The position numbers were made by a program, and so were the translations under genes. From Eubacteriales bacterium (lineage in GTDB: Bacteria; Bacillota; Clostridia; Oscillospirales; CAG-272): a stretch of DNA of 64,000 nucleotides. The notes under the pieces were generated by a model. It did no database searches. It had not been told where the DNA came from and saw nothing but the letters and a program-made list of their open reading frames with translations. Shown here one piece after another: positions 1 through 64,000 of this stretch. Numbering within the stretch: position 1 is the stretch's first letter; each line of letters starts with the position of its first letter. The stretch lies in NCBI GenBank assembly GCA_045127235.1, contig JBGVPY010000079.1, positions 4,471 to 68,470 on the forward strand, read 5' to 3'.

Positions 1-545
1 ATATGCCTATGGTTGCTTTTAGGGGTAAATCGCATTGCTCATCATTTTTTATTGACTATTCTTCTGGAATCAAAGAGGTATTTGAATCTCTTGATGAAAA
101 TAATACGATTTATATTGTATGTGAGGATGAATCTATTTCGCAAGAAATTGAATTTACAAAGGTGGCAAAGAATTATTCAAACATCGAGACCAAAAGGTTC
201 TTTTCTTCTAAAAGATTTGAACATGCGGGCTATGATGCGGGAGAGTATTTTATAAAGAATAATATATTTCCAAATGTTATAATTTGCGCATACGATGAAA
301 TAGCTCTTGGATTAATAGAAACTTTAAAAAACAACAATGTAAAAATACCGGAGCAGGTGTCTGTTATTGGCATAAATGATATACCAACTGCTAAGTTTTG
401 CTTTGGCGGTCTTTCAACAATATCGTATGATTTTAAAAGTATTTCAGCGGAGATGGTCCGTGATCTTATCGAAAATTTAAGAAATTCACAAAATAAAATT
501 TATAGTTACAGTGTTCCAACAAAGCTGATTAAAAGAAAAACATAA
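1..545 (+). CDS. LacI-family transcriptional regulator, C-terminal sugar-binding domain (5' truncated by window edge)
   Basis: C-terminal motifs typical of LacI effector domains (IICAYDEIALG, IPEQVSVIGINDIP, LSTI); frame is open to the window start and no HTH is visible. Confidence 0.8.
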   Translation, partial: MPMVAFRGKSHCSSFFIDYSSGIKEVFESLDENNTIYIVCEDESISQEIEFTKVAKNYSNIETKRFFSSKRFEHAGYDAGEYFIKNNIFPNVIICAYDEIALGLIETLKNNNVKIPEQVSVIGINDIPTAKFCFGGLSTISYDFKSISAEMVRDLIENLRNSQNKIYSYSVPTKLIKRKT

Positions 546-643
546 TTAAACACTAATTAAATGAAAAAGCCAAAGGAAAGCCCTTTGAACAACTTTTTGT
601 CTTTTATATTTAGTTAAAATATTATATTTAAGGAGAAAGGAAT

Positions 644-2701
644 ATGAAAAAGAAAATTCTATTAACACTTGCTATTATTGCAATTTTAGTATGCTTATTT
701 TCAATTTCGGTAAGCGCAGAAAACAGAACAAGCATTTCTTATACCGATATTGACGGTGTAACTCACAATGTTCCCGTTGTAAAGTATGAGGATGCAACAG
801 CGGAAGTAGTAGCATCTAAATTAGGTAATAATGCTACAATGCAGTCATTATTTATCGATAACGGTGCATACGCAATTTTAAAAGCAACGGATGGAAACCT
901 AACTGCTTATCCGTCATGGTACATTATCGAGCCATCAGGTAGCAGCGCAGATTATGTCGCAATTAGCGAAATCGAATACGGTTATGTGAACGCAGTGTCA
1001 GGCAAAAACTATAACAGGGGAGCGATTCTTTATATTGAGTTTCCGGAGGGAATGACACATCTGCGTGGTAATAGTGTATTTGGTGGAAATAAAATGATGT
1101 ATGAGGTAAATATTACAGAAATCGTTATTCCAAGTACCGTGATAGCCGCGCAGAACAATTGCTTTGGTTCGGCACCATCACTTAAAAAGGTGTTTATTAA
1201 GGAAAATTCTCAAATGACAACAATATCGGGAGGTTCCTTCACAGGTTGTGAAAATCTTACATATATTCAGTTTGAAAATTTATCGCAGTTAGAAAGCATT
1301 GACGGTATTTTAAACTGTAATTTAACAGGAAAAATTGACCTTTCAAAAAATACAAAGTTAAAATCCTTGCCTGCTAATTTCTTGTTGAATTGTTCAAATG
1401 TTACAGAAATAGCATTGCCAGATTCCATAGAAACTATTGGAAACAACGCATTTGACGGTTGTACTAATATTAGATTTTCAAGTCCCTATTTACCGAAAAA
1501 CCTTGTTAGTATCGGAACATATTTTATGAAAGGTTGTAAGAATATAAACGAAATTCTTATTTTCCCAGAAGGATTTACAACTATTACTGATGAGGGCTTC
1601 TCAAATACATCAATTGCTGATGCAGAAAACGGAACATTAAATCTTGTATTCTTGGGCGAGCCCACTAAATTAATTTTAGACGGTTCAAGCTATACCGGTT
1701 GGGCAAAATATGTAAATGTATATTTTGCTAAATATACAATTAGTGATTTCAAGGGAAATGTTTATGCCTTCAGCGACAAAGATACAGGCATACTCGGCGG
1801 TAAAACCTCTCAATCAGGTAAGCTTGAATTTGATGTAGCAAGCGCGTCTCCATCAAGCACCACCCAGGTTTCAGAAAATCATATGAGATTTTTCTTCTGT
1901 GGTGAAAACGGTAAGGTTCAAGCGTCATATATGCTTACAAATACAGGTACAGATATAACAGAGGACAGAGAAACTTTTGTAATTGACGGACATACTCATT
2001 TCGGTAACTCTGTAATAATAGAAAACACCTGCGGTAAGGACGGAAGAGATACGGTCTCCTGTATTATTTGTGATAGCGATATCGTAACAGTCCTAGAAGC
2101 AACAAATAACCATAACTACGCTGATGGGATTTGTGATATTTGTGGCAAATCTCTTTGTCCAAATGGTGGAGACCACGATATTAAGCAAGTAGCAATTTTT
2201 GAAAATGGCTTTTTAAACGGTGGCAAAATAGTAAGCAAGTGTCAAAACGCGGGGTGCACATACGAGGAAAAGGAAGCAAACTTAGAGCCTATTTTCGTAT
2301 TCAAGGGCTATTCAGCAAAAATCAATGGCGATAAGATGACAGTGAGCTATCTTGTAAATAACGCATCACTTAAAGCATATGAGGAAATAAACCAAAAATC
2401 AATCAGCTTCGGTGTCGTTGCAAGCGCTGCGCAAGCATCAGAATCTAATCCAATCAGCGTAGTAAATGGCGAACTTAAAGCTGAAAATAATGTAGTAATG
2501 GCGCAAGTAAACAAATCCTTCTGTGGCTTTGACTTTATCCTTAACGGATTTACAAGCGAGTATTACTCAAAAGCGCTTGTTATGTGCGCATATGTATATG
2601 ATGACGGTAAGGTATCATATCTCTGCTTTAATAATGGAGTAGCGGGACAGTACGAAAGCGCGTACTCAATATCCTTTAGCGAATACGCAACTAAAGAATA
2701 A
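644..2701 (+). CDS. Secreted BspA-type leucine-rich-repeat surface protein
   Basis: Signal peptide (MKKKILLTLAIIAILVCLFSISVSA); LRR_5-like repeats (EIALPDSIETIGNNAFDGCTNI, LPKNLVSIGTYFMKGC); Cys/His-rich segment; SD AAGGAGAAAGG. Confidence 0.8.
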   Translation: MKKKILLTLAIIAILVCLFSISVSAENRTSISYTDIDGVTHNVPVVKYEDATAEVVASKLGNNATMQSLFIDNGAYAILKATDGNLTAYPSWYIIEPSGSSADYVAISEIEYGYVNAVSGKNYNRGAILYIEFPEGMTHLRGNSVFGGNKMMYEVNITEIVIPSTVIAAQNNCFGSAPSLKKVFIKENSQMTTISGGSFTGCENLTYIQFENLSQLESIDGILNCNLTGKIDLSKNTKLKSLPANFLLNCSNVTEIALPDSIETIGNNAFDGCTNIRFSSPYLPKNLVSIGTYFMKGCKNINEILIFPEGFTTITDEGFSNTSIADAENGTLNLVFLGEPTKLILDGSSYTGWAKYVNVYFAKYTISDFKGNVYAFSDKDTGILGGKTSQSGKLEFDVASASPSSTTQVSENHMRFFFCGENGKVQASYMLTNTGTDITEDRETFVIDGHTHFGNSVIIENTCGKDGRDTVSCIICDSDIVTVLEATNNHNYADGICDICGKSLCPNGGDHDIKQVAIFENGFLNGGKIVSKCQNAGCTYEEKEANLEPIFVFKGYSAKINGDKMTVSYLVNNASLKAYEEINQKSISFGVVASAAQASESNPISVVNGELKAENNVVMAQVNKSFCGFDFILNGFTSEYYSKALVMCAYVYDDGKVSYLCFNNGVAGQYESAYSISFSEYATKE

Positions 2702-2724
2702 TAAAAGAATAAATTAATAACAAC

Positions 2725-2751
2725 AAAAACGGACACACTGTGTCCGTTTTT
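2725..2751. terminator. Bidirectional intrinsic terminator
   Basis: AAAAACGGACAC-ACT-GTGTCCGTTTTT between convergent genes. Confidence 0.85.
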
Positions 2752-2755
2752 ATCA

Positions 2756-3418
2756 TTATTGTTTGTTTTCTGTGCTTGAACTATCTCCGCTTGGTGTATC
2801 GTTAGGCTTGAAGAAGTTAAAATGCTTTTTAGGATCTACATGCTTGTTATCAACCTTTAATTCATAGTGTAAATGTGGTTCCTCAGCTATTTCATTCATA
2901 GCACTTTCGCCGATTGCACCGATAACATCACCGCCTTTTACAGAAGCACCGATGATTATTCCTTCCTTTACAGTTGGATCAAGATTTTTATATATACTTA
3001 CTGCATTACCTGAATGCTCAATAGAAATGCATGTTCCCATAAAAGGATCATCCCACACATTTGTTACTGTACCATCAGCAACTGCAACTACATCACTACC
3101 TAATGAAGCGCTAATATCAACACCTAAATGAGTTCTGTAATCATTCATTGTTTGAGAAAAAACAGGGACAGTATCGCTAAAATCAATACTGATAGAACCA
3201 TCAACAGGTAATATAAATGTTGGTAATAGATTTTCGTCTTCATTTAGTGTTGGTTCATCAACATTTGAGCTATCTGAGTCAACATTATTATTTGGCTGAT
3301 CAGGCTCAGGCACATTTCTTCTTGCTGCAACTGTTGCTATAATAAGTATAGTTACTACCGCTAAAACAACAGCCATTGTTACATAAAATATTCTTACATT
3401 TTTCTTGTTATCTTCCAT
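2756..3418 (-). CDS. M23-family peptidase with N-terminal membrane anchor, SpoIIQ-like
   Basis: N-terminal TM helix; HLGVD (HxxxD) and PHLHYE (HxH) M23 motifs; possible forespore-sigma promoter upstream. Confidence 0.75.
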   Translation of the reverse strand: MEDNKKNVRIFYVTMAVVLAVVTILIIATVAARRNVPEPDQPNNNVDSDSSNVDEPTLNEDENLLPTFILPVDGSISIDFSDTVPVFSQTMNDYRTHLGVDISASLGSDVVAVADGTVTNVWDDPFMGTCISIEHSGNAVSIYKNLDPTVKEGIIIGASVKGGDVIGAIGESAMNEIAEEPHLHYELKVDNKHVDPKKHFNFFKPNDTPSGDSSSTENKQ

Positions 3419-3449
3419 TGTTTAAAATCCTTTCAATTTATTGCAAATG

Positions 3450-3479
3450 TATTATTTGCCTTAAAAGCTATATTTATTC
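3450..3479 (-). promoter_or_regulatory. Possible sigmaF/sigmaG-type promoter of the M23 peptidase gene
   Basis: Minus strand GAATA-18 nt-AATAATA, also readable as GAATA-14 nt-GGCAAATAAT; short AT-rich motif, so weak. Confidence 0.3.
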
Positions 3480-3496
3480 ATGCTAATCATTTTTTG

Positions 3497-3525
3497 TTGA
3501 CAAGAAGCTTATAATATGATAAACT
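3497..3525 (+). promoter_or_regulatory. SigmaA promoter
   Basis: TTGACA-17 nt-TAAACT with extended -10 TG. Confidence 0.65.
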
Positions 3526-3556
3526 AATATAAATAAATACAGTTTTTGGGGGCCGT

Positions 3557-4186
3557 ATGATACTAATTGAAAGAACAAGCGTTATGAACTTGGAAAACGC
3601 TATAAGAGGCGCAAGAAACCCTATGAATTCTTGGGCAAAAAGCGACAGCTATTATGATGAAAAGGGCAATTACATATTGGGCGAAAACGATTTAAGCTTA
3701 GCTAAAAAGCTTGCTAAAGCTGGAAGCGATCACAGGAAATATCTTCGTCAAATTTTTGTGTCAGTAGATATTACAGCACCACTTTATTGGTGGAAGGAAT
3801 ATGATACTTACAAGGTTGCAACTGTTGCTAATTCTACGTCAACTATGCATAAAATTCATTCAAAGAAATTTGAAAGAAGCGATTTTAGTTGCGACAGAAT
3901 GAGCGAAAAGGCACTTAATGTGCTTGACAACATGATTGAATATCTTGAAGAAGCAAGACTTAATTTTGTTGAAACAAAAGATAAGCAATATTGGCACGAT
4001 ATGATTCAATTATTACCATCAAGCTATAATCAAATGCGTACCTGTACATTGAATTATGAAACTCTTATCAATATTTATTATGCAAGAAAAACACACAAGC
4101 TTGCTGAATGGCATATACTATGTGATTGGATAATGTCTTTACCATATGCAAAGGAATTAATAGCTATAAAAGATGATGCTGAATAA
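3557..4186 (+). CDS. ThyX-fold (FAD-dependent thymidylate synthase-like) protein, divergent
   Basis: Resembles the clostridial/phage ThyX-like family (AIRGARNPMNSW, DHRKYLRQI, APLYWWKEYDTYK, NSTSTMHK, LPSSYNQMR); canonical RHRx7-8S motif absent. Confidence 0.6.
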   Translation: MILIERTSVMNLENAIRGARNPMNSWAKSDSYYDEKGNYILGENDLSLAKKLAKAGSDHRKYLRQIFVSVDITAPLYWWKEYDTYKVATVANSTSTMHKIHSKKFERSDFSCDRMSEKALNVLDNMIEYLEEARLNFVETKDKQYWHDMIQLLPSSYNQMRTCTLNYETLINIYYARKTHKLAEWHILCDWIMSLPYAKELIAIKDDAE

Positions 4187-5360
4187 ATTAATTAAGGATT
4201 ATGATAAGCCTGAATTACCCGCTACACGTATTAGAGTTGGCAGATTTGCAGGCTTCATTGGAATAATTGCAAACGTTATATTATTTGCTGTAAAACTTAC
4301 GATAGGTTTATTAACGGGAAGCGTATCTGTTATTGCTGACTCTTTAAATAACTTATCTGATTCAGGAGCTAACGTGCTTACTGTTGTGGGATACACGTTA
4401 ACAGGTAAGCCTGCCGATAAGGACCATCCTTATGGGCATGCAAGAATGGAGTATTTGTGTAGCTTATTTATTTCTATTATCGTTGCATTTTTAGGCTTTG
4501 AAATGCTTACAAGCTCTATTGATAAGCTGACAGGCAAGCCAACTACTGAAAAATATGATACTGTGGCTATAATTATAATTGCATCCACAATAGTAGTTAA
4601 AATTGCTTGCGCGTTAATTTTTAGAAAACTAGGAAAGCATATTAACTCCGATACATTAAAAGCTACAATGATTGACAGCATTAGCGATGTAATCGCAACG
4701 GGAGCAGTAGTTGTGGGAATGCTTTTAACTCCTATTACAGGACCATATACAGATGGCGTTATAGGCATTGCTATTGCAATTTACATCATGGTAATGGGTA
4801 TAAAGCTAGTTGTTGAATCTTCAAATACGCTTTTAGGCAAAGCACCTGATGATGATTTCTTAAAGGATATCATATCAAAAATTCGCAAATACGATGGTGT
4901 ATTAGGTATTCACGATTTGGTAATTCACTCATATGGCGAAAATAAAACGTTTGTATCTGTACATGTAGAAGTTGACGCTGACGGAAATATTATGGAAAGT
5001 CATGATTTAATAGACAACATTGAAGCTGATTTCTTAAAGGAAAATATAAATCTTGTTGTTCACATGGACCCAATTTCAATATCAGACCCTGAAACGAACG
5101 AATTGAGAGCAAAATGCATGGATATTGTTTCTCATATTGGAGCAGAGATGTCATCCCCTATTTCTATTCATGATTTCAGAATAGTAAAAGGGGTTACACA
5201 TACAAATGTTTTGTTTGACGTAAACGTTTCTAACGAGCTTTCTTTGACTAATGAGGAGCTTTGTGAGAGAATTTCACAGGATGTTAAAAAAATCAATTCA
5301 CACTATAATTTAGTATTAACAATAGATAGAGACTATTTTTCTGAAAGATACGGAAAATAA
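4173..5360 (+). CDS. Cation diffusion facilitator (CDF) transporter
   Basis: SVSVIADSLNNLSD, KPADKDHPYGHARMEY, six TM segments, C-terminal IHDLVIHSYG dimerisation domain. Confidence 0.9.
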   Translation: MMLNKLIKDYDKPELPATRIRVGRFAGFIGIIANVILFAVKLTIGLLTGSVSVIADSLNNLSDSGANVLTVVGYTLTGKPADKDHPYGHARMEYLCSLFISIIVAFLGFEMLTSSIDKLTGKPTTEKYDTVAIIIIASTIVVKIACALIFRKLGKHINSDTLKATMIDSISDVIATGAVVVGMLLTPITGPYTDGVIGIAIAIYIMVMGIKLVVESSNTLLGKAPDDDFLKDIISKIRKYDGVLGIHDLVIHSYGENKTFVSVHVEVDADGNIMESHDLIDNIEADFLKENINLVVHMDPISISDPETNELRAKCMDIVSHIGAEMSSPISIHDFRIVKGVTHTNVLFDVNVSNELSLTNEELCERISQDVKKINSHYNLVLTIDRDYFSERYGK

Positions 5361-5378
5361 TTAAAGCGAGAATATAAA

Positions 5379-7391
5379 ATGAAAACAAAAACTAAAGTTT
5401 TATTTTTAATTACATTTATTTTGACATTTTTATTTATTCTTACTGTAAACGTTTTTTCAGCATCTATATATGATGAAAATAATAATAAATATCTTCCTAC
5501 TGAGGATAAGGTGTTTTATTTACCATCTCATATAAGCCCAAATGCTGTTTTGTTTGAGCAAAATGGAGAAATACAGGTTATCAATCTTACTTCTTCTAAA
5601 ACAACCGATGCTAAAGGTAATGAGGTTTACGAATATAATTTGTTTGGAGCAACCTTTACCTTTTATTTTGCTAATAATTTACCAAGTATTTATACAACAA
5701 CCTCTATTCCTCTTGAAAATCTCTTAAAGGATAAGAGTGTAAGGGATAAAGGCGTTAAAATGTTTATTACTGATAAGGATGGAGTTAACTATTATTACGA
5801 TACATCTGATACTGTAAGCGAAATGAAAATGCGTGGAAATGCAACGGCTAATAACAAAAAGCCACCGTTTCAAATTAAATTAAGTGAAAAGACTGATTTG
5901 TTTGGAATGGGGGCTGCTAAAACGTGGATTTTACTTGCAAACTATACCGATCAATCCTTGATTCGTAATAGTGTTATGTACAAAATCGGTGAAATGTTAG
6001 GTATTTTAACTTGTGAAAATAAAAGCGTTGATTTGTATGTAAACGGCGAATATTATGGCGTGTACCTACTTTGTGAAAAGGTTCAGGTTAATCCTGAAAG
6101 AGTAGATATCTACGACTTGGAAAAGGAAAATGAGCTTTTAAATCCTAACAACTATGGTTTTACACGTAGGATTAAAAGCGGAGCTTTAATTGATGAAACA
6201 ATAATTACTGAATATCAATACGTACGTAACATGATAAATCCGTCAGATATTTCGGGTGGATATTTAGTAGAGCTTGATAATAACTATTATGAGGGAGAGA
6301 AGTGCTATTTCAAAACCTCAAACGGCAATGCATACGTAATTAAATCTCCTGAGTTAGCTTCACAAGAGCAGGTTGAATACATAGCTAGAGTGTTTGCCGA
6401 AATGGAAGAAGCAATTTATTCGCCTAGTGGCAAAAACTCAAGGGGAGTACATTATAGCCAATATGTTAATGTTGAAAGCTTAGCGTATGGATATATATTA
6501 CAGGAATACGGCAGAAACTGGGATTCCGGTTCATCAAGCTTATATTTTTATAAGGATTTAGATGTAAACGGGGAGTTTACTAAGATTGTTAAAGGACCGC
6601 TTTGGGACTGCGATAATACCTTAGGAAATATGGTTAAGCTTAGAAATGGCGACCCTGAAAATAATCCTGAATCATATTGGTCTGTTAATAGCCAATTATG
6701 GAGAGGTCTTCTACAGCATGATTATTTTAATTTTGTTGTAGCGCAAACATTTGCAAGAATTTATCCTGAGCTTATAAAATTAACAGAGGACGACGGTTTT
6801 ATTTCTAAGATTGTTGAAGATATTGGATCATCTATCGTTATGGATATAATGCGATGGGATAGGGATGACTATTCAAAGTGGCCTATGTACAGCGATTATG
6901 TTTTTCCAGGGGTTCACGCTGATACATGGCAATCAGGACAGGTATTCCAGTTTATTGACGGAGAGTATTCAGACGGTGTTGATGATGATACCTCTACGGT
7001 TATAGGATATCTAAATGATTTTATTGTAAGGCGAGCTAACTGGTTAAGAAGTGAATGGGCTTATAATGATGGCGATGAAGCACCAGGTGTTTCGAATGAT
7101 GGAATAATTGATGAAAGTATTCAAATGCCTATTGCGCCTACATTTACACCTGTATATCCTGATACTCCAAATACCGACACATCTACTGATACTGTCATAG
7201 ACACAAATGTTGATACAAGCGATAATGTAAATACCGATACTAACACGGATTCTTCAACAGATGTTAGTGGCGGAAGTGAAAACGACGGAAATGGTAATAT
7301 GATTGTTGTTATTTTAATTATAGCTTTCGTTTTACTTGCGTCAGTAATTGGTGTAGTTGTGGTTTCCTATAAACTTAAAAAGCAAAAATAA
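5379..7391 (+). CDS. CotH-kinase-family protein with signal peptide, D/T-rich linker and C-terminal membrane anchor
   Basis: MRGNAT, KPPFQIKL, WILLAN, VDLYVNGEYYGVYLLCEKV, GPLWDCD; C-terminal TM followed by KKQK. Confidence 0.85.
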   Translation: MKTKTKVLFLITFILTFLFILTVNVFSASIYDENNNKYLPTEDKVFYLPSHISPNAVLFEQNGEIQVINLTSSKTTDAKGNEVYEYNLFGATFTFYFANNLPSIYTTTSIPLENLLKDKSVRDKGVKMFITDKDGVNYYYDTSDTVSEMKMRGNATANNKKPPFQIKLSEKTDLFGMGAAKTWILLANYTDQSLIRNSVMYKIGEMLGILTCENKSVDLYVNGEYYGVYLLCEKVQVNPERVDIYDLEKENELLNPNNYGFTRRIKSGALIDETIITEYQYVRNMINPSDISGGYLVELDNNYYEGEKCYFKTSNGNAYVIKSPELASQEQVEYIARVFAEMEEAIYSPSGKNSRGVHYSQYVNVESLAYGYILQEYGRNWDSGSSSLYFYKDLDVNGEFTKIVKGPLWDCDNTLGNMVKLRNGDPENNPESYWSVNSQLWRGLLQHDYFNFVVAQTFARIYPELIKLTEDDGFISKIVEDIGSSIVMDIMRWDRDDYSKWPMYSDYVFPGVHADTWQSGQVFQFIDGEYSDGVDDDTSTVIGYLNDFIVRRANWLRSEWAYNDGDEAPGVSNDGIIDESIQMPIAPTFTPVYPDTPNTDTSTDTVIDTNVDTSDNVNTDTNTDSSTDVSGGSENDGNGNMIVVILIIAFVLLASVIGVVVVSYKLKKQK

Positions 7392-7395
7392 CAAT

Positions 7396-7424
7396 AAAAT
7401 CCGCAATTTATTTGCGGATTTTTT
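7396..7424 (+). terminator. Intrinsic terminator
   Basis: AAAATCCGCAA-loop-TTGCGGATTTTTT. Confidence 0.8.
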
Positions 7425-7485
7425 ATATTTTAGTATATTTTGAAGCAAAATTATCCAAACTAAGCAAAAAATTGCGAGGTAAAAT

Positions 7486-8013
7486 ATGCAAGCGGTAATT
7501 TTAGCGGATAAATATTCACACGATACAGTAGAAGAGATAATTAATAATTATAAGAAATACGGAATAACTGACTTTATATTATGCAGAACTTCATCATGTG
7601 ATATGATAGAGGAATATGAAAAATACGGTTGCAAAATCATTGACGTTAAGCTAGAAAGAAAAAATAAAACAGGTGGTCAAATTTTAAAAATCGCTAATTT
7701 ATTAGATGATAATGCGCCTTTTTTTCTTACGTATGGAGATTATTTATGTAGTGTGGATTTAAATAATCTTTTGCGCTTTCACAAAAGTCATGGAAGGGTA
7801 TTGTCTATTGTTGTTATTAAAGAAATGGAAAAGCAAATATTTGGTGGTTATATGATTATGGATTATGATGCTATCGGATATATAAATGATATAAGCAATG
7901 TATTTGAAAAAGAGCCTCTTACTAAAATAGCTGAGGATGGAGAGCTTGGATGGTACAGATTTTCAGGTAAATATCAAATTACTTATCAGCATATGAAAAT
8001 TTACGGATTTTAA
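7486..8013 (+). CDS. Short, degenerate sugar-phosphate nucleotidyltransferase-like protein
   Basis: MQAVILA start, YGITDFILC, TGGQI, FFLTYGDYL, FHKSHG resemble NTP_transferase/RfbF; the GGxGxR loop is missing. Confidence 0.6.
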   Translation: MQAVILADKYSHDTVEEIINNYKKYGITDFILCRTSSCDMIEEYEKYGCKIIDVKLERKNKTGGQILKIANLLDDNAPFFLTYGDYLCSVDLNNLLRFHKSHGRVLSIVVIKEMEKQIFGGYMIMDYDAIGYINDISNVFEKEPLTKIAEDGELGWYRFSGKYQITYQHMKIYGF

Positions 8014-8076
8014 TATTGCAAAAATAGCGTTAATGGTATATAATATACCTGTATAAAATTATAGAGGTATTTGCAA

Positions 8077-9294
8077 ATGGAAAAAATTAAAATGACAACT
8101 CCGTTAGTTGAAATGGACGGAGATGAAATGACAAGAATTATTTGGAAGATGATTAAGGATGAATTACTTTATCCGTTCATTGACCTAAAAACTGAATATT
8201 ATGATCTTGGCTTGCCTGAAAGAGAGAAAACAAAGGACCAGGTTACATTTGACTCAGCTTATGCAACACAAAAATACGGTGTTGCTGTAAAATGCGCAAC
8301 AATTACTCCTAACAAGCAAAGAGTAGAGGAATACAATCTTACTGAAATGTGGAAAAGCCCTAACGGGACAATACGTGCTATATTAGACGGTACAGTATTT
8401 AGAGCGCCTATTCTTATTGATTCAATTAAGCCAGCAGTACGTAATTGGAAAAAGCCTATTACGATAGCACGTCATGCTTATGGCGACGTTTATAAATCAA
8501 CAGAGTACCGTGTGCCAAGCGAAGGTAAAGCAGAGCTTGTTTTTACTGATTCTAACGGAAACGAATTATTTAGAAAAACAATTTATGATTTTGAGTGTCC
8601 TGGCGTGCTTCAAGGTCAGTATAATAAGGACAGCTCTATTCATTCCTTTGCTCATTCTTGCTTTAATTATGCTATAAATACTAAGCAAGACCTATGGTTT
8701 GCAACAAAGGATACAATTTCAAAGCAATATGACCAAACTTTTAAGCTTATTTTCCAGGAAATATATGAAAAGGATTATAAAGCAAAATTTGAAGAGCTTG
8801 GAATTGAGTATTTCTACACACTTATAGATGATGCGGTTGCAAGAGTTATTCGTTCTGAGGGCGGATATATATGGGCGTGCAAGAACTATGATGGAGATGT
8901 TATGTCAGATATGGTATCAACTGCATTTGGTTCACTAGCAATGATGACATCTGTACTTGTTTCTCCAAATGGACAATACGAGTATGAGGCGGCTCACGGA
9001 ACGGTTACGAGACACTATTATCGCTACTTAAAGGGAGAGGATACATCAACCAACCCAATGGCAACTATATATGCTTGGAGCGGTGCTCTTCGTAAAAGAG
9101 GCGAGATGGATAATCTTCCAAGACTTGTTGATTTTGCAAATAAGCTTGAGGAAGCATGCATAAATACCTTAAATGATGGAATTATGACTAAGGATTTAGT
9201 TGGATTAGTTGAGCAGGGAGTAAAAGCGACAGCTGTTAATACAATAACATTTATAAAAGAAATTCGCACAAGACTTGAAAATAAGCTTGCATAA
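8077..9294 (+). CDS. icd: NADP-dependent isocitrate dehydrogenase (dimeric, eukaryote-like subfamily)
   Basis: [50 protein letters not shown]; ATG at 8077 fits the SD better than TTG at 8071. Confidence 0.95.
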
Positions 9295-9309
9295 AAGGAG
9301 CTATAAATA

Positions 9310-10764
9310 ATGAAGTTGAATTTTAAAAGAATAGTTGCATTTTTATTATTATCAATAATTTTAATTGCCTCTGTGTCATGTGGCAATTCATCTGTAAGTA
9401 CTGACACAAGCACAGATACCGATAGTAATACTTCAACCGATACTTCCACAGATACAAATAACGGTGGAGGTCCAACATATAAGCCTGTTGTAACTCCTGA
9501 TAGAATTAAGTATAATGCTACATATAATGCAGCGGGAACAAAAATTAATTACGGTAAGGAAACATTGCAGGCTCCTGAGCTTGGTAAGTATTATAACAAC
9601 TACGAAGCCGCTATTTCAATGACATTTGATGATGGCGATAATGTTGAAACCGGTCATATTCTTAATGAGTTGTTTGCTAAATATGGCTTTAAGGGTACAT
9701 TGATGATAACCGCTAATAATGTTAAGAATACATACAATGAGTGGAATGAAGTGTTATCAAAGGGCTATCTTGATGTTGGTGCTCACGGGTATCATCATGC
9801 AAATCCTAATGAAATTACTGATGAAGCAACGCTTGATAGAGAAACTGTTGAAGCGGTAGAGCTTTTAAGAGAACTGTTTCCAACTCAAAAGGTTTTAACC
9901 TTTGCTACTCCCTATGCTAATATTACTAATGAATATGAAGCAAAATTAAGAGATCTTGTTGTTGCGAATCGTCTTGAGCAACATGGCAATAAGGTTGTTT
10001 ACGGTACAGAATATAATATGTATAGAGTTCAAGCTTCATCATTCAATATGAGTAAATCTCTTGATTTTATTAACAATGAAGTGGACATGGCAGTGAAGAA
10101 CGGCGCCTGGCTTGTTGAGCTTATGCACGGTGTAATCGATGGTAAAAGGTATAATACCGATATAGATAAGGATACCTTTGTTAAGCATTGTGAATATCTT
10201 TATAATAAATATAATGGTAAGGTGTGGTTCGGCTCTTTTGAAGAGGTTTCGCTTTATGTATATCAATATGAAAACTCTAAATTAGAGTATGTTGCTTGCG
10301 ATAAGGAATCTATGACATTTAAAATTACCACTGACGCAAGCCTTGATAAAGATATTTATAATATACCGATGTCTGCTAAGGTTTACGTACCTTCATATGC
10401 TACCTCAGCATACTACGTAATCAACGGCGTTGAGTATGATACCAAGGTTGAAAAGCTTGGAAGAAGTACAAGATTTGTTAATCTTTATGACATGCCAACT
10501 GACGGCACAGAGGTAAAGCTCTATTTTTCAGGCAATAAGAATGCTACCAATGGTTGCTTAATGCACAACTACAACGAATGTCAAACAGTTGAATCTACAT
10601 GCACATCACATGGATTTGTTAAAATGGAATGTATTTATTGTGGCAACACATATAATAGCACATACTATGATTTACATAATTATGTGGAAGAAATAGAGTT
10701 TGACGGAGAGCTTTACGAAAAATGCTCAGATTGCGATGCAATGCGAAAAAAAGAAGAACGGTAA
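9310..10764 (+). CDS. Polysaccharide deacetylase (NodB/CE4-like) lipoprotein
   Basis: Lipobox-like ASVSC; S/T/D linker; SMTFDDG, AHGYHH, FATPY, LMHG motifs; Cys/His-rich tail. Confidence 0.8.
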   Translation: MKLNFKRIVAFLLLSIILIASVSCGNSSVSTDTSTDTDSNTSTDTSTDTNNGGGPTYKPVVTPDRIKYNATYNAAGTKINYGKETLQAPELGKYYNNYEAAISMTFDDGDNVETGHILNELFAKYGFKGTLMITANNVKNTYNEWNEVLSKGYLDVGAHGYHHANPNEITDEATLDRETVEAVELLRELFPTQKVLTFATPYANITNEYEAKLRDLVVANRLEQHGNKVVYGTEYNMYRVQASSFNMSKSLDFINNEVDMAVKNGAWLVELMHGVIDGKRYNTDIDKDTFVKHCEYLYNKYNGKVWFGSFEEVSLYVYQYENSKLEYVACDKESMTFKITTDASLDKDIYNIPMSAKVYVPSYATSAYYVINGVEYDTKVEKLGRSTRFVNLYDMPTDGTEVKLYFSGNKNATNGCLMHNYNECQTVESTCTSHGFVKMECIYCGNTYNSTYYDLHNYVEEIEFDGELYEKCSDCDAMRKKEER

Positions 10765-10767
10765 ATA

Positions 10768-10802
10768 AAAAAACATATGCGATTTTATCGCATATGTTTT
10801 TT
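10768..10802. terminator. Bidirectional intrinsic terminator
   Basis: AAAAAACATATGCGA-loop-TCGCATATGTTTTTT. Confidence 0.85.
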
Positions 10803-10809
10803 GCTTTTA

Positions 10810-11469
10810 TTAGTCATTTCTTCTTGAAATTATTTCTAAAATTCTCAAAAATAGATTTATAATATCAAGATATAAATCAATAACACAATCTATTGCATTA
10901 TCAAGACTTTTTGGAAACTGTTGCGCTCTATACCAATCATAGCCGATATATAGAGAAAAAATTACAACGAAAATCCAGTTGAAAATACCACCGTCAAAGG
11001 AAAATAGCATTGCTATAACCTCAGCAAGTATTGATACGCCAAGAGCAATAAATAACGCTGTGCCCATTCTAGAAAATAGGTTAGGGAATAGAGTGGATAG
11101 AAGCATCATAACTGCCACAACAATGCCTGTTATTACAATAGCGGAGAATATATTTGCGGTGCTATATTCCGGCAAACAAATTGCAAGCACGGCACCAACA
11201 GGAATTACTACTAAATTATATCCTAAAAAGCTTAATCCTGGCTTGTTAGATTTAGAAATAATAATTCCCGAAATCGCTAAAACAAAATAACCTATAATGA
11301 ATACTAGAGGATTTAAATCTATAAAAAATGGACTTAAAAATTTAACCATTAAGGCATTTATAATAAAACCGTAAAGTAAGCAAGCTCCTATAACAAGGTT
11401 GTAAGCGCTTGTGGAAAGATTTTCGTGGGATTTAAATCTTTCTTGTTTCATTTCTTTTGTATCAAACAT
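10810..11469 (-). CDS. Bax inhibitor-1/YccA-family membrane protein
   Basis: About seven hydrophobic segments; YIGYDW and LYLDIINLFLRIL C-terminal signature. Confidence 0.85.
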   Translation of the reverse strand: MFDTKEMKQERFKSHENLSTSAYNLVIGACLLYGFIINALMVKFLSPFFIDLNPLVFIIGYFVLAISGIIISKSNKPGLSFLGYNLVVIPVGAVLAICLPEYSTANIFSAIVITGIVVAVMMLLSTLFPNLFSRMGTALFIALGVSILAEVIAMLFSFDGGIFNWIFVVIFSLYIGYDWYRAQQFPKSLDNAIDCVIDLYLDIINLFLRILEIISRRND

Positions 11470-11480
11470 AATAATCTCCT

Positions 11481-13439
11481 TTATTCAAGTTCAAATGCTC
11501 CTGTATAAAGCTGATAATATTTTCCTTTAAGAGCAATCAAGTCATCATGTGAGCCACGCTCAATGATTCTGCCTTGATCAAGAACCATGATTACATCTGA
11601 ATTTTTTATTGTTGATAACCTGTGAGCAATAACAAAAACAGTTCTACCTTGCATTAGAGCATCCATTCCTGCTGAAACAATGGATTCTGTTCTTGTATCA
11701 ATTGAAGAAGTGGCTTCATCAAGAATCATTACAGGCGGATCTGCAACTGCAGCTCTTGCAATGGAAATTAATTGTCTTTGGCCTTGTGATAATCCACTAC
11801 CATTTCCAGAAAGAACCGTATTATATCCATCAGGAAGCATTGAAATAAATGAATGAGCATTTGCTCGTTTAGCTGCTTCAATACACTCTTCATCAGTTGC
11901 ATCAAGCTTTCCGTAGCGAATATTATCCATAACGGTTCCTGTAAACAGGTTGACATCTTGCAATACAACACCAAGAGAGCGCCTTAAATCAGACTTTTTG
12001 ATTTTGTTAATATTTATGCCATCATATCTTATTTTTCCGTCTGCAATGTCGTAAAAACGGTTAATAAGATTGGTTATTGTTGTTTTACCTGCGCCCGTCG
12101 CACCAACAAAAGCGATTTTTTGTCCTGGCTTTGCATAGATTGATATGTCATGAAGAACAATCTTTTCTTCAGTATAACCAAAATCAACCTCATTTAAACG
12201 AACATCGCCTTTTAACTCCGTATAAGTTACGGTGCCATCTCCATGAGGATGCTTCCACGCCCACATTCCTGTTCGTTTATTACTTTCAATGATGTTACCG
12301 CTTTCATCGTATTTAGCATTTACAAGTGTAACATAACCGTCATCAACCTCGGATTTTTCATCTAAAAGCTCAAATACGCGGTCTGCACCTGCAAGTCCCA
12401 TAATTATTGCATTTGCTTGCTGTGAAAGCTGTGAAATATTATTTGTAAATTGCTTTGACATACCAAGGAAAGGTATTATTGTAGCAATAGTTAAGGGATT
12501 TCCTGAAAGTGATAGATTTGGGATTTCAAAAAAGTAGAGCATAGAACCAACTAAAACGAGAAGCACATAGAGAATGTGTCCTAGGTTATTGATAATAGGC
12601 ATAAGAGTATTTGCGTATTTGTTTGCCTTAGTTGAGTCATTGCAAAGCTGAGCATTAAGATTGTAAAATTCCTCCTTGGTTTTTGGTTCATGATTGAATA
12701 CTTTAACAACCTTTTGTCCATTAATCATTTCTTCGACATATCCCTCGCATTTACCTAAGGACTGTTGTTGACGAATAAAATATTTAGCACCGCCACCGCC
12801 AATAAATTTAGAAACAAAAAGCATAGCAATTACACCAACGAGTACAACAAGCGTCATCCAAACACTAAAGTAGAGCATAATACCTGAAACAACACAGATA
12901 ATAATAATAGATGTAATTAGCTGAGGTATTGATTGAGAAACTAATTGACGAAGTGTGTCTATATCATTAGTATAGTGGGACATAATATCGCCATGCTTAT
13001 GCGTATCAAAATACTTAATAGGTAGTGTTTGCATTTTACCAAACATAAGAATACGCATTTTATGCAAGAAGCCTTGAGATACAATAGCCATAGTTCTTGT
13101 TTTAGTATATGAGGCTATTAGACCGATTATATATATTAAAATTAAGAAACCAACAGCTTTTTTTATAGAAGGTAAAACTTGATTTAATGCCTCTTGCTTA
13201 TCCATGCCACCCTTTACTAGCTCAAGACCTGTTTCGGCATCAGTCAAAACTGAATTTTGAAAAATTCCTGGTAGAGCGGTAGCCATTGAACTTAATAGAA
13301 TACAAATAAGGACTAATATAAATTGCTTTTTATAGAACGAAAAGACATATTTCAATAATCTACTGAATGTGCCTTTTCTAGCTTTTTTCATGGGCCTACC
13401 CATGCTTGGCTGACGGGGATTGTGTATTGGTTTACTCAT
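11481..13439 (-). CDS. ABC exporter half-transporter (TMD+NBD), consensus catalytic site
   Basis: GATGAGKT, LSQGQRQ, ILDEATSS, IAHRLST. Confidence 0.93.
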   Translation of the reverse strand: MSKPIHNPRQPSMGRPMKKARKGTFSRLLKYVFSFYKKQFILVLICILLSSMATALPGIFQNSVLTDAETGLELVKGGMDKQEALNQVLPSIKKAVGFLILIYIIGLIASYTKTRTMAIVSQGFLHKMRILMFGKMQTLPIKYFDTHKHGDIMSHYTNDIDTLRQLVSQSIPQLITSIIIICVVSGIMLYFSVWMTLVVLVGVIAMLFVSKFIGGGGAKYFIRQQQSLGKCEGYVEEMINGQKVVKVFNHEPKTKEEFYNLNAQLCNDSTKANKYANTLMPIINNLGHILYVLLVLVGSMLYFFEIPNLSLSGNPLTIATIIPFLGMSKQFTNNISQLSQQANAIIMGLAGADRVFELLDEKSEVDDGYVTLVNAKYDESGNIIESNKRTGMWAWKHPHGDGTVTYTELKGDVRLNEVDFGYTEEKIVLHDISIYAKPGQKIAFVGATGAGKTTITNLINRFYDIADGKIRYDGININKIKKSDLRRSLGVVLQDVNLFTGTVMDNIRYGKLDATDEECIEAAKRANAHSFISMLPDGYNTVLSGNGSGLSQGQRQLISIARAAVADPPVMILDEATSSIDTRTESIVSAGMDALMQGRTVFVIAHRLSTIKNSDVIMVLDQGRIIERGSHDDLIALKGKYYQLYTGAFELE

Positions 13440-15241
13440 TCCATTTTACCCCCTTTTGTCTGTGATTCATAAATTTCTTTATAAATTTCATTATTTATAA
13501 GTAAAGATTCGTGATTTCCTATTCCGTTAATTTTGCCATCATCAAGAATTATAATAACATCAGCATCTTCAACGCTTGAAATTCTTTGGGCAATAATAAT
13601 TTTCGTTGTATTAGGAATTTCCTCTTTCATTGCTTTTCTGATAAGAGCATCGGTCTTTGTGTCAACTGCACTTGTAGAGTCATCCATAATAAGGATTTTT
13701 GGCTTTTTTAGTAGAGCTCTAGCAATGCAAAGTCTTTGCTTTTGTCCACCAGAAACATTAGTACCGCCTTGCTCAATGTAAGTATCATATTTATCAGGAA
13801 ACGCTTGAATAAATTCATCTGCGCAAGCTAGCTTACAAACGCGAACCATTTCATCATCAGTTGCATTTTCATTTCCCCATCTAAGATTCTCCTTGATTGT
13901 TCCAGAGAAGAGAATATTTTTTTGTAGCACAACACTCACAGAGTTGCGAAGAGAAACAAGGTCGTAGTCCTTAACATTGACACCACCTACTAAAACGGAG
14001 CCCTCACTAACATCGTAAAGACGCGGAATGAGCTGAATTAACGAAGATTTGGAGCTTCCTGTACCGCCAATAATTCCTACAGTTTGCCCTGATTTGATAT
14101 GCAAATTAATATCACATAATGCATATTTTTCAGCCCTTTGAGCATATTTAAATTTTACACACTTAAATTCAATTTCTCCATTTTCAACAGTCATAACTGG
14201 GTTTTTAGGATTTTTGATTGTTGTTTCTTCGTTTAACACCTCGGAAATACGCTTTGCACATTCAGCTGACATTGTAAGCATTACAAAAATCATTGATATC
14301 ATCATTAGACTCATGAGTATTTGCATGCCATATGTTAAAAGAGCAGAGAATTCTCCAATAATAATCTTGCCTGTAACAATATTCTGTGATCCAAAAAGAC
14401 AAACACAAACCATAACCGTGTACATGCAAAGAAGCATAAGTGGATCATTAAAAGCAAGGATTTTATCTGCTTTTACAAAATCATTAGCTACATCTAATGA
14501 GGATTTTTCAAACTTTTCATTTTCGTGATTTTCGCGAACAAATGATTTAACAACTCTCATTCCATGCACATTTTCTTGAACAGAGCCATTTAATGTGTCA
14601 TATTTTTTGAATACTTTTCTGAAAATAGGCATTGCTTTTTTAGCAATTGTTAAAAGACCAAAAATTAAAATTGGTACAACAACCGCAAAAATAAACGCCA
14701 TACTACCGCCACGAACAAAAGCCATGATTATTGAGAAAATAAACATAAATGGGGAACGAATAGCTGTTCGTATAATCATCATAAATGATTGTTGAACATT
14801 AGTTACATCGGTAGTTAATCTTGTTACAAGGCTTGAAGTGGAAAATTTATCAATATTTTCAAAGGAAAAATCCTGTGATTTATTAAATAAAGCTGTACGA
14901 AGATTTTTTGCAAAGCCACATGAAGCTTTTGCACATGTAATGCCCGCAATAGTTCCAAATGATAATGACATAAGTGCCATAACAATAAGGAGTATGCAAT
15001 ATCCACCAACTACAGCAAGGGGCTTGCCGGGAACGAGATTTTCAATAAAATAGATAAATCCTTTTGTTAGTATTGCATCAGATACATTATAGTCATCTTG
15101 AACGAATGTAATTAAATCTGCGGAAAAGAACGGAATTAAACATTCCATTACAACCTCAAGTGAAACAATGATGGGAGTTAAAATGGCGTAAATTTTATAT
15201 TTCCCAACATATTTTGAAAGTTGCTTAAAAATTTTAAACAT
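13436..15241 (-). CDS. ABC exporter half-transporter (TMD+NBD), degenerate site; heterodimer partner of the downstream gene
   Basis: GGTGSSKS, VSGGQKQR, Walker B MDDS (E to D), IAQR (H to Q), the TM287/288-type pattern; 4-nt overlap with partner. Confidence 0.93.
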   Translation of the reverse strand: MFKIFKQLSKYVGKYKIYAILTPIIVSLEVVMECLIPFFSADLITFVQDDYNVSDAILTKGFIYFIENLVPGKPLAVVGGYCILLIVMALMSLSFGTIAGITCAKASCGFAKNLRTALFNKSQDFSFENIDKFSTSSLVTRLTTDVTNVQQSFMMIIRTAIRSPFMFIFSIIMAFVRGGSMAFIFAVVVPILIFGLLTIAKKAMPIFRKVFKKYDTLNGSVQENVHGMRVVKSFVRENHENEKFEKSSLDVANDFVKADKILAFNDPLMLLCMYTVMVCVCLFGSQNIVTGKIIIGEFSALLTYGMQILMSLMMISMIFVMLTMSAECAKRISEVLNEETTIKNPKNPVMTVENGEIEFKCVKFKYAQRAEKYALCDINLHIKSGQTVGIIGGTGSSKSSLIQLIPRLYDVSEGSVLVGGVNVKDYDLVSLRNSVSVVLQKNILFSGTIKENLRWGNENATDDEMVRVCKLACADEFIQAFPDKYDTYIEQGGTNVSGGQKQRLCIARALLKKPKILIMDDSTSAVDTKTDALIRKAMKEEIPNTTKIIIAQRISSVEDADVIIILDDGKINGIGNHESLLINNEIYKEIYESQTKGGKME

Positions 15242-15377
15242 AGTAACATCCTTTCAAATAAAAAATATAATATAATATTTTATCATTTTTTAAAATACAA
15301 GTCAATAAATATAGACAAATATTATGTGTAAATTTTATATGTAATCTTTAAAATTTTGTTGTCTAATTAGTAAAAAG

Positions 15378-15402
15378 AAAAAGCCTCGTCAAAGACGAGG
15401 CT
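15378..15402 (-). terminator. Intrinsic terminator of tRNA-Leu
   Basis: Minus strand AGCCTCGTC-TTT-GACGAGGCT followed by a T-rich tract. Confidence 0.85.
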
Positions 15403-15488
15403 GGTGCCGGTGATCGGGGTCGAACCGATACGGTATCGCTACCATCGGATTTTGAGTCCGACACGTCTGCCAATTCCATCACACCGGC
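15402..15488 (-). tRNA. tRNA-Leu (CAA), CCA-encoding
   Basis: Minus strand GCCGGTG..D-loop GGAATTGGCAGAC..anticodon loop CTCAAAA..long variable arm..GGTTCGACCCC..CACCGGCACCA. Confidence 0.95.
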
Positions 15489-15614
15489 GTGTGCAAGTTA
15501 TTGTAACATAAAAAAATAAACTTTTCAATAGTTTTTTCTAATTTTTTTAAATTATATTGCAACTTTTTGAAAAATATGCTAATATATCAATATGAATTGT
15601 AAAAGGAGCAAATT

Positions 15615-15992
15615 ATGTCTGACTTTTCTTTAATTAGTGCAGCTGCACTTGCATATCTTGGCGACTCTGTTCTTGAATGCTTAATTCGTGAAAGACTTAT
15701 TTTAAAGGGCTTTGAAAAATCGGGAAAATTAAATACGGAAGCATTAAAATATGTAACAGCAGTTAATCAAGCAAAGGCGTATGCAAATATAGAAGCTATT
15801 CTTACCGAAAAGGAAGCCGACATTTTTCGCCGTGGAAAAAATTCCTCTCACTTAAATATTCCTAAAAGCGCATCTCCAAAGGAATATAAAACAGCAACCG
15901 GCTTTGAATCAATCTTTGGTTTTTTAAAGCTTTGTAGGGACGAAGAAAGAATTTTATATTTATTTAATTTAGCATATACAGATTTAAACTAA
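15615..15992 (+). CDS. mrnC: Mini-ribonuclease III
   Basis: LAYLGDSV, YVTAVNQAK, IFRRGKN, EYKTATGFESIFGFL; no dsRBD. Confidence 0.88.
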   Translation: MSDFSLISAAALAYLGDSVLECLIRERLILKGFEKSGKLNTEALKYVTAVNQAKAYANIEAILTEKEADIFRRGKNSSHLNIPKSASPKEYKTATGFESIFGFLKLCRDEERILYLFNLAYTDLN

Positions 15993-16021
15993 ACTGCAAT
16001 AAAATTTGTTGCAGTTTTTTC
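15991..16021 (+). terminator. Intrinsic terminator
   Basis: AAACTGCAA-loop-TTGCAGTTTTTT. Confidence 0.7.
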
Positions 16022-16091
16022 TTTTGCTTATTTACTTTTTAATATAGATATGATATACTAGTTAAGATAATGATAGAAACGGAAATTTAAA

Positions 16092-18449
16092 ATGACAGAA
16101 CAACAAAATGTAAGGATACAAAAAGCTAAAAAAGCGCTTTTTGATAAATATTATTCCTTCCTTAATGAGGAACAAAGAAGAGCAGTTTACACAGTAAAAG
16201 GTCCTGTTTTAATTCTTGCTGGTGCAGGAAGTGGCAAAACAACTGTTCTTGTGAATAGAATTGCTCACATAATCAAGTATGGAAATGCTTATTATAGCGA
16301 GTGCCTTCCTGACTTTATAACAGATGATACGATTGAGGACCTTGAAAATGCTGTAAATCTTCCTAATGAATATATTGAAAAATATTTAGATTTATTTGCT
16401 ACAGAAAATTGTAAGCCGTGGGGAATTTTAGCCATTACTTTTACAAATAAAGCGGCAAATGAAATTAAAGAAAGACTTGTAAAAACGGTTGGTGAGGAAG
16501 CAACAAGCATATGGGCAGGAACATTCCATTCAATTTGTATGAGAATATTACGTCAATTTGGCGAACAGGTAGGATATCTACCAGGCTTTAGCGTATGCGA
16601 TACAGATGACTCTAAAAAGGTAATATCTCAATGCTTAAAGGATTTAAAAATCGACGAGAAAAAGTTACCTATAAAAGCAGTAATGAATGAAATCAGCAGT
16701 GCTAAGGATCAGCTTATGACTCCTGATGAATATGCCTTTGAAGCAGGAAATGATTTTAAATATAAACAAATTGCACAAGTTTATGAGTTGTATCAAAAAA
16801 GATTAATGGATTCAAATGTCCTTGATTTTGATGATATTATAATGAAAACTGTTCAATTATTTACTCAAAATCCCGATACCTTAGCGTATTGGCAAAATAA
16901 GTTCAAGTTTGTCTGCGTTGATGAGTATCAAGATACTAACAAAGCGCAATTTGCTTTAGTTTCATTGATATCAAATTTTTATAATAACATTATGGTAGTT
17001 GGCGATGATGATCAAAGTATTTATAAGTTTAGAGGCGCTACCATAGAAAACATTTTAAAATTTGATGAAAAATATTCCGATTCAACGGTAATTAAGCTTG
17101 AACAAAATTATCGCTCAACATCAAATATCTTAAATGCTGCAAATAGCATAATTAAAAACAACTATCATAAGCATCAAAAGGAGCTTTGGTGTGATAATGA
17201 TGAGGGCGATAAAATTATAGTTAAGGAAACGCAAACTCAAAATGATGAGTCAAGATATATAATTGATAAAATCGTATCTTTACATAAAGAAAGAAATCTC
17301 ACATACCGTGATTTTGCCATTCTTTATAGAGTAAATGCGCAATCAATGAATCTTGAAACAATGTTTGCTAAAAGCGGTATTCCTTATAGAATGTTAGGAT
17401 CATTACGATTCTATGATAGAAAAGAAGTAAAGGATATAATTGCATATTTGCATGTAATAAACAATCCAAGCGATAATATTCATCTTAACAGAATAGTAAA
17501 TGAGCCAAAGCGTGGAATAGGCGATACTTCATATAATACGGCCTCTCAAATTGGCGAGGAATTACATCTTCCTACTATAAAAATTCTTGAAAATGCGCAT
17601 AATTATAATGCAATTCCAATGCGTGCTGCAAATTCAATGACTGCTTTTGCAAGGATAATGATAGGCTTGATAGAGGACATGGAGCATATGACTCTTTGCG
17701 AGCTTACAAGACAAGTAATTAAGCGTACAGGCTATGAGGCTGATTTGATATCTAAAGGTCAGGTTGAGGCTGAAAGACTTGAAAACCTAGAAGCGCTATG
17801 TACTGCTGTTAGAGAATATGAGATAGCAAACGAAAATCCTACTTTATCAGGATTTTTAGAGGAAGTTGCGCTTATTTCAGATATAGACAGATACGATGAA
17901 AGCGCTGATGCAGTAACACTTATGACGATTCACTCTGCTAAGGGACTTGAATTTCCAATAGTGTTCTTGCCAGGCATGGAAGAAAACGTTTTCCCGGGAG
18001 CTCAATCAATAGCAGATCCTTCAGAAATTGAAGAAGAGAGAAGACTTGCGTATGTAGCCGTTACAAGAGCAAAGAAAACTCTTATAATTACTCATACAAG
18101 AGAAAGAATGCTTTATGGTATGACGCAAAGAAATCCACTTTCAAGATTCGTTAGAGAAATAGATCAAAAATATCTTGATATTCAAAGGGATAAGCCTGTA
18201 AGCACGTTTATTGCAAGACAAAGTCAAGGTGGAAGTCAATCTTACGGTCAAAGCTTCAAAAAGCCTGAACCTCAAAAAATTGTTCCATATGAGATTGGCG
18301 ATAGAATTAACCACTTTACATTTGGCGAAGGTACAGTCTTAAATGTAATCCCTATGAGCTCTGACTTTATGTACGAAATTGCATTTGATAGAGTAGGTAC
18401 AAAAAAATTAATGGCAACATATGTTGCTAAATTGATGAAGAAAATTTAA
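16092..18449 (+). CDS. pcrA: ATP-dependent DNA helicase PcrA/UvrD
   Basis: LAGAGSGKT, AITFTNKAA, VDEYQDTN, VGDDDQSIYKFRGA, LEQNYRST, MTIHSAKGLEF, EERRLAYVAVTRA. Confidence 0.95.
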   Translation: MTEQQNVRIQKAKKALFDKYYSFLNEEQRRAVYTVKGPVLILAGAGSGKTTVLVNRIAHIIKYGNAYYSECLPDFITDDTIEDLENAVNLPNEYIEKYLDLFATENCKPWGILAITFTNKAANEIKERLVKTVGEEATSIWAGTFHSICMRILRQFGEQVGYLPGFSVCDTDDSKKVISQCLKDLKIDEKKLPIKAVMNEISSAKDQLMTPDEYAFEAGNDFKYKQIAQVYELYQKRLMDSNVLDFDDIIMKTVQLFTQNPDTLAYWQNKFKFVCVDEYQDTNKAQFALVSLISNFYNNIMVVGDDDQSIYKFRGATIENILKFDEKYSDSTVIKLEQNYRSTSNILNAANSIIKNNYHKHQKELWCDNDEGDKIIVKETQTQNDESRYIIDKIVSLHKERNLTYRDFAILYRVNAQSMNLETMFAKSGIPYRMLGSLRFYDRKEVKDIIAYLHVINNPSDNIHLNRIVNEPKRGIGDTSYNTASQIGEELHLPTIKILENAHNYNAIPMRAANSMTAFARIMIGLIEDMEHMTLCELTRQVIKRTGYEADLISKGQVEAERLENLEALCTAVREYEIANENPTLSGFLEEVALISDIDRYDESADAVTLMTIHSAKGLEFPIVFLPGMEENVFPGAQSIADPSEIEEERRLAYVAVTRAKKTLIITHTRERMLYGMTQRNPLSRFVREIDQKYLDIQRDKPVSTFIARQSQGGSQSYGQSFKKPEPQKIVPYEIGDRINHFTFGEGTVLNVIPMSSDFMYEIAFDRVGTKKLMATYVAKLMKKI

Positions 18450-18467
18450 TTTTAAGGAGATAAAATC

Positions 18468-20189
18468 ATGAATATTCCAAGACCTGAGCATCCCAATCCC
18501 CAGTTTGAAAGAGAAAATTGGGTAAACCTTAATGGAGAGTGGGAGTTTGAATTTGATTACGGCATAAGCGGAAGAGACAGAAAATTCAACGAAAGAACAT
18601 CTTTAAATTCAAAAATCATTGTTCCATTCTGTCCAGAAAGTGTTTTATCGGGAATAGGCAATACCGACTTTTTGAACTGCGTTTGGTATCTTAAAAAGGT
18701 TAAAATTAAGAACACTAATAAAAGAGTAATCCTACATTTCGGCGCTGTTGACTATGAAAGCTATATTTATATAAACAGCAAAGAGGTATATCACAATATC
18801 GGTGGTTATATCGGCTTTGAAATTGATATCACAGATTATGTAGAAAATGGAAAAGAAAATATTATTACAGTTTGTGCTATTGATACTAATCCAAAGGGTA
18901 AGGCATCAGGCAAGCAATCAAAGAATTACTATTCTATGGGCTGTGATTACACAAGAACAACCGGTATTTGGCAAACTGTTTGGCTTGAATATGTAGAGCA
19001 AAATTATATTAAGAGTGTTAAATATTATACATCTATTGAGCAAAAGAACATTCAAATTGAGGTTGAGGCAGTTGGTAACGCTAAATTCACTGCTAAAGCA
19101 ACATATAAAGGTAAGGAAATGGGCGAAGTTTCCGTTAAACTTAACGAAGGCATTAGTCGTGTAACATTACCGCTTAAGGAGCTTCATTTATGGGAAGCGG
19201 GACATGGAAGGCTTTATGATTTAGAGCTTACATATGGCAAGGATGTAGTAAAGAGCTACTTCGGTATAAGAAGCACTCGCTTTGACAACAAACATTACAT
19301 ATTGAATAATAAGCCATTTTATCTTCGCACTGTATTAGACCAGGGCTTCTATAAGAAGGGTATTTATACTGCTGAAACAGAAGAAGAGCTTGTAAGAGAT
19401 ATTTATCTATCACTTGATGCTGGATTTAACGGCGCGAGACTCCACCAAAAGGTTTTTGAAAAGAGATTTTTATATCATTGTGATAAACTTGGATATTTAG
19501 TATTCGGCGAAACGGGCAACTGGGGACTTGATCACTCAAACATGGAACAGCTAACACCGTTTTTACTTGAATGGCAAAGAGAAATTGCAAGAGACTTCAA
19601 TCATCCGTCAATTATTGGTTGGTGCCCTCTTAATGAAACATGGGATTTTGAAAATAAGCATCAAAATGATGACTTTATAAGAGCATTATACTATACAACA
19701 AAAAGTATTGATACAACACGTCCTTGCGTAGGCACAAGCGGTAACTATCAGGTTGTATCTGATATTTATGACTTACACGACTATATCCAAGAAAAGGATA
19801 AATTTGAAGAAATTTACCTTGCGTCAACATATGAAGAAATGGCGGAAAAGTACGATAAGTCTCACGATTGGGTTTCTAAATATCAAAAATCAGTTGATTA
19901 TAAAGGTATGGCGCTTTATCTTAGCGAATATGGTGGAATTCAATGGGATACTGATGGTGTAGGCGGCTGGGGCTACGGTAACGGACCTAAGACAATAGAG
20001 GAATTCTATGATAGATATGAATATCTTACAAAGGCTCTTGTAGATAGCCCATATATCTGTGGCTTCTGTTATACTCAGTTATATGACGTAGAACAAGAGG
20101 TTAACGGTATCTATACATATGAAAGAAAGCCAAAATTCGATATGGATAGAATTAAGAAAATTACACAATACGAAAAGAATGATAAATAA
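18468..20189 (+). CDS. Glycoside hydrolase family 2 (beta-galactosidase/beta-glucuronidase-like)
   Basis: NLNGEWEF, LHFGAVDY, TTGIWQTVWLE, NHPSIIGWCPLNE (acid/base), LSEYGG (nucleophile). Confidence 0.9.
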   Translation: MNIPRPEHPNPQFERENWVNLNGEWEFEFDYGISGRDRKFNERTSLNSKIIVPFCPESVLSGIGNTDFLNCVWYLKKVKIKNTNKRVILHFGAVDYESYIYINSKEVYHNIGGYIGFEIDITDYVENGKENIITVCAIDTNPKGKASGKQSKNYYSMGCDYTRTTGIWQTVWLEYVEQNYIKSVKYYTSIEQKNIQIEVEAVGNAKFTAKATYKGKEMGEVSVKLNEGISRVTLPLKELHLWEAGHGRLYDLELTYGKDVVKSYFGIRSTRFDNKHYILNNKPFYLRTVLDQGFYKKGIYTAETEEELVRDIYLSLDAGFNGARLHQKVFEKRFLYHCDKLGYLVFGETGNWGLDHSNMEQLTPFLLEWQREIARDFNHPSIIGWCPLNETWDFENKHQNDDFIRALYYTTKSIDTTRPCVGTSGNYQVVSDIYDLHDYIQEKDKFEEIYLASTYEEMAEKYDKSHDWVSKYQKSVDYKGMALYLSEYGGIQWDTDGVGGWGYGNGPKTIEEFYDRYEYLTKALVDSPYICGFCYTQLYDVEQEVNGIYTYERKPKFDMDRIKKITQYEKNDK

Positions 20190-20199
20190 GAGGTAAATT

Positions 20200-20820
20200 A
20201 TGAAGATTTTATTTCAAGGTGACTCTATTACAGATGCAGGAAGAGACTGGGGAAATGATTCACAATTAGGTAGAGGATATGCTCATTTAGTTGAAGCTGC
20301 ACTTGGCTTTGAAGAGCCAAATCAACATACTTTTATAAATAAAGGTATTAGCGGCAACAGAATCGTTGACTTATACGCTCGCATTAAGAGAGATATTATT
20401 AACTATCAACCTGACGTAATGAGTATTCTTATTGGTGTAAATGATGTTTGGCACGAGATCGGCGACAGTCCCAATGGCGTTGACGCAGATAAATTCTTCA
20501 AGATTTATTCAATGCTTATTGAAGAAATCAAGGAAGCACTTCCAAATATCAAAATTATGATTTTAGAACCATTCGTTTTAGAAGCAGGCGCTACCGAAAA
20601 TCATTGGGAATTTTTCAAAACAGAAACTGCAAAGCGTGCAGAAATGGCAAAGAAAATAGCAGAGAAGTTTGATCTTCCATTCATACCACTTCAAGCAGGC
20701 TTTGATGAGCTTGCAAAGAAAGCACCAAATAACTATTGGCTTGGCGATGGAGTACATCCAACTGCTAAGGGACATGAATTTATTAAAAATGAGTGGTTGA
20801 AGGCTTATAAAAATCTATAA
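20200..20820 (+). CDS. SGNH/GDSL hydrolase, carbohydrate acetyl-esterase-like
   Basis: FQGDSITD, GISGN, IGVND, DGVHP catalytic blocks. Confidence 0.9.
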   Translation: MKILFQGDSITDAGRDWGNDSQLGRGYAHLVEAALGFEEPNQHTFINKGISGNRIVDLYARIKRDIINYQPDVMSILIGVNDVWHEIGDSPNGVDADKFFKIYSMLIEEIKEALPNIKIMILEPFVLEAGATENHWEFFKTETAKRAEMAKKIAEKFDLPFIPLQAGFDELAKKAPNNYWLGDGVHPTAKGHEFIKNEWLKAYKNL

Positions 20821-20825
20821 TTAAG

Positions 20826-20865
20826 AAAATGTTCGTTGTCAGCTCGGCTGTCAACGAACATTTTT
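20826..20865 (+). terminator. Intrinsic terminator
   Basis: AAAATGTTCGTTG..CAACGAACATTTTT hairpin. Confidence 0.85.
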
Positions 20866-20973
20866 ATCATAAAATTTCCATTTATATTTTTGAATTAAGT
20901 CAACATAATAATATCAGAGCGTGCGAAAATCGCGTGCTCAATAATATAGATATTTTAAGAATAGGAGTCTATT

Positions 20974-21177
20974 ATGTCTAAGAATAACATCTCAGTTCCA
21001 GAAGCTAAGGCAGCTCTTGAGCAATTCAAGATGCAGGCTGCAAGCGAAGTAGGTGTAAATCTTAACCAAAATGGCTACAATGGCGATTTAACAGCTAAGC
21101 AAGCTGGTTCTATCGGCGGTCAAATGGTTAAGAAGATGATTGAGTCTTACGAAAACTCTCTTAAGAATTCTAAATAA
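20974..21177 (+). CDS. Alpha/beta-type small acid-soluble spore protein (SASP)
   Basis: ALEQFKMQAASEVGV, GDLTAKQAGSIGGQMVKKMI. Confidence 0.93.
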   Translation: MSKNNISVPEAKAALEQFKMQAASEVGVNLNQNGYNGDLTAKQAGSIGGQMVKKMIESYENSLKNSK

Positions 21178-21222
21178 TTCAACCGAAATATATTGAACTA
21201 TTTAGTTTGAATTCAAAAAAAG

Positions 21223-21256
21223 CAGGCTATCGCAAATGCGATAGCTTGTTTTTTTT
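21223..21256 (+). terminator. Intrinsic terminator of SASP gene
   Basis: CAGGCTATCGCA-AA-TGCGATAGCTTG followed by a T run. Confidence 0.85.
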
Positions 21257-21405
21257 ATTTAAAATTTATTTATGCTCAAATTGTATCATGATTAAAAGTC
21301 TATAAGATTAGATACTAATGATATGTCGCTTTTTTGAGACATTTTTATCTTTACATTAAAAATTTTTTTGATATAATGATTATATCAAAAAAATTAGAGG
21401 TGTAT

Positions 21406-21474
21406 ATGATAATTGTTTTTGTTTTAGTCTTTGCAATTTTCTTTTTCTATAATATCAGTAAAAATAATAAATAA
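21406..21474 (+). CDS. Putative 22-aa hydrophobic peptide MIIVFVLVFAIFFFYNISKNNK (not in the ORF track)
   Basis: SD AGAGGTG just upstream of ATG; promoter-like TTTACA-16 nt-TATAAT (extended TG) at 21350-21377. Confidence 0.45.
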   Translation: MIIVFVLVFAIFFFYNISKNNK

Positions 21475-21488
21475 TATTATAATTATGC

Positions 21489-21517
21489 TTGATTAAAATT
21501 TGATATTATGTTAGAAT
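21489..21517 (+). promoter_or_regulatory. SigmaA-like promoter of the helicase-RM operon
   Basis: TTGATT-17 nt-TAGAAT with extended -10 TG. Confidence 0.55.
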
Positions 21518-21560
21518 AAAGTGAAAAAGTCTAATTTTATCACTTTATAGGAGATGTAAG

Positions 21561-24500
21561 ATGGAGCTTATTGACAATAAGTCCAAATTATTGGGCGATG
21601 ATTTACAAAAAGAGATTAAGCAGGGTGCCAAACTTAAAATGGTAGCATCCTATTTTTCCATATACGCTTTTGAGGCATTAAAGGAAGAATTAACAAGTGT
21701 TGAAGAGCTTCAATTTATATTCCCGTCCCCAACATTTGTAAAACAGGGAATAAAGGATAACATTAAGAAAGAAACAAGAGAATACTACATACCAAAGCAT
21801 ATGAGAGAAACCTCTCTTTATGGTACTGAATTTGAAATTAGACTTCGTAATCAATTAACTCAAAAGGTTATAGCTCGTGAGTGTGCTGAATGGATAAAAG
21901 AAAAGGTTGCATTTAAGTCCAATATAACAACAAATGTCATGCCAAACTTTATTCATCTTGATAATAACGGAAATGAAATAGCATATACCGGTATAAACGG
22001 TTTTACTGCATCCGATTTAGGTTATGAGAAGAACAATATGATGTTCCAAGGCATAGCTAAGGTTGACGAAGGCTATGCAAAGTTTTTCTTTAACCAATTT
22101 AAGAATGTGTGGGATGATGATAGTAAGCTTGAAGATGTAACCCAAGCCATTGTTGACTATATTTCTTCTGCATACGAGGATAATGCACCGGAATTTATCT
22201 ATTTTGTAACCTTATATAACATTTTTAGTGAGTTCCTTGACGATATAATGTCTGAGGACTATATGCCAAATGAAGGGACAGGATATAAAAATTCAATTGT
22301 ATGGAATAAGCTATTTAATTTCCAACGAGATGGAGCAGTAGGCGTAATTCAAAAGCTTGAAAAATATAACGGTTGTATTCTCGCTGACTCTGTTGGTCTT
22401 GGTAAAACATTTACTGCACTTGCAGTTATGAAGTATTACGCTTCAAGAAATAAGAACATTCTTGTTTTGACACCAAAGAAACTTTCAAACAACTGGAATA
22501 AGTACAGAGATAACGTGAAAACAAATCTTTTCTATCAAGATAGAATACATTTCGACGTGCTTTATCATACCGATTTAGGAAGGAAAAAGGGCTATTCAAA
22601 CGGACACGACCTAAGAAACTTTAACTGGGACAATTATGACTTGATTGTTATTGATGAATCACATAATTTCCGTAACGATAAGAGTTTTAGAGATAGAGAA
22701 ACAAGATATCAATTCTTGCTTGAAAAGGTTTTAAAGAGTGGTGTTAGAACGAAGGTTCTTATGTTATCTGCTACACCTGTAAATAATAGATTTTCAGATC
22801 TTAAAAATCAGCTCCAGCTCGCTTATGGCGACAATTATGCTGAATTTAATGAGCGCCTTGATACTTCAAAGACAGTAGAAGTTATTTTGACAAATGCACA
22901 AAGAATCTTTAATGAGTGGACTAAGCTTCCAAAGGAAGAAAGAAAAGCAGCAGATTTAATGTCTAAGCTCGATATTGACTTTTCAATCTTGCTTGATAAC
23001 GTAACAATAGCACGAAGCAGAAAGCATATTACAAAGTATTATGATACATCTGAAATAGGCAAGTTTCCAACAAGACTAAAGCCTGTATCCTACTATTGCG
23101 ATATCGGTAAAAAAGAGGATGTCCTTGAGTATAACGATATTTTCAATACACTTATGGGACTAACTATGGGCGTTTATGCGCCTATGGACTATGTTTTACC
23201 AAGCAGAATGTCTAAATATGAAGAGTTGTACGATACAAAGGTAGGTAAATCAACACTTAAGCAGTTTAACCGTGAAAAAGCACTTCAACGCTTAATGACA
23301 ATTAACATATTGAAGCGTCTTGAATCTTGTGTTGATTCATTTAGAATTACTGTTCGTAAGCTTCTTGAAAGCAACCGTAAAACACTTGAATCAATCCTCG
23401 AGTATGAAAGAAACAAAGTTCTTCACTCGATGGAATTTAGTCAAATTGATGAAGATGATTTTGATAACGACGACTTTGATTTAACGAATGAAAGCACACT
23501 TGGTAAAGTCAAGATTGACTTTGCTGATATGGATCTGCTTTCTTGGAAGAGAGATTTAAAAAAGGATATAGAAACACTTGAAATACTTCACGATATTATG
23601 GCGTTTGTAACTCCTGATAAGGACTTAAAGCTGCAAAAGTTAATTGAAGTTATCGAAAATAAGATTAAAAATCCGATCAACCCGGGTAATAGAAAGGTTC
23701 TTGTTTTTTCTGCATTTGCTGATACAACTAACTACCTTTACGAGAATCTTTCAAAGTTCATGCTTAATAAGTATGGCATTTATTCTGCTAGAATTCAAGG
23801 CGCACAAAAGGGTAATGCTACAAATGTATCAGGTAGCAACGAAACTGATAGACTTTTAACTTTGTTCTCGCCGATTTCAAAAGAGAGAAACCAAACATAT
23901 GCAGAGGATAAAGAAATTGAAATAGACTTACTTATTGCAACAGACTGCGTATCAGAAGGTCAAAACTTGCAGGACTGCGATGTATGTATCAACTATGATA
24001 TTCACTGGAATCCAGTTCGTATTGTTCAACGTTTTGGTAGAATAGACCGTATCGGTAGTAAGAATGATTATGTTCAGCTAATTAACTTCTGGCCTAACGT
24101 ATCACTTGATGAATATATCAATCTTAATGCCAGGGTTGAAAGCAGAATGACTTTAGTTGACGCAACCGCAACAGGTGATGATAATATTATCGCAAGTGAG
24201 CAAGCCGACCTTGATTATAGAAAAGAACAGTTACAAAAACTTCAAGACGGTGATTTGCAGGACCTTGAAGATGTTGATGGCAGTATAACCATTACTGACT
24301 TGGGACTCAATGAGTTTAGAATGGATGTTGTTTCTTATATTAAGGAACACGGAGAGCCTAAAAACATTGCAAATGGCTTGTACGCAGTTGTATCCCATGA
24401 CGATGAAGCGGAAATACCAAAGGGCGTAATTTACGTTCTTAAAAACCGTAATCCTGATGTTAATATAGGAAAGCAAAATAGACTCCATCCATATTATTTG

Positions 24501-24818
24501 GTATATCTTGACGAAAACGGACAAGTTATAAATACCCATATGGAAGTTAAAAAAATACTTGATATTTTGCGTAAGACCTGTAAGCACCATAAAGAGCCTA
24601 TAGCAGATTTGTGCAGAGTCTTTAACAAAGAAACCAAAGACGGATACAAGATGGATAAGTACAGTAAATTGCTTGATAAAACAATAGAGTCAATTCTTGA
24701 TGTTAAGGAGCAAAACGACCTCGATTCACTTTTCAATCTTGGCTCAGATGTATTGTTTGGTAATAATATTAAGGGTATTGACGACTTTGAACTAATAACT
24801 TTTGTAGTAGTTAAGTAG
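21561..24818 (+). CDS. SNF2-type SF2 helicase/ATPase with degenerate PLD-like N-terminal domain
   Basis: ILADSVGLGKT, VIDESHNF, LSATP, ATDCVSEGQNLQD, WNPVRIVQRFGRIDRIG; N-terminal VASYFS..GINGFT resembles a PLD-like fold without HxK. Confidence 0.85.
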   Translation: MELIDNKSKLLGDDLQKEIKQGAKLKMVASYFSIYAFEALKEELTSVEELQFIFPSPTFVKQGIKDNIKKETREYYIPKHMRETSLYGTEFEIRLRNQLTQKVIARECAEWIKEKVAFKSNITTNVMPNFIHLDNNGNEIAYTGINGFTASDLGYEKNNMMFQGIAKVDEGYAKFFFNQFKNVWDDDSKLEDVTQAIVDYISSAYEDNAPEFIYFVTLYNIFSEFLDDIMSEDYMPNEGTGYKNSIVWNKLFNFQRDGAVGVIQKLEKYNGCILADSVGLGKTFTALAVMKYYASRNKNILVLTPKKLSNNWNKYRDNVKTNLFYQDRIHFDVLYHTDLGRKKGYSNGHDLRNFNWDNYDLIVIDESHNFRNDKSFRDRETRYQFLLEKVLKSGVRTKVLMLSATPVNNRFSDLKNQLQLAYGDNYAEFNERLDTSKTVEVILTNAQRIFNEWTKLPKEERKAADLMSKLDIDFSILLDNVTIARSRKHITKYYDTSEIGKFPTRLKPVSYYCDIGKKEDVLEYNDIFNTLMGLTMGVYAPMDYVLPSRMSKYEELYDTKVGKSTLKQFNREKALQRLMTINILKRLESCVDSFRITVRKLLESNRKTLESILEYERNKVLHSMEFSQIDEDDFDNDDFDLTNESTLGKVKIDFADMDLLSWKRDLKKDIETLEILHDIMAFVTPDKDLKLQKLIEVIENKIKNPINPGNRKVLVFSAFADTTNYLYENLSKFMLNKYGIYSARIQGAQKGNATNVSGSNETDRLLTLFSPISKERNQTYAEDKEIEIDLLIATDCVSEGQNLQDCDVCINYDIHWNPVRIVQRFGRIDRIGSKNDYVQLINFWPNVSLDEYINLNARVESRMTLVDATATGDDNIIASEQADLDYRKEQLQKLQDGDLQDLEDVDGSITITDLGLNEFRMDVVSYIKEHGEPKNIANGLYAVVSHDDEAEIPKGVIYVLKNRNPDVNIGKQNRLHPYYLVYLDENGQVINTHMEVKKILDILRKTCKHHKEPIADLCRVFNKETKDGYKMDKYSKLLDKTIESILDVKEQNDLDSLFNLGSDVLFGNNIKGIDDFELITFVVVK

Positions 24819-24839
24819 GGTATAGGATACAGGAGATAG
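24816..24839 (+). repeat. Degenerate 7-nt-periodic AGG-rich repeat (left arm)
   Basis: TAGGGTA TAGGATA CAGGAGA TAG; starts with the helicase stop codon and contains the SD of the next gene. Confidence 0.6.
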
Positions 24840-24841
24840 TG

Positions 24842-25195
24842 ATGGATTGTTATGAGGATTTGATAGTTTGGCAAAAATCAATGGATTTAGTGAAACAAAT
24901 TTATGATATTATTGATGCTTTACCAAATGAGGAAAAATACGCTTTAGCAGATCAAATGCGAAGAAGTGTAGTTTCAATTCCTTCTAATATAGCTGAAGGA
25001 TATGAAAGAGAATCCACAAAAGAATATATTCAATTTTTATCAATAGCAAATGGTTCAAAAGCAGAACTATTGACACAACTTGAAATTTGTAAAATGCTTG
25101 GATATATTGACGATATATCAAATGCAAAGTCGCTTTGCGACGAAGTTGGAAAGATGATCAGTTCCATTATCAAAAAATTAAAGCAGAAACTTTAG
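24842..25195 (+). CDS. Four-helix-bundle protein (23S rRNA intervening-sequence protein family)
   Basis: LIVWQKSMDL, LADQMRRSVVSIPSNIAEG, FLSIANGSKAEL, 117 aa; SD AGGAG at 24831-24835. Confidence 0.9.
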   Translation: MDCYEDLIVWQKSMDLVKQIYDIIDALPNEEKYALADQMRRSVVSIPSNIAEGYERESTKEYIQFLSIANGSKAELLTQLEICKMLGYIDDISNAKSLCDEVGKMISSIIKKLKQKL

Positions 25196-25276
25196 AAAGG
25201 AAAATGCAAGGCGAAAGACAGTTAGTAAAGAGAGGAAAAGAGGAGAAAATTTCATTAGTTTAGAGTGAAAAAACAC

Positions 25277-25325
25277 CACCTAACCCCTAACTCCTAACTC
25301 CTAACTCCTAACTCCTTGCCCCTAA
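25277..25325 (+). repeat. Tandem heptamer repeat, 7 units, consensus CTCCTAA (right arm)
   Basis: CACCTAA CCCCTAA CTCCTAA CTCCTAA CTCCTAA CTCCTTG CCCCTAA, then C and ATG. Confidence 0.95.
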
Positions 25326-25326
25326 C

Positions 25327-25959
25327 ATGATAAACTTTAGCACGAAAACAGAGGTTAATAAACCCTTTAAGTTAACAGACTTGTATAAACAAATGAATGC
25401 AACTAAAGAAGCAAAAAAAGAAGCCGCTTGTATTGATAAGGTTATACTTAAAAATGTTCTGTCTCCAAATACGCTTTATTGTGAACCGCAAAAAAGTGTA
25501 AAAGAGATTTATGTGTTTGAAGTAACTGTAAATATACAAACTGTACCTGGGCTTTTTATCAAAGAGCTTGATAATAGTATAAAGCTACATACTCTGTTTG
25601 TAATCAAGTATGAAAATCTTGAAATTATGATGCTTTCGTATAAAGCTGCAACATTTAAAGGTAAGTATTGGCAAACCAACTGGGAGCAAAGAATGAGCTA
25701 TGATGTTCCGCTTGTAAACAGTGTGCCGGAGCTATACAAATTCATCCTTTCAAAGTTTTTGAAATATCCACCATTTGAAAGCGAAGATGTAGAAGAGTAT
25801 GTTAAGAGAAATAACGCTTTAAATAAGCTTGATTTTCAAATATCAAAAACAGAGAGTGCAATAGCATACGAAACACAATCAAAGAAGCGATTTGAGTACA
25901 ATGCAAGGCTCAAACAGTATAAAGAAGAACGAGAAAATTTACTAAGAGAGGTAAAATAA
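25327..25959 (+). CDS. DUF4391-like protein
   Basis: Size (210 aa), KTEVNK start, KEIYVFEV, helical C-terminus (ETQSKKRFEYNARLKQYKEE) and position between SNF2 helicase and Type III mod. Confidence 0.65.
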   Translation: MINFSTKTEVNKPFKLTDLYKQMNATKEAKKEAACIDKVILKNVLSPNTLYCEPQKSVKEIYVFEVTVNIQTVPGLFIKELDNSIKLHTLFVIKYENLEIMMLSYKAATFKGKYWQTNWEQRMSYDVPLVNSVPELYKFILSKFLKYPPFESEDVEEYVKRNNALNKLDFQISKTESAIAYETQSKKRFEYNARLKQYKEERENLLREVK

Positions 25960-27846
25960 ATGGCTGACAAACTAGATATGAAATCTATGAATATAGCCGA
26001 GGATAATGTTAAAAAATTAGGAGCATTATTCCCAAATGTTGTTACCGAAGTTATGGATGAAAATGGCAGCTTTAAGTTTGCTGTAGATTTTGATGCTCTT
26101 AAGCAAGAGTTATCAAATAATTTAATAAACGAAAAGCAAGAAAGATATCAGATGACTTGGCCCGATAAAAGTCAAGCTAAAGTGCTTGCTAATTCACGTA
26201 TTACAGCTACATTGCGACCTGACGTTGAAAAAAGCGTGAATTTTGATACCACGAAGAACTTATATATTGAGGGGGACAACCTTGATGTGTTAAAGCTACT
26301 TCGTGAGACATATCTTAACAAAATTAAATTAATTTACATAGACCCGCCATACAATACCGGTAAGGATAGCTTTGTGTATGATGACGATTTTGCTATATCG
26401 GCGGACGATTATTCTAAAATAAGCGGAGAATATGACGAGATAGGCAACAGAATTGTTAAAAATCTTGACAGTAATGGCAGGTTCCATACAGATTGGCTCA
26501 ATATGATGTATCCCAGATTAAAAATTGCACGCGATTTGCTTACCGATGATGGTATGATTTTCATTAGCATTGATGACAATGAGTTTGATAATTTAAAGAA
26601 AATGTGTGATGAAATTTTTGGTGCGTCAAATTATGTTGCGATGTTTGTTTGGAAAAGTAAAAGTGGCGGTGCAAATGACAGTAATCTAGTTGCGGTCGAC
26701 CATGAATACATTTTGATGTATGCAAAAAATATTGAAAAAGCATCCACAAATTTAATTGCATATACCGAAGAATTAGAAACTTTATATACAGGCAAGGATG
26801 AACATTTTGAAGAAAGAGGTCCTTACCGACCTATGCTTCTACAACAAAAAGGTCTCAGCTTTTCTAAATCATTAACATATGAAATCGAAGCTCCAGATGG
26901 CAGTATTTTAGTACCGGAAAGCGGTGGCGCAATATGGAGATGGAGCAAGGAAAAGTTTATTGAAGCCAAAAAGAATGGATTTGTTGAGTTCAGAAAAGTT
27001 GGCGACATGTACAAGGTTTATACTAAACAGTATCTATACGTAGATTATGATGGTAATAAAATCGAACGCGGTAAGCTTATAAGAACCGTTATTGATGATA
27101 TTGACGGCAGACTTGGCACTAAATATTTACAAACTATCTTTGAAAATAAAGTGTTTACTAACTCAAAACCTGTTGAGCTTATAAAACAATTTATTTATGT
27201 TGCTACCAATAAGAATGACTATGTATTAGACTTTTTTAGTGGCTCTGCAACTACAGCGCATGCTGTTATGCAATTAAATGCAGAGGATAATGGTAACCGT
27301 AAATTTATTTTAATTCAAATACCTGAAAATTGTGATGTAAAATCTGAAGCTTATAAAGCAGGGTATAAGACTATTTGCGAAATAGGCGAGGAACGAATAC
27401 GTAGAACAGGCAAAAAGCTTGCAAAAGAAAATGATATTGATGTTGGATTCAGAGTATTAAAGCTTGATTCATCGAATATGAATGATGTTTATTATAATCC
27501 TACTGCGTTTAACCAAAGTATGCTTGATATGACTGTTGACAATGTAAAAGCAGACAGAACACCACTTGATTTGTTGTTCCAAGTTATGCTTGACTTAGGT
27601 GTAGAGCTTTCTGCCGATATAGTTGAAAAAACTGTAAACGGAAAGAAAATTTATGCAGTAAACGTCAACGACTTAATTGCTTGCTTTGATAATGATATCG
27701 ACAATGATGTTATTACAGCGATAGCAAAAGAAAATCCGCTATACGCAGTATTTAAAGATAATTCCTTCGCAACTGATAGTGCTGGTATAAACAACGAACA
27801 ATTATTTAAAACTTACTCGCCATCAACAGTAGTCAAGGTAATATAA
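25960..27846 (+). CDS. mod: Type III restriction-modification methyltransferase Mod, copy 1
   Basis: NLYIEGDNL, IYIDPPYNTG, FISIDDNE, central TRD, LDFFSGSATTAHAV. Confidence 0.93.
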   Translation: MADKLDMKSMNIAEDNVKKLGALFPNVVTEVMDENGSFKFAVDFDALKQELSNNLINEKQERYQMTWPDKSQAKVLANSRITATLRPDVEKSVNFDTTKNLYIEGDNLDVLKLLRETYLNKIKLIYIDPPYNTGKDSFVYDDDFAISADDYSKISGEYDEIGNRIVKNLDSNGRFHTDWLNMMYPRLKIARDLLTDDGMIFISIDDNEFDNLKKMCDEIFGASNYVAMFVWKSKSGGANDSNLVAVDHEYILMYAKNIEKASTNLIAYTEELETLYTGKDEHFEERGPYRPMLLQQKGLSFSKSLTYEIEAPDGSILVPESGGAIWRWSKEKFIEAKKNGFVEFRKVGDMYKVYTKQYLYVDYDGNKIERGKLIRTVIDDIDGRLGTKYLQTIFENKVFTNSKPVELIKQFIYVATNKNDYVLDFFSGSATTAHAVMQLNAEDNGNRKFILIQIPENCDVKSEAYKAGYKTICEIGEERIRRTGKKLAKENDIDVGFRVLKLDSSNMNDVYYNPTAFNQSMLDMTVDNVKADRTPLDLLFQVMLDLGVELSADIVEKTVNGKKIYAVNVNDLIACFDNDIDNDVITAIAKENPLYAVFKDNSFATDSAGINNEQLFKTYSPSTVVKVI

Positions 27847-27858
27847 GAAGGTGTTAAA

Positions 27859-29727
27859 ATGGCTGAAAAATTAGATATGAAATCTATGAATATAACTGAG
27901 GATAACGTTAAAAAGATTCAAGCATTGTTCCCAAATGTAGTAACTGAAATAATGGATGAAGATGGCAAATTTAAACTTGCCATTGATTTTGACGCACTCA
28001 AACAAGAGTTATCAAATGATTTAATAAGCGAAAAGCAAGAAAGATATCAAATGACTTGGCCTGACAAAAGCAAGGCTAAGCTTTTAGCCAACTCTCGTAT
28101 TTCAGCAACTTTACGCCCAGATAAAGAGAAGAGCGTAAACTTTGATACAACTAAAAATCTTTATATCGAAGGCGATAACCTTGATGTATTAAAGCTTCTC
28201 CGTGAAACATATCTTGGTAAAATCAAAATGATTTACATAGATCCGCCTTATAATACAGGCAATGACTTTGTTTATGAAGATGATTTTGCTATGTCAGTTG
28301 ATGAATATTCAGATATTAGTGGAGAATATGACGAGCAAGGCAATAGACTGGTAAAAAATCTTGATAGCAATGGTCGTTTTCATACTGATTGGTTAAATAT
28401 GATTTACCCAAGATTAAAGGTCGCAAGAGATTTGCTTGCGGAAGATGGTGTGATTTTTATCTCCATTGACGAAAATGAAATTGAAAACTTAAAGAAAATT
28501 GCATCGGAAGTTTTTGGTGAGCAAAATTTTGTTGGAGCAGTTATTTGGGAGAGAGCTTTTGCCCCCAAAAACGATGCGAAATATTTTTCTGATAGCCACG
28601 ACTATATAGTAGTATATGCTAAAACTTTGGAATCTTTCGAAATAGGTCTTTTACCCAGAACAGAGGAAGCTAATGCGAGATATAAAAATCCGGATAATGA
28701 TCCTCGCGGACCGTGGACTCCGGACAATATGACTGTAAAAACTTATAGTGCTTCGTATGACTACGAAATCGTTACTCCAAGCGGAACTGTCGTAAAACCA
28801 ACAGATGGAAGATGTTGGTTTACAAGCAAGGAAAGAATGCAGAAGCTCATAAGTGATGGAAGAGTGTGGTTTGGAGAAAGCGGAAGCAACATGCCACGCT
28901 TGAAAAGATATTTAGCAGATGTTCAACAAGGTATGACTGCAACAACTATATGGAAATACACCGATGTCGGTCATAATCAAGAAGGCAGACAGGAAGTAAA
29001 AAAGCTCTTTAGTGATAAGGGATACTTTGACGGTCCTAAGCCTTTACGTTTGCTGGGGAGAATTCTACAAATAGCAAACACAAACAAGGATTCAATTATT
29101 CTTGACTTTTTCTCCGGTTCCGCAACAACCGCACACGCAGTTATGCAATTGAATGCTGAAGATGATGGTAATCGTAAATTTATTATGGTTCAATTGCCTG
29201 AAAAGTGTGAGGAAAAATCTGAAGCATACAAAGCAGGTTATAAGACTATTTGCGATATAGGTGAGGAACGAATTAGAAGAGCTGGCAAGAAGATTATAGA
29301 AGAAACAGGCAAGGATATTGATATTGGATTTAGAGTATTAAAGCTTGATTCTTCAAATATGAATGATGTTTACTATAATCCAAATGCCTTTAACCAAAGT
29401 ATGCTTGATATGACTGTTGATAATGTAAAAGCAGACAGAACACCACTTGATTTGTTGTTCCAAGTTATGCTTGATTTAGGCGTTGAGCTTTCTGCTGATA
29501 TAGTTGAAAAGACAGTAAACGGAAAGAAAATCTATGCAGTTAATGGCAACGACTTAATTGCTTGCTTTGATAATGATATTGACAATGATGTTATAACATC
29601 AATAGCAACAGAAAAGCCACTATATGCAGTATTTAAGGATAAGTCCTTCTCATCCGACAGTGTCGGTATAAATAATGAACAATTGTTCAAAACTTACTCG
29701 CCATCAACAGTTGTAAAGGTAATATAG
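27859..29727 (+). CDS. mod: Type III restriction-modification methyltransferase Mod, copy 2 (different TRD)
   Basis: NLYIEGDNL, IYIDPPYNTG, FISIDENE, FDGPKP, LDFFSGSATTAHAV. Confidence 0.93.
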   Translation: MAEKLDMKSMNITEDNVKKIQALFPNVVTEIMDEDGKFKLAIDFDALKQELSNDLISEKQERYQMTWPDKSKAKLLANSRISATLRPDKEKSVNFDTTKNLYIEGDNLDVLKLLRETYLGKIKMIYIDPPYNTGNDFVYEDDFAMSVDEYSDISGEYDEQGNRLVKNLDSNGRFHTDWLNMIYPRLKVARDLLAEDGVIFISIDENEIENLKKIASEVFGEQNFVGAVIWERAFAPKNDAKYFSDSHDYIVVYAKTLESFEIGLLPRTEEANARYKNPDNDPRGPWTPDNMTVKTYSASYDYEIVTPSGTVVKPTDGRCWFTSKERMQKLISDGRVWFGESGSNMPRLKRYLADVQQGMTATTIWKYTDVGHNQEGRQEVKKLFSDKGYFDGPKPLRLLGRILQIANTNKDSIILDFFSGSATTAHAVMQLNAEDDGNRKFIMVQLPEKCEEKSEAYKAGYKTICDIGEERIRRAGKKIIEETGKDIDIGFRVLKLDSSNMNDVYYNPNAFNQSMLDMTVDNVKADRTPLDLLFQVMLDLGVELSADIVEKTVNGKKIYAVNGNDLIACFDNDIDNDVITSIATEKPLYAVFKDKSFSSDSVGINNEQLFKTYSPSTVVKVI

Positions 29728-29738
29728 GTTGGTAGATT

Positions 29739-32700
29739 ATGAAATTTAAATTTAAAATACAACAATATCAGTCAGATGCGGTAAATGCAATAGCTGATGT
29801 ATTCCAAGGACAACCATATAGTGAACATAATAAATACACTATTGATATGGGTGAAGTAACTAAGCCCTCTGCTCAAATTTCAATGTTTGATGATGGTGCA
29901 GGTAAGGCTGTCCTTAGTGATATTTATAATGATGATATTGGTTTTGCAAATAGCAGAATAGAGCTATCAAGAGATATGCTATTAAATAACATAAGAAATA
30001 TACAGTCCCTTTCCAACATCAATGAGTCAGCAACATTGTGCCACAGCCTTGGTGCAGTTGACCTTGACGTTGAAATGGAAACTGGTACGGGTAAAACTTA
30101 TGTTTACATAAAAACAATGTTTGAACTTAATAAGCGTTATGGCTTTAGTAAGTTCATTGTTGTTGTGCCATCAATAGCTATTCGTGAAGGTGTTAAGAAG
30201 TCCTTTGAAATGACACAAGAACACTTTATGGATACCTATGGTAAGAAGGCTCGTTTCTTTATATATAACTCAAAAAAGCTTGATGAAATAGAACAATTCT
30301 CAAGCTCAAGTGCAATAAATGTTATGATTATTAACATTCAGGCTTTTAGTTCTAAAGGTGCAGATGCTAAAAGAATTTATGAAGAGCTTGACGAATTCCA
30401 ATCAAGAAGACCTATTGACGTTATTGCAAAGAATAATCCAATCTTAATTCTTGATGAACCACAAAGAATGGGCGGCGAAGCAGCACAAGTGTCTTTAAAA
30501 AGATTTAATCCGCTTTTCTCAATCAACTTTTCAGCAACTCACAGAACACAACATAACTTAATTTATGTTTTAGACGCGTTAGATGCTTATAATAAGCGAC
30601 TTGTAAAAAAAATACAGGTAAAGGGCTTCACGATTAAAAATCTTCGTGGAACTAACGGATATTTGTATTTACAAGATATCCTTATTGCGCCAAATAAACC
30701 GCCAAGAGCAAAGATAGAGTTTGAAATTGCATTTAAGAGTGGTAAAGTAAACAGAGAAACCAGAATACTTGATGTTGCAGATAATCTTTATCAAGCTTCA
30801 AACGAAATGGAGCAGTATAAGGACGGCTATGTTATTAGTGAAATAAGTCCCGAAAGAGGAACTGTAACGTTCATTAATGGTGAAGTTATTGAACTTGGAA
30901 CTGCTTATGGTGACGTGTCCGAGATGGATATAAGAAGAGTACAAATTAGAGAAACAATTCGTTCTCACTTTGAGAAGGAAGAGGAAATGTATAATAAAGG
31001 AATTAAGGTATTGTCCTTGTTCTTTATTGACGAGGTTGCTAAATATAGACAATACGATGAAGATGGAAATGAAGTAAACGGTGTTTACGGCAAAATATTT
31101 GAAGAAGAATATATAAATGTTTTTAACGATTATATGACAATGCTCGATACACCATATACTGCGTTCCTTAAATCAACCGACCCATCTAAAGCTCACCAAG
31201 GCTATTTTTCAATAGATAAAAAAGGTCGTAAGGTTGACTCCACTACAAGTAAAAACAGCGATATTTCTGACGATGTATCAGCTTATGACTTGATTTTAAA
31301 GGATAAGGAAAGACTTTTGTCATTTGAAGAGCCAACAAGATTTATTTTCTCTCACTCTGCATTAAGAGAAGGTTGGGATAATCCTAATGTATTCCAAATT
31401 TGCACATTGAAGCATAGTGCTAACAATGTTCAGCGCCGACAGGAAGTAGGTCGTGGACTCAGACTTTGTGTTAATAGCACTGGTGAAAGAATGGATGCAA
31501 CAATTCCAAACTTTGATGTTCATTCTATAAACGTACTAACCGTTGTAGCAAATGACTCATATGAGGATTTCGTTAAGGGACTTCAAACTGAGCTTAAAGA
31601 AAATATGTACGAGCGTCCTAAGAGAGCAACAAAAGAATTCTTTGCTGGAAAGGTTGTTAAGATTAACGGTACTGAAACAACAATTACAACGCAGCAGGCA
31701 AGAAACATCTATGTTTATTTGATTACTAATCAATATCTTGATAATGATGATAAGCCAAATCAAGACTACAAAAATGCAGTAGCAGCAGGTACACTTGCAC
31801 CTTTACCGGAAGAATTGTTCCCACTTACCGAGGTTGTTCATCAACTTGTTCGTTCAACATATGAAAATGTTGAAATTCAAATTGAAAACGGTAATAAGGT
31901 TAAGATGCAGGATAACGCACTTAATGAAAATTTTAATAAGAAAGAGTTCCAAGCACTTTGGAATTTGATTAACCATAAGTACGCTTATACTGTTGAATTT
32001 GACTCCAAGGAGCTTATTGACAATTCAATTAAGGCAATTGATAAGGAGCTTTTTGTAACTCAATTAACTTATACAGTATCAACAGGTGAACAAAAATCAA
32101 ATATTGATGCCGAGCAAGTTAATAACTCTATGTCCTTTAATACCGCAAAGACAAAGACGGATGTTATAAGAACCGCAGCAAGTGATACAATTAAGTATGA
32201 TTTGCTTGGTAAAATCGTTGCTCAAACCTTGTTAACAAGGCAGACAGTAGCGACAATATTAAAGGGCATTAGTCCTATCAAATTCAATATGTATTCACAA
32301 AATCCAGAGGACTTTATAAATAAGGTATCAAAGATAATCAATGAGCAAAAGGCTGACATTATAGTTGACCATGTAACCTATAATATGATTGACGGTTCAT
32401 TTGATGCGAGTATTTTTACAGAGTCCAAAATGAGTATGGAATACAAGCTTGCATTCAAAGCAGAGAAGCATATTAAGGATTATGTTTTTGTTGATGGTAT
32501 AAATAAAATTGATTCAATAGAGCGTAACTTTGCAGCCGAGCTTGATAATGCAAGTGAAGTATGCGTATATGCTAAGCTTCCAAGAGGATTTTATATTCCT
32601 ACACCAGTAGGTAATTACAGTCCAGACTGGGCGATTGCCTTTAATGAAGGCACAGTAAAGCATATTTACTTTGTTGCTGAAACAAAGGGCAGCCTATCAA

Positions 32701-32837
32701 CCGCACAACTTAAAAAAGTTGAAGTTGCAAAAATAGAGTGTGCAAAAGCACTTTATAACAAAATGTCCAATAGCAAAGTCCGCTACGAGCATATAACCAA
32801 TTATACCGACTTACTTAATAATATGAATAAAATATAG
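29739..32837 (+). CDS. res: Type III restriction enzyme Res subunit
   Basis: VEMETGTGKT, ILDEPQ, LREGWDNPNVFQIC, QEVGRGLRL; C-terminal YSPDWAI..VAETKG PD-(D/E)xK nuclease. Confidence 0.93.
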   Translation: MKFKFKIQQYQSDAVNAIADVFQGQPYSEHNKYTIDMGEVTKPSAQISMFDDGAGKAVLSDIYNDDIGFANSRIELSRDMLLNNIRNIQSLSNINESATLCHSLGAVDLDVEMETGTGKTYVYIKTMFELNKRYGFSKFIVVVPSIAIREGVKKSFEMTQEHFMDTYGKKARFFIYNSKKLDEIEQFSSSSAINVMIINIQAFSSKGADAKRIYEELDEFQSRRPIDVIAKNNPILILDEPQRMGGEAAQVSLKRFNPLFSINFSATHRTQHNLIYVLDALDAYNKRLVKKIQVKGFTIKNLRGTNGYLYLQDILIAPNKPPRAKIEFEIAFKSGKVNRETRILDVADNLYQASNEMEQYKDGYVISEISPERGTVTFINGEVIELGTAYGDVSEMDIRRVQIRETIRSHFEKEEEMYNKGIKVLSLFFIDEVAKYRQYDEDGNEVNGVYGKIFEEEYINVFNDYMTMLDTPYTAFLKSTDPSKAHQGYFSIDKKGRKVDSTTSKNSDISDDVSAYDLILKDKERLLSFEEPTRFIFSHSALREGWDNPNVFQICTLKHSANNVQRRQEVGRGLRLCVNSTGERMDATIPNFDVHSINVLTVVANDSYEDFVKGLQTELKENMYERPKRATKEFFAGKVVKINGTETTITTQQARNIYVYLITNQYLDNDDKPNQDYKNAVAAGTLAPLPEELFPLTEVVHQLVRSTYENVEIQIENGNKVKMQDNALNENFNKKEFQALWNLINHKYAYTVEFDSKELIDNSIKAIDKELFVTQLTYTVSTGEQKSNIDAEQVNNSMSFNTAKTKTDVIRTAASDTIKYDLLGKIVAQTLLTRQTVATILKGISPIKFNMYSQNPEDFINKVSKIINEQKADIIVDHVTYNMIDGSFDASIFTESKMSMEYKLAFKAEKHIKDYVFVDGINKIDSIERNFAAELDNASEVCVYAKLPRGFYIPTPVGNYSPDWAIAFNEGTVKHIYFVAETKGSLSTAQLKKVEVAKIECAKALYNKMSNSKVRYEHITNYTDLLNNMNKI

Positions 32838-32848
32838 TCATAAGAAAT

Positions 32849-32881
32849 GCCAGCATATTTGAGAAAAACAAGTATGCTGGC
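32849..32881. terminator. Hairpin at the 3' end of the RM operon
   Basis: GCCAGCATA..TATGCTGGC; no clear T-tract. Confidence 0.45.
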
Positions 32882-33070
32882 TAACTTAATTTTGTGTAAA
32901 ACAAACCGATTTTATAGCGAAAATATTTTTTAATGTAAATTTTTTAACTGCAAAAATTTGTAAATTGAAAACAAATGTACGTAAATTGCAAACAAATATT
33001 CATATTTGTAATTGTTTTGTGAATAAAAATAAAAAAATATGAATTTTATTCAAAAAATATGAAAAAAGGC

Positions 33071-33099
33071 TTGCAATTTCAAAATCATAGTAGTATAAT
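33071..33099 (+). promoter_or_regulatory. SigmaA promoter of serC-serA
   Basis: TTGCAA-17 nt-TATAAT. Confidence 0.7.
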
Positions 33100-33189
33100 A
33101 GGTGCATATTTATTTTTTAGGAGTGCATTTTTCCATTTAATGCATACTCTAAAAAATAGTGAAATTCGCATGTATAAGGAGAGAAGAAA

Positions 33190-34275
33190 ATGGAAAGAGT
33201 TTATAATTTTTCAGCAGGTCCTTCAATGCTTCCTCTGCAAGTATTAGAGACGGCAGCAAGTGAAATGCTTAATTACAAGGGTAGCGGTATGTCTGTTATG
33301 GAAATGAGCCACCGTTCACCTGTTTATGATGAAATAATCAAGGAAGCAGAGGCTTTACTTCGTAAGCTTATGAACATTCCTGATAACTATAAGGTGCTTT
33401 TCTTACAGGGTGGTGCTTCAACTCAGTTTGCAGCTGTTCCACTTAATTTAATGAAAACTGGTAAGGCTGATTACATTGTTTCAGGTCAGTTCTCAGGTAA
33501 GGCACAAAAGGAAGCTATGAAATATGGAGAAGCTAAAATCGTAGCTTCAAGCAAGGAAGCTAACTTCTCATACGTTCCAAAGACAGACCGTTCATCATTT
33601 AGCCCAGATGCAGACTATGTTCACGTTTGCTTTAACAACACAATTTACGGAACAAAGTTCCCATATATTCCTGATACAGGCGATATTCCATTAGTTGCTG
33701 ATATGTCATCATGTATTATTAGTGAGCCTGTTGATGTATCTAAGTTTGGTGTTATCTATGCCGGCGCACAAAAGAATATGGCTCCTGCAGGTCTTACATT
33801 AGTAATTATTAGAGAAGATCTTATGGGTAATGCAAGAGAGAATACACCATCAATGCTTGATTACAAGCTTATGGCTGACAATGACTCTATGTACAATACA
33901 CCACCATGCTACTGCATTTACATTGCAAAGCTTGTATATGAATGGATTTTAGGTCTTGGCGGACTTGAAAAAATGAAGGAAATGAACGAAAAGAAGGCAA
34001 ATCTTCTTTACGATTATCTTGATAGCCAAGATTACTATGTTGCTCCTGTTGAAAAGGAAAGCCGTTCAATGATGAACGTAACTTTCGTTACAGGAGATGC
34101 TGATTTAGATAAGAAATTCGCTAAAGAGGCAGAGGCGCAAGGCCTTAAGAATCTTAAGGGACACCGCTCAGTTGGCGGTATGAGAGCTTCAATTTACAAT
34201 GCTATGCCATATGAGGGCGTAGAAAAGCTTGTTGAATTCATGAAAGAATTCGCAAAAAACAATCCAAAGGCGTAA
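33190..34275 (+). CDS. serC: Phosphoserine aminotransferase
   Basis: YNFSAGPS, MEMSHRS, LFLQGGAS, YAGAQKN, YNTPP, GHRSVGGMRASIYNA. Confidence 0.96.
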   Translation: MERVYNFSAGPSMLPLQVLETAASEMLNYKGSGMSVMEMSHRSPVYDEIIKEAEALLRKLMNIPDNYKVLFLQGGASTQFAAVPLNLMKTGKADYIVSGQFSGKAQKEAMKYGEAKIVASSKEANFSYVPKTDRSSFSPDADYVHVCFNNTIYGTKFPYIPDTGDIPLVADMSSCIISEPVDVSKFGVIYAGAQKNMAPAGLTLVIIREDLMGNARENTPSMLDYKLMADNDSMYNTPPCYCIYIAKLVYEWILGLGGLEKMKEMNEKKANLLYDYLDSQDYYVAPVEKESRSMMNVTFVTGDADLDKKFAKEAEAQGLKNLKGHRSVGGMRASIYNAMPYEGVEKLVEFMKEFAKNNPKA

Positions 34276-34288
34276 AGAGGCATAAATA

Positions 34289-35449
34289 ATGAAGAAGATT
34301 AAATTAATGAATAAAATTGCTTCTGTTGGTACTGACGTATTCGACCGTAGCAAATATGAGGTTTCTGATGAGGTAACAAACGAAGATGCGATAATGGTTC
34401 GCTCTGCGGCGTTACATGATGTAGAATTTGCTGAATCTGTATCTGCGATTGCTAGATGCGGTGCAGGTGTAAATAATATTCCTGTTGACAAATGCACAGA
34501 AAAGGGTATTGTAGTATTCAATACTCCTGGTGCTAATGCAAACGGCGTTAAAGAGCTAGCTGTTTGCGCGCTCGTTTTAGCGGCAAGAAACGTTGTTGGC
34601 GGTATTAAGTGGGCTGAAACACTTGCGGGTCAAGAAAACGTTGCTAAGCTTGTTGAAAAAGGCAAGGGCGCATATGTAGGTAATGAATTAGTTGGCAAGA
34701 CTCTCGGTGTGGTTGGTCTTGGCGCTATCGGTGGTATGGTAGCTAATGCAGCTAATGCGCTTGGTATGAACGTAATGGGATATGACCCATATCTTTCTCC
34801 AAAAGCTGCATGGAGCTTAAATCCATCAATTAAGCAGGCAACAAGCTACGATGAAATTTTCAAGTCATGTGATTACATTTCAATTCACGTTCCTGCAACT
34901 CCACAAACAAAGAATATGATTTGCCGTAGCTCAATTCAATTAATGAAAGACGGCGTTAAGATTATTAACTTAGCGAGAGCTGATTTAGTTAATGCTACGG
35001 ATATTAAGAATGCGCTTGCTGAGGGTAAGGTTTCAGTTTATGTTACTGACTTCCCAACAGAAGAAACAGTTGGAGTAGAAGGAATTATCAACATTCCTCA
35101 CCTTGGTGCATCAACAAATGAAAGTGAAGACAACTGTGCTATTATGGCTGCAAAGCAGCTTGATGCATACCTTTCTACAGGTAATATTCACAACAGTGTA
35201 AACTTCCCAAATGTTGCTCTTGAAGTTTCTGCTGAACACAGAATTTGTGTAATGCATAAGAATATTCCTAACGTTCTTTCAAGAATTACAGGTGCTTTTG
35301 CTTCAATCAATACAAATATTGAGAATATGGCAAATGCATCAAAGGGCGATATTTCATATACTATCGTTGAAACTAACGACCCAATCGCAGAGAACACTGT
35401 GAAAACCGTAATGGCTATTGAAGGCGTATTTAAGGTTAAGTGTTATTAA
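34289..35449 (+). CDS. serA: D-3-phosphoglycerate dehydrogenase with C-terminal ACT domain
   Basis: ARCGAGVNNI, NTPGANAN, GVVGLGAIG, PHLGAST, HKNIPNVL; adjacent to serC. Confidence 0.92.
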   Translation: MKKIKLMNKIASVGTDVFDRSKYEVSDEVTNEDAIMVRSAALHDVEFAESVSAIARCGAGVNNIPVDKCTEKGIVVFNTPGANANGVKELAVCALVLAARNVVGGIKWAETLAGQENVAKLVEKGKGAYVGNELVGKTLGVVGLGAIGGMVANAANALGMNVMGYDPYLSPKAAWSLNPSIKQATSYDEIFKSCDYISIHVPATPQTKNMICRSSIQLMKDGVKIINLARADLVNATDIKNALAEGKVSVYVTDFPTEETVGVEGIINIPHLGASTNESEDNCAIMAAKQLDAYLSTGNIHNSVNFPNVALEVSAEHRICVMHKNIPNVLSRITGAFASINTNIENMANASKGDISYTIVETNDPIAENTVKTVMAIEGVFKVKCY

Positions 35450-35523
35450 TTAGTTATCAAGGTCATTATTGCCCAATAGGGCGAGAAGATGTCCTTTGAT
35501 ATAAATTCTCTCTCTTTATAAAG

Positions 35524-35560
35524 CTACTTAGCAAATTTTTTTGCTAAGTAGTTTTGTTTT
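35524..35560 (+). terminator. Intrinsic terminator of serCA
   Basis: CTACTTAGCAAA-TTTT-TTTGCTAAGTAG followed by T-rich tract. Confidence 0.85.
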
Positions 35561-35582
35561 TTTCATTTTTTTGGTAAAGCTA

Positions 35583-35611
35583 TTGACAGAACAAAAGATA
35601 AGTGATAAAAT
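35583..35611 (+). promoter_or_regulatory. SigmaA promoter
   Basis: TTGACA-17 nt-TAAAAT with extended -10 TG. Confidence 0.8.
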
Positions 35612-35615
35612 AATT

Positions 35616-35697
35616 ACATAAGGGAGTAATCAACGGATTCCGTAATAAAGTCAACATAAGGGCATAGCCTGGCTTTATTTTAAATGATGAGACTTAT
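35616..35697 (+). promoter_or_regulatory. yybP-ykoY (Mn2+-sensing) riboswitch aptamer
   Basis: TAAGGGAGTAA..GTCAACA..GCCTGGC..TGAGACTTA pattern; overlaps a terminator; lies upstream of a P-type ATPase, the usual context. Confidence 0.8.
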
Positions 35698-35725
35698 CTG
35701 TTTTAGCAGATAGGTCATTTTTGTT
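35690..35725 (+). terminator. Riboswitch expression-platform terminator
   Basis: GACTTATCTG-TTTTAG-CAGATAGGTC-ATTTTT; the 5' arm is the aptamer 3' strand. Confidence 0.8.
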
Positions 35726-35755
35726 ATTACACCTTAAATATTAAAGGAGAAAACT

Positions 35756-38392
35756 ATGAAAGAGTATTTAAAGTCCACTTCTGACGTTTTAAAAGAACAA
35801 AACTCAACCGATGACGGTCTTTCTGAGCTTGAGGCAAAATCCCGTTTAGAGAAAAACGGAAAAAATAAGCTCAAGGAAGGTAAAAAAGAATCATTAATTG
35901 TTAGATTTTTCAAGCAATTCGCTGAGCCTATGACAATTATTCTTTTAATTGCCGCTATAATTTCAGGTATTCTTGAAATTGTTGAAAACGCTTTTCCTGT
36001 TGATGCTGTAATAATTCTTGCCGTTGTAATGATTAACGCAACGCTAGGAGTATTTCAAGAGAGCAAAGCGGAAAAGGCGATTGAAGCATTACAGGAAATA
36101 TCGTCAGCTATGTCAAAGGTTATTCGCGACGGAAAACAAATTTTAGTAAGAAGCGAAGATTTAGTAGTTGGAGATATAATTGTGCTAGAGGCAGGAGATG
36201 CAGTTCCTGCTGATGCAAGAATTATTGAAAGTGCAAGCATGCAGGTAGAAGAAGCAGCACTGACAGGAGAAAGTGTTCCTGCCAATAAGCATACGGATGT
36301 ATTAACAGCCAATGCAAACGGCGACGTTCCACTTGGAGACCGTAAAAATATGGTGTTTATGGGAAGCACCGTTGTATATGGTAGAGGTAAAGCAGTTGTT
36401 GTCGCTACCGGTATGGATACTGAAATGGGCAAAATTGCCGATGCGCTTACTAATGCTCAAGAGGGTAAAACTCCTCTACAAATCAAGCTTACTCAGCTTA
36501 GCAAAATTTTAACTTACGTTGTTATTGGTATATCTGTCGTTATTTTTGCTGTTGAGCTTATAAAAATGAATGGAAATATTACATTTAACAGCTTAATTAG
36601 TCCATTTATGCTTGCTGTTTCTCTTGCTGTTGCAGCAATTCCTGAGGGACTTGCAACAGTTGTTACTATCGTTCTATCAATTGGTGTTACTAAAATGTCA
36701 GAGCGTAATGCTATTATAAGAAAGCTAACCGCTGTTGAAACTCTAGGTTGCGCTCAAATTATATGCTCTGATAAAACAGGAACTCTTACTCAAAACAAAA
36801 TGACCGTTGTTGAACATTATGCTGATGATGAAAAGCTTTTAGCGAATGCTATGTCTCTTTGCTCAGACGCAGAGTTTGACATGGAAGCAAACGAAGCAAT
36901 CGGCGAACCAACTGAATGCGCGTTAGTTAATTATGCCGAAAAGATTGGAATGTCTAAAAAAATACAGAAGAACATTCTTGTTCGTATTGGCGAAATTCCA
37001 TTTGATTCTATGCGAAAGATGATGACTACCGTTCATAAAGAAAATGACGGTAAAATCACTCAGTTTACAAAAGGAGCTCCTGACGAAATAATTAAGCGTT
37101 GTACAAAGATATATGAAAATGGCGAAATTATTACTTTAAGCGATGAAAAACGCCAAGCGGCGCTTGATGTGAATAAAAATATGGCAGACAGAGCACTTCG
37201 TGTGCTTGCAGTTGGCATTAAAATTTTAGATGCAGAGCCAAGTGATTATACTTCTAATTCATTGGAAAAAGACCTTTGTTTTGTTGGCTTAGTGGGAATG
37301 ATTGACCCTGTAAGACCTGAGGTTAAGCCCGCTATTGATCAGTGCCGTTCTGCGGGTATTCGCCCAATTATGATTACAGGAGACCATAAGGATACTGCGG
37401 TTGCCATTGCTATGCAATTGGGAATTATTACTAGTGCTGACCAAGCGATAACAGGAAGTGAGCTTGACACAATTTCAGATGAAGAATTTGAAACAGCTGT
37501 TGAAAAGTATTCAGTATATGCGCGTGTTCAACCTGAACATAAAACAAGAATAGTTAAAGCGTGGCAAAAGAAGGGCAAAATTACTGCGATGACAGGCGAC
37601 GGCGTAAATGATGCTCCATCAATAAAAAATGCCGATATAGGCGTCGGCATGGGCATTACAGGCACGGACGTAACAAAGAACGTTGCTGATATGATATTAG
37701 CTGATGATAACTTTGCAACAATTGTATCTGCCGTAGGAGAAGGAAGAAGAATTTACGACAATATTAGAAAAGCAATTCAATTCTTGCTTGCATCTAACTT
37801 ATCTGAGGTATTTACAATATTTTTTGCAACTTTGTTATCTATTGGTACAGGTCATGTATTTGAAGCGGTTCATTTATTGTTCATTAACTTAATTACTGAC
37901 TGCTTACCTGCGATTGCATTGGGTATGGAAATGCCTGAAAAGGATATAATGCAAAGATCTCCAAGAGATCCAAAGGAAAGTGTTTTTGCAGGTGGACTTG
38001 GATTTGGTGTTATTTATCAAGGCGTTTTAGTTGCTTTACTTACATTGTGTTCTTACGCTCTTGGTTATTACGTTTTATCAGAAAAGAGCGGAATATTTGC
38101 TACTACTATGGCGTTTATGACGCTTTCTATGGCAGAAGTATTTCATGCTTTCAATATGCGTTCTCTTAAAAATTCAATTTTCACTATTAAAAATCAAAAC
38201 AAAATGCTTTGGTTAGCCGGCGGTGTTTCATTTGTACTTTCAACAGTTTTAGTTTTAGTAAAGCCACTTGCTAATGTATTCTCATTAACAACATTGAATT
38301 TAGTTCAATACGCTATTTCTATTGGAATAGCATTCTTGGTAATTCCTATTGTTGAGATTGTAAAGCTGATTAAGAGAAGTATAGCTAAATAA
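35756..38392 (+). CDS. P-type cation-transporting ATPase (P2A, Ca2+/Mn2+, YoaB-like)
   Basis: LTGES, AIPEGL, CSDKTGTLT, KGAPD, MITGDH, TGDGVNDAP. Confidence 0.93.
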   Translation: MKEYLKSTSDVLKEQNSTDDGLSELEAKSRLEKNGKNKLKEGKKESLIVRFFKQFAEPMTIILLIAAIISGILEIVENAFPVDAVIILAVVMINATLGVFQESKAEKAIEALQEISSAMSKVIRDGKQILVRSEDLVVGDIIVLEAGDAVPADARIIESASMQVEEAALTGESVPANKHTDVLTANANGDVPLGDRKNMVFMGSTVVYGRGKAVVVATGMDTEMGKIADALTNAQEGKTPLQIKLTQLSKILTYVVIGISVVIFAVELIKMNGNITFNSLISPFMLAVSLAVAAIPEGLATVVTIVLSIGVTKMSERNAIIRKLTAVETLGCAQIICSDKTGTLTQNKMTVVEHYADDEKLLANAMSLCSDAEFDMEANEAIGEPTECALVNYAEKIGMSKKIQKNILVRIGEIPFDSMRKMMTTVHKENDGKITQFTKGAPDEIIKRCTKIYENGEIITLSDEKRQAALDVNKNMADRALRVLAVGIKILDAEPSDYTSNSLEKDLCFVGLVGMIDPVRPEVKPAIDQCRSAGIRPIMITGDHKDTAVAIAMQLGIITSADQAITGSELDTISDEEFETAVEKYSVYARVQPEHKTRIVKAWQKKGKITAMTGDGVNDAPSIKNADIGVGMGITGTDVTKNVADMILADDNFATIVSAVGEGRRIYDNIRKAIQFLLASNLSEVFTIFFATLLSIGTGHVFEAVHLLFINLITDCLPAIALGMEMPEKDIMQRSPRDPKESVFAGGLGFGVIYQGVLVALLTLCSYALGYYVLSEKSGIFATTMAFMTLSMAEVFHAFNMRSLKNSIFTIKNQNKMLWLAGGVSFVLSTVLVLVKPLANVFSLTTLNLVQYAISIGIAFLVIPIVEIVKLIKRSIAK

Positions 38393-38398
38393 TTTTTT

Positions 38399-38424
38399 GA
38401 AAAGCCAACGTTTGTTGGCTTTTC
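38399..38424 (+). terminator. Intrinsic terminator
   Basis: GAAAAGCCAAC-GTTT-GTTGGCTTTTC. Confidence 0.75.
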
Positions 38425-38477
38425 TTGTATAATTTCATGTAAAACATCAATAATAAATAAAAAGTGAGGTGTTTTAT

Positions 38478-38909
38478 ATGAATGAAGATACAATAAACTT
38501 GTTAAGAGAATGTAATTCCGGAATAAAAATGGGCATTGAATCTATAAATAACGTAATGCCATACGTAAAAAGTGACGAGTTAAGAAGCGTTTTAGACGCG
38601 TGTAAGGATAAGCACGCTGTTTTAGGCGATGAAACTCACAAGGCTTTGATAAACGCCGATGAAAGCACTAAAAATGCACATCCTGTTGCACAGGTAATGT
38701 CTGATATGAAAATTAGAGCAACTATAACACTTAAAAAGTCGGATAATACCGTTGCTGACGTTATGACAGACGGTTGTAATATGGGAATAAAATCTATATA
38801 CAAGTATTTAAATCAATATAGCGGTGCAGATGACAAATCAAAGTCAATAGCCAATAGATTAATATCAGCAGAGCAAGAGCTTCGCACAGATTTAAGAAGC
38901 TATTTGTAA
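38478..38909 (+). CDS. Conserved clostridial ferritin-like helical protein (possibly spore-associated)
   Basis: LLRECNSGIKMG, KH..LG, ADVMTDGCNMGI..YLNQY; SD GAGGTG favours ATG at 38478. Confidence 0.55.
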   Translation: MNEDTINLLRECNSGIKMGIESINNVMPYVKSDELRSVLDACKDKHAVLGDETHKALINADESTKNAHPVAQVMSDMKIRATITLKKSDNTVADVMTDGCNMGIKSIYKYLNQYSGADDKSKSIANRLISAEQELRTDLRSYL

Positions 38910-38914
38910 TTTTT

Positions 38915-38945
38915 TAGCCAGCGTTTTAAAATGCTGGCTATTTCT
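38915..38945 (+). terminator. Intrinsic terminator
   Basis: TAGCCAGCGTTTT/AAAATGCTGGCTA. Confidence 0.65.
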
Positions 38946-39007
38946 ATTTGACAAACTAACAAAAAAGTTGTATAATAATGTGGAAAGCATACATAATAGG
39001 AGATAAT

Positions 39008-40186
39008 ATGAAAAAAAGAATCGTTCTAATATCATTAGCGCTAATATTGATTATTTCTATGTCATCTTTAATTTCATGTGATAATAGCGGATATGAAGAT
39101 ACCGATATTTATCCAAACTTGGGATACACCAACATAGATACTAACAAAAATTCAGATTCTATAATAAATAGTGATAATGTGTCAAACGGTACAATAGTGG
39201 CTCCGGATAACGGAAGTGATGGTTCTGACATAACTATAGATTCAAACACAGATATTGATACTGATACCAATAACGATGTTAATACAGGTATTGATACAGA
39301 TAGTGATATAATAGTTAATCCACACTATGTAACGATTGCATTTAATACTGACGGTGGAAATATAATAGATGACGTAACCGTTGAATTAGGAAAAAACTAT
39401 ATTCTTGCAGTGTCTGAAAAATACGGATATGAATTTTCAGGTTGGTATTTTAATGATCAAAAGATTGAACAAAGTGGGATTTGGACAATATCTCAGGAGA
39501 GCGTTGAATTGACTGCTAAATGGGAAATTGCAAACTATAAAATTCAATACGATTTTAATGGCGGAAGTAAAGGAAACGGAAACTTCCCAGCAAGCTATAA
39601 AATGTCTGACGAAGCTTTCCAAATAGGAACACCAAAAAGAGAAGGTAATTATAAATTTATTGGTTGGCAATCTAATGATGAAATTTTTTATAACTATAAA
39701 GTAGAAAAGGGAACAACAGGAAATATTTCCGTAAAGGCTATATGGTATGAATATGAATATACGCACCAAGACCAAAAGGGTTATCAGTATTTTTTAAAGG
39801 ACGATAACACTCTTAGTGTTGTTGGATATGTTGGAGTAATATCCAATCTTTCTATACCGTCAGCTTATGAAAACTATGCAGTTACTGAAATTGGTCCGTA
39901 TGCGTTTTGTGGATATGGCGATAAAATAGCAAATATACAAAGCTCAAATTTTGTAAGGTGCGATATACCTGACTCAATAACCAAAATTTCAATAGGCGCA
40001 TTTTTAGGATGTGATGATTTAAAGCCTCAGCTTACAGGACAAGGTAGCCTAACAACATCACAATGGAACGAAAAATTGGAAAATTGGATTACTAATTTAG
40101 AAATCGAAGAAAAGAATGACCATGTTATAGACGTAATTAAGGGAGATCGCCCCGCAATAGGATGGAAAAAGTATTGGAAGCCATAA
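39008..40186 (+). CDS. Lipoprotein with InlB B-repeat (Listeria-Bacteroides repeat) domains and LRR_5-like segment
   Basis: Lipobox-like LISC; D/T linker; repeats FNTDGG..KYGYEFSGWY..LTAKW and YDFNGG..GNYKFIGW..VKAIW; VTEIGPYAF, IPDSITKISIGAF. Confidence 0.75.
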   Translation: MKKRIVLISLALILIISMSSLISCDNSGYEDTDIYPNLGYTNIDTNKNSDSIINSDNVSNGTIVAPDNGSDGSDITIDSNTDIDTDTNNDVNTGIDTDSDIIVNPHYVTIAFNTDGGNIIDDVTVELGKNYILAVSEKYGYEFSGWYFNDQKIEQSGIWTISQESVELTAKWEIANYKIQYDFNGGSKGNGNFPASYKMSDEAFQIGTPKREGNYKFIGWQSNDEIFYNYKVEKGTTGNISVKAIWYEYEYTHQDQKGYQYFLKDDNTLSVVGYVGVISNLSIPSAYENYAVTEIGPYAFCGYGDKIANIQSSNFVRCDIPDSITKISIGAFLGCDDLKPQLTGQGSLTTSQWNEKLENWITNLEIEEKNDHVIDVIKGDRPAIGWKKYWKP

Positions 40187-40239
40187 ATAAAAAGAACTTC
40201 ATAAAGGCTCCTTCTCATAAGGAAGTTTAATTTCTCCTT

Positions 40240-40266
40240 GTAGGGACAGGCGTCCTCGACTGTCCG
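40240..40266 (+). repeat. GTAG-type REP-like hairpin
   Basis: GTAG followed by GGACAG..CTGTCC palindrome. Confidence 0.6.
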
Positions 40267-40294
40267 CAAAGGTATAAATGCAACGCAGAAGACA

Positions 40295-40332
40295 AAGATA
40301 ACCCCGACAGATTAATCTGTCGGGGTTATCTT
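40295..40332. terminator. Perfect 38-bp palindrome at the 3' end of the pepE-like gene
   Basis: AAGATAACCCCGACAGATT / AATCTGTCGGGGTTATCTT. Confidence 0.6.
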
Positions 40333-40915
40333 ATATTTCAAAAACAATAAAATCTTGATCTCGAAGCTTAATAATATTTTGTTCTCCTGCCTCGATTAAA
40401 GCCATATAGTCTTGTTCTCTCAAGTCTGAATAATGACATATTAAAATTCCGTCAAATAAACATAATCCGGAAAAATCCGTTAAGCCATATGTGTCAACAT
40501 CATATTTTGCTACATGTTGAATAGAGCGAGAAGCAATATGTGCACCGGCACTACCGCCGATATACATTGCTCCGCGAGACAAGCAATCAAGTATCACCTT
40601 TTCTGCTCTTGATTCTTTAATCCTTTTCAAGGTTCCAAAAGTATTTCCTCCGCTAATGTATATAACATCTATATGAGTATTTGCATCAAATTCAGCAGGG
40701 GAAAAATAATTGAAAATATATATGTTTTCTTTGGAAAAACCAAATTCAGAAAGGCGTTGGTAGAATTTTATGCTTTTTATTGCTTCTTCTGTGGCTTTTT
40801 CGTTTGGGAAGTACAATACCTTGCATTGACCAACCGGATGCGGCAAATTGTCGTATATGTATTTAGCTGATTCGCCGTTTCTAAAATCGCATGATGATAA
40901 TATAATTTTTGACAT
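40331..40915 (-). CDS. Peptidase E / S51-family protein (class I glutamine amidotransferase-like fold)
   Basis: IYISGGNTF, YIGGSAGA (nucleophilic Ser), ICHY; SD AGGAG. Confidence 0.8.
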   Translation of the reverse strand: MSKIILSSCDFRNGESAKYIYDNLPHPVGQCKVLYFPNEKATEEAIKSIKFYQRLSEFGFSKENIYIFNYFSPAEFDANTHIDVIYISGGNTFGTLKRIKESRAEKVILDCLSRGAMYIGGSAGAHIASRSIQHVAKYDVDTYGLTDFSGLCLFDGILICHYSDLREQDYMALIEAGEQNIIKLRDQDFIVFEI

Positions 40916-40986
40916 TGGTATATAACTCCTTTATCGCTAGTTTCGCCTTTGTAATACAAAGGCACAGGGCAAAGCCCATACCCCTT

Positions 40987-41061
40987 GTAGGGCGGTGCCT
41001 TGGTGCCGCCGTTGCCTAAAGCAAAATTTTTCATTGCGGCGGGAGCAAGCCCCCGCCATAC
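40987..41061. repeat. Inverted pair of GTAG-type REP-like hairpins (REPIN/BIME-like doublet)
   Basis: Plus 40987-41010 GTAG-GGCGGTGCC-TT-GGTGCCGCC; minus 41061-41038 GTAT-GGCGGGGGC-TT-GCTCCCGCC. Confidence 0.65.
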
Positions 41062-41122
41062 GATATAATCCCATTATAACACAAATCGGCAGAGGATACA
41101 ATATCTCTGCCGAAATTTGTTT

Positions 41123-41150
41123 GTAGGGGCGATTCACGAATCGCCCCTAC
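41123..41150. repeat. GTAG-type REP-like palindrome
   Basis: GTAGGGGCGATTC-AC-GAATCGCCCCTAC, perfect 13-bp arms. Confidence 0.75.
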
Positions 41151-41199
41151 GAGTAAACATCCTTATGAGAACCAGCCGAATGAAGTTCTTTTTATTTTT

Positions 41200-44100
41200 T
41201 TAGATTTTTTCAACGGATAAAGTAACCTTTTCGCCGTTAATATCCCATTCCTTGGAATTTTGACCGTTTGCACCATAAACAGTTTTATCGCCAAGTACTA
41301 TTGCTGAAATAGCAGCTTCGTTAGCTTTTACGTAGCTAGCGATCTTATCGTTACCATTTACATATACGATAATATGGTCGGTTACGTCAAAGCCTGAATC
41401 CTTACGCATAGTTTGAAGCTTGCTAACAACCTCATTTACGTAGCCCTCTTCGAGAAGCTCTTCGGTAAGATTGCAATTAAGAGCTACAGTGCCGTATTTA
41501 TCGGAAACGGAGAAGTAGCCTTCCTTTTGCTTAATGTCAATCAATAAATCTTCTTCGGTAAGAATTATTTCTGTTCCGTTAACTTCAAATTTAATAGCAC
41601 CGCTTGTGTCAAGCTCATTCTTTGCATTGTTTCCGTCAAGCTCAGAAAGGATAGTTCTAATTTGACCTAAGAATTTGCCGTATTTAGGACCAACTGTCTT
41701 TAATTGAGGCTTGAATGAATATGAAGAGAATGCAGACATATCGTCAACGAATTCAACTTTTTTGATGTTTAATTCGTCTTCAATGATTTCTGTGCAATAT
41801 TCAGGAAGAGATTTTTTAGCCTTAACGTACATTGTTGCAAGTGGTTGACGATTCTTAAGTGAAGCACCATTACGAGCAGCACGACCCATAACAACGATGT
41901 TAAGAAGCTCATCCATGTTTTCTTCAAGCTCTTTATCAATGGCGTTTTCATCAACCTCAGGGAATGAGCACAAGTGAATGCTTTCAGGCTCATCCTTGTA
42001 AATATTGCAAACAAGATTTCTATAAATATCCTCAGCCATAAATGGAATCATAGGTGCGCTTGCCTTAGCGATTGTAACTAAAGCAGTATAAAGAGTCATA
42101 TAAGCACTAATCTTATCATCTGTTAAGCCTTGTACCCAATATCTTTCACGACCTCTGCGTACATACCAGTTTGAAAGCTCATCAACAAAGCTATCAAGTG
42201 CTTTAGCGGCTTCTGGAATTTTGTAGTTTTCTAAGCATGAGTCAACCTCTTTAACAGTTGAGTTCATTCTTGATAGTAACCATTTATCCATTACTGAAAG
42301 CTTACAATCCTTAAGTGAGTACTTGCTTGGATCAAATTTATCAATATTTGCATAGAGAACGTAGAATGCATATGTGTTCCAAAGCGTTCCCATGAACTTT
42401 CTTTGACCTTCTACAACTGCTTTGCCGTGGAAACGGTTTGGAAGCCAAGGAGCAGAGTTGGTGTAGAAGTACCATCTAATTGCGTCAGCACCATAAGATT
42501 CAAGAGCTTCAAATGGGTCAACTGCATTTCCTTTTGATTTTGACATTTTTTGTCCATTTTCATCCTGTACGTGTCCTAAAACAATTACGTTCTTATAAGG
42601 AGCTTTATCAAAAATCAAAGTTGAAATAGCAAGAAGCGAGTAGAACCAACCTCTTGTTTGGTCAACAGCCTCAGAAATAAAGTCAGCAGGGAATTGTGCG
42701 TCAAATAACTCTTTATTTTCAAATGGATAGTGATGTTGAGCAAATGGCATAGCGCCTGAGTCAAACCAACAGTCAATAACCTCAGGAACGCGCTTCATTT
42801 GTCCGCCACATTTTTCACATTTAATAGTTACATTATCAACAAAAGGTTTGTGAAGCTCAATGTTGTCAGGACAGTTATCAGACATAGACTTCAATTCTTC
42901 AATTGAACCGATTGAATGTCTGTGTCCGCATTCACATTCCCAAATATTTAAAGGAGTACCCCAATATCTGTTACGGCTAATACCCCAGTCTTGAACGTTT
43001 GCAATCCAAGAACCGAAACGACCCTTACCAATTGAGTCAGGAATCCAGTTGATTGTATTGTTGTTCTTGATTAAGTTATCGCGAACAGCGCTCATTTTGA
43101 TGAACCAAGACTCTCTTGCATAGTAGATAAGCGGAGAATCGCATCTCCAACAGAATGGATAGTCATGCTCAAATTTTGGAGCGTCAAACAACTTGCCCTC
43201 TGCATCTAAATCCTTTAAAATAATAGGATCTGCCTTCTTAACAAATAATCCAGCATATGGTGTGTCTTGTGTCATTTCGCCCTTAGCGTTTACAAATTGA
43301 ACGAATGGAAGATCATAGTTTCTGCCTACACGGGAGTCATCCTCACCAAATGCAGGAGCAATATGAACTATACCTGTACCGTCTTCCATGGTAACGTAGC
43401 TATCGCACGTTACAAAATGCGCCTTTTTGTTTTGCTTCTTTGCGCTTTCGCCTGCGCAAGCAAATAATGGCTCATATTCTTTATATTCAAGGTCTTTGCC
43501 TTTGTATGTTTCTATGATTTCGTAAGCGTTTTGACCGTCTTCCTTAGCTAAAGAGGATAAAACCTTATCAAGAAGCGCTTTAGCCATGTAATAGGTGTAT
43601 CCGTCAGCTGCATTTACCTTGCAGTATTCTTCATCAGGATTTACACAAAGTGCTACGTTTGAAGGAAGTGTCCATGGAGTTGTTGTCCAAACTAAGAAAT
43701 ATGCATCTTCATTTGCAATCTTGAATCTTGCAATAGCAGAACGCTCTTTTACAGTTTTGTATCCTTGAGCAACCTCGTGTGATGAAAGAGGAGTACCGCA
43801 ACGAGGGCAGTAAGGAACAATTTTAAATCCCTTATAGAGAAGTCCTTTATCCCAAATTTGCTTTAATGCCCACCATTCAGATTCAATAAAGTTATTGCTG
43901 TAAGTAACGTATGGATTATCCATATCTGCCCAGAAGCCAACAGTAGAAGAAAAGTCCTCCCACATTCCTTTGTACTTCCAAACGCTTTCCTTACATTTAG
44001 CGATAAATGGTTCAAGACCGTATTCTTCGATTTGTTCTTTGCCATCGAGTCCAAGTAGCTTTTCAACTTCAAGCTCTACAGGAAGACCGTGAGTGTCCCA

Positions 44101-44352
44101 ACCGGCTTTTCTGGGAACCATATATCCCTTCATGGTTCTGTATCTTGGAATCATATCCTTGATTACACGTGTTAATACGTGTCCGATGTGTGGTTTACCG
44201 TTTGCTGTTGGTGGACCATCATAGAAGGTGTATGATGGACAGTTTTCACGCATTTTGATGCTCTTTTCGAAAATAGCGTTATCCTTCCAAAATTGTTCGG
44301 TTGATTTTTCTCTTTCAACAAAGTTTAAATTAGTAGAAACCTTATCGTACAT
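41200..44352 (-). CDS. ileS: Isoleucine--tRNA ligase (type 2-like)
   Basis: DGPPTANGKPHIGH, GWDTHGLP, WTTTPWTLPSN, EAVDQTRGWF, KMSKS. Confidence 0.96.
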   Translation of the reverse strand: MYDKVSTNLNFVEREKSTEQFWKDNAIFEKSIKMRENCPSYTFYDGPPTANGKPHIGHVLTRVIKDMIPRYRTMKGYMVPRKAGWDTHGLPVELEVEKLLGLDGKEQIEEYGLEPFIAKCKESVWKYKGMWEDFSSTVGFWADMDNPYVTYSNNFIESEWWALKQIWDKGLLYKGFKIVPYCPRCGTPLSSHEVAQGYKTVKERSAIARFKIANEDAYFLVWTTTPWTLPSNVALCVNPDEEYCKVNAADGYTYYMAKALLDKVLSSLAKEDGQNAYEIIETYKGKDLEYKEYEPLFACAGESAKKQNKKAHFVTCDSYVTMEDGTGIVHIAPAFGEDDSRVGRNYDLPFVQFVNAKGEMTQDTPYAGLFVKKADPIILKDLDAEGKLFDAPKFEHDYPFCWRCDSPLIYYARESWFIKMSAVRDNLIKNNNTINWIPDSIGKGRFGSWIANVQDWGISRNRYWGTPLNIWECECGHRHSIGSIEELKSMSDNCPDNIELHKPFVDNVTIKCEKCGGQMKRVPEVIDCWFDSGAMPFAQHHYPFENKELFDAQFPADFISEAVDQTRGWFYSLLAISTLIFDKAPYKNVIVLGHVQDENGQKMSKSKGNAVDPFEALESYGADAIRWYFYTNSAPWLPNRFHGKAVVEGQRKFMGTLWNTYAFYVLYANIDKFDPSKYSLKDCKLSVMDKWLLSRMNSTVKEVDSCLENYKIPEAAKALDSFVDELSNWYVRRGRERYWVQGLTDDKISAYMTLYTALVTIAKASAPMIPFMAEDIYRNLVCNIYKDEPESIHLCSFPEVDENAIDKELEENMDELLNIVVMGRAARNGASLKNRQPLATMYVKAKKSLPEYCTEIIEDELNIKKVEFVDDMSAFSSYSFKPQLKTVGPKYGKFLGQIRTILSELDGNNAKNELDTSGAIKFEVNGTEIILTEEDLLIDIKQKEGYFSVSDKYGTVALNCNLTEELLEEGYVNEVVSKLQTMRKDSGFDVTDHIIVYVNGNDKIASYVKANEAAISAIVLGDKTVYGANGQNSKEWDINGEKVTLSVEKI

Positions 44353-44381
44353 TTTAAAACCCTTTCTCTTGTAAATTTAGT

Positions 44382-44612
44382 AAAATGAAAATCCCTTCCT
44401 GCAGGTATGCGCAAGAAGGGATAAAGCTAACTTATCACTTTTCAACATACATGACAATATGCGTCTCTTGTAACGGAGAGAACCCGTCAACGATTACTTA
44501 TTTCACCGCGAAGCTCAGGAGTGATATTCACGTATTGACTAGTTGCATCGGTCTTGCACCATCACCGACTCGCTTAGGCTTTCATCAATAGCTACTGTCT
44601 CCTTCGTAGCAT
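44382..44612 (-). promoter_or_regulatory. Ile-specific T-box leader (atypical 3' half) with terminator
   Basis: Stem I (GAAGGAG..CTCCTGAGC), AGCGAG box, GGTGCAA loop, specifier ATC at 44523-44525, AGTA and CCGTTA stem II motifs; terminator ATCCCTTCTTGC/GCAGGAAGGGAT plus T-tract (44382-44422). Confidence 0.8.
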
Positions 44613-44672
44613 TTAATATAAAATAATATGATACTGTTTAGATTTTAACACTAACTTAGATGTTTGTCAACA

Positions 44673-46064
44673 TTAAAATCTTAATTTTTCTTCAATATAG
44701 TTCTTTAATTCGCTAATTGGAAGTCTAATTTGCTCCATAGTATCTCTATCACGAACAGTTACACAACCGTCTGTTTCTGACTCAAAGTCATAAGTAATGC
44801 AGAATGGAGTACCGATTTCATCCTGTCTTCTGTATCTCTTACCGATTGAGCCTGTTTCATCAAAATCAACGTTGAAATATTTAGAAAGATTTTCTTGAAT
44901 TTCAGCAGCCTTTTCAGAAAGCTTCTTAGAAAGTGGTAAAACAGCAGCCTTTACAGGAGCTAATGCAGGGTGGAAGTGAAGAACAGTACGAACGTCATTT
45001 TCGCCAACAGTTTCTTCATCATAAGCTTCTACTAAGAATGCAAGAGTTACTCTGTCAGCGCCAAGTGAAGGCTCAATAACGTAAGGAACGTATTTTTCAT
45101 TAGTTTCAGCATCAAAGTATTCCATGTTTTCGCCAGAAAGGTTAGCGTGCTGTGTTAAATCGTAGTCTGTGCGGTCAGCAATTCCCCAAAGCTCACCCCA
45201 ACCGAATGGAAAAAGATATTCAAAGTCAGTTGTTGCCTTAGAATAGAAGCAAAGTTCTTCTGGATCATGATCACGAAGTCTTAAGTTTTCCTTCTTCATG
45301 CCAAGGTTGTAAAGGAAATTAGCGCAATAATCCTTCCAGTATGCAAACCATTCAAGATCAGTTCCTGGCTTGCAGAAAAATTCAAGCTCCATTTGTTCAA
45401 ATTCACGAATACGGAAAATGAAGTTACCAGGAGTAATTTCGTTTCTAAATGACTTGCCAATTTGTCCAACACCGAATGGAAGCTTCTTTCTTGTTGTTCT
45501 TGCAATGTTTTTGAAGTTTACAAAAATACCTTGTGCTGTTTCAGGACGAAGGTATAATTCAGATGAAGAATCCTCAGTTACGCCTTGGAATGTCTTATAC
45601 ATAAGATTGAACTTTCTGATGTCGGTAAAATCGCCGCTACCGCATGAAGGACAAACAATTTTCTTTTCTTTAATAAAATTGAACATTTCTTCATTTGACA
45701 TTGTAGCAGGATTTGTGCTATCGTTGTTTTCAGCGGCCCAATCCTCAATAAGCTTGTCTGCGCGGTGTCTTGTTTTACATTGCTTACAGTCCATGAGTGG
45801 GTCAGAGAAGCCGCCAACGTGACCTGATGCTACCCAAACCTGTGGATTCATAAGAATTGCGCTGTCAAGACCAACGTTATATTTTGATTCTCTTACAAAC
45901 TTGTCCCACCAAGCTCTTTTTATGTTGTTTTTAAACTCTACGCCAAGAGGTCCAAAGTCCCAAGAGTTAGCAAGACCACCGTAAATTTCTGAACCTGGAT
46001 ATACAAATCCTCTTGTTTTGCAAAGAGCAACAACTTTTTCCATTGTTTTTTCAGTGTTTTTCAT
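44673..46064 (-). CDS. glyS: Glycine--tRNA ligase (alpha2 type)
   Basis: [57 protein letters not shown]. Confidence 0.96.
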
Positions 46065-46192
46065 TTTGATTTCCTTTCAAGTGATACTATCAAATTTTAT
46101 TTATATATTATATATTAATTTTCTTATAATTTCAAGTATAAAATGAAAAAATATTAAATAATAAAAAGAAAACAAAAAAATTAAAAAAACTA

Positions 46193-46221
46193 TTGATTTT
46201 TTTAGAAATGTTTGTTATAAT
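46193..46221 (+). promoter_or_regulatory. SigmaA promoter of ptsH
   Basis: TTGATT-17 nt-TATAAT with extended -10 TG. Confidence 0.6.
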
Positions 46222-46272
46222 AACCTTCGATATTTATTTTTCACGCAAAACCAACTTTAAGAGGAGAATTTT

Positions 46273-46536
46273 ATGTTATTAAGAGAGATTGCAATTGTTA
46301 ATGATGTTGGCTTGCATGCAAGACCTGCTACATTTTTCATTCAAAAGGCAAATTCTTATAGATCATCTATTTGGATTGAAAAAGAGGATAGAAGAGTAAA
46401 TGCTAAGAGCTTACTTGGTGTTTTATCTATGGGTATTGTTAAGGGAACAGTTATAACTCTTATTGCAGATGGCGAAGACGAGGCTGAGGCTATCGACGGA
46501 CTTGAAAAGCTCATTGCCAATGAGTTAAACGACTAA
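46273..46536 (+). CDS. ptsH: HPr phosphocarrier protein
   Basis: GLHARPA (His15) and VNAKSLLGVL (Ser46). Confidence 0.93.
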   Translation: MLLREIAIVNDVGLHARPATFFIQKANSYRSSIWIEKEDRRVNAKSLLGVLSMGIVKGTVITLIADGEDEAEAIDGLEKLIANELND

Positions 46537-46551
46537 TTTTACATATTACAG

Positions 46552-46590
46552 GGCGATAGTCAAAGATGACTGTCGCCTATTTAATTATTT
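46552..46590 (+). terminator. Intrinsic terminator
   Basis: GGCGATAGTCA-AAGA-TGACTGTCGCC. Confidence 0.7.
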
Positions 46591-46620
46591 CTGTTTATAA
46601 ATTTTGAAAGGAGAAGTATT

Positions 46621-48465
46621 ATGACCAACGAAAGACTTGAATATTTGAGAAAAAAGTCATCAAATCTGCCTAAAGTTCCAGGAATTTACATGATGAAGGA
46701 TAAAAGCGGAAAAATAATATACGTTGGTAAATCACGCTCCTTGAAGGATAGAGTTTCGCAGTACTTTCATCTAAGCACAGATGCAAACGTTAAAACACGA
46801 AGAATGGTATCAATGGTTGATGATTTTGAAACTGTAATCTGCGATACGGAAATAGAAGCTTTAACACTTGAAAATGTTAAAATTAAACAATTCTCTCCTA
46901 AATATAATATTCTCTTGAAGGATTCAAAATCATACCCTTATATAAAGCTTACAATGAATGAGCAATATCCAAGAATAAGCATGACGCGAAAAAGAGTAAG
47001 CGACGGAGCAAAATATTACGGTCCGTATTCCGGTGCAAGTGTGGTTTATGGAGTTATAGGTACGTTAGAGCGTTCATTAGGAATACCGACATGCAAACGA
47101 AGCTTCCCAAAGGATATCGGTAAAGAAAGACCATGTATATATAAGCAAATAGGAAGATGTGTTGCTCCCTGTGATAACACTATAAATCAAGAAGATTATT
47201 ATAAGCTCATGCAATGCGCCTCAAACGTTTTAAGAGGAAATATAAAGGAAGCGGTTGATTCATTAACCGGTCAAATGTTTGATTTTGCAGAAAACGAAAG
47301 ATTTGAGGATGCTGCAAGATGCCGCGATTGCATTGAAGCGTTAAAAAAGCTAAGAGACAGTCAAAAGGTTGTAGGCTCTCCCGATGATGAGTATGACATA
47401 ATTGCGGTTTATACAGATAATCTTTCTACGTGTATATCTGTGTTTTACATTCGCTCGGGCATTATTTCAGATAGTGATACCTATCTTTACGGCGCGTATG
47501 AAATTTCAACAACCGATGATTATGAGTTTATGTCTCAGTTTATTGTAGATTTGTATTCAAAAAGAGAATATATACCTGGCGAAATTTTATTAGCATTTGA
47601 TATGCCAAGTGAAGAGCTTGAGTTAGTGCAAAGCTACGTGAGAGAAATTTCTAAAAGAGCAATCAAAATTAGAATTCCTCAAAAGGGCGATACTAAAAAG
47701 CTTTGCGATATGGTTGCAAAAAATGCTGAGGAGCAAGCTAAGCAATATAAAAACAAGCTTGAGCAGGATAATAAGGTGTTAGTAAAATTATCACAAATGC
47801 TTTCGCTTGATACGGTTCCAAATCGTATAGAAGCTTATGATATATCAAATTTAGGCAATGAGCATATAACAGCGGGAATGATTGTTTATGAGGACGGAAA
47901 GCTATTAAAAGGCGATTATAGAGTGTTCAAAATGAAGAATCAATCCGGTGCAGATGATTATTCATCAATGAAAGAGGTTTTAAAAAGAAGAATAGAACAT
48001 TTAAGCGATTCAAACGGAAGCTTTTCAAAATCGCCGGACTTGATTTTACTTGATGGCGGCATGACCCACGTAGGCGTTGCAAGAGAAGTATTTAACGAGA
48101 TGAAAATAGATATTCCTGTTTTTGGAATGGTAAAGGATGAGCATCACAAAACGAGAACGTTGGTTACCGAAAGCGAAGAAATAAGTATTGCTAAGGAGCA
48201 AGCGGTGTTTGTGTTCGTTTATAAGCTTCAGGAAGAGGTGCATCGTTTTACCGTATCAAAAATGGATAGCGCAAAGAGAAAAACACTTAAGCATTCTACA
48301 CTTGAAAACATAAAAGGAATTGGTAGTAAAAAAGCTAAGGTGTTGCTAAATCATTTTAAAACGTTAAGCGCATTAAAGGGAGCATCCCTTGATGATATCC
48401 TAAAGGTAAAAGGAATCAGCAAAAGTGATGCTGAAAAAATAAAAGAATATTTTAAGGAAGACTAA
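46621..48465 (+). CDS. uvrC: Excinuclease ABC subunit C
   Basis: GIY-YIG (PGIYMM..IYVGKS), RIEAYDISN, PDLILLDGG, LQEEVHRF, C-terminal HhH (IKGIG). Confidence 0.96.
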   Translation: MTNERLEYLRKKSSNLPKVPGIYMMKDKSGKIIYVGKSRSLKDRVSQYFHLSTDANVKTRRMVSMVDDFETVICDTEIEALTLENVKIKQFSPKYNILLKDSKSYPYIKLTMNEQYPRISMTRKRVSDGAKYYGPYSGASVVYGVIGTLERSLGIPTCKRSFPKDIGKERPCIYKQIGRCVAPCDNTINQEDYYKLMQCASNVLRGNIKEAVDSLTGQMFDFAENERFEDAARCRDCIEALKKLRDSQKVVGSPDDEYDIIAVYTDNLSTCISVFYIRSGIISDSDTYLYGAYEISTTDDYEFMSQFIVDLYSKREYIPGEILLAFDMPSEELELVQSYVREISKRAIKIRIPQKGDTKKLCDMVAKNAEEQAKQYKNKLEQDNKVLVKLSQMLSLDTVPNRIEAYDISNLGNEHITAGMIVYEDGKLLKGDYRVFKMKNQSGADDYSSMKEVLKRRIEHLSDSNGSFSKSPDLILLDGGMTHVGVAREVFNEMKIDIPVFGMVKDEHHKTRTLVTESEEISIAKEQAVFVFVYKLQEEVHRFTVSKMDSAKRKTLKHSTLENIKGIGSKKAKVLLNHFKTLSALKGASLDDILKVKGISKSDAEKIKEYFKED

Positions 48466-48466
48466 T

Positions 48467-49033
48467 ATGAAAATTATAACTGGAACAGCAAAGGGAATGA
48501 ATTTAGAAACTCTCGATGGAGAAAAGACAAGACCAACCTCTCAAAGAGTTAAGGAAGCGGTTTTTTCTATGCTTCAATTCGATATTGAAGGAGCAATGGT
48601 GCTTGATTTGTTTGCTGGTAGCGGACAAATGGGACTTGAGGCATTAAGCAGGGGTGCAAAAAAAGCAACTTTTTCCGACGTGTCAAGAGATGCTACCGAT
48701 ATAGTAATTAAAAATGCAAAAAAAGCGAAGCTTTTTGAAAAGTGCAGAATATCTACATGTGATTATAAGCAAATGATTCAGGGTATAGCAAACAAGGAAA
48801 AATACGATATTATCTTTATTGATCCTCCTTATCAAGACAAAATAATAGTAGATGTGTTGAAGCGGATTTTTGATGCTAACGTAATAAACGAAAACGCGTT
48901 TATAGTTTGCGAAAGTGGTAAAGAAGATATTTTTGAGGGAGATGAAGAGCTTAAAAGCAAATTCTTTGTTCAAAAGCAAACAAAATATTCAATTTCATAC
49001 ATTACAGTTTTAAGACCTAACGGAGAAGAATAA
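48467..49033 (+). CDS. rsmD: 16S rRNA m2G966 methyltransferase
   Basis: TRPTSQRVKEAVF, LDLFAGSGQMGLEALSRGA, FIDPPY. Confidence 0.93.
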   Translation: MKIITGTAKGMNLETLDGEKTRPTSQRVKEAVFSMLQFDIEGAMVLDLFAGSGQMGLEALSRGAKKATFSDVSRDATDIVIKNAKKAKLFEKCRISTCDYKQMIQGIANKEKYDIIFIDPPYQDKIIVDVLKRIFDANVINENAFIVCESGKEDIFEGDEELKSKFFVQKQTKYSISYITVLRPNGEE

Positions 49034-49518
49034 TGAAAGCAATAGTAACAGGTAGCTTTGACCCTATGACAATAGGGCATTATGAACTGGTAAGATTAGC
49101 GTGTGAGAAGTTTGATATCGTGTACGTTGTTGCGTTGGTAAATGCTAATAAGAATCATATGTTTACCTTAGAGCAAAGAAAAGAGATAATTGAGCTAACA
49201 ACGAAGGAGTTTCCAAACGTGATAGCGGATGCCTATGACGGTTTAACTGTTGATTATATGCACGAAAAAGGAATTACCCAAATAGTACGTGGCGTTAAAA
49301 ATGAAAGTGAGCTTGAATATGAGAATAATTTAGCTAAGGCGATGAATGAATATGATAGCAGCTTTCAAACAACATTTTTAGTTTGCGATGATAAATTCAA
49401 CGGAATTAGTTCAACATTAGTAAGAAATTTATTAAATCAAAATCAAAGTATAGAGAATATAGTTCATAAGAATGCTTTGAAAAAAATACTTGATTTTTAT
49501 AACAGCAGCAAAATTTAA
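49033..49518 (+). CDS. coaD: Phosphopantetheine adenylyltransferase
   Basis: GSFDPMTIGH, IVRGVK, ISSTLVR; follows rsmD. Confidence 0.9.
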   Translation: MKAIVTGSFDPMTIGHYELVRLACEKFDIVYVVALVNANKNHMFTLEQRKEIIELTTKEFPNVIADAYDGLTVDYMHEKGITQIVRGVKNESELEYENNLAKAMNEYDSSFQTTFLVCDDKFNGISSTLVRNLLNQNQSIENIVHKNALKKILDFYNSSKI

Positions 49519-49535
49519 CAAAAATTTAATATTTT

Positions 49536-49567
49536 AACATCCGTTTCATTTGAAGCGGATGTTTTTT
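49536..49567 (+). terminator. Intrinsic terminator
   Basis: AACATCCGTTTCA/TGAAGCGGATGTT followed by T run. Confidence 0.8.
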
Positions 49568-49641
49568 GTTTATTTGAGTTATCAATATATGCATCAAAAA
49601 TGGGAAAAATAACATTTTTAAAGATTTTTTTGAAAAAGGTA

Positions 49642-49717
49642 TTGCAATTTTAAAAGTTATAGTATATAATTAAAACATCAAAGTGGTGGAAAGTGGGTAA
49701 ACTCATCACAAAAGTGG
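49642..49717 (+). promoter_or_regulatory. mraZ promoter and MraZ-type operator repeats
   Basis: TTGCAA-17 nt-TATAAT (49642-49670); AAAGTGG boxes at 49680, 49690 and 49711. Confidence 0.75.
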
Positions 49718-49737
49718 AGAAAGAGAGGAGTAGAAAG

Positions 49738-50163
49738 ATGCTTTACGGTCGTTATGAACACACAATTGATGCAAAAAACAGAGTATTCATACCCGCAAAG
49801 TATAAGGATACTCTTGGAACTAACTTTAAAATCACTTATAACAAGTTTATTAACCAATGCATTTTAGTTTATTCCGAAGAAGAATGGCAAGAAATGCAGA
49901 AGAAAGTAAAATCATTACCAAGCGTACAATATCAGTATTTTATTCGTGAAATTTATTCAAATACAGTAGACGTACAGCTTGATTCTCAGGGAAGAATTGT
50001 TATACCGCAATTCTTAAAGGAAAAGGTTGGATTAGACAAAAATGCTTTGTTCCTAGGTGTTGAGAGTCGTGTGGAAATTTGGGAGCCTAACGTATATGAA
50101 GAGGTAAACAATAAGGTTGATATTGAAGAAATGAAGCGCTTAATGATAGAAATAGGCTTCTAA
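49738..50163 (+). CDS. mraZ: Transcriptional regulator MraZ
   Basis: GRYEHTIDAKNRVFIP, LDSQGRIVIP, GVESRVEIW; ATG at 49738 follows SD GAGGAG. Confidence 0.93.
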   Translation: MLYGRYEHTIDAKNRVFIPAKYKDTLGTNFKITYNKFINQCILVYSEEEWQEMQKKVKSLPSVQYQYFIREIYSNTVDVQLDSQGRIVIPQFLKEKVGLDKNALFLGVESRVEIWEPNVYEEVNNKVDIEEMKRLMIEIGF

Positions 50164-50173
50164 GGAGGAATAT

Positions 50174-51109
50174 ATGGAGTTTTCGCATTTTCCCGTTATG
50201 CTTAATGAATGCATTGACGGCTTGAATATAAAAGAAGACGGAATATATGTAGATGGAACAGCCGGTGGCGGTAATCACTCAGAAGCTATTTTAAAAAAGC
50301 TAACGACAGGAAAATTAGTTTCAATAGACCAAGATGATGAGGCTATTGAAGCTTGTACTAAAAGATTTGAAAAGTATAAAGATAAATCTATTTTAGTAAA
50401 AAGTAATTTTTCTGAACTTGGAAGAATACTTGAAGATTTAGACATTGACCATATCGACGGTGTGCTCTTAGATTTAGGTGTCTCCTCTCACCAATTAGAC
50501 ACACCAGCGCGTGGGTTCTCGTATAATAGTGACGCAAGACTTGATATGCGCATGAACCCACGCTCCCCCTTTTCAGCATATGAATTAGTTAATTCATATT
50601 CTGAATTTGATTTAAAGAGAGTAATTAGAGATTTCGGAGAAGAAAAATTCGCACCTCAAATTGCTCGCAAAATTGTGAGCGCAAGAGAAAAATCTCCAAT
50701 TGAAACAACGTTGGAATTAGCAGAAATTATAAAAAGTGCAATTCCAGTAGCGGCAGCAAGAAAAGAAGCACAGCATCCTGCAAAAAGAACGTTTCAAGCC
50801 ATAAGAATTGAAGTAAACAAGGAGCTTGACGTTATAAAACCTGCGATTGATGCAGCAGTAGCCAAAATGAATGAGGGTGGAAGAGTGGTTATATTAACAT
50901 TCCATTCACTCGAGGATAGAATAGTTAAAACAACGTATAATGATTTTTCACAGGGATGTACATGTCCAAAGGATTTTCCAATATGTGTATGTGGAAACAA
51001 GCCTAAGTTAAAGATAATTAACAAAAAACCAATTACAGCAACACAGGACGAGCTTAATATCAATTCACGTTCAAAGTGTGCAAAACTGAGAGTAGCAGAA
51101 AAAGTCTGA
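50174..51109 (+). CDS. rsmH: 16S rRNA m4C1402 methyltransferase
   Basis: HFPVML, DGTAGGGNHS, DLGVSSHQLD, FGEEKF, FQAIRIEVN, TFHSLEDRIVK. Confidence 0.96.
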   Translation: MEFSHFPVMLNECIDGLNIKEDGIYVDGTAGGGNHSEAILKKLTTGKLVSIDQDDEAIEACTKRFEKYKDKSILVKSNFSELGRILEDLDIDHIDGVLLDLGVSSHQLDTPARGFSYNSDARLDMRMNPRSPFSAYELVNSYSEFDLKRVIRDFGEEKFAPQIARKIVSAREKSPIETTLELAEIIKSAIPVAAARKEAQHPAKRTFQAIRIEVNKELDVIKPAIDAAVAKMNEGGRVVILTFHSLEDRIVKTTYNDFSQGCTCPKDFPICVCGNKPKLKIINKKPITATQDELNINSRSKCAKLRVAEKV

Positions 51110-51123
51110 AAAGGAGTATTTGT

Positions 51124-51408
51124 ATGTACGGAACAACAATGAAGAGCTATAATTCCTCTAAGCATAACAGAGTAGATGCTCAAGAAAATAATAAATCAAG
51201 AAAACAAAAGAACAAAGACAACACACCAACAACTCGTTACATGAAAATAAATGAAAGAAGATATGATAGGAATAACTATGAGACAACTTCATCGCATGAG
51301 GTTGTAAAAGAAAGCTTTTCTAAGAAAGAGTTTCCAATAGCATCTGTTATTTTTACAGCGATAGCTACAATGATAGCGTTATTATTGACAACAGGAATAT
51401 TAGGATAA
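51124..51408 (+). CDS. Small membrane protein at the ftsL position, lacking a C-terminal coiled coil
   Basis: Basic hydrophilic N-terminus and one C-terminal TM helix; SD AAGGAG; directly after rsmH. Confidence 0.5.
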   Translation: MYGTTMKSYNSSKHNRVDAQENNKSRKQKNKDNTPTTRYMKINERRYDRNNYETTSSHEVVKESFSKKEFPIASVIFTAIATMIALLLTTGILG

Positions 51409-51410
51409 AT

Positions 51411-51448
51411 AAAAAATGCAAAGGAGTTTAAATCCTTTGCATTTTTTT
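51411..51448. terminator. Bidirectional intrinsic terminator
   Basis: AAAAAATGCAAAGGA..TCCTTTGCATTTTTTT. Confidence 0.85.
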
Positions 51449-51449
51449 A

Positions 51450-52220
51450 TTATTTGTTATTTCTAAATACTTCAAAAGCTAAAATAGTAGATGCAGAAGC
51501 GGCTGAAAGCGCTGCATCAAATTGTCTGCCATAATCAATTCTAACAATTTTGTCAGCTTGCTTTAAGATAGAGGATGAAATACCTCTTTTTTCGCCACCG
51601 ACAATCAAAAGAATAGGTTTTTTTAGATCGGCGTCATATACGCTAACAGAGTTTTTTATGTCAGCACAAACAACCTTGTATCCATTGTTTTTAAATAAGT
51701 CTATAAATCCGTCAGTAGCAATATATACATTTAATCTTTCGCTTGCTCCGGCAGATGAACGACATACTACGCCTGCCGCTGATAGCCAATTGCGTTCAGA
51801 AAGAATTATTCCATCAGCTCCGGAAGCATAAATAGAACGTAGAGCATAACCAAAGTTGTAGGGGTCCTCAATACCTTCAATCATTACATAGAAGCCGTTA
51901 TTAACGATATTTTCATTAGATATTGATTCATATGTTCTATTGCCACAAAAAGCGATAATACCGCCGTGTGATGCTCCCACAGTGTAAGAATTGATTGTTT
52001 CTTCATCAACTAATTCTATTTCAAAGTCAAACAGAGTTGACATTTTCTTAAGATAGCCAATTTCCTTTGATTTTGATTGCTGTTTTGCTTTATCAACCAA
52101 TATTTTTTCAATTTGTCTGCTGTTGTCAACACCGCTTTTTAGGTTATCTAGAACGGCTCTGATTGAGGTCATACCCTCAAAAATTGTTGAATTTTGAAAT
52201 CTTGATTCTTCTTTAATCAT
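51450..52220 (-). CDS. SpoU/TrmH-family RNA 2'-O-methyltransferase
   Basis: SHGGIIA, IEDPYNFG, RSSAGA, IVGGEKRGIS, LSAASAS; ATG overlaps the upstream stop. Confidence 0.88.
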   Translation of the reverse strand: MIKEESRFQNSTIFEGMTSIRAVLDNLKSGVDNSRQIEKILVDKAKQQSKSKEIGYLKKMSTLFDFEIELVDEETINSYTVGASHGGIIAFCGNRTYESISNENIVNNGFYVMIEGIEDPYNFGYALRSIYASGADGIILSERNWLSAAGVVCRSSAGASERLNVYIATDGFIDLFKNNGYKVVCADIKNSVSVYDADLKKPILLIVGGEKRGISSSILKQADKIVRIDYGRQFDAALSAASASTILAFEVFRNNK

Positions 52221-52560
52221 TGTTCTCAATTATTACGTCATCTTCTAAATTAATCGAAATACCTTCATCGCATTCATTGTTATCGCTTGAGTTTTTAACA
52301 ACATCGCTTTTTTCATTAACTATTGCAATAATATCAATAAATTTGCGTGATTTCATTTTTGCATTCATTCTATAAAGCGCTGAGGTAGAAATATAAGCAC
52401 CTAACAGAGCGGAGAATGCAGTAAGAAATGAAAATTGCTTCTTTCTTCCAAAAGCATAATATATTGCAGCAGTAACCAAAGCAATAATCTCACAAGCCAT
52501 TAAAATTTCATATTTAAATTCTTTTAGCGCAGAATTTAGCTTTTTAATTTTATTTTTCAT
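52213..52560 (-). CDS. Hypothetical two-TM membrane protein
   Basis: 115-aa ORF in operon context between prfB and the methyltransferase, two hydrophobic segments. Confidence 0.6.
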   Translation of the reverse strand: MKNKIKKLNSALKEFKYEILMACEIIALVTAAIYYAFGRKKQFSFLTAFSALLGAYISTSALYRMNAKMKSRKFIDIIAIVNEKSDVVKNSSDNNECDEGISINLEDDVIIENND

Positions 52561-52568
52561 ATTTTACC

Positions 52569-53678
52569 TCATTTATTAGCATTTTGTTTTAAGTATGCAT
52601 TAATAAATCCGTCAATGTCTCCATCCATAACAGCTTGAATATTGCCATCCTCATATCCTGTTCTTGTATCCTTTGCAAGAGTGTATGGCATAAATACGTA
52701 TGAACGAATTTGAGATCCCCATTCAATGTTGTTTTTGTTGCCTTGAATATCTTCAATTCTATCAAGCTTTTCTCTTTCTTTGATTTCAAGGAGCTTAGAT
52801 TTTAGCATTTTAAGCGCAGTTTCTTTGTTTTGAAGCTGGCTACGTTCGGTTTGGCAGCCTACAACAATTCCGGTAGGAATATGAACAATTCTAATGGCGG
52901 AGTCGGTTTTGTTAACGTGCTGTCCTCCTGCACCGGATGAACGGTGTGCAGTAATTTCCAGGTCCTCATCACGAAGCTCAATGGAATTATCGTCATCAAA
53001 TTCAGGCATTACCTCAACAGATGCAAAAGAAGTGTGTCTTCTTCCTGAAGCGTCAAATGGAGATACTCTAACAAGACGATGAACGCCGTTTTCGCTCTTT
53101 AAATAGCCATAGGCGTTAATACCTTCAACAAGAATTGTTGCGCTCTTTAAACCGGCTTCTTCGCCGTCTAACCAATCAAGTAACTTAACGTTGTATCCAT
53201 GCTTTTCGCCCCATCTTGTGTAGAGACGGTAGAGCATAAGTGCCCAGTCTTGGGCTTCTGTTCCGCCGGCTCCCGGATGGAAAGAAATAATAGCATTGTT
53301 TTTATCGTATTCGCCAGAAAGAAGAACTTGAATTCTTTGCTTTTCTTCCTCAGCAAAAATTTGTTTTTGCTCTTCTAGAATTTCATCAGTTAAGCTTTCG
53401 TCATTTTCTTCAATAGCCATTTCTGCCATTACGATAGCGTCTTCAAGTCTTGATGAAAGAGACTCATATGCTTCAATCTTTGATTTCATTTGCTTAATTT
53501 TTTGTAAAGTTTTGGTTGAATTTTCTTGGTTTGACCAAAAATCAGGCTCAAACGTTTCCTTTTCTAGCTCTTCAACCTCTGCTTTTAAATCAATTATTCT
53601 TAGCGCATTGCCAAGCTCGGTTATATTTTCTTTAAAATTGATAAGCTCATACTTAGCATTTTCAAGTGCAATAATCAA
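52569..53678 (-). CDS. prfB: Peptide chain release factor 2, uninterrupted ORF
   Basis: GAGGTEAQDW, GVHRLVRVSPF (SPF), SSGAGGQHVN (GGQ), WGSQIRSY; TTG start with SD GGAGG. Confidence 0.96.
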   Translation of the reverse strand: MIIALENAKYELINFKENITELGNALRIIDLKAEVEELEKETFEPDFWSNQENSTKTLQKIKQMKSKIEAYESLSSRLEDAIVMAEMAIEENDESLTDEILEEQKQIFAEEEKQRIQVLLSGEYDKNNAIISFHPGAGGTEAQDWALMLYRLYTRWGEKHGYNVKLLDWLDGEEAGLKSATILVEGINAYGYLKSENGVHRLVRVSPFDASGRRHTSFASVEVMPEFDDDNSIELRDEDLEITAHRSSGAGGQHVNKTDSAIRIVHIPTGIVVGCQTERSQLQNKETALKMLKSKLLEIKEREKLDRIEDIQGNKNNIEWGSQIRSYVFMPYTLAKDTRTGYEDGNIQAVMDGDIDGFINAYLKQNANK

Positions 53679-53835
53679 GTTTTTTTCCTCCGTAAATGGT
53701 AATGTGTAAATTATCTATCATAGTATAGCATAAATGTATCGAAAAAACAAATATTTTTTGGGAAAATTTGAAATATATTGATTTAATACGTAATTCATGC
53801 TAAAATAATATTGTATTATATATGTGGAGGCAGAA

Positions 53836-54099
53836 ATGAAACTTATTTTAGATAGAATAGAAAAAACACAAGAAGGTAAAATAATTGCTATATTTGAAGG
53901 CGATGCTGCTTCATATCATATAAGCGAAGAAAATATGCCAAGAGAGTTTATAGATACGCTTCAGGTTGGAATGATTATTGAGGCAGAAATTATTGATAAT
54001 AAATTAGTATCATCTAAATTTTTGCCTGAAGAAACCGAAAAAAAACGGGAAGAAATGAAAAGTAGATTGAATAGCTTATTTAATCGAAATATAAAGTAG
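53836..54099 (+). CDS. DUF3006-like small protein
   Basis: LILDRIE..IAIFE..ETEKKREEMKSRLNSLF; SD GGAGG favours ATG at 53836. Confidence 0.6.
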   Translation: MKLILDRIEKTQEGKIIAIFEGDAASYHISEENMPREFIDTLQVGMIIEAEIIDNKLVSSKFLPEETEKKREEMKSRLNSLFNRNIK

Positions 54100-54110
54100 T
54101 AAAATAACAT

Positions 54111-54142
54111 AAGAGACCATTGAAATCAATGGTCTCTTTTTG
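54111..54142. terminator. Bidirectional intrinsic terminator
   Basis: AAGAGACCATTGA-AA-TCAATGGTCTCTT. Confidence 0.85.
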
Positions 54143-55603
54143 TTATTTTTTCTTTTTGAAAATGAAAGATCTAAATAAAACTACGTTTAAAATCACAAAG
54201 AAAGCGGCAATTATTAAAAAAGCAAGGACAGGGTGCTTGGGAGCAAAAGTATCGCTAGCAATAAACAAAAGTGGGAAACCGAAAATTATTGCAGGTAAAT
54301 TTTGATAAACCATATTTTCAGCAGCTGGAGATTCAAGATTATTGTCCTTTTCTCTTAAAAGAATAAGACCTGTACTTGCAGTTCCAGTGAGCATACCGTA
54401 CATCATTAAAAATTGTTCTTCAATATAGTTTGGGAATAATTTCTTGCAAATAATTCTAAGGTAGAAATATGTAATAACGGCTCCTAGTACGCCTAAAATT
54501 ATGAATGATAACCAATATTGCTTAAGAGCCTCAAATTTAATAGAAGCAATGCCAGAAACAACCATCAAATCAAAGAAAAATCCTGCTACACGCTTCATTA
54601 AAAATGAATTGATGTACTGTCTATTCATTATTTTATGCACTCTTAATCTTTTTACAATGTGATTTACAAGAGAAGCAATTAATACACCTATGAGAAAGTT
54701 AAAACCATAAATAGTGGCTTTCATTCCTGGAAGAAGCATTCCAAGACAGTACATTATACCGTATGCAATAACATAAGTAAGCAAAACAATGCCTAATTGA
54801 ATAGAAAGCTTGTCAATGCTACCAGTCATAGGGGATTCGCCCTTTTCTTGAATTTTATCAAGGGTAAGCTCTTCTGTTTCATCGGCATTGGCATTTATAG
54901 CTTTTTTCTTGTTTTTTCTATTGATTATACTTAAGTGAATTATACCGCCAATGCTTGCGCTTAAAAAGCCAAGGGCTGCTATTGTTAAACCAAAGCTACT
55001 ACCATTGCCAAATCCTACAGCTTCATACATTTTGCCGTAATTTAACGCTTGACCTGTGCCTTGTCCGTATCCAAATGGAAGAATAAGGCCTGCCGCCTTA
55101 AATCCACCAACTAATGAAGGAATAAGAATTGTAATTGCTAAGCCGATGGTTCCTTGAAGTAAATATGTTGAAACGGTTGTTACGCCTGTGTCAAAAACCT
55201 CTAGGCTTCTTTTTTTAGTAAGCTTTGCGCCATCAGGCTTAAACGCTGTTGCTATAAAGCCAAGTGCTAAAGCGTGATAAGTAATTATTTCTAAAACGCT
55301 TAATCCACCGATTGCAACCTTTGTACCATCATCAGATGTGGCGTATCCGTATTCGCCGAAATATTTTAAATCAAAAATGTTTTTCGGCAATATGGATTGA
55401 AGATCACCTACATTTTCAACAATTAGAGTATATATAATGGATATTAACAGTAGAAGCCCACCAGCTATAACTGATGTAGGCACTAATGAATTTTTTAAAA
55501 AAGAAACTTTGCGTTTAATTATATTTGCTACTAGTAAGCTGACTAGTAAAGATGACAAGAGGAGAATAAATCCCCAAACACTAGATTCCCAAAAGTTTAC
55601 CAT
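54143..55603 (-). CDS. Sodium:glutamate symporter (GltS/ESS)-like transporter
   Basis: VPTSVIAG, GYGQGTGQA, FGLTIAALG, YGMLTGTASTG..LLR; many TM helices; alternative TTG start at 55609. Confidence 0.75.
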   Translation of the reverse strand: MVNFWESSVWGFILLLSSLLVSLLVANIIKRKVSFLKNSLVPTSVIAGGLLLLISIIYTLIVENVGDLQSILPKNIFDLKYFGEYGYATSDDGTKVAIGGLSVLEIITYHALALGFIATAFKPDGAKLTKKRSLEVFDTGVTTVSTYLLQGTIGLAITILIPSLVGGFKAAGLILPFGYGQGTGQALNYGKMYEAVGFGNGSSFGLTIAALGFLSASIGGIIHLSIINRKNKKKAINANADETEELTLDKIQEKGESPMTGSIDKLSIQLGIVLLTYVIAYGIMYCLGMLLPGMKATIYGFNFLIGVLIASLVNHIVKRLRVHKIMNRQYINSFLMKRVAGFFFDLMVVSGIASIKFEALKQYWLSFIILGVLGAVITYFYLRIICKKLFPNYIEEQFLMMYGMLTGTASTGLILLREKDNNLESPAAENMVYQNLPAIIFGFPLLFIASDTFAPKHPVLAFLIIAAFFVILNVVLFRSFIFKKKK

Positions 55604-56813
55604 TTTCAATAACTCCTTTCGCGATATTAGCGTAATGATAATATAAGTTCATATATTTTAGAGCGTTAAATCGTTTATTTTTTGTTTTAATTTGATAAAT
55701 ATCGCTACCAACGTATATATTAAGCTTATTTCTGCCTAATACACTAACAGCAGTTATACTGTCAAATTGTAATGTAACGTTGTAATTTTCGTTTTTTAAT
55801 ACGTATTTATCTGCATATACGGAGAAGTTAATATTTTTTGCTAGTTTAACTTTTTTCTTATAGGGAATTACTTGATTGTAGTTGGTTATATCATCGCTAT
55901 ACAATGGTTCATCAATATAAGAGGATAAATCAGAATTAATTACGTAATCGCATTGAGCGTTATACCATTCTGAAATGAATTTGTATGGAAATTCGCAGTT
56001 TATCCCGATCAATTCTTTTGTATCAGCGTATTTAACCTGCTTGCCGCATTTTTTGCATGAAATAATTTGTCCATTACTTTCCCATACTGAAAAACCGCAG
56101 TCAGGACAGTAATACATGGCTCTTTCCAAATATTCGGCAGATTTTTTGTGTGGATAAGAAAAGTCAACCTTACATTCATTGTGATGCAACTCTTTGCAAA
56201 TTAAATCGTATAATTCATCATTTGAAAGAGAATTATATTCATCAGGTTCAATTACTCTTGAAACATAACAGTCCATTTTTCCTTTTCTTACAACATCGCT
56301 CCAACGAGGGTGTACTCCGTAACCACCGTCAAGCTTATAAATGATCAATGGAAGATTTAAAGCCTTAACTAATTGAGCAATGGCAGGCTTGATGTATCCT
56401 GTTTCGCCGCTAAACGTACGGTTTCCCTCAGGAGCAACGGCGATTGAGCCACCTTCCTTTGCCACTTTTTTGGAATCAATGACAGCTCTTACGTCAGTCA
56501 TTGATTTTTTTATTGGAATAGGAGCAACTAAATATTTAAGTAGAGAAGATATAAATCCGTTAGAGAATAAGTCTTCACTTGCTATGTAATAAATTGGCTG
56601 CTTAAATGCCATCCCTACAAAGAATTGGTCAAATGCAGTTTGATGATTATACAGAATGAAATATGCGCGTTTGTTTTTTTCCTTGAACTTATGTATTTTC
56701 ATACCATATTTTAATTTAGCATATGCATATATAAGCACCCAAGCAATGTTTCTTACAACTTTATGCCTGAATCTTATCCATTTTTTCTTTTTGTTTTTCT
56801 TTTTCTTTTTCAT
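55581..56813 (-). CDS. PlsC-like glycerophospholipid acyltransferase with C-terminal extension
   Basis: NHQTAFD (HxxxxD), VAPEGNRT, PRWS; CPDCG..CKKCG Cys motif. Confidence 0.8.
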   Translation of the reverse strand: MKKKKKNKKKKWIRFRHKVVRNIAWVLIYAYAKLKYGMKIHKFKEKNKRAYFILYNHQTAFDQFFVGMAFKQPIYYIASEDLFSNGFISSLLKYLVAPIPIKKSMTDVRAVIDSKKVAKEGGSIAVAPEGNRTFSGETGYIKPAIAQLVKALNLPLIIYKLDGGYGVHPRWSDVVRKGKMDCYVSRVIEPDEYNSLSNDELYDLICKELHHNECKVDFSYPHKKSAEYLERAMYYCPDCGFSVWESNGQIISCKKCGKQVKYADTKELIGINCEFPYKFISEWYNAQCDYVINSDLSSYIDEPLYSDDITNYNQVIPYKKKVKLAKNINFSVYADKYVLKNENYNVTLQFDSITAVSVLGRNKLNIYVGSDIYQIKTKNKRFNALKYMNLYYHYANIAKGVIENGKLLGI

Positions 56814-57004
56814 AGAAAATCCTTATAAATTAAGATATAAACATACATATTATAACACATTATACTCAATTTGTCAAATTTTATCTTAAAAGTCAAATTT
56901 ATAGTGCAGTAAAATTAATAATGATAAAAAATAACAAGTGTTTTAGTATTATTTTATATCGAAAAAAATATCATTATACTAAGTAAATTTACGAGGTAAA
57001 TGTT

Positions 57005-59233
57005 TTGACAAATAGAATTAGCGGAAAAACTATAAAAAGAGGAATAATTCTGTTAAGTGTATTTTTCGTGATAAGTATTTTAATAGCGATTGCTCTTTTT
57101 AAATTGCAAATTTTAGGGTACGATGATTATCAAGATAGCGTACTGAATCAATTAACTGTAGAAACAAACGTAAATCCTTTAAGAGGAACTATTTACGAGA
57201 GAAACGGGAAAATTTTAGCTTCAAACAAAACCGTCTGGGTACTTTATGTTTTACCTAAAAACATTGAAAATCCTGAGTATATTGCTAGTAAGCTTTCTGA
57301 AATAACAGGAATTGAATATGATGCCATTCTTAAAAAAGCGAAGAAAACAGGATATAAATATCAAATTATACATAATGCTTTAGATGATGAAGCAACGAAA
57401 AAAATTAGGGGATTTATTGATGAAAACAATTTAACTGATCAAATTCAATTAAATGCAAGTTCAAAAAGATATTATCCTTATTCAACGTTGGCATCACATG
57501 CATTGGGATTTGTAAATGCTGACGGCATAGGGATTTATGGTCTTGAAAAGGTGTATAACAATATTTTAGAAGGCACTAGCGGAAGATACGTAACTGCGCA
57601 AAACGCACAAAGCGGAGAGATGCCGTTTCAATATGAAGAATATATAGAATCAAGCGATGGGTACAATTTAGTATCCACGATTGATTTATACCTACAATAT
57701 CAGCTTGAAGCGCAATTAAAACTAGCTGCAATAGAATCTGGAGCTAAAAATCGTGCAGCTGGAATTGTAATGAATCCACAAACAGGAGAGATATATGCAA
57801 TTTCCGTTTATCCAAGCTTTGATTTAAATGAGCCGTACACCCTTGACAGCAATTCGCAAGAAACACTAAATCAGTATGAAAAGAATACACGAGAATACAA
57901 AAATGAATATTTAAATTTACTGTTTTCAATGTGGAGCAATAAAGCTATTTCAGAACTGTATGAGCCTGGATCAACTTTCAAATTGATAACTACATCGGTA
58001 GCATTACAAGAGGGCGTTGCAAGCTTAAATAGCGGATTTTATTGTTCAGGCTCACTTAAAATAGACGGCTTTTATAGAGCAATTAGCTGTCATAAAAGAA
58101 CAGGACACGGTTCACTAAATTTCGCCGAAGCGCTTCAGCAATCGTGTAATCCGTCTATGATGATTCTATCATCAAGAATTGGTAAGGAAAAATTTTATGA
58201 CTATTTTAAAAGATTCGGATACACGAGCAAAACGGGAATTGATTTGCCATCTGAGGCAAAAGGATATTATCATAGCTTTAATGAATTTTCAAATGTTTCA
58301 TTAGCAGTTTATTCTTTTGGGCAAACCTTCAAAACAACAGCTATACAGCAGTTAAGAGGTATTTGTGCTGTTGCAAACGGAGGATATTTAGTAACTCCTC
58401 ATCTATTAAAGGAAATAACCGATAATAATGGTAATGCCATATATGAGCATAAAACCGAAAAAAGCGAACAAATAATTTCAGAAGAGGTATGCAAAACCAT
58501 ATCGCTAATATTAAAGGACGGCGTTGACGGTGCAGGCGGAGCTAAAAATGCATATGTTGCAGGTTATAGCATAGCAGCGAAAACAGGAACGTCAGAGAAA
58601 AAGGATAAATATGACGAAAACGGAAATACGCCATATAGAGTATCATCGTGTGTTGCTTATGCTCCATATGATAACCCTCAAATAGCGGTAATAATGCTTG
58701 TTGATGAACCCAGTATAGGCACAGCATACGGTAGCGTCGTAGTAGCTCCATATGTTTCAAAGTTTTTAGAATTAGCATTACCGTACCTAGGAGTTGAGCC
58801 TGTGTTTAGCGAAAATGATAAGGAGCATGAGCAAATTGAAGTTCCTGATGTACGTGGTATTTCATTAAATGATGCCAAGAATATTCTTGAGAAATCAGGA
58901 ATAAATTACGAAATAATAGGCGATGGAGAAGTGGTTATCTCTCAAACACCTATTGCAAAAAGCGTAATATACAAAAAAACAGGAAAGGTTTTATTATATA
59001 CGTCAAATACAACTGCAACTCATGGTAAAGTACCAAACGTGATAGGAAAAACACCGGAAGTGGCAAATTTAATTTTAACAAATGCAGGCTTTAATATAAA
59101 GTTTGAAGGCTCATTGAATTTCTCTAAGCATAATGGTGCGATAGTAACAGCACAATATCCCATGGAGAATGAATATTATGAGTTTGGTAAGACGGTAACA
59201 ATTAAAATCTTATATACTGACGAAAAGGATTAA
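57005..59233 (+). CDS. Class B penicillin-binding protein with two PASTA domains (SpoVD/FtsI-like)
   Basis: RGTIYERNG, YEPGSTFK (SxxK), QSCN, KTGT, PASTA repeats (VPDVRG, VPNVIG). Confidence 0.9.
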   Translation: MTNRISGKTIKRGIILLSVFFVISILIAIALFKLQILGYDDYQDSVLNQLTVETNVNPLRGTIYERNGKILASNKTVWVLYVLPKNIENPEYIASKLSEITGIEYDAILKKAKKTGYKYQIIHNALDDEATKKIRGFIDENNLTDQIQLNASSKRYYPYSTLASHALGFVNADGIGIYGLEKVYNNILEGTSGRYVTAQNAQSGEMPFQYEEYIESSDGYNLVSTIDLYLQYQLEAQLKLAAIESGAKNRAAGIVMNPQTGEIYAISVYPSFDLNEPYTLDSNSQETLNQYEKNTREYKNEYLNLLFSMWSNKAISELYEPGSTFKLITTSVALQEGVASLNSGFYCSGSLKIDGFYRAISCHKRTGHGSLNFAEALQQSCNPSMMILSSRIGKEKFYDYFKRFGYTSKTGIDLPSEAKGYYHSFNEFSNVSLAVYSFGQTFKTTAIQQLRGICAVANGGYLVTPHLLKEITDNNGNAIYEHKTEKSEQIISEEVCKTISLILKDGVDGAGGAKNAYVAGYSIAAKTGTSEKKDKYDENGNTPYRVSSCVAYAPYDNPQIAVIMLVDEPSIGTAYGSVVVAPYVSKFLELALPYLGVEPVFSENDKEHEQIEVPDVRGISLNDAKNILEKSGINYEIIGDGEVVISQTPIAKSVIYKKTGKVLLYTSNTTATHGKVPNVIGKTPEVANLILTNAGFNIKFEGSLNFSKHNGAIVTAQYPMENEYYEFGKTVTIKILYTDEKD

Positions 59234-59234
59234 A

Positions 59235-60689
59235 ATGAAGCTATATGAATTACTAAAAGACGTTAAAATAAAATGCTTAAATGTTGATTTGAATAGCGAT
59301 GTTAATGGAATATCATCTGATTCACGAAATGTTTCTAAAGGCGATGTTTTTGTTGCGATAAAAGGCAACAAGAGAAATGGTAATGATTATATAGAAAGCG
59401 CAATAAACCAAGGCGCTGTTGCAGTTGTTTCACAGGAAAACAGTCAATTTTTAGGAGTTCCATTTATTAAAGTGGAGAATGACAGAGAGGCGCTTGCTAA
59501 AATTTGGAATGCTTATTATGGTCATCCAACAAAAAACATAAAAGTAATAGCATTTACAGGAACAAACGGAAAAACGTCGTGCGTTCATTTGTTGAAATCA
59601 ATATTAAAAAGTGCCAATAAAAAATACGGTATTATTTCTACAATAGGTAGTGAAATAAACGGTGAAAGAATAAATTTTTCAGGTGGAAGTGAGATAAGTG
59701 ATATTCCATCATCAATGACTACCCCTGACCCTAAATATTTGTACGAATTGCTTTATATAATGAAAAATCAAAACGTTGAATACGTGGTTATGGAAGCATC
59801 ATCGCATGCTTTGGAGCAGTGTAAATTAGCAGGAATAGATATTTATATTGGCGCATTTACTAATTTATCAAGCGAGCATTTAGACTACCATGAAACGATG
59901 GAAAACTATTTTAAATCTAAGAAAAAGCTATTTGAACTGTGCAAATATGGGGTTGTAAATATTGATAACGTTTATGGTTTAGAGTTAAAAAATAGTATTA
60001 TCAAGGTTAAAGCTGTATCTATGAAGCAAAAATCTGATTTTTACGGAGAAAACTTGGTAATTAGTGGTAATGGATGTGAATTTAGCTTTAATCATTTATG
60101 TAAATCATTTAGGATAACATCAAAGCTGATAGGGAATTTTGTTCCTGAAAATATAATTTTGTCCGCTGCTTGTGCGTCAATGCTGGGTATATCAAGCGAG
60201 TGTATTTCTGATGGCATTTTCAATCTGGAATATATTGATGGAAGAATGGAAAAAATAGCAGAAAACATTTTTATTGATTATGCCCATACACCCGAAGCTT
60301 TTGAAAATGTTCTGGCTTCAATAAAATCGCAATTTAATAAACGAATAATTGTTTTGTTTGGATGCGGTGGCAATAGAGATAAGTCAAAAAGAGCAAAAAT
60401 GGGAGAAATTGCATCAAAATTCGCAAATGAAGTAATAATCACATCGGATAATTCAAGAGATGAGAATACGTTTGACATAATAAAAGAGATATTTTCAGGC
60501 GTTGAAAAAGGAAAAACCTGCTATATGATTCCTGATAGAAAAGACGCGATAAAATTTGCGATTAAGCGATTGAACAGCGACAGTATTTTGCTTTTACTTG
60601 GCAAAGGACATGAAAAATATGAAATTAATAATAATGGAATGCAATATTTTAATGAAAAAGAAATAGTGAAGGAAGCGCTAAATGTATAA
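59235..60689 (+). CDS. murE: UDP-MurNAc-dipeptide--diamino acid ligase
   Basis: FTGTNGKTS, TTPD, MEASSH, FTNLSSEHLDYH, IDYAHTP, FGCGGNRD, DNSR, GKGHE. Confidence 0.93.
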   Translation: MKLYELLKDVKIKCLNVDLNSDVNGISSDSRNVSKGDVFVAIKGNKRNGNDYIESAINQGAVAVVSQENSQFLGVPFIKVENDREALAKIWNAYYGHPTKNIKVIAFTGTNGKTSCVHLLKSILKSANKKYGIISTIGSEINGERINFSGGSEISDIPSSMTTPDPKYLYELLYIMKNQNVEYVVMEASSHALEQCKLAGIDIYIGAFTNLSSEHLDYHETMENYFKSKKKLFELCKYGVVNIDNVYGLELKNSIIKVKAVSMKQKSDFYGENLVISGNGCEFSFNHLCKSFRITSKLIGNFVPENIILSAACASMLGISSECISDGIFNLEYIDGRMEKIAENIFIDYAHTPEAFENVLASIKSQFNKRIIVLFGCGGNRDKSKRAKMGEIASKFANEVIITSDNSRDENTFDIIKEIFSGVEKGKTCYMIPDRKDAIKFAIKRLNSDSILLLLGKGHEKYEINNNGMQYFNEKEIVKEALNV

Positions 60690-62019
60690 AATTCAACCGA
60701 TTGATGCTACTGAAATATCAAATGTAATAAAAGGGAAATTGTACGGCGTAAATTCAAAGGTTGAATACGTTTCTACCGATACTCGTGAGGCTTTTTTGCC
60801 AAATACTGCATATATTGCGCTTAAAGGAGAAAATTTTGATGGGAATTCATTTATAAATGAAGCTATTAAAAAAAGAAGTAGCTTGATAATTTCCAATGCA
60901 GATATTGATGACAAAATTTCACATATAAACGTTAGTAACTCTATAATCGCCTTAGGGACGTTGGCGAAATATTTAAGCAAAGATATTAGAAAAATAGGTA
61001 TTACGGGAAGCGTAGGAAAAACAACAGTCAAGGAAATGACGCATCTAGTGCTTAATGAAAAATTTAATGTTTCAAAAACCAATAAAAATGAAAATAACGA
61101 AATCGGGGTGCCAATAACTCTTTTAAAAGCAATAAATAATGATTTTTGTGTTGTTGAAATGGGAATGAGGGGCTTGGATCAAATAAGATATTTATCAAAT
61201 GTTTGTGAGCCGGAAATATCGATAATTACAAACGTTGGTACTTCTCATCTTGAAAAATTAAAATCTGTTGAAAATATATTTAAAGCTAAAATGGAAATTT
61301 TGGAGCATACTAAAAATTTTGCAATAGTTCCATATGAAAAAAGGTTTGTTTCTTATGATTATGAAAAAATCAAACCAATTTTTATAGGTAAGGACGTAAA
61401 ATATTGCGAGATAAAATATAGTGATTATGGAATGGAATTTTCAGTAGATTATTTTGGCGAGAAAATCGAAGGATTTAAAATGGAAGGATTTAACTTATGC
61501 AACGTAAATAATGCTCTGTTTTCAGTAGCGGTAGGAAAATTGTGTGAAATTCCAACCGATTTAATCATAAGAGGTATAAACAGATTTAAAAGCGAAAACT
61601 TACACGGAGAAGTGATTGAATTTAAAGGAATTATAGTTATACTTGATTGTTATAATGCATCATATGAAAGCGTTAAAGCATCATTGTTTTCTTTAAAGAA
61701 ATTTTCAGAAATAAAAAGAAAGACACCTTATTTATTGCTTGGGGATATGCTTGAAATTGGGGATAAAGCTGAAGAATTTCATTACCGAATTGGAGAACTT
61801 GCCAAAGATTTATCAATAAAAAATCTATTTGCCACAGGAAAATATGCCAAGAATACATTAGATGGATTTCTTGGTGGAGAATACGTTGAAAATGATGCCT
61901 CGTTGTCTAAAAGAATTTTTAATTCATTAGGAGAAAATGACGTAATACTAGTAAAGGGAAGCAGAAAAATGAAATTAGAAAAAATCATAGAGCAAATGAA
62001 AGTGAAAAATAATGATTAA
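60682..62019 (+). CDS. murF: UDP-MurNAc-tripeptide--D-Ala-D-Ala ligase
   Basis: GITGSVGKTTVKE, NNEIGVP, VEMGM, DCYNAS, GDMLEIG, LVKGSR. Confidence 0.93.
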   Translation: MYKIQPIDATEISNVIKGKLYGVNSKVEYVSTDTREAFLPNTAYIALKGENFDGNSFINEAIKKRSSLIISNADIDDKISHINVSNSIIALGTLAKYLSKDIRKIGITGSVGKTTVKEMTHLVLNEKFNVSKTNKNENNEIGVPITLLKAINNDFCVVEMGMRGLDQIRYLSNVCEPEISIITNVGTSHLEKLKSVENIFKAKMEILEHTKNFAIVPYEKRFVSYDYEKIKPIFIGKDVKYCEIKYSDYGMEFSVDYFGEKIEGFKMEGFNLCNVNNALFSVAVGKLCEIPTDLIIRGINRFKSENLHGEVIEFKGIIVILDCYNASYESVKASLFSLKKFSEIKRKTPYLLLGDMLEIGDKAEEFHYRIGELAKDLSIKNLFATGKYAKNTLDGFLGGEYVENDASLSKRIFNSLGENDVILVKGSRKMKLEKIIEQMKVKNND

Positions 62020-63013
62020 TTTATATATTTTTTTAGTGTGCTTTTTTGTAACCATATCATCAACTGTTTTGATACTGTTAAAGCTAATTCCGTATTTGAA
62101 ATCAGTTAAAATCGGACAAAAAATTCTTGATATAGGTCCTAATTGGCATAAATCAAAGGAGGGAACGCCAACAATGTGCGGTATTTCCTTTGTGGTAGCA
62201 GGAATATTTGGAGTTTTAGCAGTTTTTATAGCTTTTTATGAAAAGATTCAAACAAGAGAAATTATTTTAATTTTAAACATATACGTATATGGTATTTTAA
62301 ATGCTTTAATTGGAGTAATTGACGATATAGCCAAAATTAAAAAAGCAAAAAACGAAGGACTCACACCAAAAGTGAAATTTTTATTTCAATCCTTTGCAGC
62401 AGTACTGTTTCTCATATCTTTAAAATACACAGTTGGAATAAGTACTACCCTGTATATTCCGTACTTTAATTATAATTTAGAGCTTGGTTTTTTTTACTAT
62501 TTAATATCATATTTTGTTTTATGCGGAATAGTAAACAGCGTTAATTTAACGGACGGGATTGACGGATTAGCATCTAGCGTTTCATTAACTGTCGGTTTGT
62601 TTTTGTTTTTTGTTTCTTTCACAAAGCTCGAAAGTATTCCTCTTTTAGTAATTTCCGCAGTTATAATAGGCGGAACAATAGGATTTTTATTTTTTAATTT
62701 GCATCCTGCAAAAGCATTTATGGGCGATACAGGATCACTATTTTTAGGTGCTATTATAGCTTCATCAGCCTTTGTATTAAATAGTCCTTTGCTTGTTTTA
62801 GTGTATGGATTTGTATTTGTAATAGAAGCTTTTTCCGATATTTTGCAAGTTATATACTTTAAAATTTCTCACGGAAAGAGAATATTCAAAATGGCTCCAT
62901 TGCATCATCATTTTGAAAAAAGTGGATATAGTGAAATGAAAATTGTAATGTTGTTTTCGTTTGCAAATGCAGTATTTTGTATTTTGGCGTATTTTGGTTT
63001 AGAAAATTTATGA
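62012..63013 (+). CDS. mraY: Phospho-MurNAc-pentapeptide transferase
   Basis: KEGTPTMCG, IGVIDD, NSVNLTDGIDGL, FMGDTGSL, FKMAPLHHHFE. Confidence 0.95.
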   Translation: MINLYIFLVCFFVTISSTVLILLKLIPYLKSVKIGQKILDIGPNWHKSKEGTPTMCGISFVVAGIFGVLAVFIAFYEKIQTREIILILNIYVYGILNALIGVIDDIAKIKKAKNEGLTPKVKFLFQSFAAVLFLISLKYTVGISTTLYIPYFNYNLELGFFYYLISYFVLCGIVNSVNLTDGIDGLASSVSLTVGLFLFFVSFTKLESIPLLVISAVIIGGTIGFLFFNLHPAKAFMGDTGSLFLGAIIASSAFVLNSPLLVLVYGFVFVIEAFSDILQVIYFKISHGKRIFKMAPLHHHFEKSGYSEMKIVMLFSFANAVFCILAYFGLENL

Positions 63014-64000
63014 AAAGTGAGCTATCAGTAAACAGTAGAACAAAGAAAAAAATTAAAAGATTGCCCATTGATAAAAATCTTTTGTTATTAATTTTTTTAA
63101 TTTTAATCATGGGTACGATGATGATTTTTAGCGCAAGCTACCCTTATGCTAAATCGCATTATAATGACGGTGCGTATTACATTAAAAGGCAAGCTGTATT
63201 TCTCTTAATTGGAATAATCGCTATGATGATAACTTCAAAGGTATCAATAAATTTTTATAAAAATTTTTCGTTGTATTTTTATTTAATTTGTTTGATGCTA
63301 TTGGTGTTGGTTTTATTTGGTGGCTTTTCTGAAGGTGTTGCAAAAAGGTGGTTAGGCGTTCCGGGTACGCCCTTATCTTTTCAACCGTCAGAGCTTATGA
63401 AGCTCGGCGTTATACTTGCACTAAGCTGGTATATTAGCAATAATCAAGAGAAAAAAATAGGATACAAAAAAGAAATTTTGATTCCAGGAATAATTTTATT
63501 TACTGCTTGCGGATTAGTGTTACTTGAGAAGCATTTATCGGGAACAATTATAATTGCCTTAATAGGTCTTAGTGTTTTATTTATTTCAGGTACATCAATA
63601 AAGAAAATGTTTTTAACATACGGAGTTTCTGCTTTAGCGGGAGGGGCAATTTTTCTGTTAACAAATAGTTATGCCATGAAAAGAATAGAGTCTTTTTTAA
63701 ATCCTAATGCAGATGTTTTAAGCGATAAATGGCAAACCACACAAGGACTATATGCAATCGGTTCGGGTGGACTTTTCGGTTTAGGATATATGAATAGCAG
63801 ACAAAAATATAGCTATGTTTCTGAGCCGCAAAACGATTTTATTTTCACAATATGGTGTGAAGAAATGGGCTACATAGGCGCAATCGTACTAATAATGGTA
63901 TATTTACTTTTGATTTTAAGAGGGTATAAAATAGCATTTAGTGCAAATGACTCTTTTTCAGCATTCGTTGCTTTTGGCATAACAAGTCAAGTTGCAATTC
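63010..64000 (+). CDS. ftsW: SEDS protein FtsW/SpoVE (3' truncated by window edge; not in the ORF track)
   Basis: Read manually from ATG 63010: MIFSAS, AKRWLG, FQPSELMK, GLYAIGSGG, VSEPQNDFIF; the frame runs off the window. Confidence 0.9.
   Translation, partial: MKSELSVNSRTKKKIKRLPIDKNLLLLIFLILIMGTMMIFSASYPYAKSHYNDGAYYIKRQAVFLLIGIIAMMITSKVSINFYKNFSLYFYLICLMLLVLVLFGGFSEGVAKRWLGVPGTPLSFQPSELMKLGVILALSWYISNNQEKKIGYKKEILIPGIILFTACGLVLLEKHLSGTIIIALIGLSVLFISGTSIKKMFLTYGVSALAGGAIFLLTNSYAMKRIESFLNPNADVLSDKWQTTQGLYAIGSGGLFGLGYMNSRQKYSYVSEPQNDFIFTIWCEEMGYIGAIVLIMVYLLLILRGYKIAFSANDSFSAFVAFGITSQVAI

Follow-up and report, generated by a model that had tools for sequence, protein, structure and literature searches.

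Type III restriction-modification (R-M) enzymes are textbook two-subunit machines: their asymmetric site is hemimethylated, and ATP-dependent cleavage needs two inversely oriented unmethylated sites. The window analyzed here, a 64,000-nt stretch of DNA from a Eubacteriales bacterium, contains a Type III locus in which a SNF2-family ATPase and a DUF4391 protein accompany Mod and Res. What could two further proteins contribute to a machine of two subunits?

Organization of the locus

ORF calling over positions 21561–32837 returned six ORFs, all on the plus strand, encoding proteins of 1085, 118, 210, 628, 622 and 1032 aa. The gaps measure 0 nt between DUF4391 and Mod1, 12 nt between Mod1 and Mod2 and 11 nt between Mod2 and Res, confirming the co-oriented arrangement described in the original prediction. 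The genes had also been placed behind one promoter-like element. Indeed, a TTTACA-16-TATAAT site with an upstream TG is present on the plus strand at 21350–21377, ~185 nt 5' of the helicase start codon, and is the top match of the region (11 of 12 positions, a match to the consensus only); however, in so AT-rich a region such matches are hardly more frequent than in shuffled sequences (66 versus 53.7). One metatranscriptome searched for transcripts yielded only a few 151-nt contigs with 95–98% identity, a negligible sign of expression.

The proposed insertion between a SASP gene and serC has only indirect support. Domain searches identified both flanks, a SASP gene upstream (20974–21177) and a serC-like class-V aminotransferase gene downstream (33190–34275). 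The helicase is absent from all 20 genus- or order-level relatives, and synteny with genus relatives begins at ~32941, immediately past the Res stop codon; however, the search of relatives found no clean empty SASP–serC site. What lies 5' of serC differs from one genus member to the next (purL-type genes, GH43, LRR). As far as its sequence tells, the locus is one operon and an intact copy of a widespread, putatively anti-phage four-gene type.

Mod1 (25960–27846, plus strand, 628 aa) is an N6-adenine methyltransferase by its matches to PF01555 and the PADLOC model MTase_III (9e-221). Mod2 (27859–29727, plus strand, 622 aa), a paralogue whose target-recognition region differs, matches MTase_III with 2e-243, the Mod of 6k0w with 5.9e-81 and EcoP15I Mod (4zcf_A) with 1.4e-69. 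Both carry IDPPYNTG and FFSGSATT, the DPPY and FxGxG motifs of the beta class. Res (29739–32837, plus strand, 1032 aa) matches ResIII, RE_endonuc (PF19778) and PADLOC REase_III (2e-298), contains the SF2 ATPase motifs GTGKT and DEPQ and a C-terminal PD-ExK endonuclease (PD...ETK), and aligns over residues 69–1021 to EcoP15I Res (4zcf_C, E = 4e-70). Judged by these matches, both Mod and Res conform to the EcoP15I type; Mod is predicted to methylate the adenine of a short asymmetric site, and Res to be its EcoP15I-like, ATP-dependent nuclease partner. Mod1 and Mod2 are 67% identical overall, with ends at ~80–97% and a central region (~200–440) at only 12–53%. Because these central target-recognition regions are unrelated, the two methylation specificities suggested earlier are plausible; the second Mod, with another recognition domain, would share the single Res and add a second specificity. 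The mod genes contain no phase-variable simple repeats.

The first gene of the operon (21561–24818, plus strand) encodes the 1085-aa SNF2-family ATPase, with matches to SNF2-rel_dom, Helicase_C and ResIII. Its predicted structure is moderately confident (pLDDT 67.6). The protein can be divided into a degenerate PLD-like N-terminal region (~1–200), which is fast-evolving, a SNF2 core (~250–850) and a conserved C-terminal α+β region (~880–1085), and it matches PADLOC PDLC01075 'HKD+Snf2' over its full length (2.7e-114). A fold search with the whole model gave RapA and SNF2 remodellers as top matches, the SNF2 core dominating and the N-terminal domain not being resolved. Among 22–36 homologues, GLGKT, DESHNFRN, SATP and QRFGRIDR are invariant, whereas no conserved H, K or D was found in residues 1–200. 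The 'PLD-like' label given to the helicase earlier is thus weakly borne out: a single homologue of six matches PLDc_2, below threshold (E = 0.005; 17 versus 27 bits). On both counts we rejected a catalytic PLD/HKD domain. Since the SNF2 motifs are invariant and the HKD residues are not conserved, the protein may combine an active motor, a true dsDNA translocase, with a nuclease-like N-terminal domain whose catalysis has been lost.

The DUF4391 gene (25327–25959, plus strand) encodes a 210-aa protein that matches PF14335 (1e-18; 68.6 bits against a gathering cut-off of 29.9) over profile positions 5–231 of 232. Its AlphaFold2 model (pLDDT 91.6, pTM 0.82) comprises an α/β domain (residues 1–145) followed by a C-terminal helical hairpin (155–206), the best-conserved stretch of the protein. 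A fold search of this model against PDB and BFVD identified no relative (best E 0.03–0.1, TM < 0.3), nor did a profile search of PDB sequences. Homology to DUF3780 was considered and rejected (hhalign probability 0.8%). Across the family, which comprises 3,667 clusters at 50% identity, no residue is invariant, nor are any catalytic residues conserved. These features, together with the conserved hairpin, suggest that DUF4391 may be a non-enzymatic adaptor linking the SNF2 motor to the Mod-Res complex. Homologues in a phage collection were limited to two unannotated metagenomic records.

The remaining ORF (24839–25195, plus strand) encodes a 118-aa four-helix-bundle protein of the 23S rRNA intervening-sequence family (PF05635, 137 bits versus 33.8; TIGR02436, 137.1 versus 24). 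It lies in a cassette (24820–25335, plus strand) whose left flank carries AGG-rich units and whose right flank carries the heptamer CCTAACT in an array of 5.4 copies (25279–25316); the two flanks pair in an RNA fold (z = −2.6). In 4.7 kb and 11.6 kb contigs from two other metagenomes, position 24819 is joined to 25336 via 16 nt. The helicase–DUF4391 gap is then 8 nt, and DUF4391 begins with the family-typical MFQFS. Near-identical metagenome strains that lack the cassette have an insert of 737 nt elsewhere, in the Mod2–Res gap. The four-helix-bundle gene, listed earlier as a component, is therefore outside the conserved system; the cassette is probably mobile and a recent insertion between the SNF2 gene and DUF4391. 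Two other loci (L004 and L016) contain a similar cassette with similar flanks at an identical junction. In relatives, two slots within the operon hold ~38 unrelated families of defence cargo, for example TIR, SIR2-HerA, AbiTii, RhuM and YhcG, which are swapped even among near-identical strains.

Linkage of the SNF2 and DUF4391 genes to mod-res

We examined 40 related DUF4391 loci, 20 from a DUF4391 alignment search and 20 drawn evenly across the phylum. The order and strand of helicase, DUF4391, Mod and Res are consistent at all 40, with the genes present wherever the contig reaches; in the evenly drawn set, helicase, Mod and Res were found in order at 20/20 loci. Among 401 Bacillota species genomes, DUF4391 occurs in 35, the helicase in 34 and both in 32, all mismatches being fragments or contig ends. 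No helicase–DUF4391 pair without Mod-Res was found among the sampled loci. At 32 of 35 loci, the distance from helicase stop to DUF4391 start falls between −17 and +19 nt. The same four-gene operon is also carried by E. coli IncFIB plasmids, one copy being at 3254–12300 of NZ_CP101235.1. Read from these arrangements, the SNF2 gene and DUF4391 are an obligate, translationally coupled pair that occurs only beside Mod-Res, on its strand and invariably 5' of it. The original prediction was to be given up if the two genes did not accompany mod-res across genomes; since they do, it is not contradicted.

Mod is intact in the absence of helicase and DUF4391 at four loci (L075, L083, L084 and L085), and at two of these, L075 and L085, the Mod-Res pair appears intact, indicating that helicase and DUF4391 are not strictly needed for Mod-Res to persist. 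Six relatives without the helicase were informative: the Res nuclease domain is missing in two, and Mod is truncated in two. On a Res tree, ~6–8 gains or losses of the helicase/DUF4391 pair are required, and presence of the pair shows no significant clustering (50–52 of 500 shuffles do as well).

Role of the additional pair

On balance, we consider it probable that the locus is a four-component derivative of Type III R-M, in which the SNF2 protein and DUF4391 serve the restriction arm as a motor-plus-adaptor pair. The pair would act in restriction rather than methylation because Mod is intact without it at the four loci above and because Res or Mod is damaged in some of the six helicase-less relatives. 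It could do so, for instance, by driving Mod-Res complexes towards each other or by clearing the intervening DNA.

Would the pair instead be needed for Mod to methylate host DNA? By analogy, precedent exists in the methylation-based MANTIS, where loading of the methyltransferase requires both an ATPase and a small co-regulator (10.64898/2026.09.23.753747). DUF4391 also lies directly 5' of Mod in this copy, with a 0-nt gap. However, Mod is here an orthodox member of a Type III class that methylates independently, and it is found intact where helicase and DUF4391 are missing. Cargo, moreover, often sits between DUF4391 and Mod but rarely between helicase and DUF4391. A role in loading the methyltransferase is thus quite improbable. 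The idea that a self-contained SNF2/DUF4391 system merely neighbours a plain Type III R-M system draws on the clustering of defence genes in islands and on the Mod-Res pairs that occur alone. It is hard to reconcile with the uniform order and strand at 40/40 loci, with the failure to find the pair apart from Mod-Res, and with the divergence in step of all four proteins (at locus L020, identities are 57% for the helicase, 37% for DUF4391, 52% for Mod and 55% for Res), and we regard it as highly improbable.

Besides a second translocase, the original prediction had offered an anti-anti-restriction guard or a backup effector as roles for the pair. A backup effector is unlikely, as neither the PLD-like region nor DUF4391 has conserved catalytic residues. 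As a guard or second line, the pair would sense anti-restriction proteins or stalled Mod-Res and trigger an alternative response. The fast evolution of the helicase N-terminal region, a frequent trait of sensor domains, would fit such a role, as would the abortive-infection-type cargo drawn by the operon. One DUF4391 member is fused to ASCH, possibly a reader of nucleic acids or modified bases, but this fusion is a single cluster of the 3,667; apart from the ATPase, conserved effector domains and conserved catalytic residues are lacking in both proteins. We consider a guard function doubtful.

Returning to the motor-plus-adaptor pair, a bolder version, in our view unlikely, is that it actively drives a Type III enzyme that would otherwise slide passively. 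With the translocase docked on Mod-Res by DUF4391, the motor would reel in DNA or collide with a site-bound complex, freeing cleavage from the need for two head-to-head sites. Phages classically escape Type III restriction by having all their sites in a single orientation. If the enzyme were actively driven, this escape would be defeated, and the wide spread of the operon and its role as a stable base for exchangeable defence genes would be explained.

Relation to known systems and distribution

Classical Type III systems (EcoP15I/EcoP1I, 4ZCF; LlaFI) share with this locus Mod and Res proteins that are homologous over nearly their full length, the mod-then-res order, the DPPY, FxGxG and SF2 ATPase motifs and the PD-ExK endonuclease. 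In contrast to a system of these two genes only, every DUF4391-sampled member carries a SNF2 ATPase and DUF4391 in addition, and the present copy has two Mods for one Res and internal cargo slots.

Class 1 DISARM comprises the SNF2 protein DrmD, the adenine methylase DrmMI, DrmA/DrmB and the PLD protein DrmC. It was named in the original prediction for its SNF2 ATPase, and it resembles the locus further in having an adenine methylase, a second SF2 helicase and a PLD-type domain. The likeness is an analogy only. DrmD (NF038317) is the best NCBIfam match of the helicase, but its 139.8 bits fall far below the curated cut-off of 610, and only residues 358–847 are aligned; domain searches found no DrmA or DrmB (DUF1998) among the six ORFs. 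In addition, the PLD-like region is here fused to the helicase and non-catalytic, and the nuclease is a Type III Res.

Type-2 BREX-related (BR) systems consist of an HKD-Swi2/Snf2 helicase, DUF3780, an N6-methylase and a DUF499 ATPase (PMC12839542). Together with MANTIS/Gao_RL, they resemble the locus in an HKD-type N-terminal domain on a Swi2/Snf2 core with RapA-like fold matches, a small standalone α+β protein (with occasional ASCH fusion) and an adenine methylase. The locus differs from Type-2 BR and MANTIS in that it encodes neither a DUF499/BrxC-like AAA+ ATPase nor DUF3780, its HKD residues are not conserved, and a separate Type III Res supplies the nuclease.

Counted by DUF4391, the four-gene version would be present in 35 of the 401 Bacillota genomes, ~9% of the species sampled, in addition to the E. 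coli plasmids. If Type III enzymes that always come with a second motor and an adaptor are this common, many loci taken for 'plain' Type III would be four-part machines, and their rules for cutting may differ. The exchange of defence genes at two hot slots makes the operon a useful anchor for finding new ones, and the E. coli plasmid copy is tractable for experiments. No description of a SNF2–DUF4391 Type III operon was found in open-access papers and preprints; the literature on DUF4391 amounts to one enrichment-table listing and otherwise an apparent slip for DUF7941. The whole system is unnamed in defence libraries, PADLOC having no DUF4391 model. The PADLOC name C3a139 goes back to a screen that looked for accessory genes of Type III CRISPR.

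Composition and conservation of the operon

Six ORFs sharing one direction occupy positions 21561–32837, exactly at the coordinates of the original prediction, and the intergenic spacings it gave for DUF4391/Mod1, Mod1/Mod2 and Mod2/Res (0, 12 and 11 nt) were reproduced. On the + strand, domain searches identified a SNF2-family ATPase (hereafter the helicase; 1085 aa, 21561–24818), the Type III methyltransferases Mod1 (628 aa, 25960–27846) and Mod2 (622 aa, 27859–29727), and the Type III restriction subunit Res (1032 aa, 29739–32837), with the endonuclease domain at its C-terminus. The remaining two ORFs, also on the + strand, encode a four-helix-bundle protein (PF05635/TIGR02436; 118 aa, 24839–25195), of the 23S rRNA IVS-protein type, and DUF4391 (PF14335; 210 aa, 25327–25959). 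A SASP gene (20974–21177) and a serC-like aminotransferase gene (33190–34275) flank the locus, and the top-scoring promoter-like site in the region lies at 21350–21377. Between this site and the helicase start is a 22-codon leader ORF (21406–21474) encoding a hydrophobic peptide (MIIVFVLVFAIFFFYNISKNNK), preceded by a ribosome-binding-like AGAGGTG.

The helicase was found in none of 12 genus-level and none of 8 order-level relatives, synteny with the genus relatives starts about 100 nt past the Res stop, and the genes 5' of serC in relatives are unrelated. These comparisons indicate that the locus was probably acquired. A clean empty site for it was not found among the relatives, and its G+C content is not distinguishable from that of the surrounding DNA.

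The association of helicase, DUF4391, Mod and Res exceeds chance. An alignment search with DUF4391 yielded 20 loci, from gut Clostridia among other genomes. All 20 fit the order helicase-DUF4391-Mod-Res in a single orientation, each gene being seen wherever the contig extends far enough. In a survey of 401 evenly drawn species genomes of the same phylum, 35 had DUF4391 and 34 a helicase homologue, with 32 having both; the five genomes that disagree hold only fragments or have their match where a contig ends. All 20 survey loci fetched with their flanks carry helicase, Mod and Res around DUF4391 in the same order and strand, and the predicted co-occurrence of helicase and DUF4391 with mod-res thus holds in both sets. 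The four proteins also diverge in step, as illustrated by L020, a related locus (identities of 57% for the helicase, 37% for DUF4391, 52% for Mod and 55% for Res). Res homologues were present in 59 of the 401 genomes, so many Mod-Res pairs exist without helicase and DUF4391.

The same operon is carried by E. coli IncFIB plasmids of about 110 kb, where its products are annotated as 'SNF2-related protein', 'DUF4391 domain-containing protein', 'site-specific DNA-methyltransferase' and 'DEAD/DEAH box helicase family protein'. One complete SNF2-DUF4391-methylase-Res operon (L094, NZ_CP101235.1 3254–12300), which is handy for experiments, lies on a 115-kb non-mobilizable IncFIB plasmid and adjoins genes for a LAGLIDADG homing endonuclease and a 5'-3' exonuclease. 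Another record (locus L013, genome G420) is labelled Alistipes onderdonkii, yet its handle falls in another phylum, in several of whose genomes the match contains an in-frame TGA. This metagenome bin probably bears a wrong label at NCBI, and the operon's apparent occurrence in Bacteroidota is therefore not established.

Properties of the encoded proteins

The helicase matched the PADLOC model PDLC01075 'HKD+Snf2' over its full length (2.7e-114). Across 22–36 homologues, the SNF2 motifs GLGKT, DESHNFRN, SATP and QRFGRIDR are invariant, whereas residues 1–200 are poorly conserved and contain no invariant H, K or D; a PLDc_2 match was detected in one homologue only, below threshold. The PADLOC label implies a PLD-derived N-terminal domain; if that is right, the domain is non-catalytic. 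The predicted helicase model is of moderate confidence (pLDDT 67.6), and in structure it most resembles RapA and chromatin-remodelling SNF2 ATPases.

DUF4391 was modelled confidently (pLDDT 91.6, pTM 0.82); the model shows an alpha/beta domain and, C-terminal to it, a helical hairpin. No significant fold match to the model was found in the PDB or BFVD, nor any sequence match among solved chains. No residue is invariant across the family and conservation is highest in the C-terminal hairpin (E182, Q184, N192), which favours a role in binding over one in catalysis. When 1.84 billion representative proteins were searched with a profile, 3,667 DUF4391 clusters were obtained (E up to 0.001), and nearly all of the best 150 are standalone proteins of 200–230 residues. 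In a rare fusion from this library, P0126 (380 aa), DUF4391 is joined to an ASCH domain at the C-terminus, which scores 30 bits (cut-off 21.2). Such domains have a PUA-like fold and are linked to the reading of nucleic acids or modified bases.

By their sequences, Mod and Res are orthodox Type III subunits. Residues 69–1021 of Res aligned with chain C of 4ZCF, EcoP15I Res (E 4e-70). The protein contains GTGKT, DEPQ and a PD...ETK endonuclease motif. Mod2 matched the solved Mod structure 6K0W as well as EcoP15I Mod. Mod1 and Mod2 share 67% identity overall; their ends are about 80–97% identical and their centres (about residues 200–440), the site of the target-recognition domain, only 12–53%. 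A second Mod is present in only one (L070) of the other 40 loci.

Junctions, cargo and strain variation

The distance from helicase stop to DUF4391 start is −17 to +19 nt in 32 of 35 loci, and the two genes are thus translationally coupled. At the DUF4391|Mod and Mod|Res junctions, many loci hold one to three extra co-oriented genes, which fall into about 38 unrelated families over 40 loci and include DUF1883-TIR, TIR/SEFIR proteins, RhuM, the YhcG/DUF1016 nuclease, SIR2 plus HerA, AAA_13, AbiTii, DUF2971, DUF6161 and DUF4365. The operon thus serves as a platform that offers two cargo slots.

We compared the locus with contigs of four further gut metagenomes, of which three bear a bovine label. 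These represent near-identical strains, with 15–21 differences over 2.4–3.8 kb of the helicase region in the two longest contigs, and all keep both Mod1 and Mod2. In a 4.7-kb and an 11.6-kb contig from two runs, position 24819 is joined to 25336 with just 16 nt (AGGAAGAATGTTTCAG) between, so the four-helix-bundle cassette (24820–25335), absent from these strains, is a recent insertion. Without it, the helicase stop and DUF4391 start are 8 nt apart and DUF4391 begins with MFQFS, as is typical of the family; the new start (MINFS) came from the cassette. The distant loci L004 (9527–10000) and L016 (355–809) have a like cassette at the corresponding junction of helicase and DUF4391. In all three, TTAGGAG-type units lie on the left and CCCTAA/CCTAACT-type units on the right, and these flanks pair in the predicted RNA fold. 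The heptamer array is a common repeat of these gut communities, as it reaches a depth in the thousands with many different flanks in three of the four runs.

The Mod|Res junction varies as well. One near-identical strain (run X5) has a 737-nt insertion, probably a cargo gene, between the Mod2 stop and Res start (29720–29739), and a contig from run X3 breaks at this point. The four-helix-bundle cassette and the Mod|Res cargo therefore come and go between strains.

Proposed role of the helicase-DUF4391 pair

The pair was never seen without Mod-Res, suggesting that it depends on them. Loci lacking the helicase are interspersed with helicase-bearing ones in a tree of Res, implying about 6–8 changes. 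In L072 Res is intact and Mod is reduced to a 183-aa fragment, the Mod of L073 lacks the N-terminal third, and Res lacks the endonuclease domain in L083 and L084; both Mod and Res are intact in L075 and L085. L074 and L076, cut by contig ends, were left out of this judgement. Where the pair is lost, the restriction function has thus often decayed too, suggesting that the pair serves restriction; the sample is a small one, however, and L075 and L085, intact without the pair, show that the dependence is not strict. Alternatively, the pair might act on methylation: in MANTIS, an accessory ATPase and a co-regulator can control a methylation-based system (10.64898/2026.09.23.753747). The evidence at our locus points away from such control, and the persistence of intact Mods in helicase-less relatives argues against the pair being a methylation loader. 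With an intact motor, a dead nuclease-like domain and a helicase-coupled, apparently non-enzymatic DUF4391, the most economical model would be a translocase and adaptor assisting Mod-Res on DNA. The pair might actively join sites, remove roadblocks or serve as a collision partner.

The four-gene system was undescribed in the open-access papers and preprints searched. Mod and Res place it in the Type III family, but its composition does not. Its likeness to class 1 DISARM is in domain inventory only: the helicase scores far under the DrmD cut-off, and DrmA and DrmB are absent from the locus. In Type-2 BREX-related systems (PMC12839542), too, the helicase is of the HKD-type-SNF2 kind and comes with a small standalone partner, sometimes ASCH-fused, but these systems have a DUF499 ATPase that the locus lacks. 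Homology of DUF4391 to their DUF3780 component was considered and rejected upon comparison. About 13 kb separate the decayed Type III locus L072 (G080:C1:1710000–1729900) from a DUF3780 gene, a Type-2 BREX-related marker, and the two together resemble a defence island.

L078 and L079, two loci from a distant branch of Type III Mod-Res systems (about 35% identity in Res), encode a different SNF2 protein. Its gene adjoins Mod on the upstream side in L078 (10039–12954) and is one gene further upstream in L079 (5346–8285). This protein (971–979 aa) lacks the N-terminal PLD-like region and is not followed by DUF4391, suggesting that SNF2 motors joined Type III systems more than once.

Follow-up and report, generated by a model that had tools for sequence, protein, structure and literature searches.

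A four-helix-bundle gene bracketed by inverted heptamer arrays as a probable discrete cassette in a type III restriction-modification operon

Introduction

Why does a gene of the 23S rRNA intervening sequence (IVS) protein family sit between two genes of a restriction-type defence operon, with tandem heptamers in inverted orientation on either side? The function of this protein family and the origin of rRNA IVSs are questions that are about 30 years old. ORF-bearing IVSs of 23S rRNA, with an S23p ORF, have been described in Coxiella burnetii and Leptospira (Warrier et al. 2016, PMC4990558); in the Coxiella element the ORF lies in a 28-bp stem with two to three tandem GACAGAT heptamers, variable in number, and RNase III cuts the element out. 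A separate literature deals with genome-wide heptanucleotide arrays, such as GGGAATC in Xanthomonas and GGGGAYT in Nostoc (Rehm et al. 2015, PMC4692102) and the heptanucleotide elements of Geobacter (PMC2700814). The literatures on heptamer repeats and on four-helix-bundle genes do not cite each other, and we found no paper besides the Coxiella IVS study that joins this family with heptamer repeats.

The locus lies in a stretch of 64,000 nucleotides from an Eubacteriales bacterium, here called the window. The original prediction, made from its sequence alone, described a compact, possibly mobile "mRNA intervening sequence" and knew of no description of such an arrangement. Our analysis supports that reading in part. 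As for novelty, the Coxiella stem with heptamers and inverted heptamer arrays were already in print, while for the rest of the arrangement the statement stands.

Results

The host locus has the make-up of a type III restriction-modification operon, with Mod and Res accompanied by an accessory SNF2 helicase and DUF4391 (Table 1), and the gene order is identical in G241 and in L211-L217. The helicase gene matches PADLOC C3a139 (HKD+Snf2) with an E value of 3e-114. No terminator was found between the genes. The gap between helicase and DUF4391 is filled completely, from stop codon to start codon, by about 510 nt (24816-25326), which we read as one discrete genetic cassette, a PF05635/TIGR02436 gene bracketed by inverted heptamer arrays. 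For the whole explanation, that is, the cassette, its spread and the RNA model taken jointly, we put the probability at about 0.68.

Table 1. Features of the cassette and its host operon (positions in the window)
Feature	Coordinates	Strand	Description
SNF2-type helicase gene	21561..24818	+	1085 aa; Pfam Helicase_C, SNF2-rel_dom, ResIII; upstream neighbour of the cassette
5' arm	24816..24839	+	Worn heptamer array, TAGGGTA TAGGATA CAGGAGA TAG; holds the helicase stop codon and the Shine-Dalgarno (SD) sequence of the four-helix gene
Four-helix-bundle protein gene	24842 (ATG)..25195 (stop)	+	117 aa; 23S rRNA IVS protein family
Purine-rich stretch	25233..25278	+	46 nt in the cassette 3' untranslated part; lineage-specific insertion
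3' arm	25277..25325	+	Seven CTCCTAA-type heptamers; TRF period 7
DUF4391 gene	25327..25959	+	210 aa; PF14335, E 1e-18; downstream neighbour of the cassette
Rest of host operon	25960..32837	+	Two type III Mod methyltransferase genes and type III Res
Type III Mod genes	25960-27846, 27859-29727	+	PADLOC MTase_III, E 9e-221 and 2e-243; Pfam N6_N4_Mtase
Type III Res gene	29739-32837	+	PADLOC REase_III, E 2e-298; Pfam ResIII, RE_endonuc

The only ORF of the cassette is a full-length member of its family, above the curated cut-offs and within the expected size of about 115-125 aa. The protein covers profile positions 1-105 of the 106 of PF05635 (E 3e-40; 137 bits, cut-off 33.8), scores 137.1 bits against TIGR02436 (cut-off 24) and matches the sequence of PDB 2gsc over residues 4-110 (E 1e-23). 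XCC0516 has a four-helix-bundle fold that forms a homopentameric ring. The protein also matches bAvd (PF22296, E 2e-10), the accessory protein of diversity-generating retroelements, which has a homologous four-helix-bundle fold; with the NCBIfam Avd model it scores 36.5 bits, under the cut-off of 80, and neither a reverse transcriptase nor a template/variable repeat pair was seen near the cassette, unlike in bAvd systems. Since bAvd is a pentamer that binds nucleic acid, the cassette protein may, by analogy, bind its own repeats. Comparison with G241 indicates purifying selection on the gene (dN 0.19, with synonymous sites saturated at pS 0.8-0.9). No recombinase, nuclease or target-site duplication was seen. 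A transposon or MITE was considered and rejected: there is no transposase, filled and empty junctions differ by no duplicated target bases, and copies within one genome carry different arms.

The arrays on the two sides belong to one heptamer family, AGGAGTT-type in the 5' arm and AACTCCT-type in the 3' arm. As could be read directly from the sequence, the TAG stop codon of the helicase ORF (24816-24818) is the first triplet of the AGG-rich 5' tract, and the 3' units, in the order CACCTAA CCCCTAA, CTCCTAA three times, CTCCTTG and CCCCTAA, are separated from the DUF4391 ATG by a single C. TAA occurs in all three frames of the 3' array, also as predicted. TRF reports 5.4 copies at 25279-25316 (score 69), and the window array has the properties of published heptanucleotide arrays: at least three tandem units, an intergenic position, co-oriented ORFs and many copies per genome. 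It falls outside the G-quadruplex subclass of Rehm et al. with a G-tract of at least three per unit, as AGGAGTT and CCTAACT have only GG, the CCCCTAA variants excepted. The 5' tract alone is not significantly 7-periodic (13 of 21 lag-7 matches, within the control range). Its array nature is shown by relatives: L204, L220 and L223 have exactly one extra heptamer, and G241 carries GGAGTTAGGATACA 3.5 times, a clear 14/7-nt array, at the same position. On the 3' side the seven units of the window compare with about 10 in L204 and 12 in L014, so that the arrays vary by whole heptamers between alleles.

Aligned antiparallel, 24816-24839 and 25324-25301 form the 17 Watson-Crick pairs of 24 that had been counted originally, with no G-U pair. 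The arm duplex has a ΔG of -25.3 kcal/mol, and the best of 3176 other 40-nt windows reaches -23.9 kcal/mol against the 3' array. The excess over chance is genuine but small, since CUCCU repeats will pair with any SD-like AGG tract. The stem of the window is a weak one, its energy barely past that of the best chance partner. For 200-nt flanks, ViennaRNA duplexfold gave implausibly large energies; a local-alignment score with controls was used in its place.

In folds of 24800-25340, the region singled out by the original prediction, the MFE and centroid structures both pair the arms (z -2.3), and the partition function gives 15-19 expected arm-arm pairs for all flank lengths. The proposed sequestering of the four-helix SD (AGGAG, 24831-24835) by CUCCU units is supported by the ensemble, with a predicted pairing probability of about 0.96, and a ribosome footprint forced at the helicase stop frees this SD in the prediction. 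The arms also pair in the G241 fold. Although synonymous sites are saturated between the two loci, in each the arms begin with the stop codon and finish 2 nt short of the AUG, and the stem bases differ by a double compensatory change, UAG with CUA in the window and UGA with UCA in G241. The purine-rich stretch, which had been suggested as a rival partner of the 3' array, proved to be a lineage-specific insertion (found in the window and in L220-L223 but not in L014 or L204/L205) that is predicted to form about 11 pairs with proximal 3'-array units alongside the arm-arm stem, not instead of it.

A loop-out of the cassette at the RNA level is thus predicted by folding. In this model, the arms would pair in the operon transcript and hold the 460-nt interior as a loop; the paired arms would hide the four-helix SD and leave about 2 nt between the helicase stop codon and the DUF4391 AUG. 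A ribosome that completes the helicase gene would open the outer half of the stem, and in this way translation of the four-helix gene would be coupled to that of the helicase; the same might hold for the SD-less DUF4391. If the Coxiella IVS is a guide, the stem may be cleaved by RNase III. It is equally conceivable that the arms serve as a DNA hairpin when the cassette is inserted or lost.

The last point can be taken further, to arms that work as DNA, in a hairpin or cruciform that would be extruded on single-stranded or supercoiled DNA and recognised or exploited for insertion, exchange and precise loss, with the RNA stem as a tolerated by-product. We regard this as the strongest alternative, with a probability of roughly one in three. 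If a sense RNA helix had been under selection for long, G-U mismatches should outnumber A-C ones. Among the mismatches of 53 stems, we counted 67 sense G-U against 86 antisense (A-C) (p 0.15), a strand-symmetric pattern, and the mismatch types give no RNA-specific signature. Moreover, 87% of the stem positions are strict Watson-Crick pairs, and the antisense duplex is stabler than the sense duplex in both the window (-34.3 against -25.3 kcal/mol) and G241 (-40.5 against -32.8 kcal/mol). Changes by whole units, as in replication slippage, a tract of exchange that is sharply bordered at the arms (see below), and the position of L025 at a gene 3' end facing a convergent gene rather than at an operon junction fit arms that act as DNA, too. 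On the other side, cassette and neighbours are co-oriented in all five relatives in which the neighbours were read (G241, L025, L026, L204 and L224). Adaptation to a transcript is suggested by two features: in 23 of 36 cassettes the upstream stop codon is found between -25 and +10 nt relative to the 5' arm, and this arm contains the four-helix SD. No DNA-acting enzyme is linked to the cassette, and its rRNA relative, the IVS, undergoes processing at the RNA level (PMC4990558).

The start of DUF4391 lacks an SD, as the original prediction had noted: its anti-SD pairing energy of +1.4 kcal/mol is the worst of the 34 long ORFs in the window, while the other five operon genes range from -5.7 to -8.7 kcal/mol. 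The SD is missing also in L014, L204, L220 and G241 and present at all empty sites, where GGAG precedes the DUF4391 ATG by 5-8 nt. These starts are what makes an "mRNA intervening sequence" attractive, in which the operon has taken over the stem to restore helicase-DUF4391 coupling for the SD-less start and the four-helix protein regulates its own expression. The geometry of the window and G241, two filled lineages with the stop codon 2 nt from the AUG at a stem base that shows a compensatory change, speaks for it. L048, an unrelated cassette, has the same stop-stem-ATG geometry without an SD, the predicted stem base of L224-226 would reunite the native stop codon, spacer and ATG, and DUF4391 has stayed intact and constrained (dN 0.25, dS saturated). 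Against it, the stem that is meant to bring the two codons together would have to be opened at its base by any ribosome that stands at the stop codon, and the stems have no sense-strand G-U signature. Furthermore, an SD follows the 3' arm in most cassettes, including the two other helicase-DUF4391 lineages (L224-226 and L035). SD-less stem coupling is therefore not the general design and, as these two lineages retain the SD, would be a local feature. As an account of the cassette as a whole we consider the idea improbable, at odds of about one in five.

In a promoter scan, sites were not enriched (31 against 24 expected). None lay in 25196-25326, and one 10/12 promoter-like match was located at 25080-25108, inside the four-helix ORF; the scan lends a cryptic promoter for DUF4391 no support and does not speak against one either.

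The junction between helicase and DUF4391 also exists without the cassette, in agreement with the compact insert that had been predicted. All 16 sampled empty orthologous junctions consist of a stop codon, an 8-19-nt spacer with GGAG, and the ATG; in filled junctions the cassette stands in place of this spacer. In L203, whose DUF4391 protein is 90% identical to that of the window, the empty junction reads TAG GAGGAATA ATG, with an 8-nt spacer. Useful junctions came from metagenome contigs, and among species-representative genomes a close DUF4391 was found in only 2 of 301 from the family and in none of about 400 from the order except the window's own. On a tree of 23 DUF4391 orthologues, the 7 filled sites fall into three separate groups, each beside an empty one, and a single filled clade is rejected (AU test, p 3.6e-42). 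L035 is a fourth filled junction, in a distant operon whose DUF4391 is only 36% identical. Judged from these junctions and this tree, the cassette is an insert whose presence changed at least three times at this junction. Its sporadic presence at one homologous site is a property of rRNA IVSs too. Neither a convincing deletion scar nor a target-site duplication was seen at the empty sites. The sequence AGGAGACAGA in L015/L016 resembles an arm unit, but no more than can be expected of SD-rich spacers.

The mobility that the original prediction had thought possible gains weight from these three to four separate filled lineages and from the age of the cassette, which in dS is about 15 times younger than its flanks. 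Between the window and L204, the four-helix gene differs at 5 of 354 nt (dS 0.045) and DUF4391 at 76 of 570 nt (dS 0.69; Fisher p 6.6e-12 for the two genes), and the helicase tails are 87-92% identical. L223 is similar, with 4 of 354 nt different in the four-helix gene and 31 of 400 in the helicase tail. The switch in identity between the window and L204 lies at most 8 nt from the stop codon and at most 15 nt from the ATG, with no co-conversion tract adjoining the cassette on the left and one of at most 15 nt on the right. As the identity changes within a few bases of the arms, this comparison of alleles indicates that the cassette, including its arms, was recently spread or exchanged as a unit between alleles with diverged flanks. 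Identity limited to the cassette could also result from gene conversion between already filled alleles.

Such conversion is part of a different history, with one old ancestral insertion, many precise deletions and no current mobility. It would agree with the four-helix genes of the three filled groups, which are 67-74% identical and have thus diverged about as much as the operons (DUF4391 about 70%), and with the proneness of hairpin-flanked inserts to deletion in an operon that is a recombination mosaic (L204 and L014 are 95-98% identical over window positions 25660-25870 and about 85% elsewhere). But it needs nine or more independent losses, all of them precise and all with a functional SD spacer as the outcome, where three to four gains would do, and a simple deletion in the filled sequence does not yield the empty spacers. 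The lineage at the base of the tree, L022/L023, has an empty junction, and the four-helix gene of G241 groups with that of L025, which sits in a different genomic context. We therefore hold a single old insertion to be unlikely, somewhat more so than the operon-adapted stem considered above.

Recent spread or exchange of the cassette together with its arms shows that gene and arms move together. The four-helix genes of the window, G241, L025, L026 and L035 form a clade (SH-aLRT 95) that occupies at least three genomic contexts, and four of its five members have AGGAGTT-type arms. More widely, the repeat period (7, 8 or 9) tracks the clade of the four-helix protein. The flanking inverted heptamers that had been expected for homologous genes were found across phyla: inverted flank complementarity exceeded that of all 140 controls in 48 of 74 four-helix relatives, mostly with a period of 7, and a period-7 array was present in a flank of 36 of the 74 relatives and of 7 of the 140 controls.

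The window's own genome (G000) has 176 period-7 arrays, 6.4 per 100 kb; of the 152 that could be classified, 112 lie between co-directional genes, and only 7 are near four-helix genes. This abundance invites the reading that the gene lies by coincidence between two generic arrays, which is close to refuted. From the array density, we estimate a chance of about 1e-4 that a gene has an array no more than 150 nt away on each side, yet each of the three subfamily-1 four-helix genes of this genome lies between arrays. Further, AGGAGTT, the unit of the window, is uncommon in its genome, G241 keeps its arms although no period-7 array passes the thresholds in its 152-kb sample, and the inverted arms recur in other phyla.

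Discussion

The cassette is the protein-operon counterpart of ORF-bearing 23S rRNA IVSs. Both encode a PF05635/TIGR02436 protein in an ORF framed by terminal inverted repeats that pair into a long stem. In both, the 5' arm holds the SD of this ORF and, a short way upstream of the ORF, tandem heptamers whose number differs among strains. Their occurrence is sporadic, and elements of this sort are regarded as selfish. In contrast to IVSs, the cassette lies between two protein-coding genes of a defence operon and not in a 23S helix, its arms are imperfect (17 of 24 pairs, compared with 28 bp), and its gene is under purifying selection, whereas the IVS ORF is decaying. RNase III excision as known for the IVS would sever the operon if it occurred in the mRNA.

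Other known systems share single traits. The published heptanucleotide arrays (PMC4692102, PMC2700814), like those of the cassette, consist of tandem 7-nt units in variable number, in the published cases mostly 3-10 copies, and are placed between co-oriented ORFs near stop codons; convergent inverted pairs are frequent among them. They are gene-less, however, and the papers discuss G-quadruplexes and draw no connection with four-helix-bundle genes, whereas the cassette units contain GG, not GGG, and enclose a gene. With homing elements (group I introns, inteins and free-standing homing endonuclease genes) the cassette shares the use of the same site in homologous genes, presence or absence among close relatives, exact borders and a divergence far below that of the flanks, but it encodes no endonuclease or splicing activity, has no co-conversion tract in the flanks and is intergenic rather than intragenic. 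REP/REPIN sequences with their RAYT genes are likewise short intergenic inverted-repeat hairpins dispersed in a genome, with a dedicated small protein gene that is sometimes flanked by them; the four-helix protein differs in having no known catalytic motif, and the arms vary between copies of one genome and have no conserved terminal sequence.

A more general proposal, which we offer as speculation with a probability between those of arms that work as DNA and of the operon-adapted stem, is that PF05635 genes and phased inverted arrays with 7-9-nt units make up one self-propagating system of two parts that homes into stop-start junctions of transcribed operons. The 23S rRNA IVS would be its long-known special case, the toroidal four-helix protein would recognise the phased arrays as RAYT does REP and would seed or maintain the gene-less heptamer arrays that are scattered through some genomes, and the stem at the present locus would have been taken over for translation of an SD-less gene.

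The locus shows the package of gene and heptamer stem in an ordinary operon, with closely related filled and empty alleles and a cassette much younger than the sequence on either side of it. Such a population pattern is characteristic of an active mobile element with a site preference, yet the cassette encodes no recognisable enzyme. It links the two literatures mentioned above and provides compact test material, with a 510-nt element, the 8-nt empty target of L203 and natural arm variants that differ by whole heptamers. For annotation, such cassettes account for many of the small "four helix bundle protein" genes wedged among operon genes, and they carry a warning, as inserts of this kind can strip the next gene of its SD without inactivating it.

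An Rfam scan showed no rRNA or other Rfam family within 24500-25600. The only notable Rfam match elsewhere was a sub-threshold match to Gut-1, upstream of another four-helix gene.

Structure of the cassette and its host operon

The cassette lies in a type III restriction-modification operon, in which the genes for an SNF2-type helicase and a DUF4391 protein are upstream of two Mod genes and Res. Direct reading confirmed the originally noted layout of helicase stop codon, AGG-rich tract, four-helix-bundle ORF, seven repeat units, and DUF4391 ATG. The 5' tract (TAGGGTA TAGGATA CAGGAGA TAG) begins with the helicase stop codon itself, and a single C separates the 3' array from the DUF4391 ATG. In the proposed register, 17 of 24 positions of the two arms form Watson-Crick pairs, with no G-U pair. 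The duplex of the arms (-25.3 kcal/mol) beats all 3,176 other 40-nt windows paired with the 3' array, with a narrow margin over the next best (-23.9 kcal/mol) because Shine-Dalgarno (SD)-like AGG tracts generally pair with CUCCU repeats. Taken alone, the 5' tract has no significant periodicity; comparison with relatives shows that it is a worn heptamer array. The DUF4391 gene does start without an SD, its anti-SD pairing energy of +1.4 kcal/mol being the poorest among the 34 long ORFs of the window, while all remaining operon genes have a normal SD. By sequence match, the solved structure nearest to the four-helix protein is pentameric XCC0516 (PDB 2gsc; E value, 1e-23). The two Mod genes are in tandem in one operon and match one PADLOC MTase_III model end to end.

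Features of the cassette, its host operon, and compared loci
Feature	Position	Strand	Description
SNF2-type helicase ORF	stop TAG 24816-24818	+	1085 aa
5' arm	24816-24839	+	AGG-rich tract
Four-helix ORF	24842-25195 (from ATG)	+	117 aa; PF05635, E 3e-40; TIGR02436, 137 bits, full-length member
Purine tract	25233-25278		46-nt insertion
3' array	25277-25325	+	7 CTCCTAA-type units; TRF period 7, 5.4 copies, score 69
DUF4391 start	25327 (ATG)		
Tandem type III Mod genes	25960-29727		628 and 622 aa
L223, metagenome allele with cassette	2-727		helicase 3' part, split
L001, tandem genes in the window's genome	G000:C83:93786-97103	-	DUF559-like gene (120 aa) and four-helix gene
L007, hairpin locus in the window's genome	1303-1377		RF01706 match

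Filled and empty junctions

We gathered orthologous helicase-DUF4391 junctions; the sources were metagenome contigs and a single genome of the family. Sixteen junctions in the tree sample are empty, consisting of a stop codon, 8 to 19 nt with GGAG or a near variant, and the ATG, as in TAG GAGGAATA ATG (L203), TAA GGAGAAGGA ATG (L206), and TAA GAGAAAGGAGACAGA ATG (L015). The DUF4391 protein of L203 is 90% identical to that of the window, yet its junction is empty. The cassette was found in four lineages: the window clade (alleles L014, L204/205, and L220 to L223), the Oscillospiraceae MAG G241 (SVRP01000005.1), alleles L224 to L226, and L035, a distant operon whose DUF4391 protein is 36% identical. 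In all four, the cassette starts at or within the helicase stop codon. Its other end stops just short of a retained spacer in L224 to L226 (AAAGGAGAACC ATG) and precedes GAGGTTTCTC ATG in L035; in the window clade and G241 only 1 to 3 nt separate it from the ATG, with no SD left. The junctions thus compared show that the cassette is an insert. The original prediction of a compact, possibly mobile cassette is supported and strengthened by the four filled lineages and by the recent spread or exchange between diverged alleles described below.

A second site of variation among orthologous operons is the junction of DUF4391 with Mod, where L209 has a SieB-like gene (PF14163), L217 an AbiTii gene (PF18864), and L214 and L224 unknown genes of 292 and 261 aa, respectively; the window has nothing between DUF4391 and Mod.

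RNA stem or DNA structure

The arms are paired in the minimum free energy fold and in the centroid fold, for the window and G241 alike, so that modeling favors a stem. The SD of the four-helix gene is predicted to be paired (P of ~0.96), as expected from its proposed pairing with the anti-SD-like CUCCU, and forcing a ribosome footprint onto the helicase stop codon opens it in the folding model. Synonymous sites between the window and G241 are saturated (pS, 0.8 to 0.9), and both keep the stem, with the stop codon as its first triplet and the last triplet 2 nt upstream of the AUG. The triplets at the stem base are compensatory, UAG with CUA in the window versus UGA with UCA in G241. For only two of the four filled lineages, it is a reasonable inference that the cassette would loop out of the mRNA and restore translational coupling.

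An RNA-only reading is opposed by two observations. Transition mismatches in 53 stems (1,730 Watson-Crick pairs) give 67 G-U pairs in the sense strand versus 86 in the antisense strand (P = 0.15), and the antisense duplex is more stable than the sense duplex in both the window and G241. That the arms act at the DNA level, or are constantly renewed by DNA processes, fits these data at least as well as the looped-out stem. The purine tract, previously regarded as a rival partner of the 3' array, is instead predicted to coexist with the stem, since the ensemble fold holds about 11 pairs between it and the proximal units beside 15 to 19 expected arm-arm pairs; the tract is missing from L014 and L204/205.

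Possible gain and loss, and recent spread or exchange

A maximum-likelihood tree built from 23 DUF4391 proteins splits the filled junctions into three groups, and every group adjoins an empty junction; L035 brings the filled lineages to four. A single filled clade is rejected (AU test, P = 3.6e-42), as is the union of just two groups (P = 3e-5). As the putative direction of change, three to four gains are much more parsimonious than at least nine precise losses. The four-helix genes of the filled groups are 67 to 74% identical, a divergence about that of their operons, which counts against gains.

Within the window clade, the four-helix genes of the window and L204 differ at 5 of 354 nt (dS, 0.045), versus 76 of 570 nt in the adjoining DUF4391 genes (dS, 0.69; Fisher P = 6.6e-12 for the contrast), and the helicase tails are 87 to 92% identical. 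Identity goes up no more than 8 nt from the stop codon and drops again by 15 nt past the DUF4391 ATG. The same contrast is seen in L223 (4 of 354 nt versus 31 of 400 nt in the helicase tail), and the 47 available cassette bases of L014 equal those of the window, though the DUF4391 dS is about 1. A near-identical gene between diverged flanks, with the switch at the arms, indicates that the cassette and its arms have recently spread or been exchanged between diverged alleles, with borders at the arms. Such cassette-limited identity is the signature that would be expected of a homing-type element; the remaining alternative, gene conversion restricted to already filled alleles, would also explain it.

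The arms change by whole heptamer units. The 5' arm has one extra heptamer each in L204 (AGGAGAT), L220 (TAGATAG), and L223 (AGGAGTT). The unit number of the 3' array is 7 in the window, about 10 in L204, and 12 in L014. In L223, a stop codon splits the 3' part of the helicase gene into ORFs of 140 and 92 aa, and this helicase may be a pseudogene.

Inverted arrays across the protein family

The closest described object is the intervening sequence (IVS) in the 23S rRNA of Coxiella burnetii, in which an S23p ORF lies within a 28-bp stem with the SD in an arm, tandem GACAGAT heptamers differ in number by strain, and RNase III excises the element (PMC4990558). The window cassette shares the structural features of an IVS but lies outside rRNA, the defining location, and we regard it as a variant of the IVS kind and not as a member. 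Xanthomonas genomes have 70 to 75 convergent pairs of gene-less heptamer arrays each, described without any tie to the four-helix family (PMC4692102, PMC2700814).

We surveyed 74 relatives with enough flank (41 to 75% protein identity) from Bacillota, Fibrobacterota, Spirochaetota, Bacteroidota, Planctomycetota, Nitrospirota, one archaeon, and others against 140 shifted controls. As the original prediction implied, inverted tracts recur around these genes: complementarity between the upstream and downstream 200-nt flanks exceeds the maximum of the 140 controls in 48 relatives. Direct repeats are not enriched in the flanks of the 74 relatives. A flanking array has period 7 in 36/74 relatives versus 7/140 controls, period 8 in 8/74 versus 0/140, and period 9 in 4/74 versus 1/140. 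In 23 of 36 cases, the upstream stop codon falls between -25 and +10 nt relative to the outer border of the 5' arm; in 30 of 36, the next start, usually with its own SD, is at most 40 nt from the 3' arm. Host junctions include thiolase-dehydrogenase, groES-groEL, carA-carB, rfb, and glgA. The repeat period and unit of the arms track the protein tree. At least three genomic contexts are represented in the clade that includes the gene of the window (SH-aLRT support, 95), and four of the clade's five members have AGGAGTT-type arms, which argues that gene and arms are inherited together.

Some four-helix clades have arms with 8- or 9-nt units in place of heptamers. Period-8 arms were seen at L087, L059, L071, L073, L084, L089, L093, L096, and L100, and period-9 arms at L067, L080, L081, and L099. 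Those of L087 (Planctomycetota) are ~143 nt long with 127 Watson-Crick pairs, and cassettes of Ignavibacteriota located between carA and carB have 9-mer units.

Heptamer arrays in the genome background

The whole genome of the window (G000, 2.74 Mb, with the window at C79:4471-68470) contains 176 period-7 arrays (6.4 per 100 kb), mainly of the GTGGTCA, GACGGCT, and CGTTAGC types. They lie outside ORFs of at least 120 aa in 169 cases and between codirectional genes in 112 of 152 classifiable cases, and many are gene-less inverted pairs with loops of ~100 nt. Arrays lie on either side of each of the three subfamily-1 four-helix genes in this genome, with inverted orientation at the window and L003 and direct orientation at L001. 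Across this genome and 65- to 140-kb samples of 17 family genomes (loci L104 to L202), array density rises with PF05635 gene number (Spearman 0.53, P = 0.023, n = 18), a weak correlation from small samples without phylogenetic correction. Samples of the six genomes without a PF05635 gene have zero arrays except one T-rich run.

At L001, the same TGACAGC/TGACCGC array lies behind each of the two tandem genes, and the array, SD, and start region are duplicated as a direct, not inverted, repeat (54 nt at 87% and 25 nt at 96%). Second-subfamily four-helix genes have other features 100 to 250 nt upstream (L004 to L007, on contigs C3, C95, C15, and C34). L005 to L007 have runs of four to eight short hairpins with differing stems and a constant motif between them (ATTTCAT, AAATGA, AGCTAAATT), and L004 has a gene-less ATTCATT heptamer hairpin. 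The fold z score is -5.4 for L007 and L004. A segment of L007 scores 44.2 bits against the orphan Gut-1 RNA motif (RF01706), under the cutoff of 50, and tRNA genes directly precede L006 and L007.
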